A DNA stretch of 64,000 bases from Dehalococcoidia bacterium (GTDB taxonomy: Bacteria > Chloroflexota > Dehalococcoidia > WHTO01): assembly GCA_040902555.1 (NCBI GenBank), contig JBBDXC010000010.1:2309-66308 (forward strand). Reading direction: 5' to 3'. A model generated the notes under the pieces. That model was not told the origin of the DNA, searched no databases, and saw only the letters and a list, made by a program, of their open reading frames with translations. Below, piece after piece: positions 1 through 64,000 of this stretch. How positions within the stretch are numbered: position 1 is the stretch's first letter; each line of letters opens with the position of its first letter. The position numbers were made by a program, and so were the translations under genes.

Positions 1-387
1 CAGCTCGTAGCCTCCGTCGAGGATCACTTCGTTGCGATCGAGGCCGCGGAGCACGAGATCGTCTGTCGTGACAACGACATCTTCCTCGTAAAGGCCGGGC
101 GAAATAAGGACGAGGTCGCCGGGCTGGGCGGCATCCACGGCCGCCTGGATCGAGTCGTACTCGCCCGGTACGGCGCGCACCTCTTCGCGAGCGGGATCGG
201 CGACCCCTTGTGGCGCTGATGTCCCCGTCGGGGAGGCTGCTGTTGCTGGTGTGCCTGTCGGAGTGGCCGCTGCTGGAGGGCCATCGTCATCGTCGCCGCA
301 GGCCGCTAACGGCGAGAGGGCGAAGAACAGTACCAGTGCCAGAATGCTGGGTGTAACGGTGTTGACAGGCTGCGAGTATGGAGCCAA
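1..387 (-). CDS. Lipoprotein with right-handed parallel beta-helix-like domain (partial; C-terminal part lies beyond window start)
   Basis: Not in ORF track because it runs off the window edge. Reverse-strand frame directly after the ADH stop has TTG at 387 preceded by GGAGAGGAGAG. Product: hydrophobic leader ...ILALVLFFALSPLAAC-GDDDDG (lipobox), Pro/Thr/Ala-rich linker, then ...VRAVPGEYDSIQAAVDAAQPGDLVLISPGLYEEDVVVTTDDLVLRGLDRNEVILDGGYEL, typical of beta-helix proteins. Confidence 0.6.
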   Translation of the reverse strand, partial: MAPYSQPVNTVTPSILALVLFFALSPLAACGDDDDGPPAAATPTGTPATAASPTGTSAPQGVADPAREEVRAVPGEYDSIQAAVDAAQPGDLVLISPGLYEEDVVVTTDDLVLRGLDRNEVILDGGYEL

Positions 388-420
388 GCTTCTCTCCTCT
401 CCCTCGGGCGACGCGGATCG

Positions 421-1542
421 TCAGGCCGGGACAACGACGGCGCGGCTTATCTTGGTCTGGTCGCCCTGGCGGTTCTGCCACTCGGCCTGCTTGAAGGCCT
501 CGTTTATGTCAGCCAGCGGGAACTTGTGGGAGACCACGCGATCGAACGGGTAGCGGCCCTTTGAGCGGACGAGAAAGTCCAGGGCTTTGGGTATGACCCA
601 TGGGTCGTACATGATGACGCCGACCATCTTCTTACTGCCCCAGACGAAGAGCGCCGCGGGGTCGATCTCGACCGTGTTGCCGATGCTGATGTTGCCGATC
701 TCAAGGTAGGTGCCGCCGGCACGCAGCATCGACATGCCCTCAGGGATGACGCTAGGAAGTCCGACGAACTCGCCCACGACGTCGGCGCCCTTGCCGCCGG
801 TCAACTCCATCACCCGGCCGACGCGCTCCATCATGTCGGTGGTCTGGCTGATGTCGATCGTCTCGTCGGCACCGAAGTCGCGCGCCATCTTCAGGCGGTC
901 AGCCACGGCGTCGATGACGATGACCTTGTCTGCCCCCATATCCTTGGCCACGGCGCAGGCGTTCAATCCGAGCCCGCCGGCGCCCTGGACGACCAGGGTG
1001 TCGCCGAAGCGCAAGCCGGCCTGGTGCAGGCCGAAGATCACCTGCGAGAGCGCGCAGTTGACCGGCGTCACGACTTCGTTCGTCAGCTCATCGGGGACTT
1101 TGAAGACCCAGTGATTGGGGTGGAGGTAGTAGTACTCGGCAAAGGCGCCGCTGAAGCGGGTGTAGCCGCTGCTCATCTTGGCTGTCTTGTTGGGGCAGGC
1201 GGCGAACTGGCCGTGTAGGCAGGACCAACAATGCAGGCAGGGGTAGAAATAGGCGTAGGCGATGCGGTCGCCCTCCTTGAGGGGCTGGCCGAGCGAGTCC
1301 GTGGTCACGCCCTGGCCGAGGGCGGCCACCTGCCCCACCATCTCGTGTCCGCCGGTTCGGCCGACGAGGCCCGCCCAGACCGGCGAATCGCCACGCCAGA
1401 TGTGGAGGTCGGAACCGCAGACCCCGCCCATGCTCACCTTGACGAGGATCGACCCGGGCTCGAGCTCGGGGACTTCGACCTCTTCGATGGCGTAGCCCTT
1501 CTGCGGGCCCTGGTAGATAGCGGCCTTGCCTGTCTGAGCCAT
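421..1542 (-). CDS. Zinc-dependent alcohol dehydrogenase (MDR superfamily)
   Basis: 373-aa ORF; GHE zinc-ligand motif (GHEMVG), structural-zinc Cys cluster (CLHCWSCLHGQFAAC), Rossmann GxGxxG (VQGAGGLG); AGGAGG 7 nt upstream of ATG at 1542. Confidence 0.9.
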   Translation of the reverse strand: MAQTGKAAIYQGPQKGYAIEEVEVPELEPGSILVKVSMGGVCGSDLHIWRGDSPVWAGLVGRTGGHEMVGQVAALGQGVTTDSLGQPLKEGDRIAYAYFYPCLHCWSCLHGQFAACPNKTAKMSSGYTRFSGAFAEYYYLHPNHWVFKVPDELTNEVVTPVNCALSQVIFGLHQAGLRFGDTLVVQGAGGLGLNACAVAKDMGADKVIVIDAVADRLKMARDFGADETIDISQTTDMMERVGRVMELTGGKGADVVGEFVGLPSVIPEGMSMLRAGGTYLEIGNISIGNTVEIDPAALFVWGSKKMVGVIMYDPWVIPKALDFLVRSKGRYPFDRVVSHKFPLADINEAFKQAEWQNRQGDQTKISRAVVVPA

Positions 1543-1620
1543 GTAGAGCCTCCTGGATTGATGTGTGACGGTGAAGGGTAGTGTCCCGAGGCAGACGCCC
1601 CGGCGTCAAGCGGCGCCGGG

Positions 1621-3582
1621 TTAAGCGGTGACCGCCGGCTCACGCTCAAGCGTGTCGATCTCCTCCAATTGACGGCGATCGAACCTGGAGAGGGCGAAGC
1701 CGAGGGCCACGACGATGACGCCAACGACCAAGAAGACGAGCGAGTTGCGCAGGAAGAGGAAGCTGATGTCGGCCGCGATATCGCCCAGCCCGTCGGAAAG
1801 GGTGTCGTCTTCGCTGGACGTGGCGCGATCGAAGACGAAGCGGATCAAGAGCGAGCCCGCAACGGCGATGACTCCACCGAGGATCATCGCCGCGCCCAGG
1901 CCGCTGAGGCGGCCGCTGCGCCGCGTCAGGAGCAGCAGCGCGGCGGCGAGGAAGACGCTGACCCCGCCGAAGACCGCTGTTAGCTGCAGGAAGCGGTCGT
2001 GAGCGCTCTCTTGCATAACTTCAATGCCAAAGCGCACAAGGCCGGGCGTTGAGAGGTCGTCGAGCAGGCCGGAACTCGGCCCGTAGGCCTCAACGCCGGT
2101 GGCATAAGTCAAGTCTGCCGCGCGGTCGAGGATAACATCGCGCAGCTCGTCGCTCCCCAGCTCCGCGGCCTCCTCTGCGGAAAGGGTTATCGGCAGGGGG
2201 TATCCCGGCAGGGCGACCCGGCCGCCGTCGTCGGGCTCGGCTTCACGGATGGCTTGGAGGTTGTTTGCCAGGTAGCGGTCGACCTCGGTCAGCTGTGCGG
2301 CGATGCGGCGGTTGACGTCGCTGGCGGACTCCTCGCGGGTCAGCACCCAGCCGCTGAGGGCACCGATGAAGCCGGCCAGAGCGATCCCCAGCAGGATTAC
2401 GTTGAGCACCTTCCAGGGCACGCGGCCGGCGGTGTCCGGTTGGAAGCGACGCTCCCGCGCCGGCGGCGGGGCCACGTAGGGAGCTGCGGTGCGGGCGAGC
2501 GCCGGGTCGGCGGCCGCCGGCAGCCGGTCAAGCTCCTTAAAATTCTGGTCGACCTCGTCGGCCATCGCCTCGGGCATGAGGTCGAGGTAGGGTTCTGTCT
2601 TGCCGTCGCGCGGGCGCTCGAGGAGCGAGGGGTATTCGTCAGGCGAGACCGCGGGTGCCGGGCGCGATGGCCGCGGCTGTGTGGGCGACGCCGCGGGAGG
2701 GGCCTCGAAATATTCATCCCTCGCGGCCATCTCCTCCGCGTCTGGAATCACCGGTGGAATCGAGGGCTCGGCCGCTTGCGGGAAGATGGGTGGGGCCAGG
2801 GGCACCCTCCGCTGCTTCTCCGCCTCCTTGAGGATGTCGGAGAGGCGCAGGCGGGCGCTCGTCGTAGATATCTCCGGAGTGGGCTGCGGTGGCGGCAGCT
2901 CATCCGCGGCGCCGGGTGGGAATATGGGCCTCTCCGCGGCCTCCGTTACCTCGGCTGGCCGATCATGATCAGCAAGACCGGTGCTGCCTGCCGGCATTTC
3001 ATCAGGAACGGCCATGACGGACGCGGGTGGTTCGGGCTGGATCGCTTGCGGCTGCGGCTCGGTTACGGCCGAACGTGGGGTGGCCTCGATGGCCTCCTCG
3101 ACCGCGGAAGGCTGGATCAGCGTTGGTTGCTCGGCCTGGACCGAACTAAGGTCATCGCTTGCGGTGATTGGCAGGGTCGTCTGTTCGTTCAGAGGCTCGG
3201 CGGTTTTGCGGGGGCGCCTACCCCTCTTCTTCGGAGCCGCCTCGGCTATCGCCTCGGCCGTCGGGACAGGAGGAAGAGGGATGGGGTATTCCGACGTTTC
3301 TGGCGCTTCGGTTTGATCCGACGGCATGTCCGCAGGGATTTCCTCGGCCTCCGGCTCGGGAACAGCGGGGGCAGCCGCGGGAGGGATCTCGGTGGTGTCA
3401 ATCGGCTCAGCCGGCGCAGCGTACGGGCGGGTTTCCGTCAGCTCCCTGGCGTCAACGTCGGCGGTACCGTTGACCGCCTGCGCGTCGTCGGTGGCTTCCG
3501 GCGCGGGCGTAGGCTCGGCCTGCCGCGACGGCTTGAGCCAGGGAAGCGGGTTGCCGCCACCGTCGAAGGGACTGGACGCCAT
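1621..3582 (-). CDS. Hypothetical membrane protein with long Pro/Ala/Glu-rich N-terminal region
   Basis: 653-aa ORF; its ATG directly abuts the RDD gene stop (TAAATG on the coding strand). First ~370 aa are low-complexity and proline-rich; C-terminal part has several hydrophobic TM-like segments; no catalytic motif recognised. Confidence 0.6.
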   Translation of the reverse strand: MASSPFDGGGNPLPWLKPSRQAEPTPAPEATDDAQAVNGTADVDARELTETRPYAAPAEPIDTTEIPPAAAPAVPEPEAEEIPADMPSDQTEAPETSEYPIPLPPVPTAEAIAEAAPKKRGRRPRKTAEPLNEQTTLPITASDDLSSVQAEQPTLIQPSAVEEAIEATPRSAVTEPQPQAIQPEPPASVMAVPDEMPAGSTGLADHDRPAEVTEAAERPIFPPGAADELPPPQPTPEISTTSARLRLSDILKEAEKQRRVPLAPPIFPQAAEPSIPPVIPDAEEMAARDEYFEAPPAASPTQPRPSRPAPAVSPDEYPSLLERPRDGKTEPYLDLMPEAMADEVDQNFKELDRLPAAADPALARTAAPYVAPPPARERRFQPDTAGRVPWKVLNVILLGIALAGFIGALSGWVLTREESASDVNRRIAAQLTEVDRYLANNLQAIREAEPDDGGRVALPGYPLPITLSAEEAAELGSDELRDVILDRAADLTYATGVEAYGPSSGLLDDLSTPGLVRFGIEVMQESAHDRFLQLTAVFGGVSVFLAAALLLLTRRSGRLSGLGAAMILGGVIAVAGSLLIRFVFDRATSSEDDTLSDGLGDIAADISFLFLRNSLVFLVVGVIVVALGFALSRFDRRQLEEIDTLEREPAVTA

Positions 3583-4176
3583 TTAGCCCTCCACCACCAC
3601 TGTGCCAGCCAGGATGTCGTGCAAGCCCCGGCGCTCGGCGTCGAACAGTGAATAAATGAAGCCGCCCACGCCGGCCAGGGCTATGACGAGGAAGATGCCG
3701 ATGGTGACCGTGAAGCTGCCGAAGTCGCCACTGGCCGCGTCGAAGAGGACTATCGCGGCCCAGAGCGAAAACAGGGCGATGAAGACGAAAATCGAGGGGA
3801 TGGCCAGCGCCAGGTAGCGCAGGAAGGCGCGTGACAGGCCGAGCTTGTAGCCGTCCCGGCGGACGACCCTGATCGAGACGATCATCTGGCCGATTGTCTG
3901 CCCCGCCGAAAGCCAGAGGCCGACGTAGTAGAGCAGGGTGAAGAGGATGAAGGCGGGAACTATCGGGATCACGGCCCAGATCGCCCAGTCGGGAAGATCC
4001 TCCTCGCCCGAGTCTGTAGCGAAGACGAGGGGGAGAAGAAAAAGGGCAATGAGCAGCAACAGCACGCCGGCGAGGACGAGCAGGTCGAGCAGATAGGCCA
4101 CGACCTTAGCTTCAAAAGATGCGTAGGACAGGCCGTAACGCGTGTGTTGCCTTGCCTGGGCTGCGCTGACGGTCAA
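3583..4176 (-). CDS. RDD family membrane protein
   Basis: 197-aa multi-TM ORF with the Arg...Asp...Asp signature of RDD proteins (VRRDGYKLGLSRAF ... ERRGLHDILAGT). Confidence 0.8.
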   Translation of the reverse strand: MTVSAAQARQHTRYGLSYASFEAKVVAYLLDLLVLAGVLLLLIALFLLPLVFATDSGEEDLPDWAIWAVIPIVPAFILFTLLYYVGLWLSAGQTIGQMIVSIRVVRRDGYKLGLSRAFLRYLALAIPSIFVFIALFSLWAAIVLFDAASGDFGSFTVTIGIFLVIALAGVGGFIYSLFDAERRGLHDILAGTVVVEG

Positions 4177-4232
4177 AAGTTCAGGCTCCGGCTGGACGAG
4201 AGTCCGAGGGCGATTATAGGGAAGCCCACCTT

Positions 4233-6095
4233 CTAGGGGATAGAGATAACGGACTGCGCGACCGGCGGCAGCTCGTCCTCGGCGGCTTCCACCAGCTCCA
4301 AATGGTATTTTTCGTCGCGCTGCAGGATCAGCTTCATACTGGGCTGGCCGAAGGAGAGCAGGTGCAGGTCGTGACGCTCGCCCAGGCGTTTCATGATCAC
4401 CTGGATCACGCTGAAGGCCTGCGCGGTTACCTCGTTCAGGCTGAGGTCGTGGCCGACTCTCGACTCGAGGTCGGACTGTGCGATGGAGCGCAGCCCGAGC
4501 CGGCTGAAGGCGTCGATCAAGAGCCCCACCTCTACGCCGCGGCCGGCGAAGATCGGCATCTGCTCGACGGCTGAGCGGCGAATGGCGTGCTCGCGACTCA
4601 GCGGCTCGACCACGCCGGACAGCTCGGGGAAGAAGAGGTTGAGCAGCGGGCGCGCGGTGAGCTCGGTGATCTGCATGCGGCCGTCGCCGAAGTCGGCGTC
4701 GTTGGCCGTCTCAGGCCGCTGGTAGAAGCCTTTAACGTACTGCAGGCCGTCGTGCGTCAGCAACGGCCCGACCACGCCGTAGACCATGCGCGGGTGGATA
4801 TTGCGGATGTCACCCTCGAGCCAGGCCACGATGTCGCCTTTGAGGTGGCCGAGGCTATTCCAGATCGCTCGCCCCGGGCGGGCCCCCGCCGGGCCCCGGC
4901 CGTTCCTCGATAAGGTCGCTGGAGCCTCCGTAGCAGAGCTCAGAGGAACGCCCTCCTGGTCGAAGACGACCAGCTCGTCGAGCAGAGCGTGGCGTTCTTG
5001 CAGCTCGGCGCGCAGCGTCTCCACGATGTTGGGCAGGGCGCCGCGGTCCTCAGACGCCATGACAGCGAGGCTGACCGTCAGCCGGGCGCGGCGCTTTGCC
5101 TTGACGAGCAGGCCGATGTCGCTGAACTCGCGGCAGTGGAAGGTGTTGTCGGCGAACCAGCGGTCGACGAGCACGTTGATGCTGGGGGCTGGGGCCTGAA
5201 AGATCGCAGGGTCGGGCGGCGTCCCGGCCTTAACCACAACTGTTGTGCACGAAGCCTCCGCTGCGACACGCTCGGGCACCTCGCCGAGGCCCTCGCCGGG
5301 TTGCCCGCTGGCCAGGGCGGCGCCGAGGACGAGCAGGTCGAAGCGCTGAGATTCCTTGACGATGGTCTCGCTGACTTCCTCCGTGCTGACCGTGTGCAGG
5401 TGCAACCGCGGGTAGTCGCGGCAGCGCGCAAGGAGCGACTGGAAGAGGCGGTGCTCGCGCTGGCGAGCCTGTTCGCCGCTGGACGGCCGTTCGACATGCA
5501 TCAGGGTGATGTCGGCCCCGTAGCGGTGGCCGATGCTGAGCGCGAGTTCGAGGGCCAGCTCGGCCTGAGGCCCGCCGCGCGCAGCGACGAGGACACGCCG
5601 CCAGTCGCCCGCCTCGCCGGAGCGAAGGAAGGCGGCATCGCAGGGTGGCGACGACGCGAGGTCGGCATCGTCCTTCGCCCCGCTCTGCCCCGGCCAGCCG
5701 ACGACCAGGAAGGATGCGGGAGCACTGCGGACCGCCGCCCTGACCCCCGCCGCAAAGGACGGCGCGGTCCGCACGATGGTGCGCTCTCCATAGAGACCTG
5801 CCTTGCGCACGGCGGTACCGATGCCGCGGCGCAGCTGGCGAGCGCTATGAGCGTCGCGGCCCGCGTCACCCGACGCCGCGACCACACCGAGCACGATCAG
5901 CTCTTGGTCGGGGTGGGAGGCACGCATTGCACTGTTGGCAAAGTTAAGTAGGGACTGCGCGTCCTCGGCGCTACTCAGGGCAAGAATGACCCTGTACGTT
6001 TGCTCTCCAGCTCCCAATCCAGCCGCCACTGCACTACCGAGCGAGTTGCGGGAACCGGACGGGCCGTGCACCCGGCGGCTCCTGAGTTCAAGCAT
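4233..6095 (-). CDS. Tandem universal-stress-protein domains fused to a glycosyltransferase-like domain (glucosyl-3-phosphoglycerate synthase-like)
   Basis: ORF track 4233..6170. N-terminal half has two UspA-like alpha/beta units (YRVILALSS..., RRVLVAARGG...LMHVER...TTVVVK). C-terminal ~300 aa resembles GT81-type glycosyltransferases (IVAWLEGDIRNIHPRMVYG..., ITELTARPLLNLFFPEL...). Start uncertain (6170, 6122 or 6095). Confidence 0.65.
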   Translation of the reverse strand: MLELRSRRVHGPSGSRNSLGSAVAAGLGAGEQTYRVILALSSAEDAQSLLNFANSAMRASHPDQELIVLGVVAASGDAGRDAHSARQLRRGIGTAVRKAGLYGERTIVRTAPSFAAGVRAAVRSAPASFLVVGWPGQSGAKDDADLASSPPCDAAFLRSGEAGDWRRVLVAARGGPQAELALELALSIGHRYGADITLMHVERPSSGEQARQREHRLFQSLLARCRDYPRLHLHTVSTEEVSETIVKESQRFDLLVLGAALASGQPGEGLGEVPERVAAEASCTTVVVKAGTPPDPAIFQAPAPSINVLVDRWFADNTFHCREFSDIGLLVKAKRRARLTVSLAVMASEDRGALPNIVETLRAELQERHALLDELVVFDQEGVPLSSATEAPATLSRNGRGPAGARPGRAIWNSLGHLKGDIVAWLEGDIRNIHPRMVYGVVGPLLTHDGLQYVKGFYQRPETANDADFGDGRMQITELTARPLLNLFFPELSGVVEPLSREHAIRRSAVEQMPIFAGRGVEVGLLIDAFSRLGLRSIAQSDLESRVGHDLSLNEVTAQAFSVIQVIMKRLGERHDLHLLSFGQPSMKLILQRDEKYHLELVEAAEDELPPVAQSVISIP

Positions 6096-6121
6096 AGTCG
6101 GCCCCCTCTGTCGTAGAACCA

Positions 6122-7318
6122 TTGTGTATGCAGGACGGACGGCGCCAGTTCCGGATCGCGGTGTTGGCATTTGCCCTCTACCTGGGGACGCTCGCCGGCG
6201 GTACGCTCCTGCTGGCGCAGACGCTCGGGGCGGTGGGCGGCGGGCAGGGCTTCAGCGTCCCCCGCTACGAGGTCGATCACCTGCTCGGTCATGGGCTCTA
6301 CCAGCTCAGGGTCGCTTTTGGCCTCGAGAATCGGTCTGACGGAGAAGAGCGAGAGCTCATCCTCGAGTTCCTGGCGCTGACGGCGGAGGCGCGCGACCTC
6401 GCCGAGGCCGACGCCACTGACCCACGGATCGACGCAGTCCTTGCGCGTCGCGACCAGATCGAAAACGACGTCGAGGCCGTCCTCGCGGGCTATGTCGCCG
6501 ACGCCATCCGTTCGGCCGGCCTGACGACGGAGCTCCCGCTCTTTAGCTCGGCGGAGCCGGTCTGGCCGCCCGTCGCCCTCGAGTTTGAAAGGCCGCCGCG
6601 AATCCTGGCGGTTTCCCCCCGCGACAGGATCGAATTGGTCAGCTCGGACCTGCTCGACCCGGACCTCGAAAGTGCAGAGGCCATCGAGATTGAGCAGCGT
6701 TCCGAGGACGATGGTTTCTCCGCGCTTGTCGAGGACATCGGCGGGCTGGGCTCCTATCCGAGCAACGTCCGGCCCGGCCTCTACTACGAGCGGCTGCTGA
6801 CCCTGATCGCCCATGAGTGGATGCACCACTATCTCTCGTTCTATCCCCTGGGACTGACTTACTTCGACAACGCGGAATCACGAATTTTAAACGAGACGGT
6901 GGCCACACTGGTTGGCAACGAGCTCGGCGACGAAGCCGTGAGGCTGCATCCGATCGAGGGCGCCCCGGCGCCGCCGGCGCCGACGACCACGATCGACTTC
7001 CGGGGCACCATGCGCTCGCTGCGGCTGGAAGTGGACGACCTCCTGGCTCAGGGGGACATCGCCCAGGCCGAGGCGCGGATGGAAGAGGTGCGCCAGCAAC
7101 TCGCGGATGAAGACATTTTTATCCGCCGGATCAACCAGGCTTACTTCGCTTTTCATGGCAGCTATGGCGACGCACCGCAGTCGAGCAGTCCGATTGGACC
7201 CCTGATCAATGAGCTGCGAGAGGCGTCTGCGTCACTCGCCCGCTTTGTCGTGCTGGTGCGGGAGATAACGACCGAACGCGAGCTGGCCAGGGCAGCCGAC
7301 GCGGTTCAACCTGACTGA
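6122..7318 (+). CDS. Putative membrane-anchored zinc metalloprotease (HExxH motif)
   Basis: 398-aa ORF with GC-rich third codon positions; N-terminal TM helix (FRIAVLAFALYLGTLAGGTLLLA); HEWMHH zinc-binding motif. Overlapping minus-strand ORF 5975..6829 judged antisense. Confidence 0.6.
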   Translation: MCMQDGRRQFRIAVLAFALYLGTLAGGTLLLAQTLGAVGGGQGFSVPRYEVDHLLGHGLYQLRVAFGLENRSDGEERELILEFLALTAEARDLAEADATDPRIDAVLARRDQIENDVEAVLAGYVADAIRSAGLTTELPLFSSAEPVWPPVALEFERPPRILAVSPRDRIELVSSDLLDPDLESAEAIEIEQRSEDDGFSALVEDIGGLGSYPSNVRPGLYYERLLTLIAHEWMHHYLSFYPLGLTYFDNAESRILNETVATLVGNELGDEAVRLHPIEGAPAPPAPTTTIDFRGTMRSLRLEVDDLLAQGDIAQAEARMEEVRQQLADEDIFIRRINQAYFAFHGSYGDAPQSSSPIGPLINELREASASLARFVVLVREITTERELARAADAVQPD

Positions 7319-7361
7319 CCCCGCTTCTATACTCGTCAGACATCCAGCACCCGGGAGGTAT

Positions 7362-7652
7362 TTGTTGGCGCTCAGCTCCGACGAGGTACGCCACATCGCT
7401 TCGCTCGCCAGGCTCGCCCTCGCCGAGGCTGAGGTTGAGCGGCTGCGCGAGCAGCTCTCAGGCATCCTGGAGCACTTCGAGCTCCTCGGCGAGCTTGATA
7501 CGAGCGGCGTTGAGCCGACGGCCCACACCCTGCCCCTGACCAACGTGATGCGCGACGACGTGGCGAGGCCCTCGCTCAGCGTTGAGGACGTCCTATCCGT
7601 GGCCCCGCGAACGGAGTCTGCGTACATCCGCATCAGGGCTGTCTTCGAGTAG
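7362..7652 (+). CDS. gatC: Asp-tRNA(Asn)/Glu-tRNA(Gln) amidotransferase subunit C
   Basis: 96-aa ORF with typical GatC sequence; TTG start after GGGAGG; stop overlaps the gatA start. Confidence 0.9.
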   Translation: MLALSSDEVRHIASLARLALAEAEVERLREQLSGILEHFELLGELDTSGVEPTAHTLPLTNVMRDDVARPSLSVEDVLSVAPRTESAYIRIRAVFE

Positions 7653-9106
7653 TGGAGCTGTTCGAGCTCAGCGTCGAGGAGGCCGGCCGCCGGCTGGCGT
7701 CCAAAGAGGTCTCATCGGTCGAGCTGACCCGCGCGGTCCTTGAAAGGACAGACCGGGTCGAGCCTGGCATCCGTTCGTTCATCACGCGCACGCCGGAACT
7801 GGCCCTGGAGCAGGCGGCAGAGGCGGACCGGGCGATCGCCGGCGGCAGGGCCGGCCCTCTGACCGGGGTTCCCATGGCGCTGAAGGATGCCCTCTCCACT
7901 GCCGGCATCCGCACGACCTGCGGGTCGAAGATACTCGAGAATTTCGTGCCGCTCTATGACGCCTTCGTCGTCGCGCGGCTGCGGGAGGCGGGGGCGGTGC
8001 TCGTCGGCAAGACGAACATGGACGAGTTCGCGATGGGCTCCTCGACCGAGAACTCAGCCTACTTCCCCACGCGGAACCCGTGGAACAAGAACCTGGTGCC
8101 GGGCGGATCGTCCGGGGGCAGCGCGGCCGCTGTTTCCGCCGGGGAGGCGCTGTTTGCCCTAGGCACGGATACCGGCGGTAGCATCCGCCAGCCGGCAGCC
8201 CTGACGGGGGTCGTGGGCATGAAGCCGACCTATGGGCGGGTCAGCCGCTACGGCGTCGTCGCCTTCGCCAGCTCGCTCGACCAGGTGGGGCCATTGACGC
8301 GGACCGTGCGCGATTCTGCGCTCGTCCTGCAAGCAATTGCCGGACACGACGACGACGATTCGACCAGCGCGCCGCTGGAAGTCCCCGACTTCACTGGCGG
8401 GCTCGACGGCGGCGTCCGCGGCCTACGCATCGGTGTGCCCCGCGAGTACTTCCCCGACGACATGGAGCCCGGGGTCCGCGAGGCCGTATCGCAGGCGATC
8501 AACGTCCTTGTCGCTGAGGGAGCCACGGTTGACTGGGAGGTTAGCCTGCCCAGCACGCCCTACGCCCTGGCGACCTACTACATCATCGCCCCGAGCGAGG
8601 CCTCGGCGAACCTGGCCCGCTATGACGGCGTCAAATACGGCTACTCCTACCAGGAAGGCAGGTCGATGTGGGAAAACATGGAGCAGACGCGGGGCCGCGG
8701 CTTCGGGGCCGAGGTCAAGCGCCGTATCATGCTCGGGACCTACGCGCTGTCGTCCGGGTACTACGACGCGTATTACGTCAAGGCGCAGAAGGTGCGGACG
8801 CTTATCCGCGCGGAGTTCGACGAGGCCTTCAAAACCTACGACGTTCTGGTCTCGCCCACTACGCCGACCACCGCCTTCCCCATCGGGGCCAAGGTCGACG
8901 ACCCCTACACCATGTACCTGAACGATGTCTGCACGCTGCCGGTGAATATCGCTGGTCTGCCCGGGATCTCCGTGCCCTGCGGGCTGGTGGACGGCCTGCC
9001 GGTGGGCCTGCAGGTGATGGGTAAGCCCTTCGACGAGGCCACGATGCTGAGGGTTGCCCACACCTACGAGATTGCCGCGGGGTTCAGCGCGCGCCCGCCG
9101 CTCTAG
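7652..9106 (+). CDS. gatA: Asp-tRNA(Asn)/Glu-tRNA(Gln) amidotransferase subunit A
   Basis: 484-aa amidase-signature protein (GGSSGGSAAAV); conserved GatA N-terminus; immediately downstream of gatC. Confidence 0.95.
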   Translation: MELFELSVEEAGRRLASKEVSSVELTRAVLERTDRVEPGIRSFITRTPELALEQAAEADRAIAGGRAGPLTGVPMALKDALSTAGIRTTCGSKILENFVPLYDAFVVARLREAGAVLVGKTNMDEFAMGSSTENSAYFPTRNPWNKNLVPGGSSGGSAAAVSAGEALFALGTDTGGSIRQPAALTGVVGMKPTYGRVSRYGVVAFASSLDQVGPLTRTVRDSALVLQAIAGHDDDDSTSAPLEVPDFTGGLDGGVRGLRIGVPREYFPDDMEPGVREAVSQAINVLVAEGATVDWEVSLPSTPYALATYYIIAPSEASANLARYDGVKYGYSYQEGRSMWENMEQTRGRGFGAEVKRRIMLGTYALSSGYYDAYYVKAQKVRTLIRAEFDEAFKTYDVLVSPTTPTTAFPIGAKVDDPYTMYLNDVCTLPVNIAGLPGISVPCGLVDGLPVGLQVMGKPFDEATMLRVAHTYEIAAGFSARPPL

Positions 9107-9188
9107 GCAGGCTGTCTCCGTGGGCGCCCTGCCTCCACGGGAGTCCTCCTGAGCTGAACCTTGACGCGGTAATCTCGCGGTTCCATGC

Positions 9189-10025
9189 TTGGAGCCATGT
9201 CAAACAGGTCCCCCACGCGGGGTCTTTCTCATACCGCCCGCAGCTCTTCTCCTTGCGATCGCGTTCGCCGGTTCGCAAGCGGAACCGGTTGAGACAGGCC
9301 CGTTCACCTATGTCAGGTCGTTTACAAGCACGGATGGCGCTGGGCCCAACAGCATGGGCACGCTCACGCTCACCTGCCTCCCGAGCGACGACATGCTCGG
9401 GGGTGGCTTCTTTGGCGTAGGACCGGGCACACACGTCCGCGCGAATCTGCCGCACTCCTTAAACCAGTGGAAGGTCTCGTGGCGGAACGACTCGACCGTC
9501 GACAGCGTCGGTATCCGGGTGCTGTGCATGTTCAAGGGAATCATCGGCGGCGACAAGTTCTTCGCTACGGAGTTCGGGCCGGGTAGCAGCATCGGCGCGA
9601 CGATGACGCTAAGCGCAGCCTGTGGTGACGGAGCGACCCTGCTCAGCGGTGGCTGGGACCTCCTCGACCCTGCAAGCTCGATTTCGGCCTCCAGGCCGGG
9701 AGCCGGTACGAAATGGCAGGTCAGTTGGCGAAACGGCGCCTCCCCCGACAACATCAAAGTCAGAGCATTTTGCTTCACCTCGTCGGGAGGGCCGAACCAT
9801 GTGCTCGAACAGGAAACCGGCAGGGGTGGGGCGGGGCCTGGAGAGGTCGGCGCGCTGACCACGGACTGCTCGGTGAGCATTCTGATCGGTGGCGGATTCT
9901 CCGGGCTGGCGCCTGGATTCCCGCTTATGACCAGCGGCCCTTATGACTCCAACAGCTGGCGCCAGCGCTGGCTGAACGGTCCGCTGGCCGATCAAGTGAC
10001 GAACTGGCTCGTCTGCCTGGATTAG
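9189..10025 (+). CDS. Hypothetical secreted protein with three tandem ~60-aa Cys-containing repeats
   Basis: 278-aa ORF; N-terminal signal-like segment (VFLIPPAALLLAIAFAGSQA); three internal repeats each with C...GGG[FW]...W[KQR]xxW[RL]N...C; no known domain recognised. Confidence 0.55.
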   Translation: MEPCQTGPPRGVFLIPPAALLLAIAFAGSQAEPVETGPFTYVRSFTSTDGAGPNSMGTLTLTCLPSDDMLGGGFFGVGPGTHVRANLPHSLNQWKVSWRNDSTVDSVGIRVLCMFKGIIGGDKFFATEFGPGSSIGATMTLSAACGDGATLLSGGWDLLDPASSISASRPGAGTKWQVSWRNGASPDNIKVRAFCFTSSGGPNHVLEQETGRGGAGPGEVGALTTDCSVSILIGGGFSGLAPGFPLMTSGPYDSNSWRQRWLNGPLADQVTNWLVCLD

Positions 10026-10099
10026 TCCAGCGCAAGACATCCGCCCGGCAATTCCGCCTCTGCTTGACTTCTGTGGTTGCGCTTCTCAGGCTCAAGCCA

Positions 10100-10579
10100 G
10101 TGAGTGACATACTGAAGGCCCTTGAGAAAGACGCACGGCTGACGCCGGAGCTGCTGGGCAAAGCCATTGGCCTGTCGGAGTCAGAGACGCGCGACAGGCT
10201 GGAAGAGGCCGAGAAACAGGGCGTCATCCTCGGCTACCGCACGATCATCGATTGGGACCGCGCCGGCGAGGACCGCGTGCAGGCCTGGATCGAGCTACGG
10301 GTGGTGCCACAGCAGGGCGTCGGCTTCGACGCTATCGCTGAGCGCGTCGCCCGCTTCGATGAGGCGCTTTCGGTCTACCTGCTTTCCGGCAGCTACGACA
10401 TCGGCCTGATCGTGGAGGCGCGGACGATGCACGACGTCTCGAACTTCGTGGCCGAGAACCTGGCCACCCTCGAGGGCGTGCAGAGCACGGTAACGCACTT
10501 CATCATGCGCCGCTACAAGGTCCAGGGCGCGCAGACCAATCCTCACGACACCTCGGAAAGGCTGCCACTCTCGCTCTGA
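10100..10579 (+). CDS. Lrp/AsnC family transcriptional regulator
   Basis: N-terminal HTH (SDILKALEKDARLTPELLGKAIGLSESETRDRLEEAEKQGVILGY) plus C-terminal RAM domain; likely GTG start at 10100 (ORF track starts at 10064). Confidence 0.85.
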   Translation: MSDILKALEKDARLTPELLGKAIGLSESETRDRLEEAEKQGVILGYRTIIDWDRAGEDRVQAWIELRVVPQQGVGFDAIAERVARFDEALSVYLLSGSYDIGLIVEARTMHDVSNFVAENLATLEGVQSTVTHFIMRRYKVQGAQTNPHDTSERLPLSL

Positions 10580-10580
10580 C

Positions 10581-11762
10581 ATGACCTCCGACATAGCAAC
10601 CCGCAGCTACCTTTCACGCCGGGTGCAGGCGATCGCACCGTCTGGCATTCGGCGCTTCTTCGACCTCCTCGGCTCGCTTGACGGCGTGATCTCGCTTGGC
10701 GTCGGCGAGCCGGACTTCGTGACCCCCTGGCACATCCGCGACGCCGCGATCCGCTCGCTCGGCCAGGGCCAGACCCACTACACCTCCAATTACGGCCTGC
10801 CCGAGCTGCGTCGGGCACTGTCTGACCACCTCGACGAGCTCTGTGGCCTGCGCTTCGACCCGGCCAGCGAGCTGCTGATCACCGCGGGCGTGAGCGAGGG
10901 CCTCCAGCTAGCCCTGACGTCGGTGCTCGACCCTGGCGACGAGGTCCTCTGCGCCGACCCGGCGTACGTGGCCTATCGGCCGTGCACCGAGCTCGCCGGC
11001 GGAGCGTTCGTGACGGTGCCGACCGAGATGGAGGGCGAGTTCCGGCTGCAGGCGCCAGAGCTTCAACGCCGTGTCACGGACCGCACCAAGGCGATCCTGC
11101 TCGGATACCCCGCCAATCCGACCGGCGCCGTCATGAGTCGGGATGACCTCAAACCGGTGGTTGCGGTGGCCGCCGAGCACGATCTGCTGCTGATCAGCGA
11201 CGAGATCTATGGCCGGCTCACCTATGGCGCCGAGCACATCCCTGTTGCCTCCATTCCCGGCGCGCGGGGCCGGACGATTACGCTCGGCGGGTTCTCCAAG
11301 GCGTATGCCATGACCGGGTGGCGGCTAGGCTGGATCGCCGCACCGGCTGAGCTGCTCGAAGGGATGATGAAGGTCCACCAGTACGTCATGATGTCGGCGC
11401 CGACGACGGCTCAGCACGCGGCGATCGAGGCCCTGCGCAACGGCGAGCACGACGTGCAGGAGATGCTGGCACAGTACCGGCTGCGGCGCCGGCTGGTCGT
11501 TGATGCCTTCAATGAGTTGGGATTGACCTGCCACGAGCCGGGCGGGGCCTTCTACGCCTTCCCGTCGGTCCGCTCGACGGGCCTCAGCGATACCGAATTC
11601 GCGGAGCGTCTGCTGATCGAGGAAAGGGTTGCCGTTGTGCCAGGCTCGGCTTTTGGAGAGGGTGGGCGCGGGCACGTGCGGGCATGCTATGCCGCATCGC
11701 TGGAAGATTTGGCGGAGGCCATGAGGCGGATCGGCGATTTCTTGGCGCGCCTCCGCGCCTAG
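10581..11762 (+). CDS. Class I/II pyridoxal-phosphate aminotransferase (aspartate aminotransferase-like)
   Basis: 393-aa ORF; conserved N-terminus (IAPSGIRRFFDL...LGVGEPDF) and PLP-lysine region (GFSKAYAMTGWRLGW); one nt after the Lrp stop, a classic Lrp-aminotransferase pair. Confidence 0.9.
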   Translation: MTSDIATRSYLSRRVQAIAPSGIRRFFDLLGSLDGVISLGVGEPDFVTPWHIRDAAIRSLGQGQTHYTSNYGLPELRRALSDHLDELCGLRFDPASELLITAGVSEGLQLALTSVLDPGDEVLCADPAYVAYRPCTELAGGAFVTVPTEMEGEFRLQAPELQRRVTDRTKAILLGYPANPTGAVMSRDDLKPVVAVAAEHDLLLISDEIYGRLTYGAEHIPVASIPGARGRTITLGGFSKAYAMTGWRLGWIAAPAELLEGMMKVHQYVMMSAPTTAQHAAIEALRNGEHDVQEMLAQYRLRRRLVVDAFNELGLTCHEPGGAFYAFPSVRSTGLSDTEFAERLLIEERVAVVPGSAFGEGGRGHVRACYAASLEDLAEAMRRIGDFLARLRA

Positions 11763-11883
11763 GGCCCGTTCGCGCGGACCGGGCCGCCTTTGGTTGTTGC
11801 CGGGGCTTCGCAATCAGACGGAGCACCAGGGCAGAAGGCTCTTGGATACGAAGTCAAGAGATGATATCGGCCGGCCATCTGCC

Positions 11884-12741
11884 CTACGGCGCCGTGATCG
11901 CGACTTCGTCGCCGACTTCAACGACGCCGCCGGCGACCACGATGGCGTATACGCCCACGCTGGGCATCTCGCGGCCCGCTCCCGGGATCATGGGCCGGTT
12001 GTGGGTGGCGATGGTGCGCAGGATCCCGGGGTCGGACGGCAGGTCGCCCTGGGCGAGCGTAGTCATGACGCAGCGTGGGCTGGGGATGAGCACCCTCAGG
12101 CGCACCTCGCCGATGGCGAGAGTGCGGCCGGCCCAATCGTTCTCGACAAACCCCGTTTGCCCGGATGTTTCAACGAGGATGTTCGGCCGGAAGCGCGCCG
12201 TGCTGAACTCGCCCGGAGGATAGAGCTCGCTGAGGCGGGCCAGCGTCGAGGTCGTCACGATGTGGATCGGAGAAAAGTCGAAGAAGGTGCCGGGCGCGGC
12301 GCGCGCGATGGGAATGTTCGTCACCGTATCGCGGTGGTCGAGACCTTCCATATCCGGCCAGTACTCGTCCAGGGTTGGAGGGCGCGCGGGGGAAGCATCG
12401 AGGGTCACCGCCCGGCCCACAGCAGCGGAGAGCCGCTCGTTGGCGTCGGCGTCCCGGCTCGTGACTGTCGAGCCGTCGGGCAGTGTGATCGCCACGGTGT
12501 GGCCACCTGCTCCGTTTGGTTCCGTCAGGCAAACGGCTCGAAACTGGAACATCGTCGGCCACTTGCGGGGGTTCTTGGCGCTGGCCACGTCGCCGGTCGC
12601 GCTGTCGACCAGCGCATAGGCTCGATCGCCAGCGATGCCGCGCTCACCGATGCGCGCGGAGGCTAGCTCCTCGCCGAGCATCGATTTCACAGGGTGGCGC
12701 CAGAGGTTCGCCACGGAGCCTGCAGGGCCGTCCGTCGTCAT
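11884..12741 (-). CDS. MOSC domain-containing protein
   Basis: 285-aa ORF; N-terminal beta-barrel motif (LWRHPVKSMLGE) and C-terminal MOSC region with conserved Cys (SPRCVMTT). Confidence 0.85.
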   Translation of the reverse strand: MTTDGPAGSVANLWRHPVKSMLGEELASARIGERGIAGDRAYALVDSATGDVASAKNPRKWPTMFQFRAVCLTEPNGAGGHTVAITLPDGSTVTSRDADANERLSAAVGRAVTLDASPARPPTLDEYWPDMEGLDHRDTVTNIPIARAAPGTFFDFSPIHIVTTSTLARLSELYPPGEFSTARFRPNILVETSGQTGFVENDWAGRTLAIGEVRLRVLIPSPRCVMTTLAQGDLPSDPGILRTIATHNRPMIPGAGREMPSVGVYAIVVAGGVVEVGDEVAITAP

Positions 12742-12800
12742 GTCCCCCGATTGTCGTCAGCGCTGGACGAGCCAACAAGTCACGCAGGCTCGAAAGAGGT

Positions 12801-12840
12801 GCGCCCCCCTGTGCTGGCATACAGGGGGGCGCTTTGTTCG
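12801..12840 (+). terminator. Intrinsic-terminator-like hairpin with no upstream plus-strand gene
   Basis: Perfect 12-bp stem GCGCCCCCCTGT / ACAGGGGGGCGC with 8-nt loop, followed by TTTGTT; lies in the divergent region between the MOSC and acylase genes. Confidence 0.4.
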
Positions 12841-13081
12841 CGGAGCGACACCGCAGTTGGGGGCACATCACCGGCGTCCGCGATTGGGACGGAGGGGACG
12901 GCATCGCTCGCCTCCGGTACCAGGCCTCTGGGGGTCGGTCCCGGTTGTCCGGCTCTCATAAGTTAGGCCGCTGCTGAGCGGGCTTGATTAACGCCCCTTT
13001 GTCGCACGGTTAACGTTCGGTAAAGCGGGGAGCGGCCGCCTCCATAGAGGCCAAGGGCGCCCGCCGCGATAATCGCTTTCT

Positions 13082-15367
13082 GTGGTCCAAACCTCTCCCC
13101 AGGCCCTGATCTCCCGCGGCCTCCTGAAGCTGCGCCGGCGCGGGTCAGCGGTCCAGCGGAACGGCGAGCGGACCATGTCCGCGCTGAAGGCCGAGGCCGA
13201 GATCTTCGTCGACCGCTGGGGCGTCGCCCACGTTTACGCGCGGACTCTCCACGACCTGTTCTTTCTCTTCGGCTACGTGCAGGCCTGGGATCGGCTCTGG
13301 CAAATGGAGTACACGCGGCGTGTTGCGAGCGGCCGGCTGGCCGAGATCCTCGGCCCTGACCTGCTCCCCGTTGACCGCTTTACTCGCCGGGTCGGCTTCA
13401 AGCGCGTTTCGGAAAAGAGTGTGCAGGCGCTGACCGGCGAGGGAGCGCTGATCATCGGTTCGTTTGTCGAGGGCATCAATATGTACATCGGCGAAGCCAG
13501 CCGCCGGCCTGTCGAGTTCGAGCTTCTGGGCTACGAGCCCGAACCCTGGGAGGCGTCCGACGTATCCGCCGCTTCAATGCTCGCCGCCTTCAACGTCACG
13601 CCAAACTGGGACCTCGAGGTGATCCGCTCGCTCCTTCTTGCATCCGTGGTGTCGCCGGAAGACCTGGCGGCGCTGGAGATGGAAGGCTTCGAAGCGGGGG
13701 CCGGCGGCACGCGGTTCAAGGCGGCCGCCGCCGCCCTGGGCGAGTTCCGCAGGGCGATCCCTCAAGCCCTGGGGCCGCTGGGAGGCAGCAACGCCTGGGC
13801 AATCGCGGGTTCGCGGACGACGAGCGGCAAGCCGGTCCTCGCCGGCGACCCTCATTTGGCCGCCGGAATTCCCAACATCTGGCACCAGGTGCATCTGAGC
13901 TGCGGCGACCTGGACGTGATCGGGGCGGCGATGCCGGGGATACCCGGCGTGATCATCGGCCACAACCGCCATGCCGCCTGGTCGGTGACGGCCGGGATGG
14001 TCGACTGCTCTGACATTTTCATTGATGACGGCGACGGTCAGACCGTGCCCGAGGAGATCAAGGTGGCGGGCGCCGAAACCGTGGTCGAGGAGGTCTTCGT
14101 CGGCCGTCACGGCCCCGACATCGGTCCCGCGGTTGGTGTCAGCGATAGGAGGCTCTGCCTGAAGACCGTCTTCGCCGGTGGCGACAGCCTGGTCGGGCCC
14201 CTGCTGAATATCGCCCGCAGCAAGGACTGGTCGGGCTTCCGCGAGGCCCTCAGCGAGTGGACGGCGCCGGTGCTCACCTTCGTCTACGCCGACCGCCACG
14301 GCGACATCGGTTCGCAGCTTGCAGGCCAGGTGCCGATACGAGCCGGCGGCGCGAAGGGTCTGTTGCCCAACGAGCCCGGAGACGGAGAATGGACCGGGTT
14401 CATCCCGTTCGCCGAGCTGCCGTCCCTCCACAACCCCGATGAGGGATTCGTGGTCTCGACCAACAACAGGCAGGCGCCCGCGGATTATCCCTATTGGCTG
14501 GGCATTGATTTTATCGAGGGGGCGCGGGCGCCGCGGATCGTTGAGATGCTTCGCGCGAGGGAGAAGCACTCCCCACTCGATGTCTCCCGCATGCAGGTTG
14601 ATGTCGAGTCCGTGCCCGCTCGCCAGATCGTCGCCGCCCTGTGTGGGCTGGCCCTGAGCTCCCCCGCTTGCCGGCCGGCCCTGGACCTTCTCGCCTCGTG
14701 GGACTGCCGCCTTGCGGCCGATAGCGCGGCGGCATGCGTCTACACCGGCTTCGTGCGTGAGATGTCGCGCCGGATCGGGAAGCGGCGGTTGGGGGGCGGC
14801 GGGGACTTCTGGATGGGCCGTTACGTCAACCCGCTGACGGGTGAGAACGGCTGGGTCTTCAACCAGGCGGCGAAGCTCGCGCAGCTGCTTAGTGAACAGC
14901 CCAGCGGCTGGTTCGACAGTTGGGCGGATCAGGCGGAGGGCGCGCTGCGCGACGCTGTCGAGCTCCTTGGGGCGAACCTCGGCGCTGACATCTCGAAGTG
15001 GCGGTACGGTCGCCTGCACCGGCTCACCCTGCGCCATCCCCTCGGCGACGGCGACAAAGATGCCCTATTGAACCGAGGGCCCTACGAGGCGCCGGGCGAC
15101 GCCCAGTGCGTCTTCGCTAACGGAATGCCTGCCGACGGCTTCGATGTGGTCCTCGTGCCGGGCTTTCGACAGGTCGTCGACCTTTCCGATGTCAACGCCG
15201 GGCACGCAATGATGCCGGGGGGACAGAGCGGGGATCCCGCCAGCACGCATTACGATGACCTGACGCCCTTCTGGCTGGAGGGGCGTATGCACCGTCAGTA
15301 CTTCGCGCGGACCGACGTTGTGCGGCACTCGGAGTCCAGCCTGAGGTTGTTGCCAGCCGCTGACTAG
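13082..15367 (+). CDS. Penicillin acylase family protein (Ntn-hydrolase; possibly acyl-homoserine-lactone acylase)
   Basis: 761-aa ORF; conserved alpha-subunit region and the beta-subunit N-terminal nucleophile motif GGSNAWAIAG; start may be the internal ATG at 13175. Confidence 0.9.
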   Translation: MVQTSPQALISRGLLKLRRRGSAVQRNGERTMSALKAEAEIFVDRWGVAHVYARTLHDLFFLFGYVQAWDRLWQMEYTRRVASGRLAEILGPDLLPVDRFTRRVGFKRVSEKSVQALTGEGALIIGSFVEGINMYIGEASRRPVEFELLGYEPEPWEASDVSAASMLAAFNVTPNWDLEVIRSLLLASVVSPEDLAALEMEGFEAGAGGTRFKAAAAALGEFRRAIPQALGPLGGSNAWAIAGSRTTSGKPVLAGDPHLAAGIPNIWHQVHLSCGDLDVIGAAMPGIPGVIIGHNRHAAWSVTAGMVDCSDIFIDDGDGQTVPEEIKVAGAETVVEEVFVGRHGPDIGPAVGVSDRRLCLKTVFAGGDSLVGPLLNIARSKDWSGFREALSEWTAPVLTFVYADRHGDIGSQLAGQVPIRAGGAKGLLPNEPGDGEWTGFIPFAELPSLHNPDEGFVVSTNNRQAPADYPYWLGIDFIEGARAPRIVEMLRAREKHSPLDVSRMQVDVESVPARQIVAALCGLALSSPACRPALDLLASWDCRLAADSAAACVYTGFVREMSRRIGKRRLGGGGDFWMGRYVNPLTGENGWVFNQAAKLAQLLSEQPSGWFDSWADQAEGALRDAVELLGANLGADISKWRYGRLHRLTLRHPLGDGDKDALLNRGPYEAPGDAQCVFANGMPADGFDVVLVPGFRQVVDLSDVNAGHAMMPGGQSGDPASTHYDDLTPFWLEGRMHRQYFARTDVVRHSESSLRLLPAAD

Positions 15368-16140
15368 CGCTGCCCGTTGACCGTGAGTGTCATGAGGTCG
15401 TGGGCGATGCGGACGCTGCCGCTATAGACGGCCGCGGCCTCCTCGGCGATACCCTGCTCGTACTTGCAATCGCGATCGATGTGGGTGAGCATGAGCTGCC
15501 TGGCGCCGGACTCGCGCGCCGTGACGCCGGCGTCTTGCGGGCTCGAGTGACCCGTGAGCTGCAGCCATTCGGTGCGGTCCGCCGACGCCGCGGCCTCGTG
15601 GATCAAAAGGTCGCAGTTGCGCGCAGCCTTGACGAGATTCTCTGTGAAGCGGGTGTCCCCGCTGACTACCGCGGCGTGGCCGTTGTCGCGAACCACGTAG
15701 GCAAAGCAGGCCACCGTGTGGTCGACGGCAACTGCTTCGACCTTCGTCTTGCCGGCGATGTGGCAGGTCTCGCCCGATTCCATTTTGTGCCACTTGAGCC
15801 GGCCGCCCATCCACTTCTCAACCCCTGGGAGCTCGTCGTAGATGGAGCAGCGGACGGCTTCGAGCGTCTCGGCGGCGCCGTGGACGGTAAGGCCCGGCGA
15901 GGGCGTATCCATCATGGCGAGGAAGAGGGGCGGCAGACCGCCGGCGTGGTCGAAATGGGCATGGCTGAGGAAAACGTGGTTGAGGGAGGAGAGGTCGATG
16001 CCTGCACTGGAAAGCTGCCGGAGGACGCCTGTACCACTTGTGGCGTCGAAAAGCAGCGTTTCATCCGCTTCGACAGCGATGCAGCATTGCTCGCGGTCCG
16101 GGTTGGCGGCAGCCCCGGTACCGAGAAAAGTGACCTTCAT
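15364..16140 (-). CDS. MBL-fold metallo-hydrolase (RNase Z/BN-like)
   Basis: 258-aa ORF with HxHxDH motif (HAHFDH) and downstream His/Asp ligands; stop overlaps the acylase stop (convergent). Confidence 0.85.
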   Translation of the reverse strand: MKVTFLGTGAAANPDREQCCIAVEADETLLFDATSGTGVLRQLSSAGIDLSSLNHVFLSHAHFDHAGGLPPLFLAMMDTPSPGLTVHGAAETLEAVRCSIYDELPGVEKWMGGRLKWHKMESGETCHIAGKTKVEAVAVDHTVACFAYVVRDNGHAAVVSGDTRFTENLVKAARNCDLLIHEAAASADRTEWLQLTGHSSPQDAGVTARESGARQLMLTHIDRDCKYEQGIAEEAAAVYSGSVRIAHDLMTLTVNGQR

Positions 16141-16340
16141 TGTGGCGACGTTATCTTAGCCAAGTTTTAACCGCCTGAGTGTTGCAAATATCGCGTAAGC
16201 ATATTCGGCTCATATCAACACGGTCAACACAGGAGCCGAACGGGCACTCTGGCGGCTCCAAGCGGCCCCTTTGGGCGATCCTTAGATTCAACTCCGCTAT
16301 CCTGCCTGTTGAGCCGGCTTCCCCGGCGCCAGGAGGTAAT

Positions 16341-16886
16341 GTGACAAGAATCACACGCGCGCTTCCGATCTGGCTGCTAATAGTCACGTTGGGACTGTCG
16401 CTTATTGCGCTCTCCGCCTGCGGCGGCGATGACGATGATGACGCCACCGAGGAAGAGAACGCCACTAACGAAGAAGGCGTCGACCCAGAAGAGGAGGCGG
16501 CCGAGCCAGATGAGCCGACCGACCCGTTGGCCGGCGAAGTCAACAACTCGCCCGCTACCGGAGCGGAGTACATCCAGTCTTACAGCACCCTGGCCTCGCA
16601 ACTCCTTGAGGAGCATCCAAACTGCCAGGGTTCGGTAGATTTTACGGAGCTGAACCCGGAGACCCTCCAGGTTCCGCCGGAATGCCAGGACTACTACCAG
16701 GCCTTTGCCGACGGTATCCGGGAGATCCAGCCGCCGGCGAGCTGCGAGGATCTGCACCAGCTGCTGCTGGATACGGTCGAGGCCGTCGCTGCCGGGGATC
16801 AGGGAGCGCTTTCGGATCTGTTCTCAAGTAGCGAGGAAGGCACTCAAATCTTGATCGACGCGAGCGTGGCCTGCAGCACGGGCTAG
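16341..16886 (+). CDS. Hypothetical acidic lipoprotein
   Basis: GTG at 16341 preceded by AGGAGG (16331-16336); signal peptide with lipobox LSAC followed by GGDDDDD; Asp/Glu-rich mature protein with four Cys. ORF track start at 16179 is too early. Confidence 0.6.
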   Translation: MTRITRALPIWLLIVTLGLSLIALSACGGDDDDDATEEENATNEEGVDPEEEAAEPDEPTDPLAGEVNNSPATGAEYIQSYSTLASQLLEEHPNCQGSVDFTELNPETLQVPPECQDYYQAFADGIREIQPPASCEDLHQLLLDTVEAVAAGDQGALSDLFSSSEEGTQILIDASVACSTG

Positions 16887-16908
16887 GCGCAGCGACGACT
16901 AAGTCCAA

Positions 16909-16941
16909 CGAGGGGCCCCGTCGAGGCCCCTCGTTTATGTT
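16909..16941 (+). terminator. Rho-independent terminator after lipoprotein gene
   Basis: CGAGGGGCC / GGCCCCTCG stem with 7-nt loop, followed by TTTATGTT. Confidence 0.6.
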
Positions 16942-16947
16942 CAATCC

Positions 16948-17427
16948 ATGAGCGAAGCGAAGCCGCTGGCCGGCCGCCAGGCCTTCGTCCTGGGGGCGAT
17001 CGGCCCGCTGGGCAGGCGCATAGCCGTAGCGCTCGCCGAGGCCGGCGCAACGGTATCGACGACAACGCTGACTGAAGACCCAGGCGAGCAGTTCCAGGCC
17101 AACTCGACGTTGAACGAGATGTGGGCGCTGGGCCGCGCCGGCGCAGCCTTCAACGTAGACGAGGCCGGCCAGGAAGAACTGCGCACGGCAGTCGAGCGGG
17201 CCGGCGAGAACGCGATCCTCGTGGCTACTCCCGAAGCCGCGGGTGCGGCCTGGGTGCGTGACCTCGCCGAGTCCTCGGAAGGTGGCCGGCTTCTGTGCAT
17301 CCGGGCCTCGGGCGATGGCTGGGCCATCGAGGTTGCGGGCGGGAGCGAGTCCGCAGAGGACGAGGGAGAACTGGCGGCGCTTGTGGTCAGACGCGCGGCA
17401 GCCACGCTGCCGGCGCCCCTGGCCTAG
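16948..17427 (+). CDS. Hypothetical protein with Rossmann-like NAD(P)-binding N-terminus
   Basis: 159-aa ORF with GC-rich third positions; glycine-rich N-terminal motif (AFVLGAIGPLGRRIAVALAEAGATV); no clear SD. Confidence 0.5.
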   Translation: MSEAKPLAGRQAFVLGAIGPLGRRIAVALAEAGATVSTTTLTEDPGEQFQANSTLNEMWALGRAGAAFNVDEAGQEELRTAVERAGENAILVATPEAAGAAWVRDLAESSEGGRLLCIRASGDGWAIEVAGGSESAEDEGELAALVVRRAAATLPAPLA

Positions 17428-18377
17428 AGCATGCTTCCAGCCTGCGTGCTGGGTAAGCTCGCCAGCGGGGCGCCCTCGGGGCCGGGCAGAGCGGTAGAGC
17501 GGAGCCGTCGCTGCTCGTCGAGGCTGGCTACCAGGATGGCGGCGAACAGAACAGCCATGCCGGCGTAGACCCACGGTCCCGGAATCTCATCAAGGAAAAC
17601 TACGGCGAGGAGAGTGCTCAGAACAGGCTCGCCGAGGATAACCAGCGTGACAAAGCTCGCCGGCAGGTGCCCGAGCGCGTAGTTGAACGACGAGTGGCCG
17701 ACGAGCTGTGGCACCAGGGCGAGGAGAATCAGCCACAGGTAGCCCTCGGCCTCATCTGGCAGGACCCGCGTCCCGCTGGCGAGCGCGACCGGCACAAGGA
17801 CGAGCGCGGCGATCCCGTAGACGATGCTGATGAAGGCGAGGAGGGGCAGTCTCGGCCGAACGCTGCGGCCAAAGAGGAAATAGACCGCCGCTGCCGCCGC
17901 GCCGGCCAGGGCCAGGGCGTTGCCGGCGATGTCCCCGGACAAGGGGTTGCCGCTGTCGAGGGCGATCAGGACAATCCCCACCATTCCCACGATTACCGCT
18001 ACCAGCACCAGCCTGCGCGGAGTCTCTCTCAGGATCAGCGGCGACGCCACGGCTACCATAAGTGGATAAGTGGCGACGAGGGTCGTCGAGGCTGCCACCG
18101 TGGTCAGGTCGAGTGAGCTGACCCAGGTCATGAAGTGTACGGCGAGAGCCACTCCCGCCAGGGCACATAGTCCCAGGACCTGGCGAGGGGGCCGCGGCAC
18201 CTGCCCGCGGGCGACTACATACGCCCAGAGCACCAGTGAGGAAACAGCCAGGCGCCAGGCCGCTACAGGGAGAGGGTCAATGTGGTCGAGCGAAAGGCGA
18301 ATGAACAGGGCCGCGGTCGAGACGGCGCAGAGGCCGGTCGCCATAGCGATGTAAGGTCGGGCGCCGGCTTCGCTCAC
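17424..18377 (-). CDS. EamA/DMT family transporter
   Basis: 317-aa ORF with about ten hydrophobic helices arranged as two EamA-like halves. Confidence 0.85.
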   Translation of the reverse strand: MSEAGARPYIAMATGLCAVSTAALFIRLSLDHIDPLPVAAWRLAVSSLVLWAYVVARGQVPRPPRQVLGLCALAGVALAVHFMTWVSSLDLTTVAASTTLVATYPLMVAVASPLILRETPRRLVLVAVIVGMVGIVLIALDSGNPLSGDIAGNALALAGAAAAAVYFLFGRSVRPRLPLLAFISIVYGIAALVLVPVALASGTRVLPDEAEGYLWLILLALVPQLVGHSSFNYALGHLPASFVTLVILGEPVLSTLLAVVFLDEIPGPWVYAGMAVLFAAILVASLDEQRRLRSTALPGPEGAPLASLPSTQAGSML

Positions 18378-18450
18378 CTCGAAAGGCTACCAACCGCGTC
18401 GCTGATCGAGCTGCCGAAGGGTACGCCCCCCCCCCGCAGCCACCCCTCAA

Positions 18451-18485
18451 CCTCACCCTGCCCTCTCCTTGCCAAGGAGAGGGTT
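18451..18485. repeat. REP-like bipartite palindromic repeat (copy A)
   Basis: CCTCACCC box followed by palindrome CCCTCTCC-TTGCCAA-GGAGAGGG; intergenic between the EamA and CoA-binding genes. Confidence 0.6.
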
Positions 18486-18546
18486 CCGCGTATTAGCAAC
18501 CTTTAAAGCGTTTGAATCGCGAATGAACAGAATGGATGCGGGCGGG

Positions 18547-18948
18547 TCAGCGCATGAGACGGCCGTGCTCGACCATCAGGCAGCGGTTTTGGACCACGCC
18601 GATGCCGGCCTCGCGCAGCTTTTGGGCGACCGCCTCATTGGCGATACCAAGCTGCATCCAGGCGTACTTGGGCTTGGCCCGGAGGATCTCCTCAAGGTGG
18701 CCCGGCACGTCCTCGCTGCGGCGGAAGATGTTAACCATGTCCACCGGCTGATCGAGGTCATCGAGCGTATCGAGAGCCGGTATGCCGAAGACGGCGTCCA
18801 AGCCCGGGTTCACCGGTGTGATTTCGTAGCCGGCGTCCTTCATGTACATCGGGACGTAGCCGGCGGCGCCCTGCTCGCGCATGCCGATCACGGCGATCGT
18901 CTTAGTTTCCTCGAGGACTTTGCGCAGGTCAGGCTCTTCCATTTGCAC
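18547..18948 (-). CDS. CoA-binding domain protein (YccU-like)
   Basis: 133-aa ORF; IAVIGMREQGAAGYVPMYMKDAGYEITPVNP is typical of the CoA_binding_2 family. Confidence 0.85.
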   Translation of the reverse strand: MQMEEPDLRKVLEETKTIAVIGMREQGAAGYVPMYMKDAGYEITPVNPGLDAVFGIPALDTLDDLDQPVDMVNIFRRSEDVPGHLEEILRAKPKYAWMQLGIANEAVAQKLREAGIGVVQNRCLMVEHGRLMR

Positions 18949-18952
18949 CTCG

Positions 18953-20512
18953 TTAGCTGACGCCGCGGGGGATAGACGGCCCTCCGGATTCTTTGGCGTG
19001 GGGAGCGTGTTCGGCGCTGGGCTGCCAGCGCAGGATGGGCTTGCGGGCGGCCGTCGCCTCGTCTAGGCGGCGCACCGGCGAATAGTGCGGAGCCGTCTTG
19101 ACGACCTCCGGGTCTTCCTCCGCCTCGCGGGCGATCGCCAGCATGGCGTCGCAGAACGCGTCGAGGTTTTCCAGCCCTTCCGACTCAGTGGGCTCGATCA
19201 TCAGGGCTTCATCGACGATCAGCGGGAAGTAGACCGTTGGCGGATGGAAGCCGTAGTCGATCAGGCGCTTGGCGATATCCAGGGTGCGCACGCCGTGGGC
19301 CTTCTGGTTGCTGCCCGAGAAGACGACCTCGTGGAGGCAGGAACGGTCGTAGGGCAGCTTGTAGACGCCCTTCAGCCGCTCCCGGATGTAGTTGGCGTTG
19401 AGGACCGAGTTCTCGCTGACCGAGCGCAGGCCCTCGAGGCCGTGGGCGCGGATGTAGGCGTAGGCGCGCACGAGCACGCCGAAGTTGCCGTGGAACAGGC
19501 CGACCTTGCCGATGGACTTCGCGGGTGCGGCCAACCGGAAGGCGCCTGCCTCGTCCCGCTCGACGACCGGCGTTGGCAGGTAGGGGGCCAGGTGGCTGCG
19601 CACGCCGATCGGCCCCGCGCCGGGCCCGCCGCCGCCGTGGGGCGTGCTCATCGTCTTGTGCAGGTTCATGTGGACGACATCGAAGCCGAGGTCGGCGAAG
19701 CGCGCGCGTCCGATGATGGCGTTCATGTTGGCGCCGTCCCCATACATCAGGGCGCCCGCCGCGTGGACCATCTCAGCCACGCGGCAGATCTCCGGCTCGA
19801 AGAGGCCGAGCGTGTTGGGCATCGTGATCATCAGCGCGGCGACATCGTCGTCGAGCTGCGCCGCGAGGTCGTCGATGTCGAGGTTGCCGTCGGGCGCCGT
19901 CCTGATGCTGGCCACGCTGAAGCCGCACATCGCGGCCGTCGCCGGGTTGGTACCGTGCGCGGAGTCGGGGACCAGTATCTTGTGTCGCTTCTCGCCGCGG
20001 TCCTGGAGGTACGCCTTGACCGAGAGGATGCCGGACAGCTCGCCGTGGGCGCCGGCCGCCGGCGCCAGGCAGACGGCGTCCATGCCGGTCAGCGCGGCAA
20101 GGCACTCCTGGAGGCGGTACAGGACCTCAAGGGCCCCCTGGGTTGTGGCGTCGTCCTGCATCGGATGGACGCGGCTGAAGCCGGGGAGGGCCGCAATGTC
20201 GTCGTTGACCTTGGGGTTGTACTTCATCGTGCAGCTGCCGAGCGGGTAGAAGCCGGTATCGATGGAGTAGTTCAGTGTGCTCAGCGCCGTAAAGTAGCGC
20301 ACTACGTCGATCTGGGACATCTCCGGGAGGGTCAGATCGGCGCGAAGCAGGTCCTGCGGTAGTTCCGCCTCGGGCACGTCGAGCTTCGGCAGGATGCAGC
20401 CAATACGCCCGGGCCGGCTCAGGTCGAATGTCAGGCGGTCGCCCATGTCGGTCTCGAAGGGCTGACGCGCCATCGGGTGGACACGGTCGTGGCCGGGTTC
20501 GTGGTTGACCAC
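18953..20512 (-). CDS. gcvPB: Glycine dehydrogenase (aminomethyl-transferring) subunit 2
   Basis: 519-aa ORF with conserved GcvPB N-terminus ([36 protein letters not shown]); follows gcvPA. Confidence 0.95.
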
Positions 20513-20535
20513 GCGGGGCCGGTCGAGCAGCTCGC

Positions 20536-21846
20536 TCAGCGCACGACCTCCTGCATTGATTCCACCAACCTGTCGACCTCCGCCCTGCTGTTCATCTCCG
20601 TGACGCAGACCAGGAGGCCATTAGCGAAGCGGTCGCTGACGTCGTAGCCGGCGATGATCCCCTTCTCGAGGAGGCTCGCCTTCAGCTCCGGCGTCGGCAG
20701 CGGGCCAGACACCACGAACTCGTGGAAGAAGGTGCCGGAGATCGGCAGCGAGAACCCGGGGATCTCGGCTATCCGGCCGGCGGCGTAGTGGGCCTTGTGG
20801 TAGCAGAGCTCGGCCACTCGACGCAGCCCGTGTTTGCCGAGGGTGGTCATGTAGACGGTGGCCGCCAACGCCAGCAGCTGCTGGCTGGTGCAGATGTTTG
20901 AGGTCGCGTGCTCGCGACGGATGTGCTGCTCGCGGGTCTGCAGGGTCAGGACGTAGGCGGTCCGTCCATCGACATCGGCCGTGCGGCCGACGATGCGGCC
21001 CGGCATCTTCCGCACGAGGTCCTGGCGACAGGCAAAGATGCCCGCATAGGGGCCGCCAAACGACGGCGGGATTCCCAGGGACTGGGCCTCGCCGACAACA
21101 ATGTCGGCGCCGTAGTCCGACGGCGGGCGGAACATCGCCAGTGAGATGGGGTCGGCAGAGACTATGAAGAGGGCACCGGCCGCCTTCGCGCTTTGTGAAA
21201 GGGCTTCGACATCCTCGAAGTAACCGAAGAAGTTGGGGTTTTGGATGGCCAGGCAGGCGTGGTCGGGGCCGAGCTCGACCTGGTCGGGCTCGAGGACGTC
21301 GACCTCGTAGCCTTTGCCGGCGGCGTAAGTCTTGATCACGGACTCGAAGGAGACGTGGGCGGTGGACAGGAGCGCGATGCGGCGCCGGCCCGTGACGCTT
21401 GCTGCCATCAGGCAGGCTTCGGCGAGGGAGCTGGCGCCGTCGTACATGCTGGTGTTAGCGACGTCCATGCCGGTCAGCTCGCAGATCATCGACTGGAACT
21501 CGAATGCGGTCTGTAGGGTGCCCTGGCTGATCTCCGGCTGGTACGGCGTGTAGGCGGTCTTGAACTCGCCGCGATTGATGATGTGCGAGACGACGGATGG
21601 GGTGTAGTGGCGATACGCCCCCGCGCCGAGGAAGCTCAACGGCCGCTGGGGCTGTATGTTCTTCCAGGCCAGCCCCGCCAGTTCGGCCACCAGCTCCTGT
21701 TCAGACAGTTGCGGCGGGAGGTCGATGCGGGGGTCGCGGCAGTCTTCGGGGATGTCGGCGAACAGCGCGTCCGAGGAATCGAGGCCGAGCCGGTCGAGGA
21801 TCTGGCGCCGGTCCTCGTCGGTGTTCGGGATGTACGGGTGGCTCAC
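20536..21846 (-). CDS. gcvPA: Glycine dehydrogenase (aminomethyl-transferring) subunit 1
   Basis: 436-aa ORF with conserved GcvPA sequence ([22 protein letters not shown]..., [18 protein letters not shown]). Confidence 0.95.
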
Positions 21847-21853
21847 GAGCCGC

Positions 21854-22237
21854 TCAACCGCTGGCGGTCAGGGCTTCGTAGTCCGCGGCGCTCATCAGCT
21901 GGTCAATCTGGGCGGCGTCGGCGGGCGTCAGTCTGAGCAGCCAGCCGCCGCTGTAAGGCTCGCTGTTGACCAGCTCAGGTTGGCGGTCAAGGGCTGCGTT
22001 GCGCTCGACGACGTCGCCGCCGATCGGCGAAAAGAGGTCGGAGACTGCTTTCACCGATTCAATCTCGCCGAACTTGGCAAACTGCTCGATGTTTGCACCC
22101 GGCTCCGGGAGCTGGACATAGACCACATCGCCGAGGGAGTCCTGGGCGAAGTCGGTGATGCCGATGACCGCCTGCTCACCCTCCATCCGCAGCCATTCGT
22201 GTTCCTTGGTGTACTTCAGGTCTGAGGGGATTTCCAA
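21854..22237 (-). CDS. gcvH: Glycine cleavage system H protein
   Basis: 127-aa ORF; lipoyl-lysine region (ESVKAVSDLFSPIGGDVVE) and conserved N-terminus (KYTKEHEWLRMEG). Confidence 0.95.
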   Translation of the reverse strand: MEIPSDLKYTKEHEWLRMEGEQAVIGITDFAQDSLGDVVYVQLPEPGANIEQFAKFGEIESVKAVSDLFSPIGGDVVERNAALDRQPELVNSEPYSGGWLLRLTPADAAQIDQLMSAADYEALTASG

Positions 22238-22322
22238 GCGAGCGGCTACCTCCAGCAGGATCGGGGGGTCTCAGGGAATTGTAGCCGAGCCTATCGCTTC
22301 AGAAACCGAGGGCTGCCCAGCC

Positions 22323-23339
22323 TCAGGCGAGGCGGATCACCTGGCCGAGGCGGGCCGATTCGTAGGCGGCGATGGCGACCGCGAGGCTGGCACGGCCCTC
22401 GCGACCGTCGACGAGCGGCCGCTCGCCGCCCTGGATCACGCGTATGAAGTGGACGTAGGGGTTGATGAATGCGCTCTTCTCGGGCAGATCCGGCACGACC
22501 TTGTTGACCCCGCCGGCGCCGGCGAGATAGACGACCAGCGGCTCTTTGCTGGACTGGCCCAGCACGGCACGCCCCTTCTCGCCCTGGATGACCATCTGCG
22601 TGTCCGGGAAGGGCCGAGCCGTCCACGAAGTTTGGAGACCGGCGATGACATCGCCCTCGAAGCGCATCAGGAGGAAGGCGTTGTCCTCGGCGAAGGTGGG
22701 CTTTTCGAGGCGCGCGGTCAGCGCGCTTACCTCGGTAACTTCTCTGCCGACGGTCCAGCGCAGAAGGTCGATCATGTGGATGCCGAGGTCGAGCAGAGCG
22801 CCGCCCCCCGCGGCCTCCTCGCGCCAGAACCAGTCGGAGCTGGCGCCCCAGGCTTCGTCGGGTCCGGCGTGCATGAAGCTGGCGCGGGCGCTCAGCACTC
22901 GACCGAGCGTTCCCTCGGCGACGATGCGCTGGAGCTCAGCGAAGAGGGGGATGAAGCGCAGGTTGTGGGCGACCATCAGGACGGTGCCCGCGCTCTCGGC
23001 GGCTGCCACCATGGCGTCGGCCTGCTCGAGGGAAACCGCCATTGGCTTTTCGACCAGGACGTGCTTGCCCGCTTGCGCGGCGGCGATGGCGATCGGTGCA
23101 TGCAGGGAATTGATCGTGCAGACGTCCACCGCATCGACAGTCGGGTCCGCGACAAGCTCCTCCCAGGTCTCGTAGACCTGTGGGACCTTGAACTCCGCGG
23201 CCGCGGAACGCGCTGAGTCGGCCCGGCCGCTGGCCAGCGCCACCACCTCGGTGTCTGGATCGGCACAGAGCGCAGGAAGATGGGCGCGGCGGGCGATCAG
23301 GCCGGTGCCGACGAGACCGATGCGGATCTTTGATGGCAT
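22323..23339 (-). CDS. Gfo/Idh/MocA family oxidoreductase
   Basis: Rossmann N-terminus (IRIGLVGTGLIARRAHLPAL) and EKP motif (VLVEKPMA); start taken as the internal ATG at 23339 (ORF track starts at 23471). Confidence 0.85.
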   Translation of the reverse strand: MPSKIRIGLVGTGLIARRAHLPALCADPDTEVVALASGRADSARSAAAEFKVPQVYETWEELVADPTVDAVDVCTINSLHAPIAIAAAQAGKHVLVEKPMAVSLEQADAMVAAAESAGTVLMVAHNLRFIPLFAELQRIVAEGTLGRVLSARASFMHAGPDEAWGASSDWFWREEAAGGGALLDLGIHMIDLLRWTVGREVTEVSALTARLEKPTFAEDNAFLLMRFEGDVIAGLQTSWTARPFPDTQMVIQGEKGRAVLGQSSKEPLVVYLAGAGGVNKVVPDLPEKSAFINPYVHFIRVIQGGERPLVDGREGRASLAVAIAAYESARLGQVIRLA

Positions 23340-23633
23340 AGAAGATGAGTGTGCAACCCTGAGATTTAGCGCGAAAGCAACGCCAACGGCGTGCGCGCGG
23401 CCAGAGTCTCCGCGAGAATTAGCGTGGCCCTCGGGAAGTGGCCCCGTCTCCCCGGTACTGTCTGACTCCACCGTCTTGGGGCTCTTGCGGTGGCTGTCAT
23501 GGTGCCGGCCGGGCGTCCACTTTACCGAGGGCCCTTTGCTTCGGGGCTCTCTGGGGCTCCTGAGCCTCTTTTCAGGGGCTCTCTTACTAGAGACGCAACA
23601 CCGCGCGCAAACTTGCGCCGCTTTCTCAGGAAT

Positions 23634-24431
23634 TTACAAAGCCCCGAGCCGCGCAAGAGCGGCTATCGGCGGGCGGGTCACGCGGTACTCCTCGGCGTAC
23701 TCGAGGCCATGGCGCCGGCCGGTGTCGGCAAGCCCCGCGCGCACGATGGCGGCCGCGATCGCGCCCAGGCTGGGTGTCCCCTGCAGCATCGGGACTTCCA
23801 TGTCCACCGTGGCTGCCTGCAGGCGCCATTGGTGGACCATGTGTCCAAGCATCGTCTCGTGTGAGGCGACCGCCGCGATGACCTTGTCGACCTGTCCTGA
23901 TACGTCGATAGGATCGGTGACCTCGAGGAGGCGCCGGGCGAAGTACCAACGCTCAAAGACCGCGTGGGGCGCCAGGCCCTCGGCGAAGTGTTCGGGGTGG
24001 TGCTTGTCGAACATCGATGTCCAGTAGGCCTCGTCGGCAGCCTGGGCGACCTTGATGTGGTCCTGGTTGTCCTCGTGGAAGGCGCCGTAGGGGTCGAACG
24101 ACATCACCGCGTAGGGCTTGTGCTTGCGGTAGAGGCGAATCAGCCGCTCGCGGAGCTCGACCTCGCTGGCGTCGCCGAGCGTATCGGTGACGTAGCCCAG
24201 CTCCTCGATCTGGTGGACGCCGAGGGCTGCCATGGCGGCCTGGAACTCCTGGGTGTTCCGCCGCTCCGTCTCAGCTTTGTCGAGACCCACCGAGTCTTTG
24301 TCATCGTTCGTGGCGCGCACTACGACTCTCCAGCCCTCCTCGGCCCAGCGGGCCACGCGGCCACCGCAGAAGAAGGCAACATCGTCGGCGTGGGCGACCG
24401 TGACGAGAGCGGTGCGCTCAGTCACGGACAC
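23634..24431 (-). CDS. PIG-L (LmbE-like) family N-acetylglucosaminyl deacetylase
   Basis: 265-aa ORF with the family motif near the N-terminus (LVTVAHADDVAFFCGG) and downstream His/Asp ligands; GTG start 3 nt after the DegT stop. Confidence 0.85.
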   Translation of the reverse strand: MSVTERTALVTVAHADDVAFFCGGRVARWAEEGWRVVVRATNDDKDSVGLDKAETERRNTQEFQAAMAALGVHQIEELGYVTDTLGDASEVELRERLIRLYRKHKPYAVMSFDPYGAFHEDNQDHIKVAQAADEAYWTSMFDKHHPEHFAEGLAPHAVFERWYFARRLLEVTDPIDVSGQVDKVIAAVASHETMLGHMVHQWRLQAATVDMEVPMLQGTPSLGAIAAAIVRAGLADTGRRHGLEYAEEYRVTRPPIAALARLGAL

Positions 24432-24434
24432 TCG

Positions 24435-25694
24435 CTAGAGGTAAGCGTGGGCGACCTTCCGCACGGATCGCACAATGTCGTCGACGTCCGCGTCTGTCAT
24501 CCGCGGGCCGACGGCGATGCCCACCGACCGGCCCAACAGGTCTTCACTGCGCGGACAGAGCCCCATGTAGTAGCGCCTGGCGGTCGGGTGCAGCTCGCAG
24601 TTGAACGGGCAGCCCTTCGACCACGGCGTCCGCTGCTCCAGCACCGCGGGATTCGCGTAAACAGGCTTGCCGCCGTAGATCTGGCCCGCCGGGATACCCT
24701 CGGCGCGCAAGGCTTTACCGAATTGGCGGGCCCCTGCTGCATCGCGGAGATAGAACGTGACGCTGCCACCCTCGCCCGCCTCATGCGGCAGAGTTCGCCA
24801 ATCAACCGGGATATCACCGAGGCGCTGCCTGATTTGGCGGGCCCTCTCGCGGCCGCTGGAGACGATTTCGTCCATCCTTCCCAGTTGCACTGAGGCGATG
24901 GCGCTGGCGATCTCCGTGATCCGCAGGTTCGTGCCGATGAAGGGGTCGCCGGAGCTGTGCTCCCTGACGTCGCCCTTCGAGGTAGTGAACTGACCGCCCT
25001 GGTCCTGGTACCGAACGGCCCGGTCGAAGACCTGGAAGTCGTTGGTGAGGAGGAAGCCGCCTTCACCGCTCGTTATGTTCTTTTCCAGCTGGAGGCTGAA
25101 GGCACCCGCGTCCCCGATGGTGCCGACCGGGCGTCCGCGGTAGCTGACGCCGGCGGCCTGTGCCGCGTCCTCAAGGACGCGGATGCCCCGGCGTTTGGCG
25201 ATCTCCATGATCGGGTCCATGTCGCAGGCCGCGTTGATCAGGTGGACAGGGACGACGGCTGTCGTCTTGTCTGTGATGTTCTCCTCGAACGACGCCGGGT
25301 CCAGGTTCAGAGACTCATCGACTTCGGCGAAGACCGGGACGGCCCGCGCGTTAACCACGGCGCCCACTGTCGCGATAAACGTGACCGCGGGGACAATCAC
25401 CTCGTCCCCCTCCTCGACGCCGAGCCCCACCAGCCCGGCCTGGAGCGCAGCCGTGCCGGAGCTCACAGCGACGGCATGCTCTACGGAGAAACGCTCGCGG
25501 AGCTCGGCCTCGAACCCGCCCGATTTGTCGAGGAACTCGGGGCCGTAGTAGCGGAAGAGCGACCGGCTCTTGAGGACCTCGACGGCTGCATTGAGCTCGT
25601 CGTCATCCAGGTAGCCAACACCGTGGGCGGTGTCGAACGATTCGCTGCGCACCGGCATGCCGCCGTTGAGGGCCAGGCGTTCGTCGTCTGCCAA
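24435..25694 (-). CDS. DegT/DnrJ/EryC1/StrS family PLP-dependent sugar aminotransferase
   Basis: 419-aa ORF; conserved DegT regions (AVSSGTAALQAGLVGLGV..., GDAGAFSLQLEKNITSGEGG). Confidence 0.9.
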   Translation of the reverse strand: MADDERLALNGGMPVRSESFDTAHGVGYLDDDELNAAVEVLKSRSLFRYYGPEFLDKSGGFEAELRERFSVEHAVAVSSGTAALQAGLVGLGVEEGDEVIVPAVTFIATVGAVVNARAVPVFAEVDESLNLDPASFEENITDKTTAVVPVHLINAACDMDPIMEIAKRRGIRVLEDAAQAAGVSYRGRPVGTIGDAGAFSLQLEKNITSGEGGFLLTNDFQVFDRAVRYQDQGGQFTTSKGDVREHSSGDPFIGTNLRITEIASAIASVQLGRMDEIVSSGRERARQIRQRLGDIPVDWRTLPHEAGEGGSVTFYLRDAAGARQFGKALRAEGIPAGQIYGGKPVYANPAVLEQRTPWSKGCPFNCELHPTARRYYMGLCPRSEDLLGRSVGIAVGPRMTDADVDDIVRSVRKVAHAYL

Positions 25695-27023
25695 TCAGCG
25701 CTCCTCGTAAAGCTCCCGCAGCGCATCGAGCGCGGCGTCTCTGACAAGCTTCTCTGAATCCTCGGCAAAGCGGGCAAAGCCGACTTCGTAGCCGCCGTTC
25801 GGGAACTCCTCGAGCGGTGGCACATAGCCGATGTAGTCGTTCGCGTACCCGCAGACCAGGAGGCGCTCGACCGGGGCGTCCCGCTCGAGACTCTCACGCG
25901 TGGCCACCAGGAACTCGCCGGGCAACGCGACCAGCGCGCAATTGGCCGACAGCCGAAACACCTGCACCTCAACCTCCCGGCGTTCCGGGGCTCGCAGCTG
26001 GTGGTAGGTCTGCTGCAGGCGCTCCATGGCCAGCTGGTTGATACGAGGCAGAAGCGGCCGGCGGCCTTTCTGGTCATCCGCGGGGAGCTCCGCAAGTGAC
26101 TTCTCCAGCTTTTCGATCTCCTCAACGATGTCGTCAAGGGGAGCCAGGTCCCGCTGTCGTAGTTCGACCCTGCGCACAGCAAAACCGAGGGATGCCATCT
26201 CCAGGACGCGACCGGTGATGGGCGGTTCAGGAATCTCCTCCGACCAGCTGAGGTTGATCCCCCACTGGCCGCGCCCGAGGGGCCGCATCTCCTGGACGGC
26301 GCGGGTGGCCGCGGCGCCGACTATGCCTCCAACGCGGTCTACGTCGTTGAAGTCGTGCGCCATCCAGACGGGATTCACGTCGCCGCAGCAGCCCTGGAGG
26401 TAGATGCCGACACCGCCGACGTTCCTCTCGACAAACGCGCAGGCGGCGCCGGGGAAATCGGCTGAGTATTCCATGTTGTCGTGTTCGAGGACAGTCGCGT
26501 GGCAGGCGTAATTGACCAACGTCGCGATGGGCATGCCGGTGTCCTCGTTCTCAGCGAGGAGGAGGTGAGCCTCGTGCTGCAGGCGCCCCGCGGGGTCGCG
26601 GCGATTCTGGGCAATGCTGTCCAGTGGCACTGTCGCCAGCTTGAGCACCGCGGGAACCGCGTCCGTACGCGCCTTGGCAATCGCCTGCATGACGGTATTC
26701 GCCGAGCGCTCCAGGTAATCGTCGAGGCGATGGCTGTAGACCACGCTTGGTCCCGAGTGGGTGTGCGTAGCGGCAACGCAAACGGCCGCGGCCGGAATAC
26801 CAAGCTCGCCCTCGATTCGCTGACGGACCCGGCGTACGAAGTGGTCTGGGACGCCGACGAAATCGCAGACGGCGATGGCGACTTCCTTGTCGCCGTCGCT
26901 CAGGCACAGCGTGCGGACCATGAGGTCGTCGTGCGTCCCCGTGGCCGTGCCCTGCCGCGCGCCGTAGCCGCCCATCGGCAGCCCCGGTGGCGGGGTCAGG
27001 GATTTGGCGGTGGCGCCGGCCAT
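25695..27023 (-). CDS. Neutral/alkaline ceramidase-like amidohydrolase
   Basis: Conserved N-terminal region of the neutral ceramidase family (LTPPPGLPMGGYGAR ... VAATHTHSGP); start taken at ATG 27023 (ORF track 27089). Confidence 0.8.
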   Translation of the reverse strand: MAGATAKSLTPPPGLPMGGYGARQGTATGTHDDLMVRTLCLSDGDKEVAIAVCDFVGVPDHFVRRVRQRIEGELGIPAAAVCVAATHTHSGPSVVYSHRLDDYLERSANTVMQAIAKARTDAVPAVLKLATVPLDSIAQNRRDPAGRLQHEAHLLLAENEDTGMPIATLVNYACHATVLEHDNMEYSADFPGAACAFVERNVGGVGIYLQGCCGDVNPVWMAHDFNDVDRVGGIVGAAATRAVQEMRPLGRGQWGINLSWSEEIPEPPITGRVLEMASLGFAVRRVELRQRDLAPLDDIVEEIEKLEKSLAELPADDQKGRRPLLPRINQLAMERLQQTYHQLRAPERREVEVQVFRLSANCALVALPGEFLVATRESLERDAPVERLLVCGYANDYIGYVPPLEEFPNGGYEVGFARFAEDSEKLVRDAALDALRELYEER

Positions 27024-27122
27024 CAGTACCAAGGGACGACTCTCATGCAAACCTGCTGAAAGACTGAGGGCGAAGCACGGCGAGCGCAATCACAGTGGGT
27101 TTTCGGCGTGCGACGCGCTGGG

Positions 27123-28679
27123 TCAGGGAAGGGGCAGGTCGGGGCCGTCCAGGAGGCCCCCGCCGTCGTCCTCAGGGCCCTCGCCGGGGTCGGGTGTTGT
27201 GTCTGTAACACCTTCGACCTCGTCCACGACGTCCTCGATAGCACTCACCTGTTCGTCGACGGCGTCAGTCAGGTCGTCGGCGGCGTCCTCAACTTCCGAT
27301 ACCACCTCATCGGCGGTGTCGCTCACTTCGTCAGTGGAAACTTCCGAGGACAGGTCACCGTGCGGCAGCTCCCCAACGAGCTCGGCTGAGTCATCAGCGG
27401 CGTCTTCGGAGGTGACCGTCTCGTCGCTCGTGCCTGGTCCATCAGGCTCGACAGCGTCGTCCGGCGAGGGCGAAGCAACGGAGGTTTCGGGCGGCGGGGA
27501 GGCCGGCTCAGACCCCTGGGCCGCCGCTACGTCCTCGCCTGCCCCATGAAGGACCCGGCCGGGCACAGGCGAAATAGTCATTAGGTCGATGCTGACGCCT
27601 CGGCGGTCGACCCGTATTGTGTCGGCGCCCGCTGAGGATGACGTGGCAGCGACGTCGGCACGGTCGCTGGCGGCCTCCAGAGCCGTTTCGGCAGTAATGC
27701 CGCCGGCTGAGCTGTCGTTGGTGACAGCGGCCACGCCGACCACGGTGATTACAGCACCCGCGCCGACAACCGCGACCGCCGAACCGACGGCGGTGGCGCT
27801 GGTCGCAGCCACGGTGCCACCGGCCTTGGCCAGCCCGGCGGACAGCCGCTTGGCGAGGCCGGCGATAGTGGTCCCCAAAGAAAAACCAGGGAGGAGCAGG
27901 GGCGGCAGGAAGCCATGCCAACTGGCGCCCATCTTGTCCTGTACGACCCGGCAACGTGAACAGAGGTCGAGGTGGGTCAGGACGCGCACGCGCCGGCGGT
28001 CGCTGAGCGTCCCGGCGGATAGCCCCCTGAGGTGGGCCCGCATCTTGTAGCAGGCCAGGTTGTCGGAAGCCTGGACCCCGCTGAGCACGGAGTCGAAGTT
28101 GCGATGGAAGTTGGAGCGCGCGCGGTAGAGGAGCGTCTCGACAGCCGACAGGGACTGGCCAAGCCTTTCAGCGATCGCGCAGTAGCTCTTGCCCTCTATC
28201 CAGCGCAGGCGCAGGACTTCTCGCTGCCGGTCCGGTAGCTGCTTGAGGGCGGTGCTGGCGGCGCGGCGGCGCTCATTGAGCTCGGCGATGTCGTAGGGGT
28301 CATCGACGGCCTCGAGCTGGCTTTCGTCGGATTCGTCGAGGTAGACGGCGCGGCGGGTGGGCTCTCTCAGTACGCTGCGGCCGCAGTTGCGGGCTATCGT
28401 GGCAAGCCAGGAGAAGAAAGCTTCGGGGCGATCAAGGTCAGCGAGGCGCTGGTAGGCCTTGAGCCAGGCATCCTGAGCCGCGTCGTCCGCGATCTCAGGA
28501 GGGAGCGACATGCGGAGGCCGGCGAGCAACCTATCGTTGTAGCGCTCATAGAGGCGGCGGTAAGCCCCGTCATCGCCAGCTCTCACTGCTCTGACGAGCT
28601 CGGCCGCCGCCAGGAGTTCCGGTTCGGCCTCTTTTACCATTGGCCGGCCTCTCGCCGGGTTGTCAGCATCTGCACTCAA
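27123..28679 (-). CDS. ECF sigma factor fused to a ZAS-type anti-sigma domain, with TM segment and acidic C-terminal tail
   Basis: 518-aa single ORF. N-terminal ~190 aa has sigma-70 regions 2 and 4 (YRRLYERYNDRLL..., DRQREVLRLRWIEGKSYCAIAERLGQSLSAVETLLYRAR). Then HxxxCxxC zinc-finger motif (LTHLDLCSRC), a Gly/Ala/Val-rich hydrophobic stretch, and an Asp/Glu-rich tail. Confidence 0.8.
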   Translation of the reverse strand: MSADADNPARGRPMVKEAEPELLAAAELVRAVRAGDDGAYRRLYERYNDRLLAGLRMSLPPEIADDAAQDAWLKAYQRLADLDRPEAFFSWLATIARNCGRSVLREPTRRAVYLDESDESQLEAVDDPYDIAELNERRRAASTALKQLPDRQREVLRLRWIEGKSYCAIAERLGQSLSAVETLLYRARSNFHRNFDSVLSGVQASDNLACYKMRAHLRGLSAGTLSDRRRVRVLTHLDLCSRCRVVQDKMGASWHGFLPPLLLPGFSLGTTIAGLAKRLSAGLAKAGGTVAATSATAVGSAVAVVGAGAVITVVGVAAVTNDSSAGGITAETALEAASDRADVAATSSSAGADTIRVDRRGVSIDLMTISPVPGRVLHGAGEDVAAAQGSEPASPPPETSVASPSPDDAVEPDGPGTSDETVTSEDAADDSAELVGELPHGDLSSEVSTDEVSDTADEVVSEVEDAADDLTDAVDEQVSAIEDVVDEVEGVTDTTPDPGEGPEDDGGGLLDGPDLPLP

Positions 28680-29115
28680 GAATACTCAGCCGGCCGGCGC
28701 AAGTTTCGGCGCGCCAGACGTATCTCTACCTCGAAAGCCGCGAACGCCCTGCGCTGCGATGAAATCTCAACGCGAGCCCTGCTGCTGTAACGGTTTTGTT
28801 ACGCGCAGTCGGGGAAACATTCGCTCAGCCGGTTCGCCGGAAGCTCCGCTCCCAGCAACCTGGGCACGGTTCTCATGGTCGCGGGAGCGGTACAGGATGC
28901 TCCCCCATGGAGATCGGCCCTTTCTATTCCCGCAGCAAGCGAGGCTTGGTCGAAAGGCCGCGACTAAACCTGTCGCCCTCATCCCTGAAGCTTTCTCAAT
29001 CACCTTTGAGGAGCCCTGGTGCGACCAACCCCGCCTGCCAGATCTCTCGCCGCCTGGGCTCGGCCCAACAACGGCTTCGCATACCCCAGCGAAATCGCCT
29101 CTTACCGGGCGAGCG

Positions 29116-29197
29116 GACAAACAAGTCAAACAACTCAAACAAACCAACAACTCGCTGGCGAATCTGAAATGGATGCCGCGCCCTTCAAACAATTCAT
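29116..29197 (+). repeat. AC-rich ~80-nt conserved element, copy 1 (upstream of LVIVD-like gene)
   Basis: GACAAACAAGTCAAACAACTCAAACAAACCAACAACTCGCTGGCGAATCTGAAATGGA...TCAAACAATTC; near-identical to the reverse complement of 36509-36591. Confidence 0.7.
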
Positions 29198-29325
29198 CCT
29201 CTCAACCAGCGCAAGTTTTGGCGGGGATTGTGAGTCTCTAAGGAAAGACCACGCGCCGCGTTGCAAACTGTTCGCCTTTCGACTGGTATTGCAAATTGAA
29301 AGGCAGCACGAGAAGGAGTTCGAGG

Positions 29326-30990
29326 ATGGACCATCGAGCTAGAGAACTGTTTGGCGGGGAGGCTTCGACCTTTCCGCTGCGGCGATGGGCGCCGGTTGCC
29401 GTGGCCTTTGTCGCGCTGGTCGTCGGCGTCGTGGCTTCCGCGAGCAGCGTGTTTGGCCACGGTGGTCCTAGCGAAGATGGCTCCGACCCCCTGCGAAACA
29501 CGCCGTTGCCTTGCGAGGTGGTCAACACGCCGGGCCTCACGGCCCGCTCGGCCAACGGCATCGAGCACGTTGCCAACGTCTGCGGCTTCGTCGGCACCGA
29601 CATCGAGTTCCAGTCGCGAATGGCCAATGACGGCGTCCACGATTACGCGTTCGTCGGGACGATGGGCGCCGGAATGCGAATCTATGACATCACCGACCCG
29701 ACAACGCCGACATTCGCCGGGGGCTACGCGGACCCGGGCTGGGAGAATGACATCCAGGTCGAGGGCCACCTTGCGGTTGCTACCTTCGACGGACTCGTGG
29801 GCGAGGACTCCTCAGCTTCAACTTGCCTGAAGGAGCGTTACCCGGACGCAATGGGGCAGGGCGTCGATGTGTACGACCTGGAGTACGACGCGGCTACGGC
29901 GCTATTCAACGTGGTGCTGCTGACCTGCGTGGCGAACCCACCGGGTGGCGCACACAACGTCACATTGAACCCGCGTTCCCAGTGGATGGCCATCTCCAAC
30001 TGCTGTTCCGACTGGGCGATGGATGTCATCGACCTTCGCCGTATCGAGAACAACAGCTCCCGGACGAGTGGAACGGCGCCCGATGCCAAGCACATCTATC
30101 GGCTGATCGATGCCTCGCAGAGGGATTCGTCGACATGTCCGGCCGGGGCGACCTACAGGTGCGTCGTCATCAAGAAGCCGAACGGCACCAACGCCACCGG
30201 GCTCTGGCAGCCTCACGACGTGCACTTCTCGCGCAACGGCAAGACAGCTTACGTGGCGGCGATCAATTCGACGTTCATCATCGACGTCAGCCGGGTATTC
30301 GAGGGCGTAGTCAAAACGATTGCCATCATTCCTAACATCTCGGAGCCCGGTGGCTTCGCCAGCCGGCACAACATTGACATCTCGCACCAGGCGGACGTGA
30401 CCGCGGACGGCAAGATCCTGGTCATCTCGGATGAGCGGGGCGGCGGCCTGACCGACCAGAACTGCAATGTCGAGGCCGGCGACGAGCTGGTCGGAGGCCT
30501 GCACTTTTGGGCCCTCGCCGAGATCAACGGCGTTGCCGCCTCGCGCGGGGCGTCGCCCTCCAACCCCAAGAAGCTTGGCGTCTACGTCAATCCCAACCCG
30601 AACGACCTGGGGGCGGACCCGCTGCAGCCGGCGCTGGATCTTCTCCCGCGCTTCACCTCGGGCTGCACAGTGCACGTGTTCCGCATCGGGCGCAACGGCA
30701 CGGCTTCGCCAGACGCGGCGGAGATTGAATTCGGCGGTGTCTCCAGCCTGAGTCAGCGCCAGCTGACGACGGCCTGGTACGGCGCGGGCGTGTGGTGGAT
30801 CGACTTCTCGGGCCGGCCAGACCGCAAGGCCGGTGACACCATCCGGGAGAGCACGGAGACTACGTGGGGCAACACGCTCGGTTGGAATGTGATGCCTGGT
30901 GCAAGCACGTGGGCGGCCAAGGAGTACAAGGGCTACATCTTCGCCTCGGATATTACGCGCGGCTTCGACGTTTACCGCTTTGCGGACTGA
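29326..30990 (+). CDS. Secreted beta-propeller protein (LVIVD-repeat-like)
   Basis: ATG at 29326 preceded by GAAGGAG; N-terminal TM/signal segment (WAPVAVAFVALVVGVVASASS); repeated blade-like motifs (HDYAFVGTMGAGMRIYDITDP, GLWQPHDVHFSRNGKTAYVA, GYIFASDITRGFDVYRF). Confidence 0.7.
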   Translation: MDHRARELFGGEASTFPLRRWAPVAVAFVALVVGVVASASSVFGHGGPSEDGSDPLRNTPLPCEVVNTPGLTARSANGIEHVANVCGFVGTDIEFQSRMANDGVHDYAFVGTMGAGMRIYDITDPTTPTFAGGYADPGWENDIQVEGHLAVATFDGLVGEDSSASTCLKERYPDAMGQGVDVYDLEYDAATALFNVVLLTCVANPPGGAHNVTLNPRSQWMAISNCCSDWAMDVIDLRRIENNSSRTSGTAPDAKHIYRLIDASQRDSSTCPAGATYRCVVIKKPNGTNATGLWQPHDVHFSRNGKTAYVAAINSTFIIDVSRVFEGVVKTIAIIPNISEPGGFASRHNIDISHQADVTADGKILVISDERGGGLTDQNCNVEAGDELVGGLHFWALAEINGVAASRGASPSNPKKLGVYVNPNPNDLGADPLQPALDLLPRFTSGCTVHVFRIGRNGTASPDAAEIEFGGVSSLSQRQLTTAWYGAGVWWIDFSGRPDRKAGDTIRESTETTWGNTLGWNVMPGASTWAAKEYKGYIFASDITRGFDVYRFAD

Positions 30991-31022
30991 ACGGCGATCG
31001 CGACCGAACACAAAGGGGCGCC

Positions 31023-31055
31023 CCAGGGGCGCCCCTTCTCCGTCTTCTCGATAAT
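31023..31055 (+). terminator. Rho-independent terminator after LVIVD-like gene
   Basis: 25-nt near-perfect palindrome AAGGGGCGCCCC-A-GGGGCGCCCCTT followed by a pyrimidine/T-rich tract. Confidence 0.55.
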
Positions 31056-31063
31056 CGAACGCG

Positions 31064-31970
31064 ATGGACGCCGAACGCGTTGCCTACAAGGGCTGGCCGA
31101 GCTGCTGGAGACTTTCCGATGGGCGCCTTGAGGTCATCGTCACGACCGATATTGGGCCGCGAGTCATGTTCTTCGGCTTTGCCGGCGGCGCCAACGAGTT
31201 CGGGGAAATAGAAGCGACGCTCGGGCATACCGGCGGCGACGAGTGGAAGCCCTATGGCGGACACCGCCTCTGGCACGGGCCCGAGGCCATGCCCCGGAGC
31301 TACCAACCGGACAACGAGCCGCTGGAGGCCCAGGTCAGTGGTGGAGTGGCAACGCTCACGCAGAGGACAGAGGCGGCGACCTGTATCCAGAAGGAGATCG
31401 AGATCAGCTTCGCGGCCGGCGGCGTGGTGGTAAGACACCGCCTCCACAACCGGAACCTCTGGCCGGTCGAGCTGGCCGCCTGGGGAGTGACGATCATGAC
31501 GGCCGGCGGGCAGGCCATCATCCCTCTAGGCCGCTGGGGCGCCCACGGCGAGAACCTGGCCGCTCGCAGCACGGTGTCGCTCTGGGCCTATACGGATATG
31601 ACGGACCCCCGCTGGTCGTTGGGCCGCGACTTTCTCCGCCTCAGGCAGGACAGCGGTAACGGCGAGCCCCAGAAGGCCGGCGCGTACGTGGACGAGGGTT
31701 GGGCGGCGTATGAACGGGGGCGGCCACCTGTTCGTGAAGCGCTTCGATGTCGTGAGTGGCGGCCGCTACCCGGACCTCGGCTGCTCTGTGGAGGTCTTCA
31801 CGAAAGGTGAGGTGCTGGAGCTGGAGACCTTGGGGCCGCTGACCGTGGTCGAGCCCGGCAGAGTGGTTGAGCACGTCGAGCGCTGGTACCTGTTCGAGGG
31901 CCTGGGGGCGTGCGACAGCGAGGAGCAGGTGGCGGGTGAAGTCCTGCCCAGGGTGAGAGAAACGTCATAG
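31064..31970 (+). pseudogene. Hypothetical protein split by a +1 frameshift at a G5 run (frameshifted gene or assembly error)
   Basis: ORF 31064..31810 (248 aa) and ORF 31710..31970 (86 aa) overlap in adjacent frames; the switch maps to GGGGG at 31716-31720; the second ORF has no RBS of its own. Confidence 0.5.
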
Positions 31971-32021
31971 CCTGTCGGAGGATGGCGGCGGAAGGTGGAA
32001 CCGCTAAACTAGAGCACGCGT

Positions 32022-32098
32022 GGGCGATTAGCTCAGTTGGCTAGAGCGCTTGCTCGACACGCAAGAGGTCACTGGTTCAAGTCCAGTATCGCCCACCA
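32022..32098 (+). tRNA. tRNA-Val (anticodon GAC)
   Basis: Cloverleaf by eye: acceptor GGGCGAT/ATCGCCC, D-arm GCTC...GAGC, anticodon stem CTTGC/GCAAG with loop TCGACAC, T-arm with GGTTCAAGTCC, encoded CCA. Confidence 0.9.
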
Positions 32099-32198
32099 CC
32101 TTTTGAATCTGCGTTCGGGGCATTTGGCGCGGCCGTCCATCGCCCGAAGGTGCCACTGCGGTGCCTATTCGCGAGAACCGGGCACCAGGTGCATCAGT

Positions 32199-32274
32199 GG
32201 GGACATAGCTCAGCCGGGAGAGCGCTGCGTTCGCATCGCAGAGGTCGGGGGTTCGAATCCCCCTGTCTCCACCA
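32199..32274 (+). tRNA. tRNA-Ala (anticodon CGC)
   Basis: Acceptor GGGGACA/TGTCTCC with G3:U70, anticodon stem CTGCG/CGCAG with loop TTCGCAT, T-loop GGTTCGAATCC, encoded CCA. Confidence 0.9.
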
Positions 32275-32325
32275 CCCCCCTGCTCGGATGGCCGCCAACG
32301 CTGGCTAAGATAGACCTTGTTCGGT

Positions 32326-32402
32326 GCCCCCGTAGCTCAGGTGGATAGAGCAACGGTTTCCTAAACCGTGTGTCGGGTGTTCGAGTCACCCCGGGGGTAC
32401 CA
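32326..32402 (+). tRNA. tRNA-Arg (anticodon CCT)
   Basis: Acceptor GCCCCCG/CGGGGGT, anticodon stem ACGGT/ACCGT with loop TTCCTAA, T-arm GGGTG-TTCGAGT-CACCC, encoded CCA. Confidence 0.85.
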
Positions 32403-32462
32403 CTTCCGCCCAGGAACCTGAATCTAATCGGCGGCGGCCGTCGACGCGCCTGAGGCTGCCGT

Positions 32463-32918
32463 TTAAGCTGGCGCCTTCCAATCCGATTCCTCGCCCCTCA
32501 TCACCGCCTCCAATGCCAATTTCGCTAGTTCGTCGGTCTCCGACATTAGCTCCTGGTAATCCTTTCCCAGCGCGATGGCCAGTGATCCGAGCTCGATTTT
32601 CGAAACTTCTGACGGGTCGGCGGCGTCCTCAACTGTCAGATCGATGTGACAGAATGAGCGGTAAAGCCCCACAGTCGCGTCCATCAGCTTCGTATAGGTG
32701 ATCACGCGGTCGATGAGTCGAAAGTAGCTTCCCGTCAGATCTGCCGGGCCGGTCGAAACTCTAAAGATCTCATTCGCGTCAGGGAGCGGCACCGCGCCAT
32801 CGTAACGGAAGTTCTGCACGGGCAAGAGCTGCCCCTGGCGCCTCACGGTGACGGAGATAGGGAAGAAATCACTCGCCGGGGCTTCGTCCGGTCTCATCCC
32901 AGTGCTCGCCATAGTCAA
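32463..32918 (-). CDS. Hypothetical protein, visibly lower GC than neighbours
   Basis: 151-aa ORF immediately downstream of the tRNA cluster; no recognisable motif; start ambiguous (several N-terminal Met). Confidence 0.45.
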   Translation of the reverse strand: MTMASTGMRPDEAPASDFFPISVTVRRQGQLLPVQNFRYDGAVPLPDANEIFRVSTGPADLTGSYFRLIDRVITYTKLMDATVGLYRSFCHIDLTVEDAADPSEVSKIELGSLAIALGKDYQELMSETDELAKLALEAVMRGEESDWKAPA

Positions 32919-33024
32919 AATCTACTCCAGACGGAGCGGCCCCGGCCTCATGGATTGCAAACAACAGGAGCTGCCGCCTTGAAGACGGGAGTACTCCAGT
33001 CCATAGGTGTTCTGCCAAGAGCCT

Positions 33025-35346
33025 TTAATGGGGCAAAGGCGGGCTGACAGTAACACCAGCCGCAGCCAGACGCTCAAGATCCGCACCACGTCCGATCTCC
33101 TCGAGGATCTCGGCGGTGTGCTCGCCCAGCAGCGGCGCCACCCGCTGGATGACGCCGGGGGTTTTCGACAGGCGGAAGAGGAGGCCTGTTTGGGTGATTT
33201 GGCCGAGCTCAGCGTGGTGGCCGCTCGCGAGCAGGTCGTTGGCGGCAACCTGGGGGTCGTTGAAGAGGTCGAGGGGCGAGCGGAGGCGGGCACAGGGAAC
33301 CCCGACGCCGTCGAGAAGGCGTTCCGCATTCTTTGAGTCGAGGCCGGCGAGTACGGCGCTTACTGTGGTCGCATCGCTCCGCTCGGGACCGGAGAAACGG
33401 GCGGTAGCGAAGTCCTGTAACGCAAGGCCGAGCGCAGACCCTAAAGCCTCCCAATGGCTCGCTTCGCGGCAGGCTACGAAGAGCCAGTGATCGCCCGCGC
33501 AGCGATAGGCCCGGTAGCCCGGCCAGGGCCCTTTGGCTTCCGATGGTAAGGTGCGGGGTTCAGGAACTCCCTGGCCGAAGAGGAACTGGCCGGACTGGGC
33601 GGCCATCGTGGAGTTGGTCAGCGAGAGGCGGACGTGAGAGCCCTCACCGGTCTTCTCGCGCATCCAAATGGCCGCCAGCGCGCCGAAGGCATTAAGCATG
33701 CCGGCGGCGTGGTCGGACAGCGGCACAGCGAAGAAGACCGGGTCGCCGTCGCCGCCCTGGGCGGCCATTGCGCCCGACCGCGCCTGCAGCAGAGGATCGA
33801 AGGCCGGACGCTCGGCCAGCGGTCCCGTAAAGCCATTACCGACAACGCTGACGTAGACCAGGCGCGGATTGACCGCCTTGAGCGACTCATAGTCGACGCC
33901 GAGCCTCTGGGTGACGCCGGGGCGGTAATTCTCCACGAGCACGTCCGCGCCGCGGACGAGGTCAAGCAGTATCTCCTTGCCCTCAGGGCTGCGCAGGTCG
34001 AGGCCGATGCTGCGTTTACCACGGTTCCAGCCCAGGAAGCCGACAGCCATCTGGCGGAAAGGCTCGCCCTGCACCGGCTCAATCTTGATGACGTCGGCGC
34101 CCAGGTCGGCCAGCATCATTGGGCCAAGCGGGCCGGCGATGTAGAACGACAGATCAAGCACGCGCAGACCATCCAGTGGACTCTTGAGACCACGAGCAGC
34201 TTGCGCCCCTGGTCTGAGCTGCACCCCTGACCAGATTTCCTCGATCGCCCTCTCTCTTGGCACCGGCGCAGCCTTCTTGACGACCGGCTCGTCGGTACCG
34301 ACGCGGATCGGGACGCCCATCTGCACTGTTGGGCCGAGGACTGGGTCGTCGACCTCGACGCGCATGCCATTGGCGATCACCTGCGGGTCATCGATGAAGG
34401 CGCGCCGAGAGCCGACCTGGGCGGCCGGGACGTCCGATGCATCGAAGATGCTCAGCCACTCGCCACAGGGCTTCGAAGCGATGGCCTCGCCGATTACGGC
34501 CACCAGCGCCGCCCGGTAATCGGGAGCGACGACGCCCCAGGGGGCGTTTTGGAAGCGTTCATCGCCGACAAGCTCTGGTCGCTCGATGGCTATCGCCATC
34601 TTGTTGAAGAAGACATTGTTGCCGCAGGCCAGGAAAATCCACTCGCCGTCGGCGCACTGGTAGAGGCGATAGGCCGGGACGGCGCCAAGCGGGAAGCCAC
34701 GGGCCAGCGTGAGGCGCATGACAGCACCTTCGAGGGCGTTGACGAGGCTGCCGGTGGTCATCGCCAGGGCGCCGGCCAGCCAAGACACCTCAACGGTCTG
34801 CCCTCGACCGGTCGTTCGGCGTGCGAGTAGCGCGGCCATGGCCGCAATAGCACCCAGGAAGGCGGCGCCATAGCTCGCGAAGGGTAGCGTCAGGTAGACG
34901 GGCTCCAGGCTGGCGCTCGGCTGACCTTCGAGTAGGCCCGCGGCCGCGGCGGCCAGGGCATCATCCGCGAAGCGGCCGGCGTCGGGGCCGCGCGAACCCA
35001 AGGGCGGCAGCCAAAGGTGAACAAGGTGAGGATGTCTCGTGGCGATCTCGTCGGCATCCAGGCTGGCGGGCGCGGCACGTGGGAGGTAGCTGGTCACGAG
35101 CACGTCGGCGCATTGCAGCAGTCGTTCGAGCCGTTGCCGATCCTCACTACTTTCGAAGTCGACAAGGCAACCATCCTTGCTGCGGTTCCAGACGTGGAAG
35201 CCGGGGAGGCGCCGGCCGGGATCGCCCGACGGCGCGAGCTCGACCTTGACGACATCGGCGCCCTGCTCCGCGAGCAGCATCGTCGCGTAGGGGCCGGCGA
35301 TCTCCTCGCTGAGGTCGACGACGCGCAGGCCTTCCAGAGGCAGCAT
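33025..35346 (-). CDS. CoA-transferase family III (CaiB/BaiF) protein with two tandem complete transferase domains
   Basis: Two copies of the family N-terminal signature (LEGLRVVDLSEEIAGPYATMLLAEQGADVVKVE and LDGLRVLDLSFYIAGPLGPMMLADLGADVIKIE); start taken at ATG 35346 (ORF track 35385). Confidence 0.85.
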   Translation of the reverse strand: MLPLEGLRVVDLSEEIAGPYATMLLAEQGADVVKVELAPSGDPGRRLPGFHVWNRSKDGCLVDFESSEDRQRLERLLQCADVLVTSYLPRAAPASLDADEIATRHPHLVHLWLPPLGSRGPDAGRFADDALAAAAAGLLEGQPSASLEPVYLTLPFASYGAAFLGAIAAMAALLARRTTGRGQTVEVSWLAGALAMTTGSLVNALEGAVMRLTLARGFPLGAVPAYRLYQCADGEWIFLACGNNVFFNKMAIAIERPELVGDERFQNAPWGVVAPDYRAALVAVIGEAIASKPCGEWLSIFDASDVPAAQVGSRRAFIDDPQVIANGMRVEVDDPVLGPTVQMGVPIRVGTDEPVVKKAAPVPRERAIEEIWSGVQLRPGAQAARGLKSPLDGLRVLDLSFYIAGPLGPMMLADLGADVIKIEPVQGEPFRQMAVGFLGWNRGKRSIGLDLRSPEGKEILLDLVRGADVLVENYRPGVTQRLGVDYESLKAVNPRLVYVSVVGNGFTGPLAERPAFDPLLQARSGAMAAQGGDGDPVFFAVPLSDHAAGMLNAFGALAAIWMREKTGEGSHVRLSLTNSTMAAQSGQFLFGQGVPEPRTLPSEAKGPWPGYRAYRCAGDHWLFVACREASHWEALGSALGLALQDFATARFSGPERSDATTVSAVLAGLDSKNAERLLDGVGVPCARLRSPLDLFNDPQVAANDLLASGHHAELGQITQTGLLFRLSKTPGVIQRVAPLLGEHTAEILEEIGRGADLERLAAAGVTVSPPLPH

Positions 35347-35406
35347 CAGCGCAGCACCTCTCCCCCTGGCACCGTCTCCGTCCACCGAGAAGGGGACATG
35401 GGCCTG

Positions 35407-36423
35407 CTACCAGGCCGCGCGCAAACCACGCTCTACCTGCTCTTCACTCAGGACGTGGGCTATGCCGAAGGGGAGGTGGTTCCTCGCGGCATAGTCGGGT
35501 AGGGAGCGCAGCGTGGCTTCAGCCGCAACCCACGGGACGCTTTCTAAGGCGATGCCGGCCTGGTCGAGGGCGTCGCGGAGGGGCTCCCAGTTCTGTTCCT
35601 GGGCTGCCGCGATGGCAACGATACCGGGACCAACGAGTTCGCCATGTGGAAGCCCCGAGCCAACGACATTTTCCACCGCGTAGGCGAAGTAGTGCTCGCT
35701 GCCCTCCTCGGCCCGCGAATGGCCAATGAGGTTGCAAAGCTGCACCTCGATGGCCAGCAGGGACAGGAGGCGCTGCAGAGCCGCGATCTCGCCGCGGCCC
35801 AATCGCGGCGCCAGGAGCACCGCCTCATCAAGGATGTCGCGAGCTATCCGCGCGATGAACGGAATCACGTTGCCGCCGCCGAGTAGCTTTCCCTCGGACT
35901 CGGCGAAGTGCCAGTCCCAAAGTGCTGTGGCGATCGAGATCACGTCGGCGACGCCGGCCGCGCGAATGTAGGCGGGTGCGGCAGCGAGTAGTTCCCAGTC
36001 GAGATAGAGGACCTGGGCGGCGCCCGTCTCGACGTAGGAGACAAAGCCGTCACGGCGAACCCCGCTCGCCGGCGTCAGGAAGGCGTCGACGGAGATTGCG
36101 GTTGGGACGCCGGCCAGCGGCAGGCTGTGCTGAAGCGCGGCGTACTTGGCGGCGTCGAAGGCCAGCCCTCCGCCCACCGCGTAGATCACCTCGACCTGGT
36201 CGGGCATCTCCCTAGCCAGTGACGCGAAGTGCGCTTCGCTGGCCTCAGTTGGCTCAGCGCGCCAGACCTCGTTTACGTTGAGCGTCCCGTTTAGGGCGGA
36301 CCAGGCGGCCGGCTGCGTAAAGATGGCAACGTTGTGGTCCTCGCGGATTCGCGAGAGCGGCGTATTTTCGAAGCCTGGCAGAGCATAGATGCGGAGCACA
36401 GGTTTGGCTTGAGATGTTGTCAT
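35407..36423 (-). CDS. Iron-containing alcohol dehydrogenase / glycerol-1-phosphate dehydrogenase-like protein (DHQ-synthase-like fold)
   Basis: Glycine-rich NAD motif (YAVGGGLAFDAAKY) and metal-ligand region (GHSRAEEGSEHYFAYAVE); ATG at 36423 with GGAAAGG SD (ORF track start 36465). Confidence 0.7.
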   Translation of the reverse strand: MTTSQAKPVLRIYALPGFENTPLSRIREDHNVAIFTQPAAWSALNGTLNVNEVWRAEPTEASEAHFASLAREMPDQVEVIYAVGGGLAFDAAKYAALQHSLPLAGVPTAISVDAFLTPASGVRRDGFVSYVETGAAQVLYLDWELLAAAPAYIRAAGVADVISIATALWDWHFAESEGKLLGGGNVIPFIARIARDILDEAVLLAPRLGRGEIAALQRLLSLLAIEVQLCNLIGHSRAEEGSEHYFAYAVENVVGSGLPHGELVGPGIVAIAAAQEQNWEPLRDALDQAGIALESVPWVAAEATLRSLPDYAARNHLPFGIAHVLSEEQVERGLRAAW

Positions 36424-36508
36424 TCGGTCAGCCTTTCCGGGATGACGGCAACTCCATCCTCGCACGGGGCCAGCGTCGCTCGTGCGCCGGACCTACATTC
36501 GAAGGCGC

Positions 36509-36591
36509 GAGTTGTTTGATGGCCGCAGGGTTCATCTCAGATTCGCCAGCCAGTTGTTGGTTTGTTTGAGTTGTTTGACTTGTTTGATCCT
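36509..36591 (-). repeat. AC-rich ~80-nt conserved element, copy 2 (upstream of Fe-ADH-like gene)
   Basis: Reverse complement reads GATCAAACAAGTCAAACAACTCAAACAAACCAACAACTGGCTGGCGAATCTGAGATGAA...TCAAACAACTC; about 51 of 53 core nt identical to copy 1. Confidence 0.7.
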
Positions 36592-36622
36592 CCCCCCTTG
36601 CCAAGGGGAGGGGAAAGGAGGG
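36592..36622. repeat. REP-like palindromic repeat (copy B)
   Basis: CCCCCCTTGCCAAGGGGAGGGG hairpin immediately abutting AC-rich copy 2. Confidence 0.5.
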
Positions 36623-36890
36623 GCCGCCGCCGTCGGATCCGGAGGACCGATGTGGAACCAGCGAACCCCGCCCCGCCATCTCACCCGTGGCCCCCTACGC
36701 CGAGGCTCATTCTTCGAATTCCGTAAAGAGAGGGGGTAGAGTGAGCGGTCGAAGATCAGCGTGAAACTGGGCGGGCGTGGATAGTTGCACCGGGACTCCC
36801 CAAGGGTGGTTGAGAGAGCTTGAGAGACGAGAGCGACAGGTTTGGTCGTTCTGGTGGCTGCTATTCGCGATCTCTCATCGCGAGCAAAGC

Positions 36891-36937
36891 CGGGACACCT
36901 CTCCCCTAGCCCCTCTCCCGGCCGGGAGAGGGGGACA
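36891..36937. repeat. REP-like bipartite palindromic repeat (copy C)
   Basis: ACCTCTCCCCTAGCCCCTCTCCCGGCCGGGAGAGGGGGA; same family as copies D-K. Confidence 0.6.
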
Positions 36938-37064
36938 TCGGCGGGGGCCGGCCGGGTTTCACTCAAAGTCGCGTGTACGTCTTGGATGGGACGACGAGGC
37001 GGTGTCTTTCTGGGCGGCGCACTGCATCGTCCGCCGGACATCCGCCCCGACAATGCGCGGGACG

Positions 37065-37248
37065 CTATTTGCTGTCGTCCTCGATGTTCGCCCTGACCAT
37101 GGCTATAAGCTCCGGGGTGGGGCTCCAGGTCGTGGGTGGCGGCGTGCTCGGCCACAAGCTTCATGAGCTCTTCTTCGCTTTCCGCCCGAACGACGTGCCC
37201 ACAACCGGAAGCCGGATTGACCTTCCCGCAATCAACAACCATTGCCAT
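37065..37248 (-). pseudogene. DUF1059-type small metal-binding protein, frameshifted at a C4 run (or assembly indel)
   Basis: N-terminus MAMVVDCGKVNPASGCGHVVRAESEEELMKLVAEHAATHD matches small DUF1059 proteins. After the GGGG/CCCC run near 37095-37103 the +1 frame continues ...PTPELIAMVRANIEDDSK and stops at 37065 (60 aa if one C is removed). The 238-aa in-frame ORF in the track has noncoding-like codon usage and runs through repeats. Confidence 0.6.
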
Positions 37249-37363
37249 CTGATCCGCTCCTTTCGATTCCGATACCAGAAGAATAGGGCGCGCCTGGCTC
37301 GGTCAGAAGCAAGCGGTGGATAGCGGCGAGGGGTAAGCTCAGGAGAAAATTGAAGGAAGCGGA

Positions 37364-38056
37364 ATGTACCTCAAGCTCCTCCTCGCGCTTGGGCTGATAG
37401 CCCTCGGTCTATTCGAGGCCACCGCCGACAGCCAGGCCGGCCCTCCTCTGTGCGCCGGCAAGGAAGCGACGATCTTTGGTCAGTCGGGCACGATCAACGG
37501 CACGACAGGCAACGACGTAATCGTCGGCTCGGCCGCGAACGACGTGATCCTCGGAAGGGGTGGCAACGACACGATCTGCGCCAGCGCTGGCAGCGACGGC
37601 CTTAATGGGGGCGCCGGAAACGACAAACTCTACGGACAGGCGGGGGACGATGACCTCCTCGGCGGGGCCGGGACCGATGTCCTGTCCGGCGGTGGCGGTC
37701 CTGACCTCTGCAACGGCGGGGGCGGCACGGAGAAGACCATCGGCTGCGAAGTCCTGACGAACCTCACCATAGTTGCCACCGACTTCAACTTTGACATGAA
37801 CCAGTTCAACGTCCGTCCCAACACGACCGTCAGGGTTGCCTTGAACAACAAAACCAACGGCACGCCGCACAACGTAGCGTTCTACACGGACCCGGCGCAT
37901 ACCGACCTTGTGGCCAACACAGCCCTTGTGCCGGGTCCCGCCGTGCGAGAGATAAGCTTCCTGGCTCCAGAGGAGGGAGTGACCTACTTCTACAAGTGCC
38001 AGCAGCATGCAGAGATGAATGGCCAAATGACGACGAACAACGTCTTCCCGCCCTGA
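37364..38056 (+). CDS. Secreted protein with RTX-type glycine-rich repeats and a C-terminal type-1 copper (cupredoxin) domain, paralog 1
   Basis: Signal peptide (LLLALGLIALGLFEATA); repeats GNDVIVGSAANDVILGRGGNDTI...GGAGNDKLYGQAGDDDLLGGAGTDVLSGGGGPD; copper-ligand pattern H...C-x2-H-x5-M (PHNVAF ... YFYKCQQHAEMNGQM); GAAGGAAG SD before ATG. Confidence 0.75.
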   Translation: MYLKLLLALGLIALGLFEATADSQAGPPLCAGKEATIFGQSGTINGTTGNDVIVGSAANDVILGRGGNDTICASAGSDGLNGGAGNDKLYGQAGDDDLLGGAGTDVLSGGGGPDLCNGGGGTEKTIGCEVLTNLTIVATDFNFDMNQFNVRPNTTVRVALNNKTNGTPHNVAFYTDPAHTDLVANTALVPGPAVREISFLAPEEGVTYFYKCQQHAEMNGQMTTNNVFPP

Positions 38057-38084
38057 TCAATCTCCGTTTCCAGAAAGGACCCTT

Positions 38085-38756
38085 GTGAGAGCAACCATCC
38101 TCCTCCTTATGGCCGTGGCCGCGGCGGTCTTTAGCCTGTCAGGCAGCTCAGCCGGACCGTATTACGGGCAGACCTGCGACGGGGATCCGGTTACCAACAA
38201 CAACACGCCCACGGCGGGCGATGATGTGCTGGTCGGCACTTCTGGTGCGGACAACATCAACGGCGGCGGCGGCCGCGACAAGATCTGCGGTGGGCCGGGC
38301 GCCGACCTCCTTTCCGGGGGCGCCGGGGCAGACGAGCTCTTCGGCGAGGGCGGCAACGACCGCCTCTTCGGCGGCGGCGCCGTTGACACCCTGAGCGGCG
38401 GGCCCGGGACGAAGGACCGCTGTGATGGCGGGGCCGGGTTGGAAACATCGCTCAACTGCGAGATCTTCACCAACCTGACTGTGAAGACGGCCCCTGGCTT
38501 GGAGTTCGCACCCACTACCTTCACGGTCCCGCGGTCCAAGCAGATCAACGTGACACTGAACAACCTCGGCGGGACCCACAACATCGACTTCTACCAGGGC
38601 ACGGACTCATCTGGGGTCTTTGTGGCCGGCACGGATCTCGCCAACGGCCCGAACATCGACGACGTAACCTTCACGACGCCTTCCGAGCCGGGTTCGTACT
38701 ACTACGAGTGCGCGCTCCACGGCTCAGGTATGAGCGGCACCTGGGTGGTGCAGTAA
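38085..38756 (+). CDS. Secreted protein with RTX-type glycine-rich repeats and a C-terminal type-1 copper (cupredoxin) domain, paralog 2
   Basis: GTG at 38085 with AGGA 5 nt upstream; signal peptide; repeats GTSGADNINGGGGRDKICGGPGADLLSGGAGADELFGEGGNDRLFGGGAVDTLSGGPG; copper ligands THNIDF ... YYYECALHGSGMSG. Confidence 0.75.
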   Translation: MRATILLLMAVAAAVFSLSGSSAGPYYGQTCDGDPVTNNNTPTAGDDVLVGTSGADNINGGGGRDKICGGPGADLLSGGAGADELFGEGGNDRLFGGGAVDTLSGGPGTKDRCDGGAGLETSLNCEIFTNLTVKTAPGLEFAPTTFTVPRSKQINVTLNNLGGTHNIDFYQGTDSSGVFVAGTDLANGPNIDDVTFTTPSEPGSYYYECALHGSGMSGTWVVQ

Positions 38757-38790
38757 CCCGCGCGTCAAATCCTGTCGCGGCGACACTCTA

Positions 38791-38830
38791 GCGTCAGAGA
38801 GGAAGAGCCCTCTCTGACGCTTTTCTTTAT
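38791..38830 (+). terminator. Rho-independent terminator after cupredoxin paralog 2
   Basis: GCGTCAGAGAGG / CCTCTCTGACGC stem with short loop, followed by TTTTCTTTAT. Confidence 0.75.
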
Positions 38831-38961
38831 CCCATAGCCCTCGGCCGCGGCCGTGCACCCGCAAGCAGAAAGGAACAGGCAATCAACCTTCTCACCACAA
38901 CCCTTGGACAACTCAACATCGACGCGCCTCGCCATTTGGCGGACTCACGGTATGGCCCCTG

Positions 38962-39879
38962 ATGAAACCGGGCCTGCCCGCGCCGCCCGACTACCTGACG
39001 CTGGATCAGGCGCTGGCCTCCGGCTTTCTGAAGATCTCTGAGGTCTCAGCCGGCGGTAGCGTGCCGAATTTAAGGGCCGAGAACCTCGGGGCGCGTTCCG
39101 TGCTCCTCCTAGACGGCGAAGAGCTGGTCGGCGCCAAGCAGAACCGCGTCCTCAACCTAACGCTGCTTCTCGCGGCGAACAGCACCACCACGATCCCGGT
39201 CTCCTGCGTGGAGGCAGGACGCTGGAGCTCGCGGAGCGCCGAGTTCGCCAGCGCGCAGCGCATGCACTTCGCGGCCGGCCGGGCTAAGCGCCAGGAACAC
39301 GTCACGGAGTCGCTCAATCTGCGCGGCGACCGGCGCTCGCGGCAGGGTGAGGTCTGGGAGGAGATCGCCGCCAAGTCGAGTGAGCTATCAGCGCCCTCGG
39401 CGACCGGGGCCATGGCGGACATCTACCAGAAGCACCAGCACACGGTGGACGAGTACACGTCGGCCTTTTCGGTCTCATCCGAGCAGGTGGGGGCGGTCTT
39501 CGCCGTCGGAGGCGACGTGCTGGGCTGCGAAGTCTTCGAGCATCCAGATGTTCTCCAACGCGTCTTCCCCAAGCTGCTCGGTAGCTACGCCCTCGAGGCC
39601 GTGGGCAAGGCGGCCGGTGGTGAACCCGCGGAGGGCGCGGCGCGAATCTTTCTCGAGAGCGTTGCCGCCGCTAACTACCGCGAGTTTCCGGCCCTCGGCC
39701 TGGGAAGAGATATGCGCATATCCGGCGACTCAATCACTGGCGGCGGACTGCTGCTGGACGAGAGGTTCGTCCACATGGCCGCCTTCCGCCAGGCTGGCTC
39801 GACGGCACGTCGCACCGCCGGGGCGACCGGCATGGCGCGCCCCAGCCAGCGCGCGCGGAGGCCAGCCTCCGATAGGTGA
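38962..39879 (+). CDS. Hypothetical protein (conserved-looking N-terminal domain, Arg-rich C-terminus)
   Basis: 305-aa ORF with GC-rich third positions; no motif I can assign to a named family. Confidence 0.6.
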   Translation: MKPGLPAPPDYLTLDQALASGFLKISEVSAGGSVPNLRAENLGARSVLLLDGEELVGAKQNRVLNLTLLLAANSTTTIPVSCVEAGRWSSRSAEFASAQRMHFAAGRAKRQEHVTESLNLRGDRRSRQGEVWEEIAAKSSELSAPSATGAMADIYQKHQHTVDEYTSAFSVSSEQVGAVFAVGGDVLGCEVFEHPDVLQRVFPKLLGSYALEAVGKAAGGEPAEGAARIFLESVAAANYREFPALGLGRDMRISGDSITGGGLLLDERFVHMAAFRQAGSTARRTAGATGMARPSQRARRPASDR

Positions 39880-40115
39880 GCCGTAGGGCACCTAAACTAC
39901 TGTGTAGTCGCGAGTCTCTCAGACTCGCTGGACTTTGACCGAGACGCACTGTCCACGCCAGATGAAAGGCGCCCGTTAAATGTGTCAGGGAACGCTCTCC
40001 CTGCTACTTCTTAAGGCCAACAGCGAGAATCGAGCGGCCGGTGTGGGCGGGCCGACGGCGGGTCTGAGACACCGCGACTACACGAGGGCTCATCGACGAG
40101 GTGTCCGCGTGACCC

Positions 40116-40958
40116 TCAGACGGCGCGGACGCGGTTGGTCAGGACGCCGATTCCGGAGACTTCGGATTCCACGAGGTCCCCGTCCTTCAGCCACTCCGGC
40201 GGGGTGCGGGCGAAGCCGACGCCGCTGGGCGTTCCCGTGGCGATGATGTCGCCCGGCTCCAGGGTCAGGCCCTGGCTGAGGACGCTGATGATGGTAGCCA
40301 CATCGAAGATCATCTGCGCGGTGCTGGCCGACTGTTTCTCAACTCCGTTGACCCGACAGGCGAGCTGGAGCTGCTGCGGATCGGGGACCTCGTCAGCCGT
40401 GAGGATGCAGGGGCCGATTGGGCACGAGCCGTCGAGGCCCTTGCCCTTGAACCACTGCCTGTGCCGGCTCTGGATGTCGCGGCTCGTCACGTCGTTGACG
40501 ATCGTGTAGCCGAAGACGTAGCCGAGGGCTGTCTCAGGAGTGACATCCCGGCACTCGGCGCCGATGACAACGCCCAGCTCAACCTCCCAGTCGAGCTGTT
40601 CGGAGACTCCGCGGTGAAGAAGGATGTCACCGCCGGGCGGCACCACGGCCGTGGGCGGCTTGGTGAAGAAGACAGGCACGTCCTGACTGGAGACATCGCG
40701 GCCGAAGGTGCGGTTGCCCTCGGCAACGTGATCTGAGTAATTGAGTCCTACACAGAAGATGTTCTTGCGTGGGCGGGGTATGGGGGCCAGGAGCTGCACA
40801 TCCTTCAGCTTGAGGATGCTGCCCGTCTCGAAGGTCGACGGTTCAGGCGTTTGCTCGATCAGCTCAACCATGTCGGGCACGCTGAGGACGCAGACCTCGC
40901 CATCGAGGAGCTCGCCGATCTGGCGGCGGCCGCCGTGGATGAACGATACGAGCTTCAC
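40116..40958 (-). CDS. Fumarylacetoacetate hydrolase (FAH) family protein
   Basis: Conserved FAH regions (IFCVGLNYSDHVAEG..., DWEVELGVVIG..., GDIIATGTPSGVG); GTG at 40958, 5 nt after the rfbB stop (ORF track start 41075). Confidence 0.85.
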   Translation of the reverse strand: MKLVSFIHGGRRQIGELLDGEVCVLSVPDMVELIEQTPEPSTFETGSILKLKDVQLLAPIPRPRKNIFCVGLNYSDHVAEGNRTFGRDVSSQDVPVFFTKPPTAVVPPGGDILLHRGVSEQLDWEVELGVVIGAECRDVTPETALGYVFGYTIVNDVTSRDIQSRHRQWFKGKGLDGSCPIGPCILTADEVPDPQQLQLACRVNGVEKQSASTAQMIFDVATIISVLSQGLTLEPGDIIATGTPSGVGFARTPPEWLKDGDLVESEVSGIGVLTNRVRAV

Positions 40959-40963
40959 GGGCG

Positions 40964-41992
40964 TTAGCCGCCGCGTCCGGCGGCGGCGAAGCGCTCGCCG
41001 TACTGCTGCTCGTAGTAACGCTTGTAGTCTCCCGACTTGATCGGTTCCCACCACCAGTGGTTGTCTACATACCACTGGACGGTGGTGTCCAGGGCGCGCT
41101 CCAGGTCGAATTCCCGCTTCCAGCCCAGCGCCCGCAGCTTCGCGCCGTCCATGTAGTAGTGGCGGTCGTGGCCGGCACGGTCTTCCACCGGGACGATCAA
41201 GTCACGGCTGGCGCCGAGCCTATCGAGGATGAACTCGACGACGTAGCGGTTGTTGCAAGGGTTTCCGGCCCAGACGTTGTAGGCCTCGCCGGCCCTCCCT
41301 TCGTGGAGCACGAGATCGATGGCCGCGCAGTGGTCTGTGACGAAGAGCCGGTCACGCACCTGCTCGCCGTCGCCGTAGAGCGGCAACGGCTGCCCCTCGA
41401 TGGCGTTGGTGGTGAAGAGCGGGATCGCCTTCTCCGGATACTGGTAGGGACCGATGGTGTTGGCGCCGCGGGTGATGACCACGGGCAGCCCGTAGCTGCG
41501 GAAGAACGATGCAGCGAGCAGTTCTCCGCCCGTCTTGCTGGCTGCGTATGGACTGCTGGGATTAAATGGCGCGTCTTCCCTGGAGGGGTTCTCCGGGCCG
41601 ACGGGGCCGTAGACCTCGTCGGTGGAAACGTGGAGGAAGCGCTTGACGCCGTTTTCGCGTGCGGCTGTGAGCAGGGCGTACGTGCCAAATACATTGGTGG
41701 CGATGAACTCTGCCCCGCTGATCAGGCTGCGGTCTACGTGGCTTTCGGCGGCGAAATGGACGACGAGGTCTATGTCTCGCATCAGGTCGGCCATCTGCGG
41801 CGCGTCGGCGATATCGGCCTGGACGAAGCGGTAGCGCTCATCGCCCTCGACGTCTCGCAGGTTGGCCAAATTGCCGGCGTAAGTCAGCTTGTCGACGTTC
41901 GTAATGCGCCAATCCGGGTGCCGCTCTAAAGCCCAGCGCACGTAGTTGGAGCCGATGAAGCCGCAACCGCCGGTGACCAGGACGCTCGTCAC
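40964..41992 (-). CDS. rfbB: dTDP-glucose 4,6-dehydratase
   Basis: SDR-type motifs (VLVTGGCGFIGSNYV, YAASK) and conserved RfbB C-terminal region; GTG start overlaps the rfbA stop (GTGA). Confidence 0.9.
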   Translation of the reverse strand: MTSVLVTGGCGFIGSNYVRWALERHPDWRITNVDKLTYAGNLANLRDVEGDERYRFVQADIADAPQMADLMRDIDLVVHFAAESHVDRSLISGAEFIATNVFGTYALLTAARENGVKRFLHVSTDEVYGPVGPENPSREDAPFNPSSPYAASKTGGELLAASFFRSYGLPVVITRGANTIGPYQYPEKAIPLFTTNAIEGQPLPLYGDGEQVRDRLFVTDHCAAIDLVLHEGRAGEAYNVWAGNPCNNRYVVEFILDRLGASRDLIVPVEDRAGHDRHYYMDGAKLRALGWKREFDLERALDTTVQWYVDNHWWWEPIKSGDYKRYYEQQYGERFAAAGRGG

Positions 41993-43056
41993 GGCAGCCT
42001 CCCCTGGCTGTGGTCGCCAAGCTGAAGGGCGTAGCTCTCCGAGCCGCCGCGAAGGTGGACAAAGCGCCCGATGATGCTCTCGTTGAAGGGACGATCGCAC
42101 TCCTCGAGCGTCGAGTCCTGCATCACGATCGAACGGTTGACGACCACGTTTCGCAGGACGCAGCGGTCGTGGATAGACGTCGAGGGCCCCACGATTGAAC
42201 TCTCGACCAGCGTGTCGCGTCCGATGATGGCCGGCCCGTTGATCACGCTCTGAACCACGCGTGCCCCGGATTCGAGAACGACGGGACCATTTACAAATGA
42301 CTGGGCGTCAATTTCGCCATCCAGCCGCCGGCTCAAGGAAGCCAGCGCCACCTCGTTGGCCTCGAGGAGGTCATCGAACTTGCCGGTGTCGATCCAGCGG
42401 CCCTCGACAGTGGCGGCGCGTACCTTCTTCCCACTATCGAGCAGGCTCTGAATGGCGTCGGTGATCTCCAGCTCCCCGCGGGCAGATGGTTGGATGCTAC
42501 GGGCAGCGGTGAAGATAGAGCTGTCGAACATGTAGATGCCGATGACCGCCAGGTCACTGACAAACTCCTGTGGCTTTTCGACCAGCCGTTTCACCTGCTC
42601 GTGCTCGACCACGGCCACGCCCAGGCCCGTCGGATCAGCGACACGCTTGAGCAGAATCTGGGCGCTGCAGGATTCGTCAAACGTCTCCGTATACGGCGTA
42701 ATCCCACCGACCAGGAAGTTGTCTCCCAGCATCAGAACGAACGGATTCCCGTCAAGGAAGGCCTCTCCCGTAAGGACGCCGTCGGCAAGTCCCCGCGGCG
42801 CTTCCTGGGTTATGCACTCGATACTGGCGCCGAAGGCACTACCGTCGCCCACAGCCGCGCGGATCTGGTCGCCCGTGTCACCGACGATGATGCCAATCTC
42901 GGTTATGCCGGCCTCGACCAACTGCTCTATTCCGTAGAAGAGGACAGGCTTATTGGCCAGTGGGACCAGTTGCTTGGCACCTGTGTAAGTGAATGGCCGC
43001 AGGCGACTGCCCTTGCCACCGGAAAGGATCAGCCCCTTCAGCTTGCGTGCGGGCAT
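41989..43056 (-). CDS. rfbA: Glucose-1-phosphate thymidylyltransferase (long form with left-handed beta-helix C-terminus)
   Basis: N-terminal nucleotidyltransferase signature (KGLILSGGKGSRLRPFTYTGAKQLVPLANKP) followed by hexapeptide-repeat region. Confidence 0.9.
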   Translation of the reverse strand: MPARKLKGLILSGGKGSRLRPFTYTGAKQLVPLANKPVLFYGIEQLVEAGITEIGIIVGDTGDQIRAAVGDGSAFGASIECITQEAPRGLADGVLTGEAFLDGNPFVLMLGDNFLVGGITPYTETFDESCSAQILLKRVADPTGLGVAVVEHEQVKRLVEKPQEFVSDLAVIGIYMFDSSIFTAARSIQPSARGELEITDAIQSLLDSGKKVRAATVEGRWIDTGKFDDLLEANEVALASLSRRLDGEIDAQSFVNGPVVLESGARVVQSVINGPAIIGRDTLVESSIVGPSTSIHDRCVLRNVVVNRSIVMQDSTLEECDRPFNESIIGRFVHLRGGSESYALQLGDHSQGRLP

Positions 43057-43117
43057 CGCGGTTGATCATAGATGACTACCCGCGCGAGCCCAATCTCAAG
43101 ATGCGGCCCGCGAATCC

Positions 43118-44005
43118 TCAGGGAGACGCCTTGCCAAGCACCTCGTGAAGCTGGTGGACGCCGTCCTTGCCCTTGAGCTCGACTCCGAACTGCCCGCCGA
43201 AGGCAAAGCTGTCGTCGAGCAGGGTCTTTACATCATCGGTGACGAGGAACCGGGTGCCGGTCTCCTTCACGGCGTCCTGGACGCGAGAGGCCGTGTTCAC
43301 AACGTCCCCGATAACGTTGAGCGAGGACTTGTTGTAGTAGCCGACCTGACCGATGACGGCGTGGCCCCAGGCGATACCGATTCCAATGCGCAACGGGAAC
43401 TCGAACTGTTCCTGCGAGAAGGCGTCGAAGGCCTCGGCCGTGGCCAGCATCTGCAAGGCGCAGTTGACGGCGTGCTCCGCCGCGTGGCGCCTGTCGAGAT
43501 CCTCGAAGAGGCAGGCCATGCCGTCGCCGAGGAAAGCGATGACCTGCCCGTGGTTGAGCTCCACCACTGTGCCCATGCGGTCGAAGTAGCGATTCAGGAG
43601 GTGGAGGACATCGAAGGCAAGGCGCTGCTGGGCAAAGTTTGTGAAGCCACGGATGTCGCTAAAGAGGATCGCGACCTCGCGTTCCCGAGCCAGTCCCTCA
43701 GGGCGGAGCTCAGCGCCCTTCTGGGCCAGTAGCCGGCGGACGGTTACGTCTCCGTGAGGCACCAGCTGGCAGGCGAGCCGGACATCTTCGCCGAAGCGGC
43801 TGATCTTGAGGACCTGGGCCTCGGCCTCGGCGCGAGGCGGGCAGTTCTCCTGGCCGGCCAGGACCTCGACGCGGCAGGTGGTACAGCGGGCTTGACCACC
43901 GCAGGCGTGCATATGCTGGAGCCCATGCTGGATGGAGGCGTCGAGGACCGACATGCCCTGTGGCACATCGATCACCAGCCCGTCCCCGAAGTCGATGAGT
44001 GGCAT
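43118..44005 (-). CDS. 2Fe-2S ferredoxin domain fused to class III adenylate/guanylate cyclase catalytic domain
   Basis: N-terminal Cys cluster (HACGGQARCTTCRV ... LACQL) typical of plant-type ferredoxins; C-terminal cyclase motifs (VAILFSDIRGFTNF, NVIGDVVNTASR). Confidence 0.8.
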   Translation of the reverse strand: MPLIDFGDGLVIDVPQGMSVLDASIQHGLQHMHACGGQARCTTCRVEVLAGQENCPPRAEAEAQVLKISRFGEDVRLACQLVPHGDVTVRRLLAQKGAELRPEGLAREREVAILFSDIRGFTNFAQQRLAFDVLHLLNRYFDRMGTVVELNHGQVIAFLGDGMACLFEDLDRRHAAEHAVNCALQMLATAEAFDAFSQEQFEFPLRIGIGIAWGHAVIGQVGYYNKSSLNVIGDVVNTASRVQDAVKETGTRFLVTDDVKTLLDDSFAFGGQFGVELKGKDGVHQLHEVLGKASP

Positions 44006-44050
44006 GCCCTCACTGAAGCATTGATGGCGTGCTGGAGCAACCCGCGCGGG

Positions 44051-44989
44051 TTACGAGAGTGAGGCCACGAGCTCGGCGACGGGCTCGTAGCGGTTGAAGG
44101 ACGGGATGAAGTAGACACCCGCCGCCAGCTCGCGGGCCACGGCGTAGAGCTCCTTGGCTATGGCGTCACCCTCGTGGCGCCCGTCCTCGCCGGCCTTCTT
44201 CATGCGCTCGCGGATGTCCTCGGGGATGTCGATACCGGGAAGCTCGCGGTGGAGGAACTCGGCGTGGCGGTAGTTCTGCAAGGGCATGATGCCGACGATG
44301 AAGGGCAGCTTGAGGCCCTTGACCCGCTCGAAGAACTGGTAGAGCGCCTCGGGATTGAAGATGGCCTGCGTCATGAAGAACGACGCCCCGGCCTCTCTTT
44401 TGCGCTTGAGCAGCTTCAATTCCCGTTCAAAGGATGGCGCTGTGGGGCTAACCGAAGCGCCAATCAGGAACTGGGTGGGCTTGCCGATGTCCTTTTCGGC
44501 CCAATCCTTGCCTTCGTTCAGCAGCTTGAGGATGCGCATGAGTCCGGACGAGTTCACGTCCCAGACGCCGATGGCGTCGGCGTAGCCTCCGACCTGAGGC
44601 GGGTCGCCCCGCAGGCAGAGGACGTTGCGGATACCGAGCACGTGCGCGCCCAGCAGGTCGCTGTGAATGGCCATCAGGTTGCGGTCCCGGGTGGTGAAGT
44701 GGACGATGGCCTCGACGCCAAGCTCCTGCTTGAGCAGGACGCCGATGGCGATCGGGCTGACGCGGGCGCGGGCCATGGGGCTGTCGGCCACGTTGACCAC
44801 GTCGACGCCGGCGTCGCGCAGGAGGCGCACGCCGTCGACCACGCGGCGGGATGAGATGCCACGGGGCGGGTCAACCTCGACGCTGACGATAAAGCGCCCG
44901 GCGGCGATCTTCTCGCTGAGGTTGGCTGGTTCGGCCACGGCGTCCTGCTCGCCGGCCGGGGGCGCTTTCAGAGTCGTGGCTTCGTTCAC
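44051..44989 (-). CDS. metF: Methylenetetrahydrofolate reductase
   Basis: 312-aa ORF with conserved MetF-family TIM-barrel regions (FIVSVEVDPPRG..., HFTTRDRN...). Confidence 0.85.
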   Translation of the reverse strand: MNEATTLKAPPAGEQDAVAEPANLSEKIAAGRFIVSVEVDPPRGISSRRVVDGVRLLRDAGVDVVNVADSPMARARVSPIAIGVLLKQELGVEAIVHFTTRDRNLMAIHSDLLGAHVLGIRNVLCLRGDPPQVGGYADAIGVWDVNSSGLMRILKLLNEGKDWAEKDIGKPTQFLIGASVSPTAPSFERELKLLKRKREAGASFFMTQAIFNPEALYQFFERVKGLKLPFIVGIMPLQNYRHAEFLHRELPGIDIPEDIRERMKKAGEDGRHEGDAIAKELYAVARELAAGVYFIPSFNRYEPVAELVASLS

Positions 44990-45174
44990 GCTATAGAGCC
45001 TGACGAATACGAGGGCTGGATGCCAACTTGCTGGTAATGGACCGGACGCAACAGACGCTGCAAGTGGCAGGAGTTGGGCTCGCAGACACGACGAACTTCG
45101 GCGTGTGCGTGACGCTGACGCCTATCATCGGCGTGACTGGATGCGGGCACATTGAAGCGGGAAGGGCATAAGCG

Positions 45175-45543
45175 ATGGTCACCGCAACATGGACGGTCCT
45201 GGCCAGTACCTTCCTTTTGGCAGGGATTTTGGCACTCACGCCGCGAGGAATACATGAGGTTGTCCACGGCTCACTGTCAGAGTGTTTCGTAGACGACACG
45301 CTCGTGGTCGACGGCGATCACAGCAGCGCCACATTGTGGATTGGCCCGGATTGCCAAAAGGTAGTCACGTACGACGACGAACCAGGCCCCGAGTGGGTTG
45401 GCGCCGCATCTGTCTCACGGCAGGGATGGACGGTGTACCGTGCGCAGGAATGCAGGGCTAGAAACCGTCTCCCCGACTTAAGGGTCGCTGGCGCGACGAT
45501 AACACGGACAGCCGGAAACGGTTTGGGAGCGCTCCATTGCTAG
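45175..45543 (+). CDS. Possible small secreted Cys-containing protein (weak call)
   Basis: 122-aa ORF with signal-like N-terminus (WTVLASTFLLAGILALTP) and four Cys; third codon positions less GC-biased than neighbours; sits in a ~600-nt gap between iscA-like and metF. Confidence 0.3.
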   Translation: MVTATWTVLASTFLLAGILALTPRGIHEVVHGSLSECFVDDTLVVDGDHSSATLWIGPDCQKVVTYDDEPGPEWVGAASVSRQGWTVYRAQECRARNRLPDLRVAGATITRTAGNGLGALHC

Positions 45544-45593
45544 GGCAAGAAAGGTTCGACTGCCTGCCAGCGCTCCGTAACCGCCCAAGCGGT

Positions 45594-45950
45594 TTAGCAA
45601 CAGGCGCGGGCGCTGCCGCCACCTTCGGCGGTCTGGAAGCTGGTGCCGCAGGCACAGCTCTTGACAGCGTTGGGGTTGTAGACAGTGAAGCCGCTCTTCA
45701 TCAGGTCTTCGACGTAGTCGACCTGGGCACCCTCAAGGAGCGGGGCGCTGTCGGGGTCCATGACGACCTTGACGCCCTCGTACTCGAGGATGATGTCCTC
45801 GGTCTCGATCTCGGGGGCCAGCGCCATGCCGTACTGGTAGCCGGCGCAGCCGCCGCCGACGACGAACACCCTGAGGGCGCCCGCCGACATTTCCTTCTCC
45901 ACAAGGAGATTGCGAACCTTGTCGGCCGCCTTTTCAGTAATAGTCAGCAT
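45594..45950 (-). CDS. Iron-sulfur cluster insertion protein (IscA/ErpA A-type carrier)
   Basis: Conserved A-type carrier motifs (LRVFVVGGGCAGYQYGMA ... FTVYNPNAVKSCACGTSF); start taken at internal ATG (MLTITEKA); ORF track start 46034. Confidence 0.8.
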   Translation of the reverse strand: MLTITEKAADKVRNLLVEKEMSAGALRVFVVGGGCAGYQYGMALAPEIETEDIILEYEGVKVVMDPDSAPLLEGAQVDYVEDLMKSGFTVYNPNAVKSCACGTSFQTAEGGGSARACC

Positions 45951-46084
45951 CGTTACCTCGCGCCGGTGGCCACGACGGGCGGCCGGCTCCATTCCTATCA
46001 ATTGTATAGTGCCCGCGCAAACCCTGCCGGGCATCTTAAGCGGGGAGCGCCCACGCTGTAGCCTGTATAGCAGACTGCGCCGAG

Positions 46085-47641
46085 GTGGCCGTGCAACTCA
46101 AACAAGTACTTCAGGCGGTTGAGGGCGTGCGACACGTCGCCGGACCAGAGGATGTCGACATCTCCGATGTCGCCTATGACTCCCGCAAGGCGCGCCCGGG
46201 CTCGCTGTTCATAGCCGTCCGCGGCTTCGTAACCGACGGCCACGAGTACATCGCTAGCGCGGTCGCCCAGGGCGCCTCCGCGGTCATCGTGGAGGAGGGT
46301 CGCGCTGGCGAGTTAGCCAGCAGCCGGTTAAGTCAGTCGATGGCGGTCTACGCGGTCGATGACACGCGGCGGGCCCTGGCGGACGCCGCTGCAGCCTTCT
46401 ACGGCTTCCCGACCCGCGCCCTGAAGACCGTGGGCATAACGGGGACGAAAGGCAAGACGACCACTACCTACCTGACCACGGCGGTGCTCGAGGCCGGCGG
46501 TCATTCGACAGGACTGCTCTCCAGCGTCGAGTTCAAGATCGGCCGGCACTTCGAGGTCAACGGCTCGCAGTTCACAACGCCGGAATCGCTCGAGGTCCAG
46601 TCTCTGCTGCGCCAGATGGTCGACGAGGGCGCCGAGTATGCCGTCGTCGAGTCAACGTCCCACGGGCTCAAGCTCAACCGCCTGCGCAACGTCGAGTACG
46701 ACGTGGGGGTCTTCACCAACCTATATGCCGACCACCTTGATTTTCACCCCGACATGAAGGACTACCTGGAATCCAAGGGTCTGCTCTTCGAGTGGTTGGA
46801 CAGCTCGGCCGATAAAGGAATTCCGAAGACCGCCGTGCTCAACATGGACGACCCGAACAGCGAGTACCTGCAGGGTCGGACCAAGAAGACCAGCGTGGTC
46901 ACTTACGGGGTTAAGGGCCGGGCGGACGTCACAGCCCCCGGCGCTGAGCTCTCCGACAGGGGCTCCCGCTTCCGCCTGCAGACGCCCGCCGGCTCGATCA
47001 ACATCGAGAGCCCGCTGCCCGGCCTATTCAACGTTTACAACTCCCTGGCTGCGTCGGCCGTGGGCTTCAGCCAGGGGGTATCCTTGGAGGCGATAGCGGA
47101 GGGACTGCACAGCGTGCGCGGCGTTCCCGGACGCATGGAGCGCATCGAGAGCAGCCAGCCCTTCACAGTGATCGTCGACTACGCCCACATGCCCGAGTCG
47201 CTGACCGCCGTCCTGCGGGCCCTGCGCCCGCTGACGATGGGTCAGCTGACGGTGGTCTTCGGTTGCGGTGGCGACAGAGACCCCGGGCGGCGTGGAGGGA
47301 TGGGCCGCGCGGCGGCCGCCGGCGCCGATTTCACGGTGATCTGCAACGACAACCCGCGCACCGAGGACCCCCTGGAGATCATCGAAACGATCGCCAACGC
47401 CATGCTTGCGGCGGGCAAGCACGAGGGCCACGATTTCGTGCGCATCCCCGACCGCCGGGATGCCATGACGTTCGCCTTCGAGAAGGCGCGGGCCGGCGAC
47501 GTGGTGTTGGTCGCCGGAAAGGGACACGAGCCCTACCTGATCGTGGGCGACCAGTATCTTCCCTGGGACGACCGCGAGGTAGCCCGGGAGGTCCTGCAAG
47601 AGCTGGGCTGGGAGGCCACCGCCGCCGTCGTCCGGGCGTAA
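46085..47641 (+). CDS. murE: UDP-N-acetylmuramoyl-L-alanyl-D-glutamate--2,6-diaminopimelate ligase
   Basis: 518-aa Mur ligase with ATP-binding motif GITGTKGKTTTT and conserved MurE N-terminus; GTG start. Confidence 0.9.
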   Translation: MAVQLKQVLQAVEGVRHVAGPEDVDISDVAYDSRKARPGSLFIAVRGFVTDGHEYIASAVAQGASAVIVEEGRAGELASSRLSQSMAVYAVDDTRRALADAAAAFYGFPTRALKTVGITGTKGKTTTTYLTTAVLEAGGHSTGLLSSVEFKIGRHFEVNGSQFTTPESLEVQSLLRQMVDEGAEYAVVESTSHGLKLNRLRNVEYDVGVFTNLYADHLDFHPDMKDYLESKGLLFEWLDSSADKGIPKTAVLNMDDPNSEYLQGRTKKTSVVTYGVKGRADVTAPGAELSDRGSRFRLQTPAGSINIESPLPGLFNVYNSLAASAVGFSQGVSLEAIAEGLHSVRGVPGRMERIESSQPFTVIVDYAHMPESLTAVLRALRPLTMGQLTVVFGCGGDRDPGRRGGMGRAAAAGADFTVICNDNPRTEDPLEIIETIANAMLAAGKHEGHDFVRIPDRRDAMTFAFEKARAGDVVLVAGKGHEPYLIVGDQYLPWDDREVAREVLQELGWEATAAVVRA

Positions 47642-47758
47642 ACCCCGTGCGCGCCGGCGATGGAACGTCCGCTTAATCCCGCCGTGAGCTGCCTGCGGTA
47701 GGTGATCACTTGCGGCGGGCGAAAGGTTTCCGCTATGTTGGCCGCAGGAAAGGAGGTG

Positions 47759-47827
47759 ATGCACTTGGATTTAGACCGTAGTCTGGGTCTGGCCCGAGTG
47801 CTGAGCCTCCGCGGAATCCGCGGATAG
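47759..47827 (+). CDS. Candidate 22-codon small ORF / leader peptide upstream of birA
   Basis: ATG at 47759 preceded by AAGGAGG at optimal spacing; encodes MHLDLDRSLGLARVLSLRGIRG; stop embedded in a CCGCGGAATCCGCGG hairpin; followed by a strong terminator. Confidence 0.3.
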   Translation: MHLDLDRSLGLARVLSLRGIRG

Positions 47828-47855
47828 GTTCAGCAAGCCGGGTTAGACCTGGCTA

Positions 47856-47890
47856 AGAGGGGCCCCCTTCACAGGGGGCCCCTCTTTCGT
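47856..47890 (+). terminator. Rho-independent terminator between small ORF and birA
   Basis: AGAGGGGCCCCC-TTCACA-GGGGGCCCCTCT hairpin followed by TTCGT. Confidence 0.6.
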
Positions 47891-47897
47891 CCCCCCC

Positions 47898-48689
47898 TTG
47901 GGAGGTCCGTTGCCTGCGACGTTTGACCCCGACCGGTTTCAAGAGCTCCTCGATACGCGCACCCTCGGCCATCCGACCGTCTACCTGGCCAGCACAGCGT
48001 CGACCCAGGATGTTGCGCGGCGGCGCGCGCAGGGCGGCGCCGCCGAGGGGCTTCTCGTAGTCGCCGACCAGCAGACCGCCGGGCGGGGTCGGCAGGGGCG
48101 CCGCTGGGTCTCGCCACCGGGTACCAACCTCTACTTCACGCTCGTGCTGCGGCCCAGGGCAAGCGAGCTGGCCACCATCGCGATGGCCTGCCCCCTGGCC
48201 GTCGTCGAGGGGATCGAGGCAATCACGGCGTTGAAGGCGGGAATCAAGTGGCCCAACGATGTCCTCGTCAACGGCAAGAAGATCGGCGGCATCCTGGTAG
48301 ACAGCGAGCTTGAAGGCGAACGCGTTCATCACGCCCTGGCCGGCATTGGCGTCAACGTCAACTTCGACCCGCGCTCACAGCCGGAAATCGCGGAGATCGC
48401 GACGAGCGTGATGGCAGCCAGCGGGCAAAAAGCGTCACGCGAAGAACTGCTGGCGGCCATTCTCGGCCGGCTGGAAGCTTACTACCTGAGTTCCACAGCC
48501 AACGATGTATTCGACGCCTGGAGCCAGCGGCTCGTGCACATGGGAGACGACGTGACGGTGCACTCTTCATCCGGTGAGCTGGTTTCCGGCCGCGCGGAAT
48601 CGGTGAACGCGGATGGCTCGCTGGTGCTGCTGAAACGCGACGGCGAACGGGTCACGCTGCCGTCCGGCCAGATGGCGGCCGCCTCCTAG
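47898..48689 (+). CDS. birA: Biotin--[acetyl-CoA-carboxylase] ligase (no DNA-binding domain)
   Basis: Conserved BirA catalytic motifs (QTAGRGRQGRRW, KWPNDVLVNGKKIGGILV); 263 aa, too short to carry an N-terminal HTH. Confidence 0.8.
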   Translation: MGGPLPATFDPDRFQELLDTRTLGHPTVYLASTASTQDVARRRAQGGAAEGLLVVADQQTAGRGRQGRRWVSPPGTNLYFTLVLRPRASELATIAMACPLAVVEGIEAITALKAGIKWPNDVLVNGKKIGGILVDSELEGERVHHALAGIGVNVNFDPRSQPEIAEIATSVMAASGQKASREELLAAILGRLEAYYLSSTANDVFDAWSQRLVHMGDDVTVHSSSGELVSGRAESVNADGSLVLLKRDGERVTLPSGQMAAAS

Positions 48690-48727
48690 CTGTTACCTGC
48701 GGCCGCTTTGCCGTACTCTTTGCATTC

Positions 48728-49753
48728 GTGCGCGTGGTGGTTACCGGGGCCAGCGGGTTCATCGGTTCGCAAATCTGCCGCCGGCTCGAGGCGGCGGGTC
48801 ACGAGGCCGTCGCCTTCGTGCGCAAGTCGAGCAACCGGCAGCGGTTGCAGGGCTCCGACCTCGAGGTGATGACCGGTGACATCCGCAACCAGGATTCCCT
48901 GCGAACCGCTTTCCACCACGCCGAGGCGGTGGTCCACTGCGCCGCGCTGGCCGACCCCTATGCCAATCCGTGGGAGTCGCGGGCAGTCAACTTCATAGCT
49001 GCGTTCAACGTCTGTCGCGCGGCCACGGACAGCGGCGTGAGCCAGCTCGTCCAGATGAGCACGGCGGCCGTCTATGCGCGGGATCACCCTCGAGGCGTGC
49101 CCCTGCGCGAGGAGGCCCGGTTGGTCAAAGAGCCGCCCGTCTACGACACCTACAGCATCAACAAGGCAGCAGCCGAGGGCTACGTCCAGGACTTTGGTCG
49201 GGCCGGCAGGCTGGCGACAACAATCCTTCGCCCGGGCGTCGTCTACGGTCCGGGCGACCGTGTCAGCGCCGCGCTGGTCTCGCTGATGCATCGTGGGAAG
49301 TTGATTATTCCAGCCGGCCGGGATCGGCGACTTCCACTGATCCACGTCGACGACCTTGGCTCGGCGGTGTTGGCCGCCCTCTCGAACTCGCCGGCGGGCG
49401 CGCGGAGGTACAACCTCGATGGGCCGAGGCCGGTAACGTTTGCCGCGTTTGCCGACGCTCTAGCCCGCAACACGACCCGTTCGAGTGGCAGAGTCCTTAC
49501 AGAGAGAGTGGCGCACCGATTGGCGTGGGGCTTTGAGAAGTGGTGGCACATCCAAAAGCTCGAGGGACGGCCACCACTGAACCGCTACGCGGTCGACCTG
49601 ATCACGGCCGATATGATCCTCGACACAATCAGGGGCATAGAAGAGCTGAAGTGGGAACCGGCTGTGAGCCTCGACGAGGGCGCGCAGCTAACCAGCGAGT
49701 GGTTGGGCAGCGAGCCGGCCGACCCCGCGGCCGGTTTTCCGCCCCTGGCCTGA
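48728..49753 (+). CDS. NAD-dependent epimerase/dehydratase family protein
   Basis: Rossmann motif VVVTGASGFIGS and a YxxxK-like motif (YSINK). Confidence 0.85.
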   Translation: MRVVVTGASGFIGSQICRRLEAAGHEAVAFVRKSSNRQRLQGSDLEVMTGDIRNQDSLRTAFHHAEAVVHCAALADPYANPWESRAVNFIAAFNVCRAATDSGVSQLVQMSTAAVYARDHPRGVPLREEARLVKEPPVYDTYSINKAAAEGYVQDFGRAGRLATTILRPGVVYGPGDRVSAALVSLMHRGKLIIPAGRDRRLPLIHVDDLGSAVLAALSNSPAGARRYNLDGPRPVTFAAFADALARNTTRSSGRVLTERVAHRLAWGFEKWWHIQKLEGRPPLNRYAVDLITADMILDTIRGIEELKWEPAVSLDEGAQLTSEWLGSEPADPAAGFPPLA

Positions 49754-49790
49754 TCTTGATCGGCCGGGCGCTCTGGTATCTTCCCCTCTG

Positions 49791-50630
49791 ATGACGGTTC
49801 GCGTCCTTACCGACAGCACGGCTTACTTCGCCCCTGGCGAAGCGGCGGCGCGTGGCGTAACGATCGTCCCGCTTTACGTGATTTTTGGCGAAACCACCTA
49901 CAAGGACGGGGTGGAGCTTTCCATCGACGAGTTCTTCGCCAAACTGGTCTCCAGCAAGGATCTGCCAAAGACCTCCCAGCCCTCGGCCGGCGACTTCCAC
50001 GACGCCTACCGCAGTCTCGGCCAGCCGGGGGTCCAGGTAGCGGCGATCCACCTGTCCTCGCATCTGTCGGGGACGCACAACACCTCGCGCATGGCGGCCG
50101 AGCAGATGGCGGGGCATCCGCCGGTCGAGGTCGTCGACTCGCTGACCACCTCTGTGGGCCAGGCTTTCGTCGTTCGCGCCGCCGCTGAGGCTGCCGCCCG
50201 CGGCGCCGGCCTCAGCGACGTGACAAGCGTGGCCCGCGAAGTCGCCGCCAAGGTCCACACCTACCTGGCCATCGACACGCTGCAGTATCTCCAGCGCGGC
50301 GGAAGGCTCGGGCGGGCGCAGGCTTTCTTTGGCTCCGCCCTCGACGTCAAGCCGATCATCGGCCTCGACGACGAGGGCAAGATCGCCCAGTTCGCGAAGG
50401 TCCGCACGCGCCGCAAGGCGCTGGACACCCTGCTCGAGCTGGCCGGTTCCCGGGGAACCCCGCGGAGGCTGGCGGTCGTGGATGCCACCACGCCGGCGGA
50501 CGCTCAGAGCGTCAAGATCCGCCTCGAGCGCGCCTTCCCCAACACCCCGGTGGAGGTGGGCCGTGCCGGCCCGGTAATTGGCGTACACGCCGGGCCGGGG
50601 ATGATGGGGATCCAGGTCGAGGAGGTCTAG
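49791..50630 (+). CDS. DegV family fatty-acid-binding protein
   Basis: 279-aa ORF with conserved DegV N-terminus (VRVLTDSTAYFAP...TSQPS) and family-typical length. Confidence 0.9.
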   Translation: MTVRVLTDSTAYFAPGEAAARGVTIVPLYVIFGETTYKDGVELSIDEFFAKLVSSKDLPKTSQPSAGDFHDAYRSLGQPGVQVAAIHLSSHLSGTHNTSRMAAEQMAGHPPVEVVDSLTTSVGQAFVVRAAAEAAARGAGLSDVTSVAREVAAKVHTYLAIDTLQYLQRGGRLGRAQAFFGSALDVKPIIGLDDEGKIAQFAKVRTRRKALDTLLELAGSRGTPRRLAVVDATTPADAQSVKIRLERAFPNTPVEVGRAGPVIGVHAGPGMMGIQVEEV

Positions 50631-50639
50631 ACGGCAGGC

Positions 50640-53096
50640 TTGACTTCGCCCGCGGTGCGCAACGAGGCAGAGGAGCGCCTGCTCAGGGTCCTCAAGCAGG
50701 AAGAGAGGCGGGGCTTCGACGACCGAGCCGTGATGGGCGGCCTCGACCGGCTGCTCAAGAACTTCGTGGGCCGGCTTGGGCCGCAGTCGGCCTTGCTGCG
50801 AGCCATCCTCGATCTCCCACCGATGGGCTACGCCGCCCTCACCCCGCCCCAGCGCCGACATTGGGCCGAGCGAGTCCAGAATCCGCCCGCGGCCGCGAAG
50901 GAGGTTGCCGCCGGCCGCAAACAGCCTCGGCCGAGACCGGCCACAGGTGTGCCGGCGGCCATCCACGCCGTGGGCGGGTTGAGCACGCCAATCTCCAGGT
51001 TGAGCATTCGCGAGACCACGGCCCAGAAGATAGCCAAGATAAAGCGCGGGGTCGGTCCGCTGGCTTCGGTCTACGACCTGCTCACGCATTACCCTTTCCG
51101 CCACATCGACTATGGCCGCCTCGCGAAGGTCGCCACGCTGCAACCCGGCGATAGGGCCACTTTGGCCCGGGTCGCGTCCGTGGACGCGCCGTTTCGTGGC
51201 AACCGCGGCCGCCCAGTGAGGGCGGTGTTGACCGACGACTACGGCCGGATCGAGGCCGTCTGGTTTAACCAATCGTGGGTTGCCGCGCAGCTCAAGCGGG
51301 ACCAGTGGTTCGTCTTCGCCGGCAAGGTCGGCTACTTTAACGGCCGCCTGCAGTTCGAGAACCCCGAGTACGAGCCGGCCAACGAAGAAACCCGCGAGTA
51401 CATCGACCGCGGGCGCCTCGTGCCGGTCTATCCGTCCACAGCAGGGCTGCCGCAACGGACCCTGCGGCGCGCAGTAGGCCTCGCCCTCAAGGGGTACCTC
51501 CAACTCGTTCCCGAGCTCCTTCCGGCAGAGATCCGCCACGAGGCAGCACTGCTGGAGCAGCAGGAGGCTATCCAGTCTTATCACTATCCACAGTCGCTCG
51601 ATGAGTACACCGAGGCCGAGAAGCGGCTTGGTTTCGACGAGTTCTTCATCAAGCAGATGGTGGTCCTGGCGCGACGGCGCGCCTGGCAGTCGGGAGCGCC
51701 GGCGCCCAACCTGTCGCTGGCGCCCGAAATCCTCGAGCGCTTCACGACATCTCTGCCCTTCAGCCTGACCGGCGCCCAGGAGCGCGCGCTGGCGGCGATC
51801 CTGCGTGACCTGCGCGGGCCGGCGCCGATGAGCCGGTTGCTGCAGGGAGACGTCGGCAGCGGCAAGACCGTCGTGGCGACGGCGGCGATTGTCGCGGCGC
51901 TGGCCAACAGTCATCAGGCGGTGGTTATGGCGCCGACCGAGATCCTGGCCGAGCAGCACTACCAGACCATCTCCCGCCTGCTCGGCGCCCCAGAGACCGC
52001 TGGCGCGTTGACCACGGCCGGCAACGATTACCTCGACCGCCCGGTCACGATTGCCCATCTCACGGGCGGGCAGAAGGGTTCGACCAAGAAGGAGGTGCGT
52101 GCCGCGATCGCCGCCGGCGAAGTGGATGTTGCCATCGGCACCCATGCCCTGGTCGAGGAGAGCGTGGACTTCGCCCGCCTCGGGCTCGCGGTTGTCGACG
52201 AGCAGCACCGCTTTGGGGTGGTCCAACGCGACCGCTTGAAGAAGAAGGGCGAAAGCCCCCATCTGCTGGTGATGACGGCCACACCGATACCGCGGACGCT
52301 CTCGCTGACCGTCTATGGCGACCTGGACAACTCGATCATCGACGAGCTGCCGCCGGGCCGGCAGCGCATTGAGACGCGCTACGTCGCCCCGTACGACCGG
52401 CCCTGGGCCTACACGTTTCTGCGCGAGCAGGTGCAGGCGGGGCGGCAGGCCTTCGTCATCTGCCCGCTGGTGGAGGAGAGCGAGACGATAGAGGCGAAGG
52501 CGGCTGTGCAGGAATACCAGCGACTCTCCACGGAGATCTTTCCCGACCTGCGGCTCGCGCTGCTGCACGGGCGGATGAAACCGGCGGAGAAGGACCGCGT
52601 CATGACCGAATTTCGCGCCGCCGACGCCGACATTCTCGTATCGACATCCGTGATCGAGGTCGGCATCGACATCCCCAACGCCACCGTGATGCTGATCGAA
52701 GGCGCCGACCGCTTCGGCCTCGCCCAGCTCCACCAGTTCCGCGGGCGCGTCGGCCGTGGCAGCGAGCAGAGCTTCTGCCTGCTGCTCTCGGACGACCCCT
52801 CGGACGAAGCGAAGGAGCGGCTTGACGTGGTGGTCTCGACCAACGACGGCTTCAAGCTGGCCGAGGAGGACCTGCGCATCCGCGGGGCGGGCGAGTACTA
52901 CGGGGTGCGCCAGAGCGGCCTCGCCGACTTCCGTGTGGCTCAGCTGAGCGACGAGGGTCTGCTGGCTACCGCGCGCCAGATCGCCGACCGGGTGCTGACC
53001 GAGAACCCGCAGCTGGAAGGCGAGGAGTACGCCGAGCTCAAGCATCAGGTCACCGACTTCGCGGCCAGCCGCAACATCATACTGGCCTTCCACTAA
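50640..53096 (+). CDS. recG: ATP-dependent DNA helicase RecG
   Basis: 818-aa ORF; Walker A (GDVGSGKT), DEQH box (VVDEQHRFGV), helicase motif (LVMTATPIPRTL). The 1212-aa antisense ORF 49629..53267 is an artefact. Confidence 0.9.
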   Translation: MTSPAVRNEAEERLLRVLKQEERRGFDDRAVMGGLDRLLKNFVGRLGPQSALLRAILDLPPMGYAALTPPQRRHWAERVQNPPAAAKEVAAGRKQPRPRPATGVPAAIHAVGGLSTPISRLSIRETTAQKIAKIKRGVGPLASVYDLLTHYPFRHIDYGRLAKVATLQPGDRATLARVASVDAPFRGNRGRPVRAVLTDDYGRIEAVWFNQSWVAAQLKRDQWFVFAGKVGYFNGRLQFENPEYEPANEETREYIDRGRLVPVYPSTAGLPQRTLRRAVGLALKGYLQLVPELLPAEIRHEAALLEQQEAIQSYHYPQSLDEYTEAEKRLGFDEFFIKQMVVLARRRAWQSGAPAPNLSLAPEILERFTTSLPFSLTGAQERALAAILRDLRGPAPMSRLLQGDVGSGKTVVATAAIVAALANSHQAVVMAPTEILAEQHYQTISRLLGAPETAGALTTAGNDYLDRPVTIAHLTGGQKGSTKKEVRAAIAAGEVDVAIGTHALVEESVDFARLGLAVVDEQHRFGVVQRDRLKKKGESPHLLVMTATPIPRTLSLTVYGDLDNSIIDELPPGRQRIETRYVAPYDRPWAYTFLREQVQAGRQAFVICPLVEESETIEAKAAVQEYQRLSTEIFPDLRLALLHGRMKPAEKDRVMTEFRAADADILVSTSVIEVGIDIPNATVMLIEGADRFGLAQLHQFRGRVGRGSEQSFCLLLSDDPSDEAKERLDVVVSTNDGFKLAEEDLRIRGAGEYYGVRQSGLADFRVAQLSDEGLLATARQIADRVLTENPQLEGEEYAELKHQVTDFAASRNIILAFH

Positions 53097-53129
53097 GCTT
53101 CGCCCCGCCGCCCCGCCGCCCCGCCCCGA

Positions 53130-53169
53130 CCTCACCCCTAACCCCTCTCCGCAAGCAGAGAGGGGGAAC
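53130..53169. repeat. REP-like bipartite palindromic repeat (copy D)
   Basis: CCTCACCCCTAACCCCTCTCCGCAAGCAGAGAGGGGGAAC, preceded by a (GCCCCGCC)x3 tract. Confidence 0.65.
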
Positions 53170-53260
53170 GGCGAAGGGAGCGCCAGGCCTCTGTATGTTG
53201 CGAATTGACCCGGAGGTGTGCCGCCGCCTGAGATCGAGTACGCCCCGCCACACCACCCCC

Positions 53261-53302
53261 ATCTCACCCCCTAACCCCTCTCCGCACCCGGAGAGGGGAG
53301 TT
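53261..53302. repeat. REP-like bipartite palindromic repeat (copy E)
   Basis: ATCTCACCCCCTAACCCCTCTCCGCACCCGGAGAGGGGAGTT. Confidence 0.65.
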
Positions 53303-53357
53303 ACCGGGGAAGCGCCCGAGTGACGCCTGCCCCGGCGCCGCGCAGAATCGGAGGGAC

Positions 53358-54173
53358 GTGAGTAAGCATCCGGGCGACTTCTCCGGTGTCGACATCCGCT
53401 GGGATACCGAGGACCTGTTCCTGGGCGACCTCGGGCCGGACTCCTTCTACCTCTTCGACCGCATGCTGGAGACGACGCTGGACGAAGTGGCCTCGCGGGA
53501 TGGGGTGGGGCCGTGGTTCGGGGGGCGCGTCCTGGACATCGCCTGCGGCGCCGCCGGCGACGTCGCCCAGCTCGTCCCCAACGGCTGGGAGGCCCACGGC
53601 ATGGAGCCGTCGTCGACGATGCTCGGCTTCGCGCGGGAGCGGGAGGCCCGGGAGGGTGGCGAGGTGCGGTTGGTGCGGGGCATCGCCGAAGCGCTGCCCT
53701 ACGCGGACGACAGCTTCGACCGGGTCATGTGCAAGGGCTCGTTCGACCACTTCGCGCGGCCCAGGGCGGCCATCGAGGAGATAAGGCGGGTTCTGCGGCC
53801 CAACGGGCGTTTCGTTATGTCGCTGGCTAACTTCGAGAGCCTGTCCTGCCGCCTGGGGCGGCGGCTGCATCCCGTGATAAAGGCGACGAACGCCGACTTC
53901 CGCAACGGCTCCCGACCATACTGGGTGATCCCCGGCGACCACACCTTCAAGGGCGACCTGCCCACGATCCTCCGGCTGGTCGACGGCGTTCTGGACCTGG
54001 AGGGCTACCAGGGCGTCTCGCTGATGTGGGCCTTCCCCTGGTGGGTAGGCTTCCTGAAGGCGGTGCCGGACCGGGCCGCGAGCGTGGCGCTGCGCCTGGC
54101 CAACCGCATGGGCCGGCAGCACCCTTCGAAGTCCGACGTGATCGTGGCCTCCTGGGTCAAGCGCCCACGCTAG
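53358..54173 (+). CDS. Class I SAM-dependent methyltransferase
   Basis: SAM motif I (RVLDIACGAAGD) and motif post-I/II (DDSFDRVMCKGSF), then LRPNGRFVMS. Confidence 0.85.
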   Translation: MSKHPGDFSGVDIRWDTEDLFLGDLGPDSFYLFDRMLETTLDEVASRDGVGPWFGGRVLDIACGAAGDVAQLVPNGWEAHGMEPSSTMLGFAREREAREGGEVRLVRGIAEALPYADDSFDRVMCKGSFDHFARPRAAIEEIRRVLRPNGRFVMSLANFESLSCRLGRRLHPVIKATNADFRNGSRPYWVIPGDHTFKGDLPTILRLVDGVLDLEGYQGVSLMWAFPWWVGFLKAVPDRAASVALRLANRMGRQHPSKSDVIVASWVKRPR

Positions 54174-54204
54174 CAGAAGCCGGAAGCGCCCCCGCCCCAC
54201 CCCA

Positions 54205-54248
54205 ACCTCACCCCCTGCCCCCTCTCCGTAAACGGAGAGGGGAAAGCT
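54205..54248. repeat. REP-like bipartite palindromic repeat (copy F)
   Basis: AACCTCACCCCCTGCCCCCTCTCCGTAAACGGAGAGGGGAAAGC, between convergent genes. Confidence 0.65.
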
Positions 54249-54258
54249 CGTCAGGCCG

Positions 54259-55140
54259 TCAATCAAAAGCTGGGGCCTCCGACCCGAGGCGAATGCCGGC
54301 GTCGGAAGACTGGCCGGCCAGCCGGGCGCGGACCAGGGTGTAGGCGATGACGACGAGGAAGACTGAGGCCTGGAGCAGGACAATCGCCGCGCCTGATGCG
54401 ACATCCCACCAGTAGCTGATGTAGATGCCCATGAAGCCGGTCACGGCGCCCAGGACCGTTGAGATGACCATCATGCGGGAGAAGCTGTTCGTCAGCAGGC
54501 GGCCCGTGATTGGGGGCACGACCAGCGTGGCCGCGATCAGCGTGACGCCGAGGATACGCATCGTGGCGACGACGACGGCCGCCAGAATCAGGGCGAAGGC
54601 GGTGTCAACCCAGCCGCTGCGCACGCCGTAGGCCGGCGCAACCTCGGCGTCGAAGGTCATGAACAGCAGCTGCTTGTAGAGGACGGCGATCAGCAGGGCT
54701 ACCCCGACGGCGACGCCGATCAGGATGTAGATGTCGGTCGAGGTCACCCCCAGGACGTTGCCGAAGAGGGCGGCCTCGAAGTTGCGGCTGAAGCGGCTGG
54801 CCCGGCTGATGATCGCCACGCCCAGCGCGAAGCTGGCCGTCGTGACGACGCCGATGGCCACGTCGGCGCTGATCTGGCGCTTGCGCGTGGCTAGGTTGAT
54901 CAGCAGCGCCGAGGCGAAGCCCCAGAGACCGGCCCCGATGTAGAAGTTGATCGAGGCGACAAAGCTGACCACCGCCCCGCCGAAGATGGCGTGCGAGAGA
55001 CCGTGGCCGATGTAGCTCATGCGCCTGAGGACGACGTAGACGCCGACGAGGCCACAAAGCCCCCCGGCCATCGTCGCCGCGAGGAGCGCGTTCTTGAAGA
55101 ACTCGTACTGCAGAGGCTCGCTGAAGGAGATGTCAGGCAT
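54259..55140 (-). CDS. Metal (Zn/Mn-type) ABC transporter permease
   Basis: 293-aa multi-TM protein typical of ZnuB/MntB-type permeases; overlaps the ATPase gene stop. Confidence 0.9.
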   Translation of the reverse strand: MPDISFSEPLQYEFFKNALLAATMAGGLCGLVGVYVVLRRMSYIGHGLSHAIFGGAVVSFVASINFYIGAGLWGFASALLINLATRKRQISADVAIGVVTTASFALGVAIISRASRFSRNFEAALFGNVLGVTSTDIYILIGVAVGVALLIAVLYKQLLFMTFDAEVAPAYGVRSGWVDTAFALILAAVVVATMRILGVTLIAATLVVPPITGRLLTNSFSRMMVISTVLGAVTGFMGIYISYWWDVASGAAIVLLQASVFLVVIAYTLVRARLAGQSSDAGIRLGSEAPAFD

Positions 55141-55972
55141 CGTGGCCCTCGTGGGGGCTCTCGCCGACGAAGACCATGCCCTGGTGGTGGAAGACCACCA
55201 TTGCCGCCCCGTAGGTGGCGCTCAGGACCTCTGGGGTCATGATCTCGGCGGGTGGGCCCTCAGCGATGACGCGCTGGCTTAGGCAGACGACCCAGGGCAG
55301 GTGGGCGGCGGCGGAGTTCAGGTCGTGCGTCGTCATCACGATCGTGATGCCTTCATGATTGAGGTCGTGGAGCAGGTGGAGGACTTCGTCGCGGGTCTTG
55401 ATGTCGATGCCGCTGGTGGGCTCGTCGAGCAGCAGCAGGCGTGGCTTGCCGACGAGAGCCCGCGCCAGGAAGACCCGCTGCTGCTGGCCGCCCGATAGCT
55501 CGCGGATGTGGCGGCCGGCAAGGTCGGCGATCCCCAAGCGCTCCATCATGTGTCTCGCCTCACCGCGGTCTTCCCTCGACGCCCAGGGGACGAAGGGCCG
55601 GCTGGACCAGCGGCCCATCAACACGACCTCTTCAACCGTTACCGGGAAGTTCCAGTCGACGGTTTCGAGCTGCGGCACGTAGCCGACGAGCGGGCTGGCG
55701 GACGCCACGGCTCGTGTCAGTGAGCCAGACGAGGGCTTGACGATGCCGAGGATGAGCCGCAACAGGGTCGTCTTGCCCGAGCCGCTGGGACCCAGGATGC
55801 CCATGAACTGGCCATCGTGGATGGTCAGATTGAGGTTGCGGACGGCGAATATCTTCCCGCCGTAGCCGGCGCTGACGTTGTCGAAGCGGACGAGGGGCTC
55901 GCCTTCCTGCCACGCTTCGACGGCGGCCGGGTGAAGGAGGCCGCTGAGCGGGGCGGGGACGGTGAGCGTCAT
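55133..55972 (-). CDS. Metal ABC transporter ATP-binding protein
   Basis: Walker A (GPSGSGKTT), ABC signature (LSGGQQQRV), Walker B (LLLLDEP). Confidence 0.9.
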   Translation of the reverse strand: MTLTVPAPLSGLLHPAAVEAWQEGEPLVRFDNVSAGYGGKIFAVRNLNLTIHDGQFMGILGPSGSGKTTLLRLILGIVKPSSGSLTRAVASASPLVGYVPQLETVDWNFPVTVEEVVLMGRWSSRPFVPWASREDRGEARHMMERLGIADLAGRHIRELSGGQQQRVFLARALVGKPRLLLLDEPTSGIDIKTRDEVLHLLHDLNHEGITIVMTTHDLNSAAAHLPWVVCLSQRVIAEGPPAEIMTPEVLSATYGAAMVVFHHQGMVFVGESPHEGHDA

Positions 55973-56994
55973 TGTGGGTACTCGGCTCCCGTGCCTTCGA
56001 TGAGGTTTGCCTCTTCGATCCCTTCCAGGGCGTCCACGTTGCCGCCGAGGGCGGGGATCATGATGCGCATGTTGCGCAGGATGAGGCCGATGTAGGAGTG
56101 CTCGGGGTCTCCGGGCTCGCCGGGGAGGTCGTCGTCGCGCAACTCGTCGATGTAGTCGGCGCCACTTTCGGAGGCGATCTGCTCGAGAACGTCGCTGGGG
56201 AACTCCTCCGAGCCGAAGACCGCGGTCACCCCTTCGGACTCAATCTGGTCGATCAGGTCGGCGACTTCGCTGGCCGAGGGCTCGCCGAAGTCGGAGGGCT
56301 GGACGGCGCCGATAACCTCGAAGCCTGTCTCGAGCGCGAAGTAGGCGTAGGAATCGTGGTAGGTGAGAAGTTTGCGGTTCTCCTCGGGGATCGTCTGCAC
56401 GGCTTCCTTGACCGCTGCGTCCAGCTCCTCGAGGCGCGCGATATAGGCAGCCGCGTTGTCTTCGTAGTAGTCGGCGTTGACCGGATCGAGATCAACGAGG
56501 CTGTCGCGGATTATCTCGGCGTAGCGGATGCCGAAGGGAACATTGGGCCAGAGGTGAGGGTTAGGGGCACCGCCGTCCTCGGGAAAGCTGAAGTCGAACT
56601 GGTAATCCTCGGGGGTGATCGTCTGGTCGCCGAGGCTGATGATCTCCGTGTCGTCCTTCTTCACGTCCTCCGCCAGATCGACGGTGGGCTCTTCAAGCTG
56701 GAGGCCGTTGACGAAGATGATGTCGGCGTCGGAGAGGATCTCGGCATCCGAGGGAGCCGGCTCGAAGGTGTGAGAGTTGACGCCCTCGGGGACGATGCCG
56801 ACCAGGCGGATACGGTCGCCGGCGATGTTCTCCACGATGTTGGTGATCGGCGAAACGGTCGTGACGACCGTCGGCACGCGGGCGAACTCGCCGGAGTCGC
56901 TCGGCGCGTAGTCGTCGTCATCGCCGCAGGACGCGGCGAGGAGAGAAGCTACGATGAGGGCTGAGCATAGTAACGCGTCGGGGGTTATCCGCAA
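55969..56994 (-). CDS. Metal ABC transporter substrate-binding lipoprotein (ZnuA/TroA-like)
   Basis: Lipobox LLAASC followed by GDDDDY; cluster-9-type SBP with an acidic His/Asp/Glu-rich region; likely TTG start near 56994 (ORF track start 57276 runs through a repeat). Confidence 0.8.
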   Translation of the reverse strand: MRITPDALLCSALIVASLLAASCGDDDDYAPSDSGEFARVPTVVTTVSPITNIVENIAGDRIRLVGIVPEGVNSHTFEPAPSDAEILSDADIIFVNGLQLEEPTVDLAEDVKKDDTEIISLGDQTITPEDYQFDFSFPEDGGAPNPHLWPNVPFGIRYAEIIRDSLVDLDPVNADYYEDNAAAYIARLEELDAAVKEAVQTIPEENRKLLTYHDSYAYFALETGFEVIGAVQPSDFGEPSASEVADLIDQIESEGVTAVFGSEEFPSDVLEQIASESGADYIDELRDDDLPGEPGDPEHSYIGLILRNMRIMIPALGGNVDALEGIEEANLIEGTGAEYPQ

Positions 56995-57036
56995 GAAGGG
57001 CCGTCGAGTTAGTGCGCGCCTGGCCCCTCCCCGCCC

Positions 57037-57090
57037 GACCTCACCCCCGCTGCGGCTGGCCCTCTCCGCACCCGGAGAGGGAGGGGTTCC
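57037..57090. repeat. REP-like bipartite palindromic repeat (copy G), inside the regulator-transporter operon
   Basis: GACCTCACCCCCGCTGCGGCTGGCCCTCTCCGCACCCGGAGAGGGAGGGG, between the Fur-family gene stop and the SBP start. Confidence 0.65.
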
Positions 57091-57104
57091 TGGCAGGGAC
57101 GCGA

Positions 57105-57521
57105 TCACTGGCATTCGTTGCAGGTCCCGAAGACGGCGAAATGGTCGATGTCCGGCCGGAAGCCGGTGGAGCTGGTGATCTGGGAGCCGAGGTCTTCGAA
57201 GTAGCGGTGCTCGAGCTGCTCGATGCTGCCGCAGCGCTTGCAGATCAGGTGGTGGTGGGGCTCCTCGCGGATCCACTCGTAGACGGTCTCCCCTTCGCCT
57301 ATATCGGTCTCACTGACCAGGCGCAGGTCCTTGAGGACGGTGAGGGTGCGATAGACCGTGGAGCCGTCGACGTAGGCGAACTGGCGGCGAACCTCGGCAA
57401 GGATGTCGGCTGCTGACAGGTGGCCGGGAGCCTTGCGGCAGGCGGAGACGATGAGCATCCGCTGAGGGGTAAGCTTGTGGCCGGCCTCTTTGAGGAGGAC
57501 CGCGGTGGGGTCGTCGGGCAA
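57105..57521 (-). CDS. Fur family transcriptional regulator (Zur-like)
   Basis: Fur-type HTH (KLTPQRMLIVSACRKAPGHLSAADI) and metal sites (HHHLICKRCG ... CNEC); TTG at 57521 preceded by GGAGG (ORF track start 57554). Confidence 0.85.
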   Translation of the reverse strand: MPDDPTAVLLKEAGHKLTPQRMLIVSACRKAPGHLSAADILAEVRRQFAYVDGSTVYRTLTVLKDLRLVSETDIGEGETVYEWIREEPHHHLICKRCGSIEQLEHRYFEDLGSQITSSTGFRPDIDHFAVFGTCNECQ

Positions 57522-57534
57522 GTCGCCTCCGAAG

Positions 57535-57548
57535 GTAGTTGCAACTAC
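57535..57548. promoter_or_regulatory. Perfect 7-7 palindrome GTAGTTGCAACTAC just upstream of the Fur-family gene RBS (candidate operator)
   Basis: 14-bp perfect inverted repeat at 57535-57548, overlapping the position expected for the promoter or 5' leader. Confidence 0.4.
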
Positions 57549-57622
57549 TTGCAAATGCTAGTGCTGGTGGCATAGACACGCAATGAAAGCGCCCTGTCAC
57601 GACAATCACGTGCGCCAGGCCC

Positions 57623-57682
57623 GGGGCAGGTATCACGATTCATCCGGGAGGTTCGTAATCCCACCGTTGTGATACCTGCCCC
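57623..57682. other. Long hairpin (14-bp perfect stem, ~32-nt loop) between YloV and Fur-family genes
   Basis: GGGGCAGGTATCAC ... GTGATACCTGCCCC; no U-tract on either strand. Confidence 0.4.
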
Positions 57683-57759
57683 TGCGGGGGCGGGCCGGAC
57701 TGGGCACCGGGGCGGAATGGGGTTCCGGCGGCAGTTGGGTCGCGCCGACGACGGCGCGG

Positions 57760-59397
57760 CTATTCGACGGACAGGAAGTAGTCGTAGTAGGGCTGGCCGC
57801 CGCGGACCACCTGGGCCTCTACGTCCGGAAAGCGGCCTTCGACCTGGCCGGCCAGCGCCGATGCTTCGGCGGCGGTCACGCTTTCGCCGTGGTAGAGGGT
57901 GACGAGAGAGCTGTCGGGGCTGACCATGCGGTCCAGGGCGTCGACCACGGCGGCGTCGAGGGCCGGCGTCGAGGCTACGAGGTCGCCGTCGACCATGGCG
58001 ATGTAGTCGCCCTCGCGCACGTCGATCCCGCTCAGCTTGACCGTGCGCACGGCCTTGCAGACTTCGGCATAGCGGATGGCGCGGGCGGCCTCGCCCATGG
58101 CCCGCGCATTCTCCTCCAGGTCCTTATCGGGCGAGAAGGAGAGGAGCGCGGCGATGCCCTGGGGGATGCTGCGCGCCTCGACGACTAGGGTTGGCTTGCC
58201 GGCGACGGTGGCGGCCTGGCGCGCCGCCATGACGATGTTTTTGTTATTGGGCAGCACGATGACGCTCTCGCCCGGCGCGGACTTGATGGCCTCGACGAGA
58301 GCGGCGGTGCTGGGGTTCATCGTCTGGCCCCCCTCCACAACGCTGGACGCACCCATGCTTTTCAGCACGTCGATGATGCCGTCGCCGACGCCGACCGCGA
58401 CGACGCTGATCGCGCTCGCGGGCGCCCGTGAGGGCCGCGCAGCAAGCTGCTGGTGCTGCAGCTCCATGTTGTCGACCTTGACGCGGGCCAGCGGGCCTAG
58501 CGACGTGGCGTAGGAGATGATGCTGCCCGGGTCCTGGGTGTGGACGTGCACATGCGCGGCGTGCTCGTCGCCGACGACCAATAAAGAGCGGCCCAAGGGC
58601 TCCAACTCCGTGCGCATGGTCTCGATCGACAGTCCGTCGGCCTTGATCACGAATTCGGTACAGTAACCGAACGCCTGCTCGCCCTCGTGCAGATCGTGCG
58701 CCTGAGCCAACCAGCCTTCGTCGATGGCGCCGAAGTCCTTGCGGTCCCCAGTCGTCAGCTGGATCCCCTGGAGGTAGCTCAGGGCGCCCTCAAACATGAC
58801 GTAGAGGCCCTGGCCGCCGGCGTCGACGACCCCGGCCTCCTTCAGCACCGGGAGGAGGGCGGGCGTGCTGTCGACGGCGACCCGGGCGGCGCGCACGGCC
58901 TCCTCGAGGATGTCTGTTATGTCGTCTACAGGGCTCCCCGACCGGCGCAGTGCCGCCTCGCCGGCGGCGCGACAGACTGTCAGGATTGTGCCCTCCAAAG
59001 GGTTGGTAACTGCCTTGTAGGCCGCCTGCGTCGCCTGCCCGAAGGCATCGGCGAGCTCCCCGGGGTCCACTTCGTCCTTGCCGGCCATACCCGCCGCCAG
59101 GCCGCCGATGATCTGGGAGAGGATCACGCCGGAGTTGCCGCGCGCGCCCATGAGGGCGCCATCGGCCATCGCCCGGGCAACGGCAGCCGCGCTATCGCCA
59201 GAAGCGTCGGCGGCGGCGTCCATCGTGGCGCGCATCGTCAGGAACATGTTGGTGCCGGTGTCGCCGTCTGGGATCGGGAAAACGTTGATGGCGTTGATAG
59301 CCTCGGCGTTCTGCTCGAGCCAGTCGGTAGCCGCGAGGAACATCTCGCGGAGCGCGGTGCCATCGAGATGCGAGCGCTTCGGCGGAGCTACAACCAA
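57760..59397 (-). CDS. DAK2 domain fusion protein YloV
   Basis: N-terminal DAK2 domain motif (FPIPDGDTGTNM) and family-typical length (545 aa); divergent from rpmB. Confidence 0.9.
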   Translation of the reverse strand: MVVAPPKRSHLDGTALREMFLAATDWLEQNAEAINAINVFPIPDGDTGTNMFLTMRATMDAAADASGDSAAAVARAMADGALMGARGNSGVILSQIIGGLAAGMAGKDEVDPGELADAFGQATQAAYKAVTNPLEGTILTVCRAAGEAALRRSGSPVDDITDILEEAVRAARVAVDSTPALLPVLKEAGVVDAGGQGLYVMFEGALSYLQGIQLTTGDRKDFGAIDEGWLAQAHDLHEGEQAFGYCTEFVIKADGLSIETMRTELEPLGRSLLVVGDEHAAHVHVHTQDPGSIISYATSLGPLARVKVDNMELQHQQLAARPSRAPASAISVVAVGVGDGIIDVLKSMGASSVVEGGQTMNPSTAALVEAIKSAPGESVIVLPNNKNIVMAARQAATVAGKPTLVVEARSIPQGIAALLSFSPDKDLEENARAMGEAARAIRYAEVCKAVRTVKLSGIDVREGDYIAMVDGDLVASTPALDAAVVDALDRMVSPDSSLVTLYHGESVTAAEASALAGQVEGRFPDVEAQVVRGGQPYYDYFLSVE

Positions 59398-59562
59398 TGA
59401 ATCCTCCCGGGCCGGCGCTTCTTGTCCGCCGAATGGGGCAATGCTAGCCTCTATTTTGTAAAGTCGGCAATCTACCTCTCCCTTGCCCTCTCGGGGTCCC
59501 CGCGCGGTTCACAAGCCGCCGGGGGTTAAGGAGAGGGAATTAATTTTGGTAAGGAAACCCCA

Positions 59563-59775
59563 ATGGCAACTGGGTGTACCGTTTGCGGCAAGACGACGAG
59601 CTTCGGCCGCAACATCAGACACAAGAGCTCCGGCCGCTGGCAGCGCAAGGCGCACAAGACCAGCAGGACGTTCCGCGCCAATCTGCAGAAGCAGGTGGTC
59701 GACATCGGCGGCGTGCGCCGCCGGCGGGTGATCTGCACGCGCTGTTTGCGGACGCAGATGAAGCAGGCTATCTAA
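59563..59775 (+). CDS. rpmB: 50S ribosomal protein L28 (zinc-ribbon form)
   Basis: 70-aa basic protein with CxxC...CxxC (CTVCGK ... CTRC) and bL28-like sequence; AAGGAAA SD. Confidence 0.9.
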   Translation: MATGCTVCGKTTSFGRNIRHKSSGRWQRKAHKTSRTFRANLQKQVVDIGGVRRRRVICTRCLRTQMKQAI

Positions 59776-59860
59776 GCCCGGGCCGAACTTCTCGAGACGG
59801 TAGAAGCTGATGAGGGGCTCTTTTTACGACTCCACCGCTAAGCGTGCATGGAATCTCGAT

Positions 59861-59898
59861 CACCCTCACCTGGCCTCTCCCTCAAGGGAGAGGGGAGC
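59861..59898. repeat. REP-like bipartite palindromic repeat (copy H)
   Basis: CACCCTCACCTGGCCTCTCCCTCAAGGGAGAGGGGAGC. Confidence 0.6.
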
Positions 59899-59966
59899 TG
59901 ACTCAAGCCTTATCGATCTCGCTGATGTTTCTGTTAGGGCGAAACAGGAACGCCCCCGCGCTGCCC

Positions 59967-60009
59967 AACCTCACCCCCTAGCCCCTCCCTGCAAGCAGAG
60001 AGGGGGAAG
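59967..60009. repeat. REP-like bipartite palindromic repeat (copy I)
   Basis: AACCTCACCCCCTAGCCCCTCCCTGCAAGCAGAGAGGGGGAAG. Confidence 0.65.
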
Positions 60010-60061
60010 AGACTGGCGGCTTTCACGGCGACGCACACCGAATGCGGAGTGCTCCCTGGCC

Positions 60062-60586
60062 CTAGGGCCTTCCCGGAGACCCAAGGCTCGGCAACAGCTT
60101 GCCGCCATTGTTGATCGCCAACAACAGGACTGTGATTACCAGCACTACGACGAGGCTTATGGTCTGGACGGCGGCGTCGCCGTTGCCCAACTCGTCGGCG
60201 TGGATGACGTGGAAGATGAAGTGGGGCACCTGCCAGACCAGGCTGCCGATCAGGGCAACATCAACCACGCGCCGCTCCAGGTAGTACGCCGCCAGACCGA
60301 GGACCGCGGCCAGCGCCAGGTTGAGGGCGCCGAAGTCACGGACCATGTGCTCGTTGTAGGCCCCCAGGGGGGCAACCCACGAGCGTCCGCCACCGGGAAA
60401 GTCCGTATGGAAGTTCTCGGGAGCGAGCAGGGCCCAAAGGCCGGGCAGCGCAGCAAATACTGCCAGGAGGATCAGACCGGGCCGCAGCCAGCGGCGCCCG
60501 ACGAAGCTCAACAATTTCCATCCCCATTTCCACACCGTGCTGGCCAGTCTACAGCCGGCGATGACCGTCAACATGCCACCCGTCAC
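60062..60586 (-). CDS. Hypothetical integral membrane protein
   Basis: 174-aa ORF with GC-rich third positions and four hydrophobic helices; the overlapping plus-strand ORF 59810..60637 is judged antisense. Confidence 0.65.
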   Translation of the reverse strand: MTGGMLTVIAGCRLASTVWKWGWKLLSFVGRRWLRPGLILLAVFAALPGLWALLAPENFHTDFPGGGRSWVAPLGAYNEHMVRDFGALNLALAAVLGLAAYYLERRVVDVALIGSLVWQVPHFIFHVIHADELGNGDAAVQTISLVVVLVITVLLLAINNGGKLLPSLGSPGRP

Positions 60587-60604
60587 CGCTCCGCTGTGAC
60601 AGAG

Positions 60605-61507
60605 CTACGCCATGTAAGTTGCCAGTCCCTCACGTAGGGAACGGGGCTGGATGCCCAGTGCGGTCTGGAGGTCGGTGTTGTCAACGACGGCGTCCATCGA
60701 GGCGAACTCAACGCCGTCAGGGGTTAGCGGTGGGCCCGGGAGGATGCTGGCCACCGATGCAACGGCCTTCATCAAGCCCTTTGGCTGATGAAGGATCGGC
60801 CGCTTGCGGCCGGAAACCTCGAGGGCGGTGCGCACGACCTCATCCATGGAGTGAACCTCGGGGCCGCCGATTTCTAGAGTCTTATTCTGAGCCTCTGGAC
60901 GCTCGAAGCTCTCGGCCACGGCGCGAGCGACATCGTCGACGAAGACGGGCTGGAGTTTCTGCTTCGAGCCGTCGCCGATCACGGGTATGAAGGGCAGGAA
61001 GCGACCGAACCCGAGCATACGGTTGAGCGACTTGTCGCCGGGCCCGTAGACCCACGACGGTCGGATTATCGTGAAGGCGACCCCGCTGTTGCGCACAGCC
61101 TCCTCAGCGGCCCATTTGGCGCGGAACCAGTGGTAGCGGGCCTCGGGGCCGGCGCCGGCGCCACTGAGATAGACCAGGTACCCGACGCCGGCCTCGCGGG
61201 CCACACCGGCGACGGTCTCGGCGCCTTTCTGGTCGACATCCTCGAAGGTGCGGCCGGCGCTCTTCTTCTCCATTGGAAAATTGTCGAAGGCCAGCGAGAT
61301 CACTACGCCCTCGGCTCCGCGGACCGCCTCCAGGACCTGGGCGGGCTCGCGGGCATCGGCGGTGCGGACCTCGATGCCCAAACCTGGGAAGACCTTGTCG
61401 ACCTTCGCGGCGTCCCTGCTGACCACAGCGACCGGCTTGCCACGTCCGTGCAGCTCTTTGACGATGGCCGAGCCGATAAAGCCTGTCCCGCCGATGACGA
61501 CGAACAT
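60605..61507 (-). CDS. NAD(P)H-binding protein (NmrA/complex-I-NDUFA9-like atypical SDR)
   Basis: Rossmann motif MFVVIGGTGFIGSAIVKEL at the chosen ATG start (61507); ORF track start 61570. Confidence 0.8.
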   Translation of the reverse strand: MFVVIGGTGFIGSAIVKELHGRGKPVAVVSRDAAKVDKVFPGLGIEVRTADAREPAQVLEAVRGAEGVVISLAFDNFPMEKKSAGRTFEDVDQKGAETVAGVAREAGVGYLVYLSGAGAGPEARYHWFRAKWAAEEAVRNSGVAFTIIRPSWVYGPGDKSLNRMLGFGRFLPFIPVIGDGSKQKLQPVFVDDVARAVAESFERPEAQNKTLEIGGPEVHSMDEVVRTALEVSGRKRPILHQPKGLMKAVASVASILPGPPLTPDGVEFASMDAVVDNTDLQTALGIQPRSLREGLATYMA

Positions 61508-61559
61508 CTGGTCCTCCTCGCCGGCAACGCCGGCTGATCTCATTCTTAGGCTCGCCGGT

Positions 61560-61604
61560 AAACGACGCACGAAAGGGGCGCCGACCCGAAGATCGGCGCC
61601 CCTT
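61560..61604 (-). terminator. Terminator-like hairpin after small membrane protein gene
   Basis: AAGGGGCGCCGA-CCCGAAGA-TCGGCGCCCCTT (12-bp stem); on the minus strand followed by UUCGUGCGUCGUUU. Confidence 0.4.
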
Positions 61605-61655
61605 CGGTATCCCGCAGGGAGGACGAGGCAAGCCTCGTCCCTAACAGAAATTGGG

Positions 61656-61943
61656 CTAGTAGCCGTTCTGCTCGGTCAGGCGGCGCGCCTCGGCCACTTC
61701 GGTCGAGGGGCGGAGGAGCTTATAGAAGAGGGCCAGCGAGATGATCGAGGGGACCCAGAGGCCCACAAACTGCGAGGCTTCCTTCTTGCCGATCAGGTAG
61801 AGGAACGCGGACGCGACCATCGAGCCGATGGCCCCGAACCAGTAGCCGGTCAGGGGGACCTGCTCAATTGCCTTCGTGGAGTGCTCGGCGAACTGGGCGC
61901 CGGTCTTGGTTGCGTCGCGTGCTTCGACTATGGTGTCTGCCAT
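61656..61943 (-). CDS. Hypothetical small membrane protein
   Basis: 95-aa ORF with one or two TM helices (YWFGAIGSMVASAFLYLIG, LWVPSIISLALFYKLL). Confidence 0.55.
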   Translation of the reverse strand: MADTIVEARDATKTGAQFAEHSTKAIEQVPLTGYWFGAIGSMVASAFLYLIGKKEASQFVGLWVPSIISLALFYKLLRPSTEVAEARRLTEQNGY

Positions 61944-62051
61944 GAATAACCCTTCCTTGTGTTTGGTCTCTCAACCAGTTTCAAGGGGAAGGGATAACAG
62001 GCGCGTAGACCTCGGCGCAGAGCCTGACAGACGCATAAAGTTCCGGGCGGA

Positions 62052-62092
62052 AACCTCACCCCCGGGCGCCCTCTCCGAAAACAGAGGGGGAG
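62052..62092. repeat. REP-like bipartite palindromic repeat (copy J)
   Basis: AACCTCACCCCCGGGCGCCCTCTCCGAAAACAGAGGGGGAG. Confidence 0.65.
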
Positions 62093-62095
62093 ACT

Positions 62096-62223
62096 TAGTT
62101 GGCGAGTACCACGCCGATCATCGAGAAAACGGTAACGAGAAAGATTGGCACTCCCAGCACGATCATGAACATTGCGAAGCCGGCGTAGCCGGAGTCGTCG
62201 CCTACGTCTAAGCGGTCTTTCAC
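62096..62223 (-). CDS. Candidate 42-aa single-TM small membrane protein (below ORF-track size cutoff)
   Basis: GTG at 62223 preceded by GGAGG at ~7 nt; encodes VKDRLDVGDDSGYAGFAMFMIVLGVPIFLVTVFSMIGVVLAN; stop abuts REP copy J. Confidence 0.35.
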
Positions 62224-62509
62224 TGGCTGCCTCCTCGTCTTCTTTCGCCGATTCTACTCGCTCCGGCGCGCTGGCACCCCCGACTGGCGAGGGCGACTGT
62301 GCTTCTCTCTGACCGGTGTCGTCGGTGCCTGCCACAGGAGGGGAGGGTTGCGCTGCTATATGAGATGCATGGCCCCGATGAGATGCGCAACCCTCCCCTC
62401 CTGTTCGCGTGAGACGCCGGTGCCGTAGCTGGTCCCGCGGGCAGCTAGGGCTAGACTGGATGGGGGCTCGTGGAAGCTAAGGGCTGCCGGCGCGAGACTA
62501 AAGCAGACC

Positions 62510-62550
62510 ACATCACCCCCTGGGCCCCCTCTACGCACACGGAGAGGAGG
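62510..62550. repeat. REP-like bipartite palindromic repeat (copy K), overlapping the rpsP ribosome-binding region
   Basis: ACATCACCCCCTGGGCCCCCTCTACGCACACGGAGAGGAGG; its 3' GGAGAGGAGG arm lies 14 nt upstream of the rpsP TTG start. Confidence 0.6.
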
Positions 62551-62564
62551 AATGGAGTAGCTAT

Positions 62565-63074
62565 TTGATTCGCATCCGCCTCGCCCGCGTGGGCAAGAAG
62601 AAGCAGCCGAGCTATCGGCTTGTCGTCTCGACCCAGGAAGCGCCGCGTGACGGCCGCTTCATCGAGATCCTCGGCCACTACAACCCGCTGAAGAACCCCG
62701 CTGAGCTCGAGTTCAACGCTGAGCGGACCCGCGAGTGGATCGCCAAGGGCGCCCAGCCATCGGAGGCCGCTGCCAAGATTTTGGCGCGTGAGGGCATCGG
62801 CGAGGCCCCGCGGCGGGCGTCGAAGCCGCCAGCGCCGGCCAAGGCCCCTGCTGAAGCGGCCCCCAAGCCAGCACCGGCAGCGAAGGCGGAACCGGCCGCT
62901 CAAGCGGAGCCCGCCGCAGAGGCCGAGGCCGCCGCACCCGAGGCTCCTGAACCGGAACCGGCAACCGAAACCGAGGCCGCTCCCGCTGAAACTGAGCCCA
63001 CAGAGAACCAGGTGGAAGCTGCCGCGCCGGCTGACGGCGAGGGCGAGAAGGCAGTTGAGCAGCGACAGCCATGA
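62565..63074 (+). CDS. rpsP: 30S ribosomal protein S16 with long Ala/Pro/Glu-rich C-terminal extension
   Basis: N-terminal 80 aa is canonical bS16 (MIRIRLARVGKKKQPSYRLVV...HYNP); C-terminal ~90 aa is low-complexity; TTG start; stop overlaps the KH gene start. Confidence 0.9.
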   Translation: MIRIRLARVGKKKQPSYRLVVSTQEAPRDGRFIEILGHYNPLKNPAELEFNAERTREWIAKGAQPSEAAAKILAREGIGEAPRRASKPPAPAKAPAEAAPKPAPAAKAEPAAQAEPAAEAEAAAPEAPEPEPATETEAAPAETEPTENQVEAAAPADGEGEKAVEQRQP

Positions 63075-63301
63075 AACAGCTCGTCGAATACGTGGCACAG
63101 CAGCTGGTCGAGCACCCCGAGGACGTCGTCGTGCGCGAGAACTCGTCGCCCTACCGCACCGTCTACCACCTGACCGTCCACGAGGAGGACATGGGCCGCG
63201 TTATCGGCAAGCAGGGACGCATCGCGCAAGCCGTGCGCACACTCCTGAAGGTCGCCGCCACGCGCTCGGGTCGCCGGGTCTCGCTCGAGATCGGCGACTA
63301 G
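63071..63301 (+). CDS. KH domain RNA-binding protein (YlqC-like)
   Basis: 76-aa ORF with KH motif (VIGKQGRIAQAVRTLL); conserved position between rpsP and rimM. Confidence 0.85.
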   Translation: MKQLVEYVAQQLVEHPEDVVVRENSSPYRTVYHLTVHEEDMGRVIGKQGRIAQAVRTLLKVAATRSGRRVSLEIGD

Positions 63302-63312
63302 CCCCGCCGCCA

Positions 63313-63831
63313 ATGCCCCAAGGCCCAGCTTTCGAAGCCGAGCCGCCCGAAGGCCAGATAGCCGTCGGCAGAGTCGTGGGAGCCTGGGGTATCCAAGGTC
63401 ACCTCAAGGTCGAAGTCATGACCGACTTCCTGGACCGCTTCCTGCCGGGCGCGAGCCTGAACCTTCGCGGACGCAGTCACCGCATCCTCGACGTCAAGCA
63501 ACGCCGGCAGCAACTCCTGGTGCGGCTTACCCGGATCGCGACTCCGGAAGCCGCCGCCGCGCAGCGGGGGACGCTGCTGACCATAGACGAGGCCGAGCTG
63601 GGGCCCCTGGGCGAAGGGGAGTTCTACCGCTTTCAGCTGGTGGGCCTTGCCGTGATTGACCAAAACGGGGCGGCGCTGGGATCGGTTGAGGAAATCCTCG
63701 ATACGGGCGAGACGCAGGTACTGGTTGTCCGCGGAGACTCCGGGGAGGTGCTGATTCCGCTCGTCGAGGGTTTCGTCAGCGAGGTTGACCTCGCCAAAGG
63801 TCAGGTGGCTGCCGACACGACCGACCTTTAG
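63313..63831 (+). CDS. rimM: 16S rRNA processing protein RimM
   Basis: Conserved RimM N-terminus (IAVGRVVGAWGIQGHLKVEV) and C-terminal PRC-barrel-like region; ATG at 63313 within a longer open frame. Confidence 0.85.
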   Translation: MPQGPAFEAEPPEGQIAVGRVVGAWGIQGHLKVEVMTDFLDRFLPGASLNLRGRSHRILDVKQRRQQLLVRLTRIATPEAAAAQRGTLLTIDEAELGPLGEGEFYRFQLVGLAVIDQNGAALGSVEEILDTGETQVLVVRGDSGEVLIPLVEGFVSEVDLAKGQVAADTTDL

Positions 63832-64000
63832 CCTCTGCCCCTGTACTTCTCTCCCGGCCAGGAGGGATTTTCGAACGCGACAATTTCTGTCGCTTGCATT
63901 AGTACGCATGTTCTTGTAAACAGTAAGGTGTAAACCGGAGACGAGCAGAAGGAGTGAAAGACGTGAACGACAGGACCGGCGACAGGACATTCGAGCCAGG

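Follow-up and report, generated by a model that had tools for sequence, protein, structure and literature searches.

Within the 64-kb stretch of DNA from an uncultured Dehalococcoidia bacterium that was analysed (hereafter, the window), two adjacent genes each encode a protein that combines a predicted signal peptide, an RTX-type beta-roll and a C-terminal type-1 copper cupredoxin domain. That this architecture is real is near certain. The beta-roll-cupredoxin fusion is very rare: its parts and probable function are ordinary, and their combination is undescribed as far as searched. We favour, with moderate confidence, the view that the two proteins are Sec-exported type-1 copper electron carriers, in which a Ca-folded, disulfide-capped beta-roll replaces a membrane tether.

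The tandem gene pair and its surroundings

The first-pass annotation had described two tandem paralogous ORFs of 230 and 223 aa, each with its own ribosome-binding site and closed, as a pair, by a strong terminator. All of this is borne out. Both ORFs are present at the coordinates assigned to them (Table 1) and share 43% identity over 173 aa (E 6e-40), an SD-like motif precedes each start codon, and a stem with a T-run stands behind ORF2. Given the intergenic gap of 28 nt, the SD-like motif in front of each gene and the one strong terminator behind the pair, ORF1 and ORF2 look like a self-contained two-gene operon. In NCBI, where both entries come from a Dehalococcoidia MAG, ORF1 is labelled 'hypothetical protein WEB00_05785' and ORF2 'plastocyanin/azurin family copper-binding protein'.

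Table 1. Positions of the gene pair, its expression signals, its predicted protein domains and the divergent neighbouring gene (window coordinates; a slash marks the predicted cleavage site).
Feature	Position	Strand	Details
DUF1059 gene, divergent	37065-37248	-	Pfam DUF1059; phmmer E 1.5e-18; 1-nt frameshift near 37111-37117
SD-like motif before ORF1	37353-37359	+	AAGGAAG; ~4-6 nt from ATG; sequence inspection
ORF1, beta-roll-cupredoxin paralogue 1	37364-38056	+	ATG start; 230 aa; MEX2237027.1
ORF1 predicted Sec signal peptide	37364-37426	+	residues 1-21; ...FEATA/DSQ; no lipobox; by inspection
ORF1 predicted beta-roll	37475-37744	+	N-cap, 8 canonical + 1 degenerate nonapeptides; C30, C72, C116
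ORF1 cupredoxin	37745-38053	+	residues 128-230; H169, C212, H215, M218; PF00127 at residues 134-223; pLDDT >90
SD-like motif before ORF2	38074-38079	+	AAAGGA; ~5-6 nt from GTG; sequence inspection
ORF2, beta-roll-cupredoxin paralogue 2	38085-38756	+	GTG start; 223 aa; MEX2237028.1
ORF2 predicted Sec signal peptide	38085-38153	+	residues 1-23; ...SGSSA/GPYY; no lipobox; by inspection
ORF2 predicted beta-roll	38175-38456	+	N-cap with C31, 7 canonical + 2 degenerate nonapeptides; C68, C113
ORF2 cupredoxin	38457-38753	+	residues 125-223; H165, C209, H212, M216; PF00127 at residues 133-222
Intrinsic terminator after ORF2	38790-38821/38831	+	13-bp stem, 8 GC pairs, T-run

The GC content of ORF1 and ORF2 (62% and 65%, respectively) is close to that of the window (65.6%), and thus horizontal acquisition of the pair is not indicated. 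Antisense ORFs that run across the pair (e.g. 37409-38026 on the minus strand, 205 aa) were discounted as spurious, as is usual for such ORFs in high-GC DNA, since it is the plus-strand ORFs that have strong domain matches.

Upstream, on the minus strand, lie genes for a double CoA-transferase III, an Fe-ADH-like protein and a DUF1059 protein, while the downstream neighbours encode an ARPP-1 domain protein, an FAA hydrolase and dTDP-sugar enzymes. The remainder of the window holds housekeeping and assorted metabolic genes, namely: glycine cleavage P protein, amidases, Mur ligase, RecG, DegV/FakA, a ZnuABC-type importer and RimM. Genes for an oxidase, ACIII, a bc complex, nitrite reductase or copper handling and resistance were not found among the ORFs scanned in the 64-kb window, and the context therefore gives no support for or against any redox partner.

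The DUF1059 gene adjoins both the window pair and the gene for P0173, the sole orthologue (see below), and it is absent from 80 loci that encode another cupredoxin type. A functional link between DUF1059 and the cupredoxin pair is thus unsupported, being seen in two related loci only and absent from the 80 others, and it is uncertain whether the gene forms part of the ORF1-ORF2 unit. For DUF1059 we found no solved structure and no informative literature, and a search of the divergent promoter region returned neither a conserved operator nor an inverted repeat.

Repeats, copper site and export signals

The repeat regions match Pfam HemolysinCabind with 73 bits in ORF1 (E 1.7e-20) and 54.5 bits in ORF2 (E 1.1e-14). 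The 9-residue register is unbroken over residues 47-127 of ORF1 and 43-123 of ORF2, and the AlphaFold2 models place strands at the same 9-residue spacing (residues 42-126 and 48-123, respectively). HMM and strand pattern therefore agree on the RTX-type glycine-rich repeats and the beta-roll that had been proposed from the sequence, although the initial count of 4-6 repeats was too low: 8-9 nonapeptides stand in register. Both proteins thus display the defining feature of RTX repeats, i.e. tandem GGxGxDxUx nonapeptides forming a Ca-binding beta-roll, here a predicted one. The roll is expected to bind Ca.

Four further Cys are common to both paralogues (ORF1/ORF2 numbering), namely: C30/31, C72/68, C116/113 and C128/125. 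One of them lies ahead of repeat 1, one ends repeat 3, and two bracket the linker 'D-x-C-x11-C-E'. The conserved pairs probably form disulfides, which would fasten the roll at either end. An identical arrangement of N-cap, repeats and C...C-E linker is found in 14 of 228 other RTX matches, where the signature consists of an N-cap C-x-G-x2-3-[APV]-T, a Cys in an early repeat and a 'D-x-C-x6-14-C-E' ending. These 14 proteins either stop a few residues past the linker or run into unrelated C-terminal domains; in one of them, P0276, a different cupredoxin follows (see below). Judged from these sequence comparisons, the beta-roll half of ORF1 and ORF2 is a reusable cassette.

The C-terminal domains match Pfam Copper-bind (PF00127), for which the gathering cut-off is 21.2 bits; ORF2 scores 27.6 bits and ORF1 21.2 bits, exactly at the cut-off. 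NCBIfam returns weak plastocyanin, halocyanin and NirK-domain matches on the two proteins, in addition to RTX-type matches. The ligand loop reads C212-x2-H215-x2-M218 in ORF1 and C209-x2-H212-x3-M216 in ORF2, and the first ligand His aligns with the 'HN' motif of auracyanin. From the pattern given in the first-pass annotation, His...Cys-x2-His-x4/5-Met, the ligand set and the Cys-x2-His spacing are retained, but the distance to Met has to be corrected to x2 (ORF1) and x3 (ORF2). All three members of the family (ORF1, ORF2 and P0173) are invariant at the four ligand positions, and conservation of the ligand residues reaches at least 90% across 144 relatives taken from the best 150 of 1,643 matches.

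AlphaFold2 was run on both proteins with an alignment of 30-32 sequences and gave a mean pLDDT of 85.6 and a pTM of 0.67 for ORF1, and 85.3 and 0.61 for ORF2. In both models, short strands pass through the repeats and are followed by a beta-sandwich with pLDDT >90. The interdomain segment is less confident (block-mean pLDDT 67 in ORF1 and 66-74 in ORF2), and with the low linker pLDDT and pTM values of 0.61-0.67 no fixed domain geometry can be claimed. A Foldseek search with the ORF2 model returns three auracyanin structures first, and then plastocyanins and amicyanin. Rusticyanin and AcoP are poorer fold matches than auracyanin, azurin and plastocyanin. In the PDB, the best relative by sequence profile is auracyanin A (E 9.3e-10).

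Structure prediction had been named at the outset as a check on both the cupredoxin fold and the beta-roll, and it returns both. In addition, the HMMs, the models and the fold comparison all agree with the original assignment of a C-terminal type-1 copper cupredoxin with a complete ligand set. By their predicted Greek-key beta-sandwich fold, their ligands and their HMM scores, which reach the threshold, ORF1 and ORF2 are members of the cupredoxin superfamily. Both should bind Cu.

Each protein begins with Sec-type signal peptide features, in line with the first reading of the sequence and as judged by eye alone: a charged n-region, a hydrophobic core and a cleavage motif (A-T-A/D or S-S-A/G). 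The predicted cleavable N-termini, also assigned by eye, are MYLKLLLALGLIALGLFEATA/DS in ORF1 and MRATILLLMAVAAAVFSLSGSSA/GP in ORF2. In the AlphaFold2 models, residues 1-30 of ORF1 have low pLDDT and residues 3-15 of ORF2 form a helix. Both proteins would thus be exported.

Type I RTX substrates possess an uncleaved C-terminal secretion signal after the repeats and no N-terminal signal peptide. In ORF1 and ORF2, the C-terminal ends fall inside the cupredoxin ligand loop or last strand (...MSGTWVVQ in ORF2 and ...MNGQMTTNNVFPP in ORF1); a type I C-terminal secretion signal is absent, and there is no room for one behind the cupredoxin. The ORFs scanned in the 64-kb window include no ABC exporter, MFP or TolC genes, and the sole ABC system there is the ZnuABC-type importer (54259-57276). 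We therefore rejected type I secretion, given the N-terminal Sec signal, the lack of a C-terminal signal and the lack of exporter genes nearby: the two proteins carry RTX-type repeats, yet with regard to secretion they do not count as RTX proteins. A lipoprotein was likewise rejected, since neither protein has a lipobox. It should be noted that no anchoring signal of the types looked for (lipobox, TM segment, sortase/C-terminal sorting signal) was found in either protein, and retention at the cell surface is for this reason a conjecture.

Relatives and rarity of the fusion

In order to place the two proteins among known sequences, an exhaustive HMMER search was run against 1.84 billion cluster representatives, using the linker and cupredoxin of both paralogues as the query, and yielded 1,643 matches. 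Among the best 150 of these, RTX repeats are present only in the two window proteins and P0173. A Pfam scan of 144 of the best 150 detects Cupredoxin_1 in all 144, Copper-bind in 135 and HemolysinCabind in one (P0173). Fusions to respiratory partners are found in six of these 144 relatives: three to COX2 (e.g. P0165), two to PQQ-dehydrogenase and one to cytochrome c. The nearest cupredoxin relatives mostly have an N-terminal TM segment or a lipobox, followed by 2-5 tandem cupredoxins, in most cases 2-3. The anchors of these relatives, their respiratory fusions and the conserved ligands place the cupredoxin of ORF1 and ORF2 among the respiratory carriers of bacteria that need tethers.

P0173 (220 aa) has a layout identical residue for residue to that of the window proteins, keeps all of the Cys and copper ligands, and passes PF13473 (29.4 against a cut-off of 27). 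Its gene is present in single copy on a 2.3-kb Logan contig, with a divergent DUF1059 gene before it and a tRNA-Ala after it. Since P0173 is 41-45% identical to each of the window paralogues, the duplication that gave rise to ORF1 and ORF2 dates back about as far as the divergence from the organism of P0173, which indicates that the paralogue pair has been maintained long-term.

A full-length homology search was swamped by RTX-only proteins. A profile search with the three full-length proteins (ORF1, ORF2 and P0173) reveals a single additional protein in which both Pfam domains occur, P0276 (334 aa). This protein has ~16 repeats and a Cys-linker that resembles that of the other three, but its cupredoxin (PF00127, 33 bits) belongs to the amicyanin-like type of actinobacteria and, beyond the linker, has no similarity by BLAST to that of ORF1 and ORF2. 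None of 80 GTDB loci with a P0276-type cupredoxin has RTX repeats in the same ORF. P0276 is thus an independent and equally isolated fusion.

ORF1, ORF2, P0173 and P0276 are all singleton clusters among ~15 billion sequences, and the family proper (ORF1, ORF2 and P0173) thus consists of three singleton sequences. Pattern scans for the linker plus cupredoxin in 185,579 GTDB species genomes and in JGI metagenomes gave pattern matches and no confirmed relative, and full-text searches of the literature brought up no description of a beta-roll-cupredoxin protein. The first-pass annotation knew of no description of such a fusion, and had put forward its phylogenetic distribution as a check. The outcome agrees with that impression: very large protein collections yielded only one orthologue (P0173, among the best 150 of 1,643 matches) and one separate, independent fusion (P0276), and the literature searches returned none.

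Proposed function and comparison with known systems

Taken together, the reading that is best supported for ORF1 and ORF2 would be that of a Ca-dependent, secreted or surface-held electron-transfer protein, the function that the first-pass annotation had suggested. Following Sec export and cleavage of the signal peptide, the 8-9 GGxGxD nonapeptides would bind extracellular Ca2+ and fold into a short beta-roll, which two Cys pairs would cap, one joining the N-cap to repeat 3 and the other closing the C-x11-C-E linker. The C-terminal cupredoxin, carried on this roll, would hold one copper via His/Cys/His/Met and act as a single-electron shuttle by cycling between Cu(I) and Cu(II). A role as electron carrier is probable. 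The electrons could be passed between a quinol-oxidising complex and a terminal oxidase or reductase, which would then be the redox partners of the pair. The roll itself most likely nucleates folding in a Ca-dependent manner and acts as a rigid spacer; it may also be a docking module by which the carrier stays at the cell surface. Once outside the cell, RTX units are known to promote folding or assembly that depends on Ca (PMC8916777). Because the relatives have membrane anchors at the same N-terminal position, we view the roll as a replacement module, and its role in tethering is conjectural. By analogy with auracyanins A and B, the different loops of the paralogues (C-x2-H-x2-M and C-x2-H-x3-M) probably confer a different potential or a different partner.

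Three other functions were weighed against that of a respiratory electron carrier. The copper centre might act in extracellular redox chemistry on external substrates or minerals, i.e. Fe(II)/Mn(II) oxidation or extracellular electron transfer, on an S-layer-like surface. We consider this unlikely, because it has no supporting gene context, with no multihaem cytochromes or multicopper oxidases nearby, and because the rusticyanin and AcoP folds are matched less well than those of auracyanin, azurin and plastocyanin. Copper handling, in which the cupredoxin would bind or buffer extracytoplasmic copper in the manner of CopI-, CupA- or EfeO-type proteins while the roll holds the protein in the envelope, is quite improbable in our estimation. 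The ligands are the classic electron-transfer His/Cys/His/Met set at canonical positions, invariant in three members, and the closest relatives (among the best 150 of 1,643 matches) include fusions to COX2, PQQ dehydrogenase and cytochrome c. In addition, no cop, cus, csoR or cueR genes are present among the window ORFs scanned, and DUF1059 is not linked to other cupredoxin loci.

The remaining alternative is that of a structural or adhesive surface protein with a vestigial copper site, produced by incidental shuffling of domains with the roll cassette. That the cassette is joined to many unrelated C-terminal domains, that all of the fusion proteins are singletons and that P0276 is a one-off (RTX repeats in 0 of 80 related genome loci) would all fit such an origin. 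However, the four ligands are kept in three sequences that are only 41-45% identical, and a duplication as old as the split from the host of the orthologue points to long-term maintenance; a vestigial site is therefore very unlikely. If the fusion were nonetheless an incidental domain shuffle, it would be an annotation curiosity, with one paralogue labelled 'hypothetical'. Beyond the electron-carrier reading, the disulfide-capped, Sec-exported cassette might serve bacteria that lack an outer membrane (Chloroflexota, Actinomycetota) generally as a Ca-dependent module for docking at the surface. Joined here to a blue copper domain, it would yield a Ca-dependent redox carrier held at the wall or S-layer, possibly for extracellular electron transfer. 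This wider proposal is a speculative one to which we give little credence.

Bacteria without an outer membrane must keep small extracytoplasmic electron carriers from diffusing off, and the known solutions to this problem are lipid anchors, transmembrane tails and fusion to a partner enzyme. If the roll retains or positions the cupredoxin, it would constitute a fourth, Ca-dependent solution. It would also be a case of RTX-type repeats at work in a Sec-exported protein, outside type I secretion. With a mature length of ~200 residues, such a protein could be a natural template for Ca-switchable redox proteins; engineered beta-rolls already find use as calcium-triggered switches and hydrogel building blocks (PMC5618222, PMC6473919).

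Among known systems, the relatives that are closest in the copper domain are membrane-anchored multi-cupredoxins and COX2 fusions (Pfam PF13473/PF00127; e.g. P0122, P0127 and P0165), which are homologous to the cupredoxin of ORF1 and ORF2 with profile E-values down to 1e-40 and share with it the 'PHN..FY' and C-x2-H-x2/3-M motifs. These relatives have 2-5 tandem cupredoxins behind TM or lipoprotein anchors, or a fusion to oxidase subunit II, whereas ORF1 and ORF2 have a beta-roll. In Chloroflexota, the auracyanins A and B of Chloroflexus and Roseiflexus form a pair of blue (type-1) copper carriers, of which one is soluble and the other tethered to the membrane (PMC3150298). However, the loop of auracyanin A is C-x4-H-x3-M ('CTVPGHYPLM') as opposed to C-x2-H-x2/3-M, and ORF1 and ORF2 are therefore not auracyanins sensu stricto, which the length of the ligand loop rules out. 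Furthermore, auracyanins are soluble or tethered by an N-terminal tail, where ORF1 and ORF2 have a predicted Ca-binding beta-roll, and the auracyanin genes are not in tandem. An auracyanin is also a partner of alternative complex III (ACIII), for which no genes turned up among the window ORFs scanned.

With respect to the repeats, ORF1 and ORF2 differ from type I RTX proteins (CyaA, HlyA, serralysins and family I.3 lipases) in that the repeats precede the functional domain, the roll bears conserved Cys caps and the host belongs to the Chloroflexota. By contrast, the Sec-type cassette proteins P0293, P0296, P0301 and P0276 have an N-cap, Cys positions and a linker identical to those of ORF1 and ORF2; P0276 also ends in a cupredoxin, whereas the C-terminal domains of the other three are unrelated. 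A precedent for an N-terminal Ca-binding beta-roll on a functional C-terminal domain is provided by CylK (PMC8916777), although the roll of CylK, an atypical one with a single consensus motif, contributes to the active site, and its partner is a beta-propeller rather than a redox domain. The nearest architectural precedents for ORF1 and ORF2 are thus the Sec-type beta-roll cassette proteins and, more loosely, CylK.

Surroundings of the beta-roll-cupredoxin genes

Upstream of the pair, the DUF1059 gene as called is much longer than its homologue on L001, the metagenome contig carrying the pair's sole orthologue (P0173), where the gene encodes 60 aa vs. 238 aa in the window. As we read the sequence, one surplus base in a CCCC/GG run joins the DUF1059 gene to a long spurious tail, and the reading resumes in another frame (...PELIAMVRANIEDDSK*), with the stop at 37065. 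The surplus base reflects either an assembly error or a pseudogene.

Downstream, the first gene 3′ of the terminator that closes the pair encodes an ARPP-1 domain protein. The ARPP-1 gene was not found beside P0173 on L001, where the beta-roll-cupredoxin gene is present in one copy and is immediately followed by a tRNA-Ala(CGC) gene. A 36-aa ‘gene’ reported by the gene caller on this contig was rejected, as it is the translated tRNA.

Features of the window and of contig L001 (window coordinates unless marked)
Feature	Position	Strand	Remark
Uncharacterised large ORF, 653 aa	1621-3582	-	no Pfam match
ECF-type sigma factor	27123-28679	-	regions 2 and 4 (Pfam)
Uncharacterised large protein, 564 aa	29296-30990	+	only a weak LVIVD-repeat match (Pfam)
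Double CoA-transferase family III protein, 786 aa	33025-35385	-	PF02515
DUF1059 gene as called	36532-37248	-	ORF of 238 aa
Frameshift in DUF1059 gene	near 37111-37117	-	sequence reading
ARPP-1 domain protein, full-length	38962-39879	+	PF20208, E 3.6e-93
Ferredoxin-cyclase protein, 295 aa	43118-44005	-	Pfam Fer2 + cyclase domain
1,212-aa ORF	49629-53267	-	antisense to DegV and RecG genes
DegV and RecG genes	49791-50630 and 50640-53096	+	real genes
tRNA-Ala(CGC)	L001 2197-2272	-	directly after orthologue gene

Other genes of the window

The ECF-type sigma factor has its regions 2 and 4 inside residues 26-195; its C-terminal extension of about 320 residues, which has no Pfam match, could represent a sensor or anti-sigma region fused to it. 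In the ferredoxin-cyclase protein, a 2Fe-2S ferredoxin domain at the N-terminus (Fer2, E 6.7e-10) is joined to a catalytic domain of the adenylate/guanylate cyclase type (E 2.5e-23; both Pfam); the protein may act as a redox-sensing nucleotide cyclase. The CoA-transferase protein contains a tandem pair of complete PF02515 domains in two stretches (Pfam, E 1.1e-177). Long spurious ORFs are typical of high-GC DNA; the 1,212-aa ORF, which is antisense to DegV and RecG and has no Pfam match at all, was rejected as a gene and is one of these.

Recurrence of the cassette and of the cupredoxin

The Sec-type beta-roll cassette recurs outside the window, in the proteins P0293, P0296, P0012, P0309, P0301, P0034, P0378 and others. 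Its layout is an N-cap (C-x-G-x2-3-[APV]-T) followed by RTX repeats and the end ‘D-x-C-x6-14-C-E’, while the C-terminal partner consists of varied domains, or is absent. We know of no earlier description of a beta-roll cassette with this N-cap and Cys end as a single unit.

A cupredoxin of the pair's family also occurs outside the window in the metagenomic protein P0165, directly fused to the C-terminal domain of a cytochrome oxidase subunit II. Such fusions, including P0165, account for 3 of the 144 nearest relatives scanned with Pfam, which were drawn from the 150 best matches listed out of 1,643.

Follow-up and report, generated by a model that had tools for sequence, protein, structure and literature searches.

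A minimal, soluble [2Fe-2S] ferredoxin–class III nucleotidyl cyclase fusion encoded in a Dehalococcoidia genome

The gene described here lies on the minus strand of a 64,000-nucleotide stretch of DNA from a Dehalococcoidia bacterium (hereafter the window), where it occupies positions 43118..44005, stop codon included, and encodes, from an ATG start, a protein of 295 amino acids. The codon-position GC of the open reading frame (0.71/0.39/0.84, in a window of 65% GC) matches the signature of the other real genes of the window and marks the plus-strand ORFs overlapping 43118..44005 as antisense artefacts. The start codon is backed by homologues that open with MPRID or MPLID, and an identical protein (P0001), from a Dehalococcoidia bacterium MAG, is held at NCBI under the name “adenylate/guanylate cyclase domain-containing protein”. 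Pfam finds two domains above their curated cut-offs: Fer2 (PF00111) spans residues 7–83, scoring 39.2 bits where 21 are required (E 6.7e-10), and Guanylate_cyc (PF00211) spans residues 108–283, scoring 83 bits where 21.9 are required (E 2.5e-23). This HMM search bears out an earlier note on this DNA, which had described a ferredoxin domain of about 90 residues fused to a class III cyclase domain of about 190 residues; we place the two at residues 3–91 and 107–292. That 43118..44005 encodes a real Fer2–cyclase fusion is far beyond chance. No hydrophobic or membrane segment was detected in the 295 residues, the N-terminus starting with the ferredoxin domain itself. The AlphaFold (AF2) model of the monomer has a mean pLDDT of 92.1, with an inter-domain geometry that is only moderately defined (pTM 0.66, for the monomer model). 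Residues 92–106 (43688..43732, minus strand) form a short, flexible linker in which pLDDT falls below 50 at residues 96–103 and for which AF2 predicts no helix, coiled coil or transducer element.

Downstream of the cyclase gene, and on the same strand, lie a long-form rmlA (41989-43056; TIGR01208, 394.7 bits) and rmlB (40964-42100; TIGR01181, 415.1 bits), with 61 bp between the cyclase gene and rmlA. Upstream, after a 45 bp gap and likewise on the minus strand, comes an MTHFR-like gene (44051-44989), and 1.6 kb upstream of the cyclase gene, again on the same strand, an IscA/ErpA-like Fe-S biogenesis gene (45594-46034). Farther genes of the window comprise murE, a biotin/lipoate protein ligase-family gene, recG, degV, fakA and other housekeeping genes; the 1212-amino-acid ORF read from the minus strand at 49629-53267 is spurious, being antisense to recG. 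No cNMP-binding, Rieske or second cyclase domain was found by Pfam among the roughly 35 ORFs of the window, which thus hold neither a Rieske partner as pathway input nor a cNMP-binding effector as output. Promoter and terminator scans, which are uninformative for this phylum, returned no site on either strand. The cyclase gene lies on a 148.9-kb contig; it is a chromosomal gene of the ordinary kind, set among housekeeping genes and already databased under a generic name.

The N-terminal domain (43733..43999, minus strand) is, by Pfam, NCBIfam, PDB and AF2 comparison, a [2Fe-2S] ferredoxin domain of the β-grasp fold, modeled as β-β-α-β-α-β-β at a pLDDT of about 90. Its top NCBIfam match is fdx_isc (TIGR02007), under the equivalog cut-off of that model, and its best PDB match is the E. 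coli ISC ferredoxin 1i7h (E 1.7e-9), followed by putidaredoxin and adrenodoxin homologues; plant-type ferredoxins (1frr, 1awd) match at just E 3e-4 to 8e-3. Three predicted iron ligands are read in the loop C35-X5-C41-X2-C44 (43874..43903), and the fourth is C79 (43769..43771), the counterpart of C87 in E. coli Fdx. The resulting spacing is CX5CX2CX34C, and C35/C41/C44/C79 align one-to-one with ligands C42/C48/C51/C87 of 1i7h. The earlier label “plant-type” therefore has to be replaced: the spacing is not CX4CX2C, the nearest proteins are ISC Fdx, putidaredoxin and adrenodoxin, and on these comparisons the domain is of the adrenodoxin/ISC type, a type that shares its Pfam family and its fold with the plant-type proteins. 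Conservation was assessed over the 120 best homologues and over a wider set of 355 sequences bearing the Fer2–cyclase homology domain (Fer2-CHD) cassette. C35, C41 and C44 are kept in 117 of the 120 close homologues, the remainder being gaps, C79 in 119, and all four in about 350 of the 355 cassette-bearing sequences. With these ligands aligned in register with those of solved ferredoxins, the domain is predicted to bind a cluster.

A further conserved cysteine, C55 (43841..43843, motif E-N-C-P-P), is found by alignment in 104 of the 120 close homologues and is probably not a ligand. We considered it as the fourth ligand in a short spacing like that of SdhB or aldehyde oxidoreductase and rejected this assignment: in the alignment C55 faces a Leu of E. 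coli Fdx that is not a ligand, and 16 of the 120 homologues have another residue in its place, whereas C79 is invariant and aligns with a ligand. The window domain shares its fold and its CX5CX2C...C ligand pattern with E. coli Fdx, putidaredoxin and adrenodoxin and differs from such ISC/P450-type ferredoxins in carrying C55 and in its setting, as these are free-standing electron carriers of some 105–130 amino acids and the window domain, truncated to about 90, is fused to an enzyme.

The C-terminal half (43130..43687, minus strand) is a class III cyclase homology domain by Pfam, sequence matching and Foldseek. In sequence it matches Cya2 (2w01), CyaC (1wc0), OaPAC and CyaB (3r5g), the best matches to solved structures of the catalytic domain reaching E 1e-15 to 1e-17, and in Foldseek the modeled half superposes on the class IIIb enzymes CyaC, CyaB and Cya2 with target TM-scores of 0.83–0.88. 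The first metal-binding Asp, D117 (43655..43657, codon GAC, motif FSDIRGFT), aligns with the matching Asp of Cya2 and CyaC and, like the second, D161 (43523..43525, codon GAC, motif FLGDG), occurs in 120 of 120 homologues. The transition-state-stabilizing Asn and Arg are read from the codons of N237-T-A-S-R241 (43283..43297, motif VNTASR) and are kept in 118 and 119 of the 120, respectively. The D-D-N-R set (D117, D161, N237, R241) is whole in 344 of the 355 cassette sequences, which rules out a pseudo-enzyme. The domain is thus catalytically complete as judged by its residues, and activity is predicted; neither the missing catalytic residues nor the misfit of the cysteines to a ferredoxin fold that could have undone the earlier reading was found. 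Arthrospira (Spirulina) platensis CyaC, P. aeruginosa CyaB and Synechocystis Cya2 are the closest proteins in both sequence and fold and share the metal-binding Asp, the Asn and the Arg. These soluble class IIIb cyclases, unlike the window protein, have no ferredoxin domain, and they differ from it in the pair of residues that specifies the substrate, which is K-T (adenylyl) or E-G (Cya2, guanylyl) in the solved soluble class IIIb enzymes and A-N here.

Adenylyl cyclases read adenine through Lys together with Asp or Thr, and guanylyl cyclases use Glu together with Cys or Ser (PMC7384201). By structure–sequence alignment the first of the two positions, Lys in adenylyl and Glu in guanylyl enzymes, is A157 (43535..43537), aligned with the Lys of “vdKfvGD” in platensis CyaC and the Glu of “ideFMGD” in Cya2; across the 120 homologues it is S, N, A, K or T. 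The second, Asp/Thr in adenylyl and Cys/Ser/Gly in guanylyl enzymes, is N230 (43316..43318), aligned with the Thr of platensis CyaC and the Gly of Cya2. With Ala157/Asn230 in place, both the adenylyl signature (Lys plus Asp, or Thr in class IIIb) and the guanylyl signature (Glu plus Cys/Ser, Gly in Cya2) are absent, so that the inspection of substrate-specifying residues proposed earlier did locate the pair and did not deliver a choice between ATP and GTP: the product is not predictable from these residues. A neighbor-joining tree of 350 cassette sequences places the window gene in a clade of 76 (68 minimal proteins and 8 with an N-terminal Rieske domain), every member of which has A/S/T/V at the first position and N/S/A at the second, with Lys at the first position in 0 of 76. 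At position 230 the clade mostly has Asn (82%), and the K-T forms almost always have Thr (98%). The clade further carries Tyr224, in the β4-β5 arm, and Gln243, which stands two residues past the catalytic Arg and replaces the Glu seen in 98% of the other sequences; C55 is Cys in 87% of the clade and mostly Leu in the K-T forms.

Read most simply, the product would be cAMP, since the enzyme is most closely related to class IIIb adenylyl cyclases; that assignment is uncertain because the clade has exchanged the adenine-reading Lys/Thr for Ala (Ser, Thr)/Asn, and the loss of the Lys at 157 could mean either a lower activity or an altered substrate. The alternative that a rebuilt base-recognition pocket makes the clade produce cGMP or a pyrimidine cNMP, or renders the enzyme promiscuous, will in our view probably prove wrong. 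It draws on the misfit of A157/N230 to either signature, on the lack of Lys throughout the 76 members and on the additional changes close to the active site (Q243, Y224), and class III-like cCMP/cUMP cyclases do exist, with PADLOC models of the Pycsar cyclase PycC matching the window protein at up to E 1e-20. Against it stand the adenylyl cyclases that are nearest in sequence and structure and the sister groups of the cassette, which are K-T or N-T. The mycobacterial cyclases Rv1900c and Rv0386 also have non-canonical specificity pairs and are nevertheless mainly adenylyl cyclases. The PycC matches, for their part, reflect the shared class III-like fold alone: the anti-phage PycC proteins have no ferredoxin domain, and the window gene has neither an adjacent effector with a cNMP-binding domain nor a defense-island context, on which grounds we rejected a role as a Pycsar or other defense cyclase.

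Fer2–cyclase fusions are not new as an architecture and are widespread. A search over 1.84 billion representative sequences returned 440 matches at E 1e-30 or better, and nearly all of the best 150 of these span both domains; a scan of one genome per species counted at least 568 Fer2-cyclase loci, in Cyanobacteria, Bacteroidota, Planctomycetota, Actinomycetota and others, and, among the Alphaproteobacteria, in Sinorhizobium, Mesorhizobium, Rhizobium and Bradyrhizobium. The cassette occurs alone, as in the window, and within several larger architectures: Rieske-Fer2-CHD and Fer2-CHD-Rieske, Globin-Fer2-CHD and Fer2-CHD-Globin, Fer2-CHD-haem peroxidase, Fer2-CHD-NAD_binding_1 (FNR-like), and a form in which it follows an N-terminal extension of about 240–290 amino acids with 3–7 hydrophobic segments and 6–13 His. 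Among nine relatives tested with N-terminal extensions of 240–480 amino acids, eight have 3–7 hydrophobic segments; L019, with an extension of 214 amino acids, has none. The forms with a predicted membrane-embedded extension carry the K-T pair in 69 of 83 cases, or Q-T. All fusion partners of the cassette are redox or haem modules, which, among the comparative evidence, is what speaks most for a flow of redox information from the ferredoxin domain to the cyclase. The near-complete retention of both the cluster ligands and the D-D-N-R set across the 355 sequences indicates in turn that both halves are under selection as functional units.

In the literature, Beltz et al. described some 30 class IIIb cyclases in which a cytochrome-b-like six-helix anchor is followed by a ferredoxin domain (PMC4821796). 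The closest characterized relative of the window protein is the membrane-bound, quinone-responsive CyaC of S. meliloti. Experiments on this enzyme are reported to show that it binds haem B, in two groups, along with a [2Fe-2S] cluster, and that its activity follows the quinone redox state (PMC10463352, citing Wissig 2019; PMC9552081; for the architecture also PMC4821796). The redox sensitivity of CyaC is credited there to the haems, which leaves a regulatory role of the Fe-S cluster itself putative even in CyaC. CyaC (SMc01818) and ferredoxin-associated class IIIb cyclases such as Rhodopseudomonas palustris Q132R4 have the ferredoxin domain directly N-terminal to the cyclase, as does the window protein, and rhizobial members match the window protein over both domains at 35–44% identity, the cassettes being homologous. 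The CyaC-type proteins differ from it in their N-terminal six-helix dihaem-B membrane anchor of about 240–290 amino acids, whereas membrane segments are absent from the window protein, and in their canonical K-T or Q-T pair, as opposed to A-N. A characterized soluble Fer2-cyclase was not found in the accessible literature. The window protein is thus a minimal, soluble variant of a known architecture that has one characterized, membrane-bound representative.

Related loci were compared at ten distinct sites (eleven identifiers, with L002 and L003 being two contigs of one locus). In the three closest relatives for which context was available (64, 61 and 59% identity), a Rieske protein of 585–617 amino acids adjoins the cyclase gene on the same strand. 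This protein opens with a Rieske-type ferredoxin resembling the ferredoxin subunits of dioxygenases, and its remaining 470 or so residues have no match in Pfam, NCBIfam or PDB. In four relatives of an S-N subgroup the gene is flanked by a terminase-like gene on one side and an SPP1-type portal gene on the other. Both contexts are absent from the window; a tblastn search of the window with both 585-residue Rieske proteins (Rieske-585) gave no match at E 1e-3.

Taken at the level of sequence and comparison, the Fer2-cyclase family is widespread and barely studied, and the window protein is very probably a redox-controlled signaling enzyme. The particular form that we favor, and consider more likely than not, is a soluble, cytoplasmic, homodimeric class III cyclase under redox control through its N-terminal adrenodoxin/ISC-type [2Fe-2S] ferredoxin domain. 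This domain would be the sole regulatory module, with some 15 flexible residues linking it to the catalytic half. A change in the oxidation state of the cluster (2+/1+), to which loss of the cluster may be equivalent in effect, would alter the packing of the ferredoxin domain against the catalytic dimer, and the altered packing would toggle the two active sites at the dimer interface between productive and unproductive alignment, so that cyclic-nucleotide output would report the cellular redox state. As the linker is short, predicted to be disordered and free of helix, the model suggests that coupling would proceed by direct contact between the domains and not through a coiled-coil transducer. 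The cluster would probably receive its electrons from a redox protein of its own kind of partnership: in the closest relatives this may be the dedicated Rieske-type protein whose separate gene adjoins that of the cyclase, and elsewhere in the family the cassette itself is fused to a Rieske, globin, peroxidase, FNR-like or multi-span membrane module. Dimerization, the existence and direction of redox control and the electron donor are what we infer. The description “redox-regulated second-messenger synthase” given in the earlier note stands, for the soluble form, as a reasonable inference from S. meliloti CyaC (PMC10463352) and from the repeated redox and haem fusions.

Several other readings of the ferredoxin domain were weighed. 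In the first, which we regard as unlikely, the cyclase is switched not by one-electron redox chemistry but by cluster occupancy, with the holo or apo state reporting iron or sulfur supply, O2, NO or peroxide in the manner of the Fe-S transcription factors IscR or FNR. A minimal protein that has no fused primary sensor, in a window that holds no dedicated electron donor, would suit such a sensor, as would the nearby IscA/ErpA-like gene, and C55, close to the cluster, could serve ligand exchange or thiol chemistry. Adrenodoxin/ISC-type ferredoxin folds are, however, typically stable electron carriers, the repeated fusion or adjacency to a Rieske-type ferredoxin, an FNR-like reductase or a multi-span membrane anchor points to an electron relay, and the adjacency to IscA does not recur in related loci.

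A more far-reaching proposal, and a speculative one to which we give little credence at present, is that the 76-member, Chloroflexota-centered clade constitutes a distinct system, in which the Rieske protein, with its uncharacterized stretch of about 470 residues as a putative sensor domain, would feed electrons to the ferredoxin domain, and the rebuilt pocket (Ala/Ser/Thr plus Asn, Gln243, Tyr224) would yield either some nucleotide besides cAMP or a mixture of products. If true, a Rieske-to-ferredoxin relay with a non-cAMP product would mean that a phylum on which little work has been done has a new pathway from redox state to cyclic nucleotide.

It is improbable, in our judgment, that the ferredoxin domain is a non-regulatory structural or dimerization appendage, or a moonlighting electron carrier, attached to a constitutive cyclase. 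The short, disordered linker is compatible with this, lacking as it does a transducer helix of the kind usual where sensors are coupled to class III cyclases, but the order and spacing of Fer2 and CHD are kept over many phyla and outer architectures, as fits a coupled sensor–effector cassette, and the ligand cysteines are retained almost throughout the 355 sequences. A tie of the cyclase to dTDP-rhamnose or cell-envelope synthesis, which the shared strand, the short intergenic gaps and the lack of a terminator-like site in scans that are uninformative here might suggest, is very improbable and was rejected: the position upstream of rmlA-rmlB noted earlier is real as an adjacency and carries no functional weight, with rml genes found within 5–6 kb of the cyclase gene in 0 of the 10 distinct related loci.

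We thus return to the redox-controlled, soluble cyclase as the preferred reading. The architecture is known from membrane-anchored forms (PMC4821796); what is new here is its soluble, minimal form, in a clade with non-canonical specificity residues. Control of cyclic-nucleotide synthesis by Fe-S-based redox chemistry has one studied example, the membrane-bound CyaC, and the 295-residue soluble form, as the smallest version of the cassette, would be the simplest system in which to ask whether a [2Fe-2S] cluster gates a class III cyclase. The clade to which it belongs is also a natural experiment on substrate selection, both base-reading residues having been swapped with the catalytic core intact. 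For the family at large, the cassette would be a general plug-in unit for sensing redox state and gases, to judge by its recurrent pairing with Rieske, globin, peroxidase and FNR-like modules.

Three residues of the study protein, which joins a [2Fe-2S] ferredoxin (Fer2) domain to a class III cyclase domain, are specific to its clade of 76 Fer2-cyclase cassettes: C55 (43841-43843), an extra cysteine in the ferredoxin domain within the motif E-N-C-P-P; Q243 (43277-43279), a Gln two residues past the catalytic Arg at an otherwise 98%-conserved Glu position; and Y224 (43334-43336), a Tyr in the β4-β5 arm at a position that is mostly Gly.

The same window contains two tandem paralogous genes on the forward strand (37364-38056 and 38085-38756), each encoding RTX calcium-binding nonapeptide repeats and, at the C-terminus, a plastocyanin/azurin-like cupredoxin domain, an uncommon pairing within one protein. 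These are followed by an ARPP-1 gene (38962-39879, forward) with a full-length PF20208 domain (E = 3.6e-93), a family associated with ARG and rhodanese-phosphatase systems. On the reverse strand, two stretches of a 786-aa protein (33025-35385) match CoA-transferase family III (E = 1e-177), which suggests a tandem duplication or a fusion. A 1212-aa open reading frame (49629-53267, reverse) was rejected as a real gene: it lies antisense to recG (50640-53096, forward), has no match in a Pfam scan and does not show the GC3 signature of coding sequence. High-GC DNA contains spurious long ORFs of this type.

In distant relatives (P0123, P0131, P0124, L057 and L070) the cassette is joined with a haem peroxidase domain, with an FNR-like NAD-binding reductase or, at either end, with globins, fusions of which we found no description in the accessible literature. 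The Fer2-cyclase genes of four relatives with 48-54% identity (L005, 5001-5921; L088, 5001-5894; L089, 5001-5912; L090, 5001-5888), on four independent metagenome contigs, are surrounded by a conserved phage-like head/packaging block. Small ORFs and a late-activator-like protein lie 5′ of the cyclase gene, together with a terminase-large-like protein of ~470 aa (PHROG phrog_9, E = 5e-5) upstream and, on all contigs except L088, a glyoxalase gene also upstream; an SPP1-type portal gene lies downstream in L005 and L088 (E = 3e-23 in the latter). In this lineage the cyclase looks like cargo of a prophage or GTA-like element.

Beside the closest relatives of the study gene, a Rieske-type protein of 585-617 aa is conserved (L001, 4223-5980; L002, 6916-8769; L091, 2-1651), of which no homologue occurs in the window. 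The protein begins with a Rieske-type ferredoxin, and its other ~470 aa have no matches in Pfam, NCBIfam or PDB. This neighbour may serve as a redox partner or as a sensor.

Follow-up and report, generated by a model that had tools for sequence, protein, structure and literature searches.

INTRODUCTION

The BoxC-type family of bacterial repeats was recognized some 30 years ago and, to our knowledge, still has neither a function nor a mode of spread assigned to it. Short, G/C-rich intergenic hairpin repeats, dispersed and sometimes clustered, are also found in the REP/BIME and REPIN-RAYT systems, whose hallmarks are a GTAG/CGTC tetranucleotide, a REP-flanked RAYT gene, inverted doublets, and species-specific sequence.

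BoxC, PIT elements (Hoyne & Maher 2000, 2002), and TM_ECO (Holder et al. 2015, PMC4666352) are different names for the same family. In Escherichia coli, the elements are always intergenic and cause polymerases to stop, their loci vary more among 56 strains, and no link to mobile elements was found (PMC4666352). The corresponding oligonucleotides form very stable triplexes in vitro, with melting at 70 to 82 C, CD and NMR triplex signatures, and 18 sharp imino signals indicating a triplex and not a G-quadruplex, while in an in vivo DMS footprint the triplex was undetected and the motif was B-form in duplex DNA (PMC4666352). Purine-motif triplexes do not form in RNA (PMC4666352, introduction). 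As far as the citation in PMC4666352 conveys it, Hoyne & Maher (2002) found the E. coli PIT elements to be without promoter or terminator activity.

The same E. coli sequences were described by Kaplan et al. 2016 (PMC5100583) as the G-quadruplex motifs HPG1 and HPG2, a "G-quadruplex-hairpin-duplex switch" of the form GGGAGAGGG-TTA/CCG-GGGTGAGGG with a C-rich 5' flank. For these, CD gave evidence of both the G-quadruplex and the form competing with it; they lie between genes, near gene 3' ends and between operons, and were reported to be conserved in other bacteria (PMC5100583). Repeats of the archaeal Methanomicrobiaceae (PMC8044849) are likewise intergenic and G-rich with an adjacent C-rich tract, and can adopt a hairpin, an antiparallel triplex, or a G-quadruplex, the last two in a K+-dependent equilibrium.

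Here we describe repeats in a stretch of 64,000 nucleotides (the window) from a Dehalococcoidia (Chloroflexota) MAG (GCA_040902555.1), a host outside the 262 proteobacterial genomes listed by Holder et al.

RESULTS

Census, enrichment, and placement of the repeats

An earlier note on this DNA had proposed a family of REP-like bipartite repeats with at least 11 copies, all intergenic. We determined the frequency of the underlying architecture by a sequence-agnostic search (an 8-nt pyrimidine arm, a loop of 3 to 10 nt, an 8-nt all-purine arm, a loop of 1 to 16 nt, and a third strand in mirror arrangement, one mismatch at most being allowed in the pairing of the arms and one in that of the third strand). 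The window contained 10 such motifs, against 0.075 +/- 0.30 expected (maximum, 2; 200 dinucleotide-preserving shuffles), and the family thus turned out to be real and enriched. Nine of the 10 were family copies and one was a variant, the mirror/triad rule being imposed by the search itself. The exact 23-base pattern CTCACCC-N1-16-CCCTCTCC-N4-10-GGAGAGGG was found four times in the window and 0.00 times in 100 shuffles. A profile built from the copies and run with nhmmer gave no extra members in the window, and the Rfam models at gathering score, applied to the whole window, returned three tRNAs only and matched no repeat copy. All the intergenic purine/pyrimidine hairpins of the window had a matching third strand, while the two located within fakA (58121 and 58836) had none. 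The hairpins of the best copies were stable, at -12 to -13 kcal/mol as DNA (z-scores of -3.9 to -4.6).

The copies were located where the note had placed them, and all 11 were intergenic, none forming part of a coding sequence, in a gene model derived from GC3-ranked ORFs and Pfam. Eight of them lay in the 53.1- to 62.6-kb region, which holds 22% of the intergenic bases (binomial P = 5e-4 for a region picked post hoc). The spacers carrying them were mostly co-directional (five), with one divergent and one convergent; the claim that the copies often lie between convergent genes failed, since only the copy at 54206 is so placed. Ten of the 11 copies carried the G-rich sequence on the minus strand (two-sided P = 0.012 for 11 copies that are partly clustered), where strand assignment came from a modest GC3-skew decomposition (about +0.07) and the minus strand has more coding bases. 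Relative to transcription, the sense of the copies was mixed, with the G-rich sequence in the sense strand in five, the C-rich one in four, and one copy between convergent genes.

Anatomy of the unit

On the G-rich strand, the order of the segments was pyrimidine arm, loop, purine arm, short loop, and a G-rich third segment, which in most copies reads CCCCTCTCC-N6-GGAGAGGGG-N2-3-GGGGTGAGG. The first loop was 4 to 7 nt long, and the second was 2 to 3 nt in most copies and 11 nt in that at 57039. The window copies had an extra G-run tail after the third strand, and five of them contained five to six runs of at least three G's within 85 nt. Judged by its sequence, what had been called a C-rich box is complementary to a stretch of G-rich sequence, and that stretch is a mirror image of the hairpin's purine arm. 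Because of this mirror relation, the G-rich strand is laid out like a purine-motif intrastrand triplex, and the triad rules, together with the mirror covariation described below, identify the box as the putative third strand of that motif.

Individual copies

The copy at 18449 to 18483 (minus strand; G strand, CCCTCTCC-TTGGCAA-GGAGAGGG-CA-GGGTGAGG) separates two minus-strand genes, one with a CoA-binding domain, whose stop is at 18547, and one for an EamA transporter, which starts at 18377. The motif at 36588 to 36624 (plus strand), in a 600-nt non-coding stretch, reads CCTCCCC-loop-GGGGAGGGG-AAA-GGAGGGG; it has the architecture attributed to all 11 members but a different sequence and the opposite orientation, so that it belongs on the list by layout and not by sequence. 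Downstream of a DUF1059 gene lies the minus-strand copy at 36897 to 36933, whose third strand, GGGGAGAGG, gives A.AT triads where the others have T.AT.

Three minus-strand copies form extended 58-nt units. The first, at 53109 to 53166, starts 34 nt past the recG stop codon; its core (53130 to 53165) reads CCCCTCTCT-GCTTGC-GGAGAGGGG-TTA-GGGGTGAGG and is followed by the G-run tail. A Logan contig terminates exactly within this copy. The second, at 53242 to 53299 (core, 53262 to 53298), has a TTA second loop as in the E. coli "type A" elements and lies upstream of a SAM-methyltransferase gene. It is paired with the first at a distance of 133 nt from start to start. The third, at 54186 to 54243 (core, 54206 to 54243), lies between the convergent stops of the methyltransferase gene (54173) and a znuB-like gene (54259).

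The placement of a copy within the Fur/metal-transporter operon was borne out: the minus-strand copy at 57039 to 57081, with the 11-nt second loop, lies within the fur-znuACB operon, with the fur stop on one side (57105) and the TTG start of znuA on the other (56994). The minus-strand copy at 59863 to 59893 (GGGAGAGG / GGTGAGGG) is near the E. coli register and almost identical to E. coli K-12 TM no. 2, with which it also shares the stem-loop junction CTTGAG. Its partner at 59970 to 60005 (minus strand) has two G:T pairs in the stem and lies between a gene for a 174-aa protein (stop, 60062) and fakA (start, 59397). The tandem pairing of the units at 53109 and 53242 and of those at 59863 and 59970 had been noted before, and both pairs proved to be direct and not inverted.

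The two remaining copies, both on the minus strand, depart from the pattern. The one at 62054 to 62090 is degenerate, in that its box (CCTCACCCCC) is intact but its stem has only 6 bp. The one at 62513 to 62550 is diverged and located upstream of rpsP; its plus-strand purine arm, GGAGAGGAGG, ends 14 nt short of the rpsP TTG start (62565), in agreement with the reported overlap with the ribosome-binding region, and by its sequence and position probably doubles as the rpsP Shine-Dalgarno region.

Relation to the BoxC/PIT/TM_ECO class

The repeats share with the BoxC/PIT/TM_ECO class the three blocks on one strand (pyrimidine arm, purine arm, and G-rich third block), the antiparallel mirror relation of the third block with at most one mismatch, the AGAG/TGAG core with its G.GC, T.AT, and A.AT triads, a unit of about 56 to 58 nt, a strictly intergenic and multi-copy occurrence, an abundance that differs sharply among related lineages, and, among the about 57 ORFs of the window, the lack of an associated transposase. 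The loops are also comparable (first loop of 3 to 6 nt and short second loop in the class, first loops of 4 to 7 nt in the window), and the TTA second loop of the copies at 53130 and 53261 is that of the E. coli "type A" elements. The E. coli sequences of Table 1 in PMC4666352 (e.g., CCCTCTCCCTTGAGGGAGAGGGTTAGGGTGAGGGT), found in MG1655 at 164547 to 164631, align with the window copies.

No match in the window was obtained with the literal consensus of Holder et al., CCCTCNCCC-N3-6-GGGNGAGGG-N3-GGGNGAGGG. Relative to it, the copies are shifted in register (CCCCTCTCC / GGAGAGGGG / GGGGTGAGG), most of them by one G (GG-AGA-GGGG / GGGG-TGA-GG), and the copy at 59863 comes nearest. Since the literal consensus is unmatched and the register shifted, we file the repeats as a variant of the wider class and not as strict TM_ECO, membership resting on architecture and the shifted register because the strict expression gives no hits. 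They also differ from the E. coli elements in the additional G-run tail, in having close pairs that are direct (the E. coli ones are inverted A+B), and in lying on one strand in 10 of 11 cases (in E. coli, 13 are on one strand and 10 on the other). We therefore regard them as variant members of the BoxC/PIT/TM_ECO family, in a form local to this Dehalococcoidia genome. The Methanomicrobiaceae repeats (PMC8044849) are more remote, with a reversed block order (the C-tract 3' of the G-runs), a different sequence, and archaeal hosts.

Distribution and mirror covariation across bacteria and viruses

The core was found in many phyla, as judged from the named hosts of the 80 genome stretches listed, and also occurred in viral DNA, in at least 120 stretches. 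The named hosts span Acinetobacter (36% G+C), Planctomycetota, Chloroflexota, and cyanobacteria, and the host G+C content ranged from 36 to 73%; the motif is therefore not an artefact of composition. In multi-copy viral contigs, it was uniformly oriented.

For about 390 instances, we compared how long the G-runs are on either side of two cores, AGA in the purine arm and TGA in the third strand; the instances comprised a genome set (n = 189; 183 instances from at least 120 genome stretches plus six window copies) and a viral set (n = 202, from at least 120 viral stretches). The mirror correlations (rho) were 0.57 and 0.54 in the genome set and 0.65 and 0.60 in the viral set, as strong as those between the Watson-Crick arms (0.50 and 0.41), while the direct-repeat correlations were negative (-0.32 to -0.43); these values come from a collecting pattern that fixed parts of all three blocks and from subfamilies that may share descent, so that independent events are far fewer than instances. 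The register (4,3,3,4), which runs contrary to the bias of the search pattern, occurred 13 times. Either a G-quadruplex or an alternative hairpin would predict positive direct-repeat correlations; the mirror covariation fits neither of them but does fit a triplex. In the third strand, T was preferred over A in 178 of 189 genome-set and 186 of 202 viral-set instances.

Apparent gain of the copies in this lineage

In relatives with 68 to 72% RecG identity, no motif was found in 41.7 kb. The spacer between recG and the methyltransferase gene is 43 and 57 nt long in relatives and 262 nt, with two copies, in the window. More distant loci yielded two family members in 846 kb. The copies thus appear to have been gained in this lineage. 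In two unrelated metagenome contigs, the motif was present 9 to 21 nt past the fakA stop. The G-run tail was not found in the other Chloroflexota copies examined, and for this reason we place it outside the conserved core.

DISCUSSION

The units are probably non-coding, intergenic triplex-motif repeats of the BoxC type that were gained and multiplied in this lineage and whose effect would most likely be exerted at the DNA level. When the G-rich strand becomes single stranded, its two arms would form a Watson-Crick hairpin, and the third segment would turn back into the major groove and run antiparallel to the purine arm, giving a purine-motif triple helix with G.GC, T.AT, and A.AT reverse-Hoogsteen triads. 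Such a transient but very stable fold could stall the polymerase and increase local rearrangement and indels. The anatomy, enrichment, intergenic placement, mirror covariation, and absence from relatives come from this analysis, while the in vitro triplex, the lack of promoter and terminator activity, and the strain variability of the loci are carried over by analogy from the E. coli elements. That the triplex forms in vivo and is the target of selection or propagation, and that the uniform orientation of the copies reflects replication, are what we infer. We consider it less likely that the units have a dedicated role as promoters, terminators, or REP-like elements. Of the roles suggested in the earlier note, that of recombination sites comes closest to the published phenotype, i.e., loci that are more variable between strains. 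Its suggestion of recent activity holds insofar as the lineage seems to have gained the copies (no motifs and short spacers in relatives) but not as regards a REP/MITE type.

An RNA-level element, i.e., a U-tract-independent terminator, a 3' exonuclease barrier, or a sequestrator of the rpsP Shine-Dalgarno region, seems unlikely to be the main explanation. It would account for the stable stems, for the several copies located 24 to 64 nt past stops (those of recG and of the methyltransferase, fur, 174-aa, and CoA-binding genes), for the motif following fakA in the two unrelated contigs, and for the purine arm at rpsP, and the E. coli sites near 3' ends and between operons (PMC5100583) agree with it. 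However, no copy passed a terminator scan and none had a T-run; the five terminator-like sites in 52.9 to 62.7 kb (4.5 +/- 1.8 in shuffles) coincided with no copy. In addition, the sense relative to transcription is mixed, one copy is inside an operon, between fur and znuA, and the E. coli PIT elements are described as lacking such activity, where cited in PMC4666352, so that the proposed terminator or mRNA-stabilizer role finds no support here. Nor would an RNA role explain a conserved, co-varying third strand, as purine-motif triplexes do not form in RNA (PMC4666352). The mixed sense and the location of 10 of 11 copies on one chromosomal strand favor DNA-level over RNA-level logic, and here and there, for instance at the ribosome-binding region of rpsP, an RNA hairpin may have a side effect.

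We give equally little credence to a switch between G-quadruplex, hairpin, and duplex in which a G-quadruplex of the G-rich strand, and not a triplex, is the relevant form. Because the window copies carry five to six G-runs, more than the E. coli ones, the G-quadruplex is a real structural competitor here, as is also suggested by the HPG1/HPG2 description of the same E. coli sequences (PMC5100583) and by the equilibrium seen in the archaeal repeats (PMC8044849). Kaplan et al. stressed the G-quadruplex, whereas the covariation found here favors mirror (triplex) geometry, with negative correlations between equivalent runs; moreover, the imino signals of the E. coli oligonucleotides fit the triplex (PMC4666352), and the other Chloroflexota copies examined lack the G-run tail.

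A binding site for a widely conserved, sequence-specific protein (nucleoid, repair, or replication), with the mirror as its mode of recognition, is quite improbable. Across phyla and viral contigs, the AGAG/TGAG core hardly varies, and T is preferred over A in the third strand even though both give legal triads; this near-invariance exceeds the needs of triplex stability and hints that a sequence-specific factor is possible. We know of no protein that recognizes this core. Furthermore, the lengths of the G-runs vary freely provided the mirror is kept, which would be unusual for a protein site in duplex DNA, and Kaplan et al. could associate no transcription-factor motif with the sites (PMC5100583).

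Least probable is that these are REP/REPIN-type elements spread by a RAYT (an IS200/IS605-like Y1 HUH transposase) encoded elsewhere in the genome: the plus-strand reading does give a REP-like layout, with a short box 5' of a G/C-rich hairpin, the copies are numerous, intergenic, sometimes paired, and gained in the lineage, and the absence of RAYT is judged on 64 kb of the genome only, but no copy has the GTAG/CGTC tag at the foot of the palindrome (CTCACCCC plus a spacer stands 5' of the stem instead), box and stem co-vary in the manner of a mirror repeat, which no REP/RAYT model predicts, REPs have no third block that mirrors the stem, the pairs are direct and not inverted REPIN doublets, the core is common to many phyla and viral contigs while REPs are species specific, the E. 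coli elements have no mobile-element link (PMC4666352), and the search for an IS200/RAYT-type transposase gave none among about 57 window ORFs. What stands of the original description is the broad class of dispersed intergenic hairpin repeats, shared with REP and ERIC, and not a REP/RAYT or MITE identity.

Returning to the BoxC-type triplex motif, we put forward, tentatively and as a rather unlikely whole, a wider reading in which the core of about 35 nt common to many phyla and viral contigs would have a mirror register selected for an intrastrand triplex in vivo, a spread both within lineages and across very distant ones that needs no transposase encoded by the element, and a placement biased by replication strand. 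The spread could proceed by, e.g., a host or phage single-stranded-DNA process or an unrecognized sequence-specific factor, and the strand bias is suggested by the orientation of 10 of 11 copies here and by the uniformly oriented multi-copy viral contigs.

For annotation, the 35- to 60-nt units should be masked as BoxC/TM-type repeats and not as REPs, terminators, or small ORFs, and it should be kept in mind that they break assemblies, as at the contig end inside the 53130 copy. The analysis sharpens the picture of the family in its wide host and viral range, its mirror covariation, and a possible strongly one-sided orientation. If the covariation survives an unbiased, phylogeny-aware census, it would go beyond the one in vivo footprint attempted in E. 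coli, which did not show the triplex (PMC4666352), and constitute comparative evidence for selection on an intrastrand DNA triplex in cells.

The repeats form a genuine, three-block family

The layout described in the earlier note, a C-rich box followed after a short spacer by CCCTCTCC-loop-GGAGAGGG, was present in the window at the positions claimed for it. Its parts taken singly were hardly enriched there, the sub-motif CCCTCTCCG with one mismatch giving 56 matches against 43.6 expected and CCTCACCCCC giving 10 against 8.9; the combined pattern had 4 exact matches, against 0.00 in 100 shuffles. We also ran a sequence-agnostic search for an 8-nt pyrimidine arm, a loop of 3 to 10 nt, a complementary all-purine arm, a second loop of 1 to 16 nt, and a mirror third block in which G faces G and A or T faces A, the stem and the third block each being allowed a single mismatch. 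Ten motifs were returned in the window, against 0.075 ± 0.30 in 200 dinucleotide-preserving shuffles. Nine of the 10 belonged to the family of that note, and in all nine the minus strand is the G-rich one. Two of its 11 copies stood only in part: 36592 (36588-36624) has the triplex architecture but a sequence of its own, GGGGAGGGG-AAA-GGAGGGG, in the opposite orientation, and 62052 (62054-62090) has a degraded stem and escapes the search. An nhmmer profile built from the copies found no further members in the window. A third strand accompanies every purine/pyrimidine hairpin that is intergenic in the window, and the two purine/pyrimidine hairpins within fakA have none. The repeat family is genuine and well defined.

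The family is a variant of the BoxC/PIT/TM_ECO class

A full-text literature search with both arm sequences linked the family to the elements of Holder et al. 2015 (PMC4666352). The E. coli TM_ECO sequences, e.g., CCCTCTCCCTTGAGGGAGAGGGTTAGGGTGAGGGT (PMC4666352), are the reverse complement of the architecture described in the earlier note. The element was named BoxC in the 1990s and, as that paper relates, PIT (potential intrastrand triplex) by Hoyne and Maher (PMC4666352); Kaplan et al. 2016 redescribed it as HPG1/HPG2, a "G-quadruplex-hairpin-duplex switch" (PMC5100583). That family was listed with 3,610 copies in 262 proteobacterial genomes, and the copies of E. coli are without exception intergenic (PMC4666352).

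We then retrieved positions 164300 to 164900 of MG1655 through the coordinates of the paper and aligned them to the window copies. The published TM pair was present in this stretch. The window copy at 59863-59893 is a near-match to E. coli TM no. 2, down to the stem-loop junction CTTGAG, and the TTA second loop of the E. coli "type A" was found in two window copies; the longest exact word common to a window copy and E. coli is 9 nt. Judged from its sequence, the "C-rich box" is the complement of a predicted third, reverse-Hoogsteen strand. The pairs predicted for GGAGAGGGG-TTA-GGGGTGAGG of the minus strand are, in order, four G.G pairs, T.A, G.G, A.A, and two further G.G pairs. The strict published pattern, CCCTCNCCC-N3-6-GGGNGAGGG-N3-GGGNGAGGG, had no match in the window, and the register in most window copies is GG-AGA-GGGG, shifted by one G from the GGG-AGA-GGG of TM_ECO; we therefore classed the family as a variant of the class and not as strict TM_ECO. 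Within the BoxC/PIT/TM-type intrastrand triplex motifs, a kind of element already described, it makes up a subfamily, here in a Dehalococcoidia MAG, with a shifted register, a G tail, and a uniform orientation. Three window copies have a 58-nt unit in common because a G-run tail (e.g., GGGGTGGGGCGGGGGCG) follows the third strand; the other Chloroflexota copies examined are without it.

G-run lengths covary as in a mirror

With G{a}AGAG{b} standing for the purine arm and G{c}(T/A)GAG{d} for the third strand, we counted the G-run lengths around the AGA/TGA cores. A mirror (triplex) arrangement predicts that c follows b and d follows a, an alternative hairpin or a direct repeat predicts that c follows a and d follows b, and a G-quadruplex predicts that all four correlations are positive. 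The sample comprised 189 instances (6 copies of the window and 183 from 120 genome stretches, of at least 120 that matched), which represent far fewer independent events, since subfamilies are of common descent. The mirror correlations were positive (b~c, rho 0.57; a~d, 0.54), the direct-repeat ones were negative (a~c, -0.32; b~d, -0.38), and those of the Watson-Crick arms were 0.50 and 0.41. This was replicated in 202 viral instances from 120 stretches, of at least 120 that matched (b~c, 0.65; a~d, 0.60; a~c, -0.35; b~d, -0.43). The register (4,3,3,4) occurred 13 times. The search pattern imposes a≥2, b≥3, c≥3, and d≥1, which skews simple asymmetry counts and leaves the rank correlations unskewed. 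A G-quadruplex switch is a plausible competing fold here because the G-run tail brings the window copies to five or six runs of three or more G, but both the covariation and the published NMR favor the triplex, and we consider the quadruplex unlikely to be the relevant form.

Orientation and replication strand

The G-rich strand was the minus strand in 10 of the 11 copies (two-sided binomial P = 0.012, for copies that are clustered). Bulk GC skew was positive or near zero in each 4-kb bin of the window, whose minus strand carries more coding bases. Splitting the third-codon-position skew by gene strand gave a coding effect of about -0.165 and a plus-strand effect of about +0.07, and by the latter the plus strand is probably the leading one. 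If so, the G-rich, triplex-prone strand would be the leading-strand template, less exposed as single-stranded DNA, and the orientation would be as expected if polymerase blocks on the lagging-strand template are selected against. The E. coli table, with 13 plus and 10 minus copies, has no clear strand bias, and MG1655 has five inverted A+B pairs (PMC4666352). The two close pairs in the window are direct, unlike those of E. coli; across phyla, close pairs among the matches listed were mostly inverted (37 versus 10), as in E. coli. Several viral contigs carry three to seven copies each in a single orientation (e.g., L220, L226, L325, L212, L217, and L321).

Gene context and apparent gain in the lineage

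All 11 copies in the window (65.6% G+C) are intergenic, as the earlier note had it, while its statement that they often lie between convergent genes failed, convergent flanks being found at one spacer only. By Pfam, the order at 49.8 to 63.8 kb is degV, recG, two copies, a SAM-methyltransferase gene, and one copy; then znuB, znuC, and znuA (minus strand), one copy, fur, fakA, and two copies; and last a 174-aa gene, an epimerase gene, a 95-aa gene, two copies, rpsP, and rimM. With the znuA start placed at TTG 56994, ahead of the code for a lipoprotein signal peptide (LLAASC), copy 57039-57081 sits between fur and znuA, which bears out the placement of one copy within the Fur/metal-transporter locus. 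No transposase or integrase was found among the approximately 57 ORFs of the window, and a transposase carried in it was accordingly rejected. Rfam at gathering thresholds returned three tRNAs only in the whole window; their genes are clustered at 32022-32399 on the plus strand.

With respect to transcription, the G strand was sense in five cases and the C strand in four, and one case lay between convergent genes. This mixed sense and the lack of a T-run make a role in RNA, as the terminator or mRNA stabilizer proposed in the earlier note, improbable; none of the copies resembles an intrinsic terminator, a reading we rejected, and an RNA role leaves the third strand unexplained.

The nearest usable relatives for comparison, three stretches with 68 to 72% RecG identity (L202, L203, and L204; 41.7 kb), contained no motif, and the spacer from recG to the methyltransferase gene, which measures 262 nt and holds two copies in the window, was 43 and 57 nt in relatives. 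Between L202:2897-5173 (71% RecG identity) and window 53358-57554, recG, methyltransferase, and Fur keep their order; the Fur-linked transporter is a znuACB-type ABC system in the window and a NicO-like permease in L202, so the repeat-bearing region has been rearranged. The relatives that FakA brought up in a metagenome scan all had 47% identity at most. The 846 kb around distant fakA homologues held just two family members, 9 to 21 nt past the fakA stop on unrelated metagenome contigs of 53% G+C (L182:2191-2226 and L191:1725-1758). The window fakA also adjoins two copies, but at its other side.

An independent short-read assembly contig (L001, Logan SRR27977660) is 100% identical to window 53138-55501 and terminates exactly within copy 53130. 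The repeats break assemblies. The window's permease protein has its sole database record on a Logan contig of 2.4 kb, which matches the window without a difference.

Several other features of the window were recorded. In the 600-nt noncoding stretch at 36466-37069, there are two triplex motifs in opposite orientations, and GTTTG-like units form a T/G-rich run from about 36550 to 36590. The DUF1059-like ORF 36532-37248 (minus; start 37248) has a Pfam match confined to its first 38 residues and runs for 238 aa, stop-free across both repeats, and is therefore probably a spurious extension or the result of a lost stop codon. Neighboring paralogous genes at 37364-38056 and 38085-38756 each encode RTX calcium-binding repeats and a plastocyanin/azurin-like copper-binding domain, and are followed by an ARPP-1 domain gene (38962-39879). 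A perfect 14-bp inverted repeat, AAGAGGGGCCCCCT/AGGGGGCCCCTCTT (47855-47886), lies about 210 nt past a Mur-ligase stop (47641) and directly upstream of a biotin/lipoate ligase gene (47898). Unrelated to the triplex family, it may form a hairpin at the end of a transcript.

Distribution across phyla and viral contigs

The exact 23-base pattern occurs in at least 120 stretches of a one-genome-per-species collection and in at least 120 stretches of IMG/VR viral contigs (L206 to L325), some of which may be prophage or host fragments. The latter differs from the absence of any association with transposons, phages, or plasmids in Holder et al. (PMC4666352). Hosts among the 80 matches listed were Planctomycetota, Chloroflexota (Dehalococcoidia and Anaerolineae), cyanobacteria, Bacteroidota, Verrucomicrobiota, Bifidobacterium, Acinetobacter, Pseudomonas, Xanthomonas, and others, and the local G+C of the listed matches was 36 to 73%. 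Across phyla, 49% of instances fell inside stop-free stretches of at least 200 codons versus a background of 85%, a weak test since G/C-rich genomes have long spurious ORFs.

Other lineages carry the same core within longer units of their own and in tandem arrays (L325:2577-2829, L025:59-255, and L265:2002-2115; periods of 72, 78, and 39 nt), where it is nested in a longer repeated unit. For the 72- and 78-nt arrays, on viral and Bacteroidales contigs, a CRISPR-like nature was rejected because the "spacers" between the cores are repeated too, as in plain tandem repeats of longer units. At 10 genome loci (L007, L010, L012, L053, L070, L071, L075, L083, L091, and L101), "double" motifs overlapping by 21 to 27 nt have a third strand at both sides of one hairpin, and hence a complete triplex motif on both DNA strands with the stem in common. 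In the viral contig L220 (45% G+C), three of the five same-orientation copies (1895-1933, 4396-4434, and 6595-6633) fall within long ORFs (e.g., ORF 3797-5326, 509 aa) whose coding strand is the G strand, with one stop-free frame (PPSPFQGEGLGVR), and may be in-frame insertions into genes. In-frame insertion into genes is known for the Rickettsia palindromic elements.

Proposed mode of action

Recognition by a sequence-specific protein would suit both the near-invariance of the AGAG/TGAG core and the strong bias of the third strand to T over A (178:11 in the 189 instances and 186:16 in the 202 viral ones); we regard such recognition as quite unlikely. That these are REP/RAYT elements, the REP-like reading of the earlier note, is highly improbable, as the characteristic tag is absent, no RAYT gene is among the window ORFs, inverted doublets are lacking in the window, and the sequence extends beyond a single species.

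The triplex reading starts from what was observed, namely, the anatomy, enrichment, intergenic placement, gain relative to relatives, and mirror covariation, and takes further steps from the literature. The motif of E. coli forms a stable triplex in single-stranded DNA (oligonucleotide melting at 70 to 82°C, 18 NMR imino signals) and stops the polymerase in primer extension, the duplex DNA still being B-form and the in vivo DMS footprint in E. coli being negative for triplex (PMC4666352). Motif-bearing loci show greater variability across 56 E. coli strains, and Hoyne and Maher 2002, as cited there, found neither promoter nor terminator activity (PMC4666352). While DNA is being replicated, repaired, or transcribed, the triplex fold would form transiently in vivo, and it would hold the three blocks in register. 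The elements would be selfish or neutral passengers with local instability as their chief effect, and single copies may in addition affect RNA, for instance through a hairpin over the rpsP Shine-Dalgarno region. More interesting than the finding itself, which we rate as moderate to low in interest, is the wider question of why a 35-nt triplex-shaped core is common to so many phyla and viral contigs, and by what route it spread.
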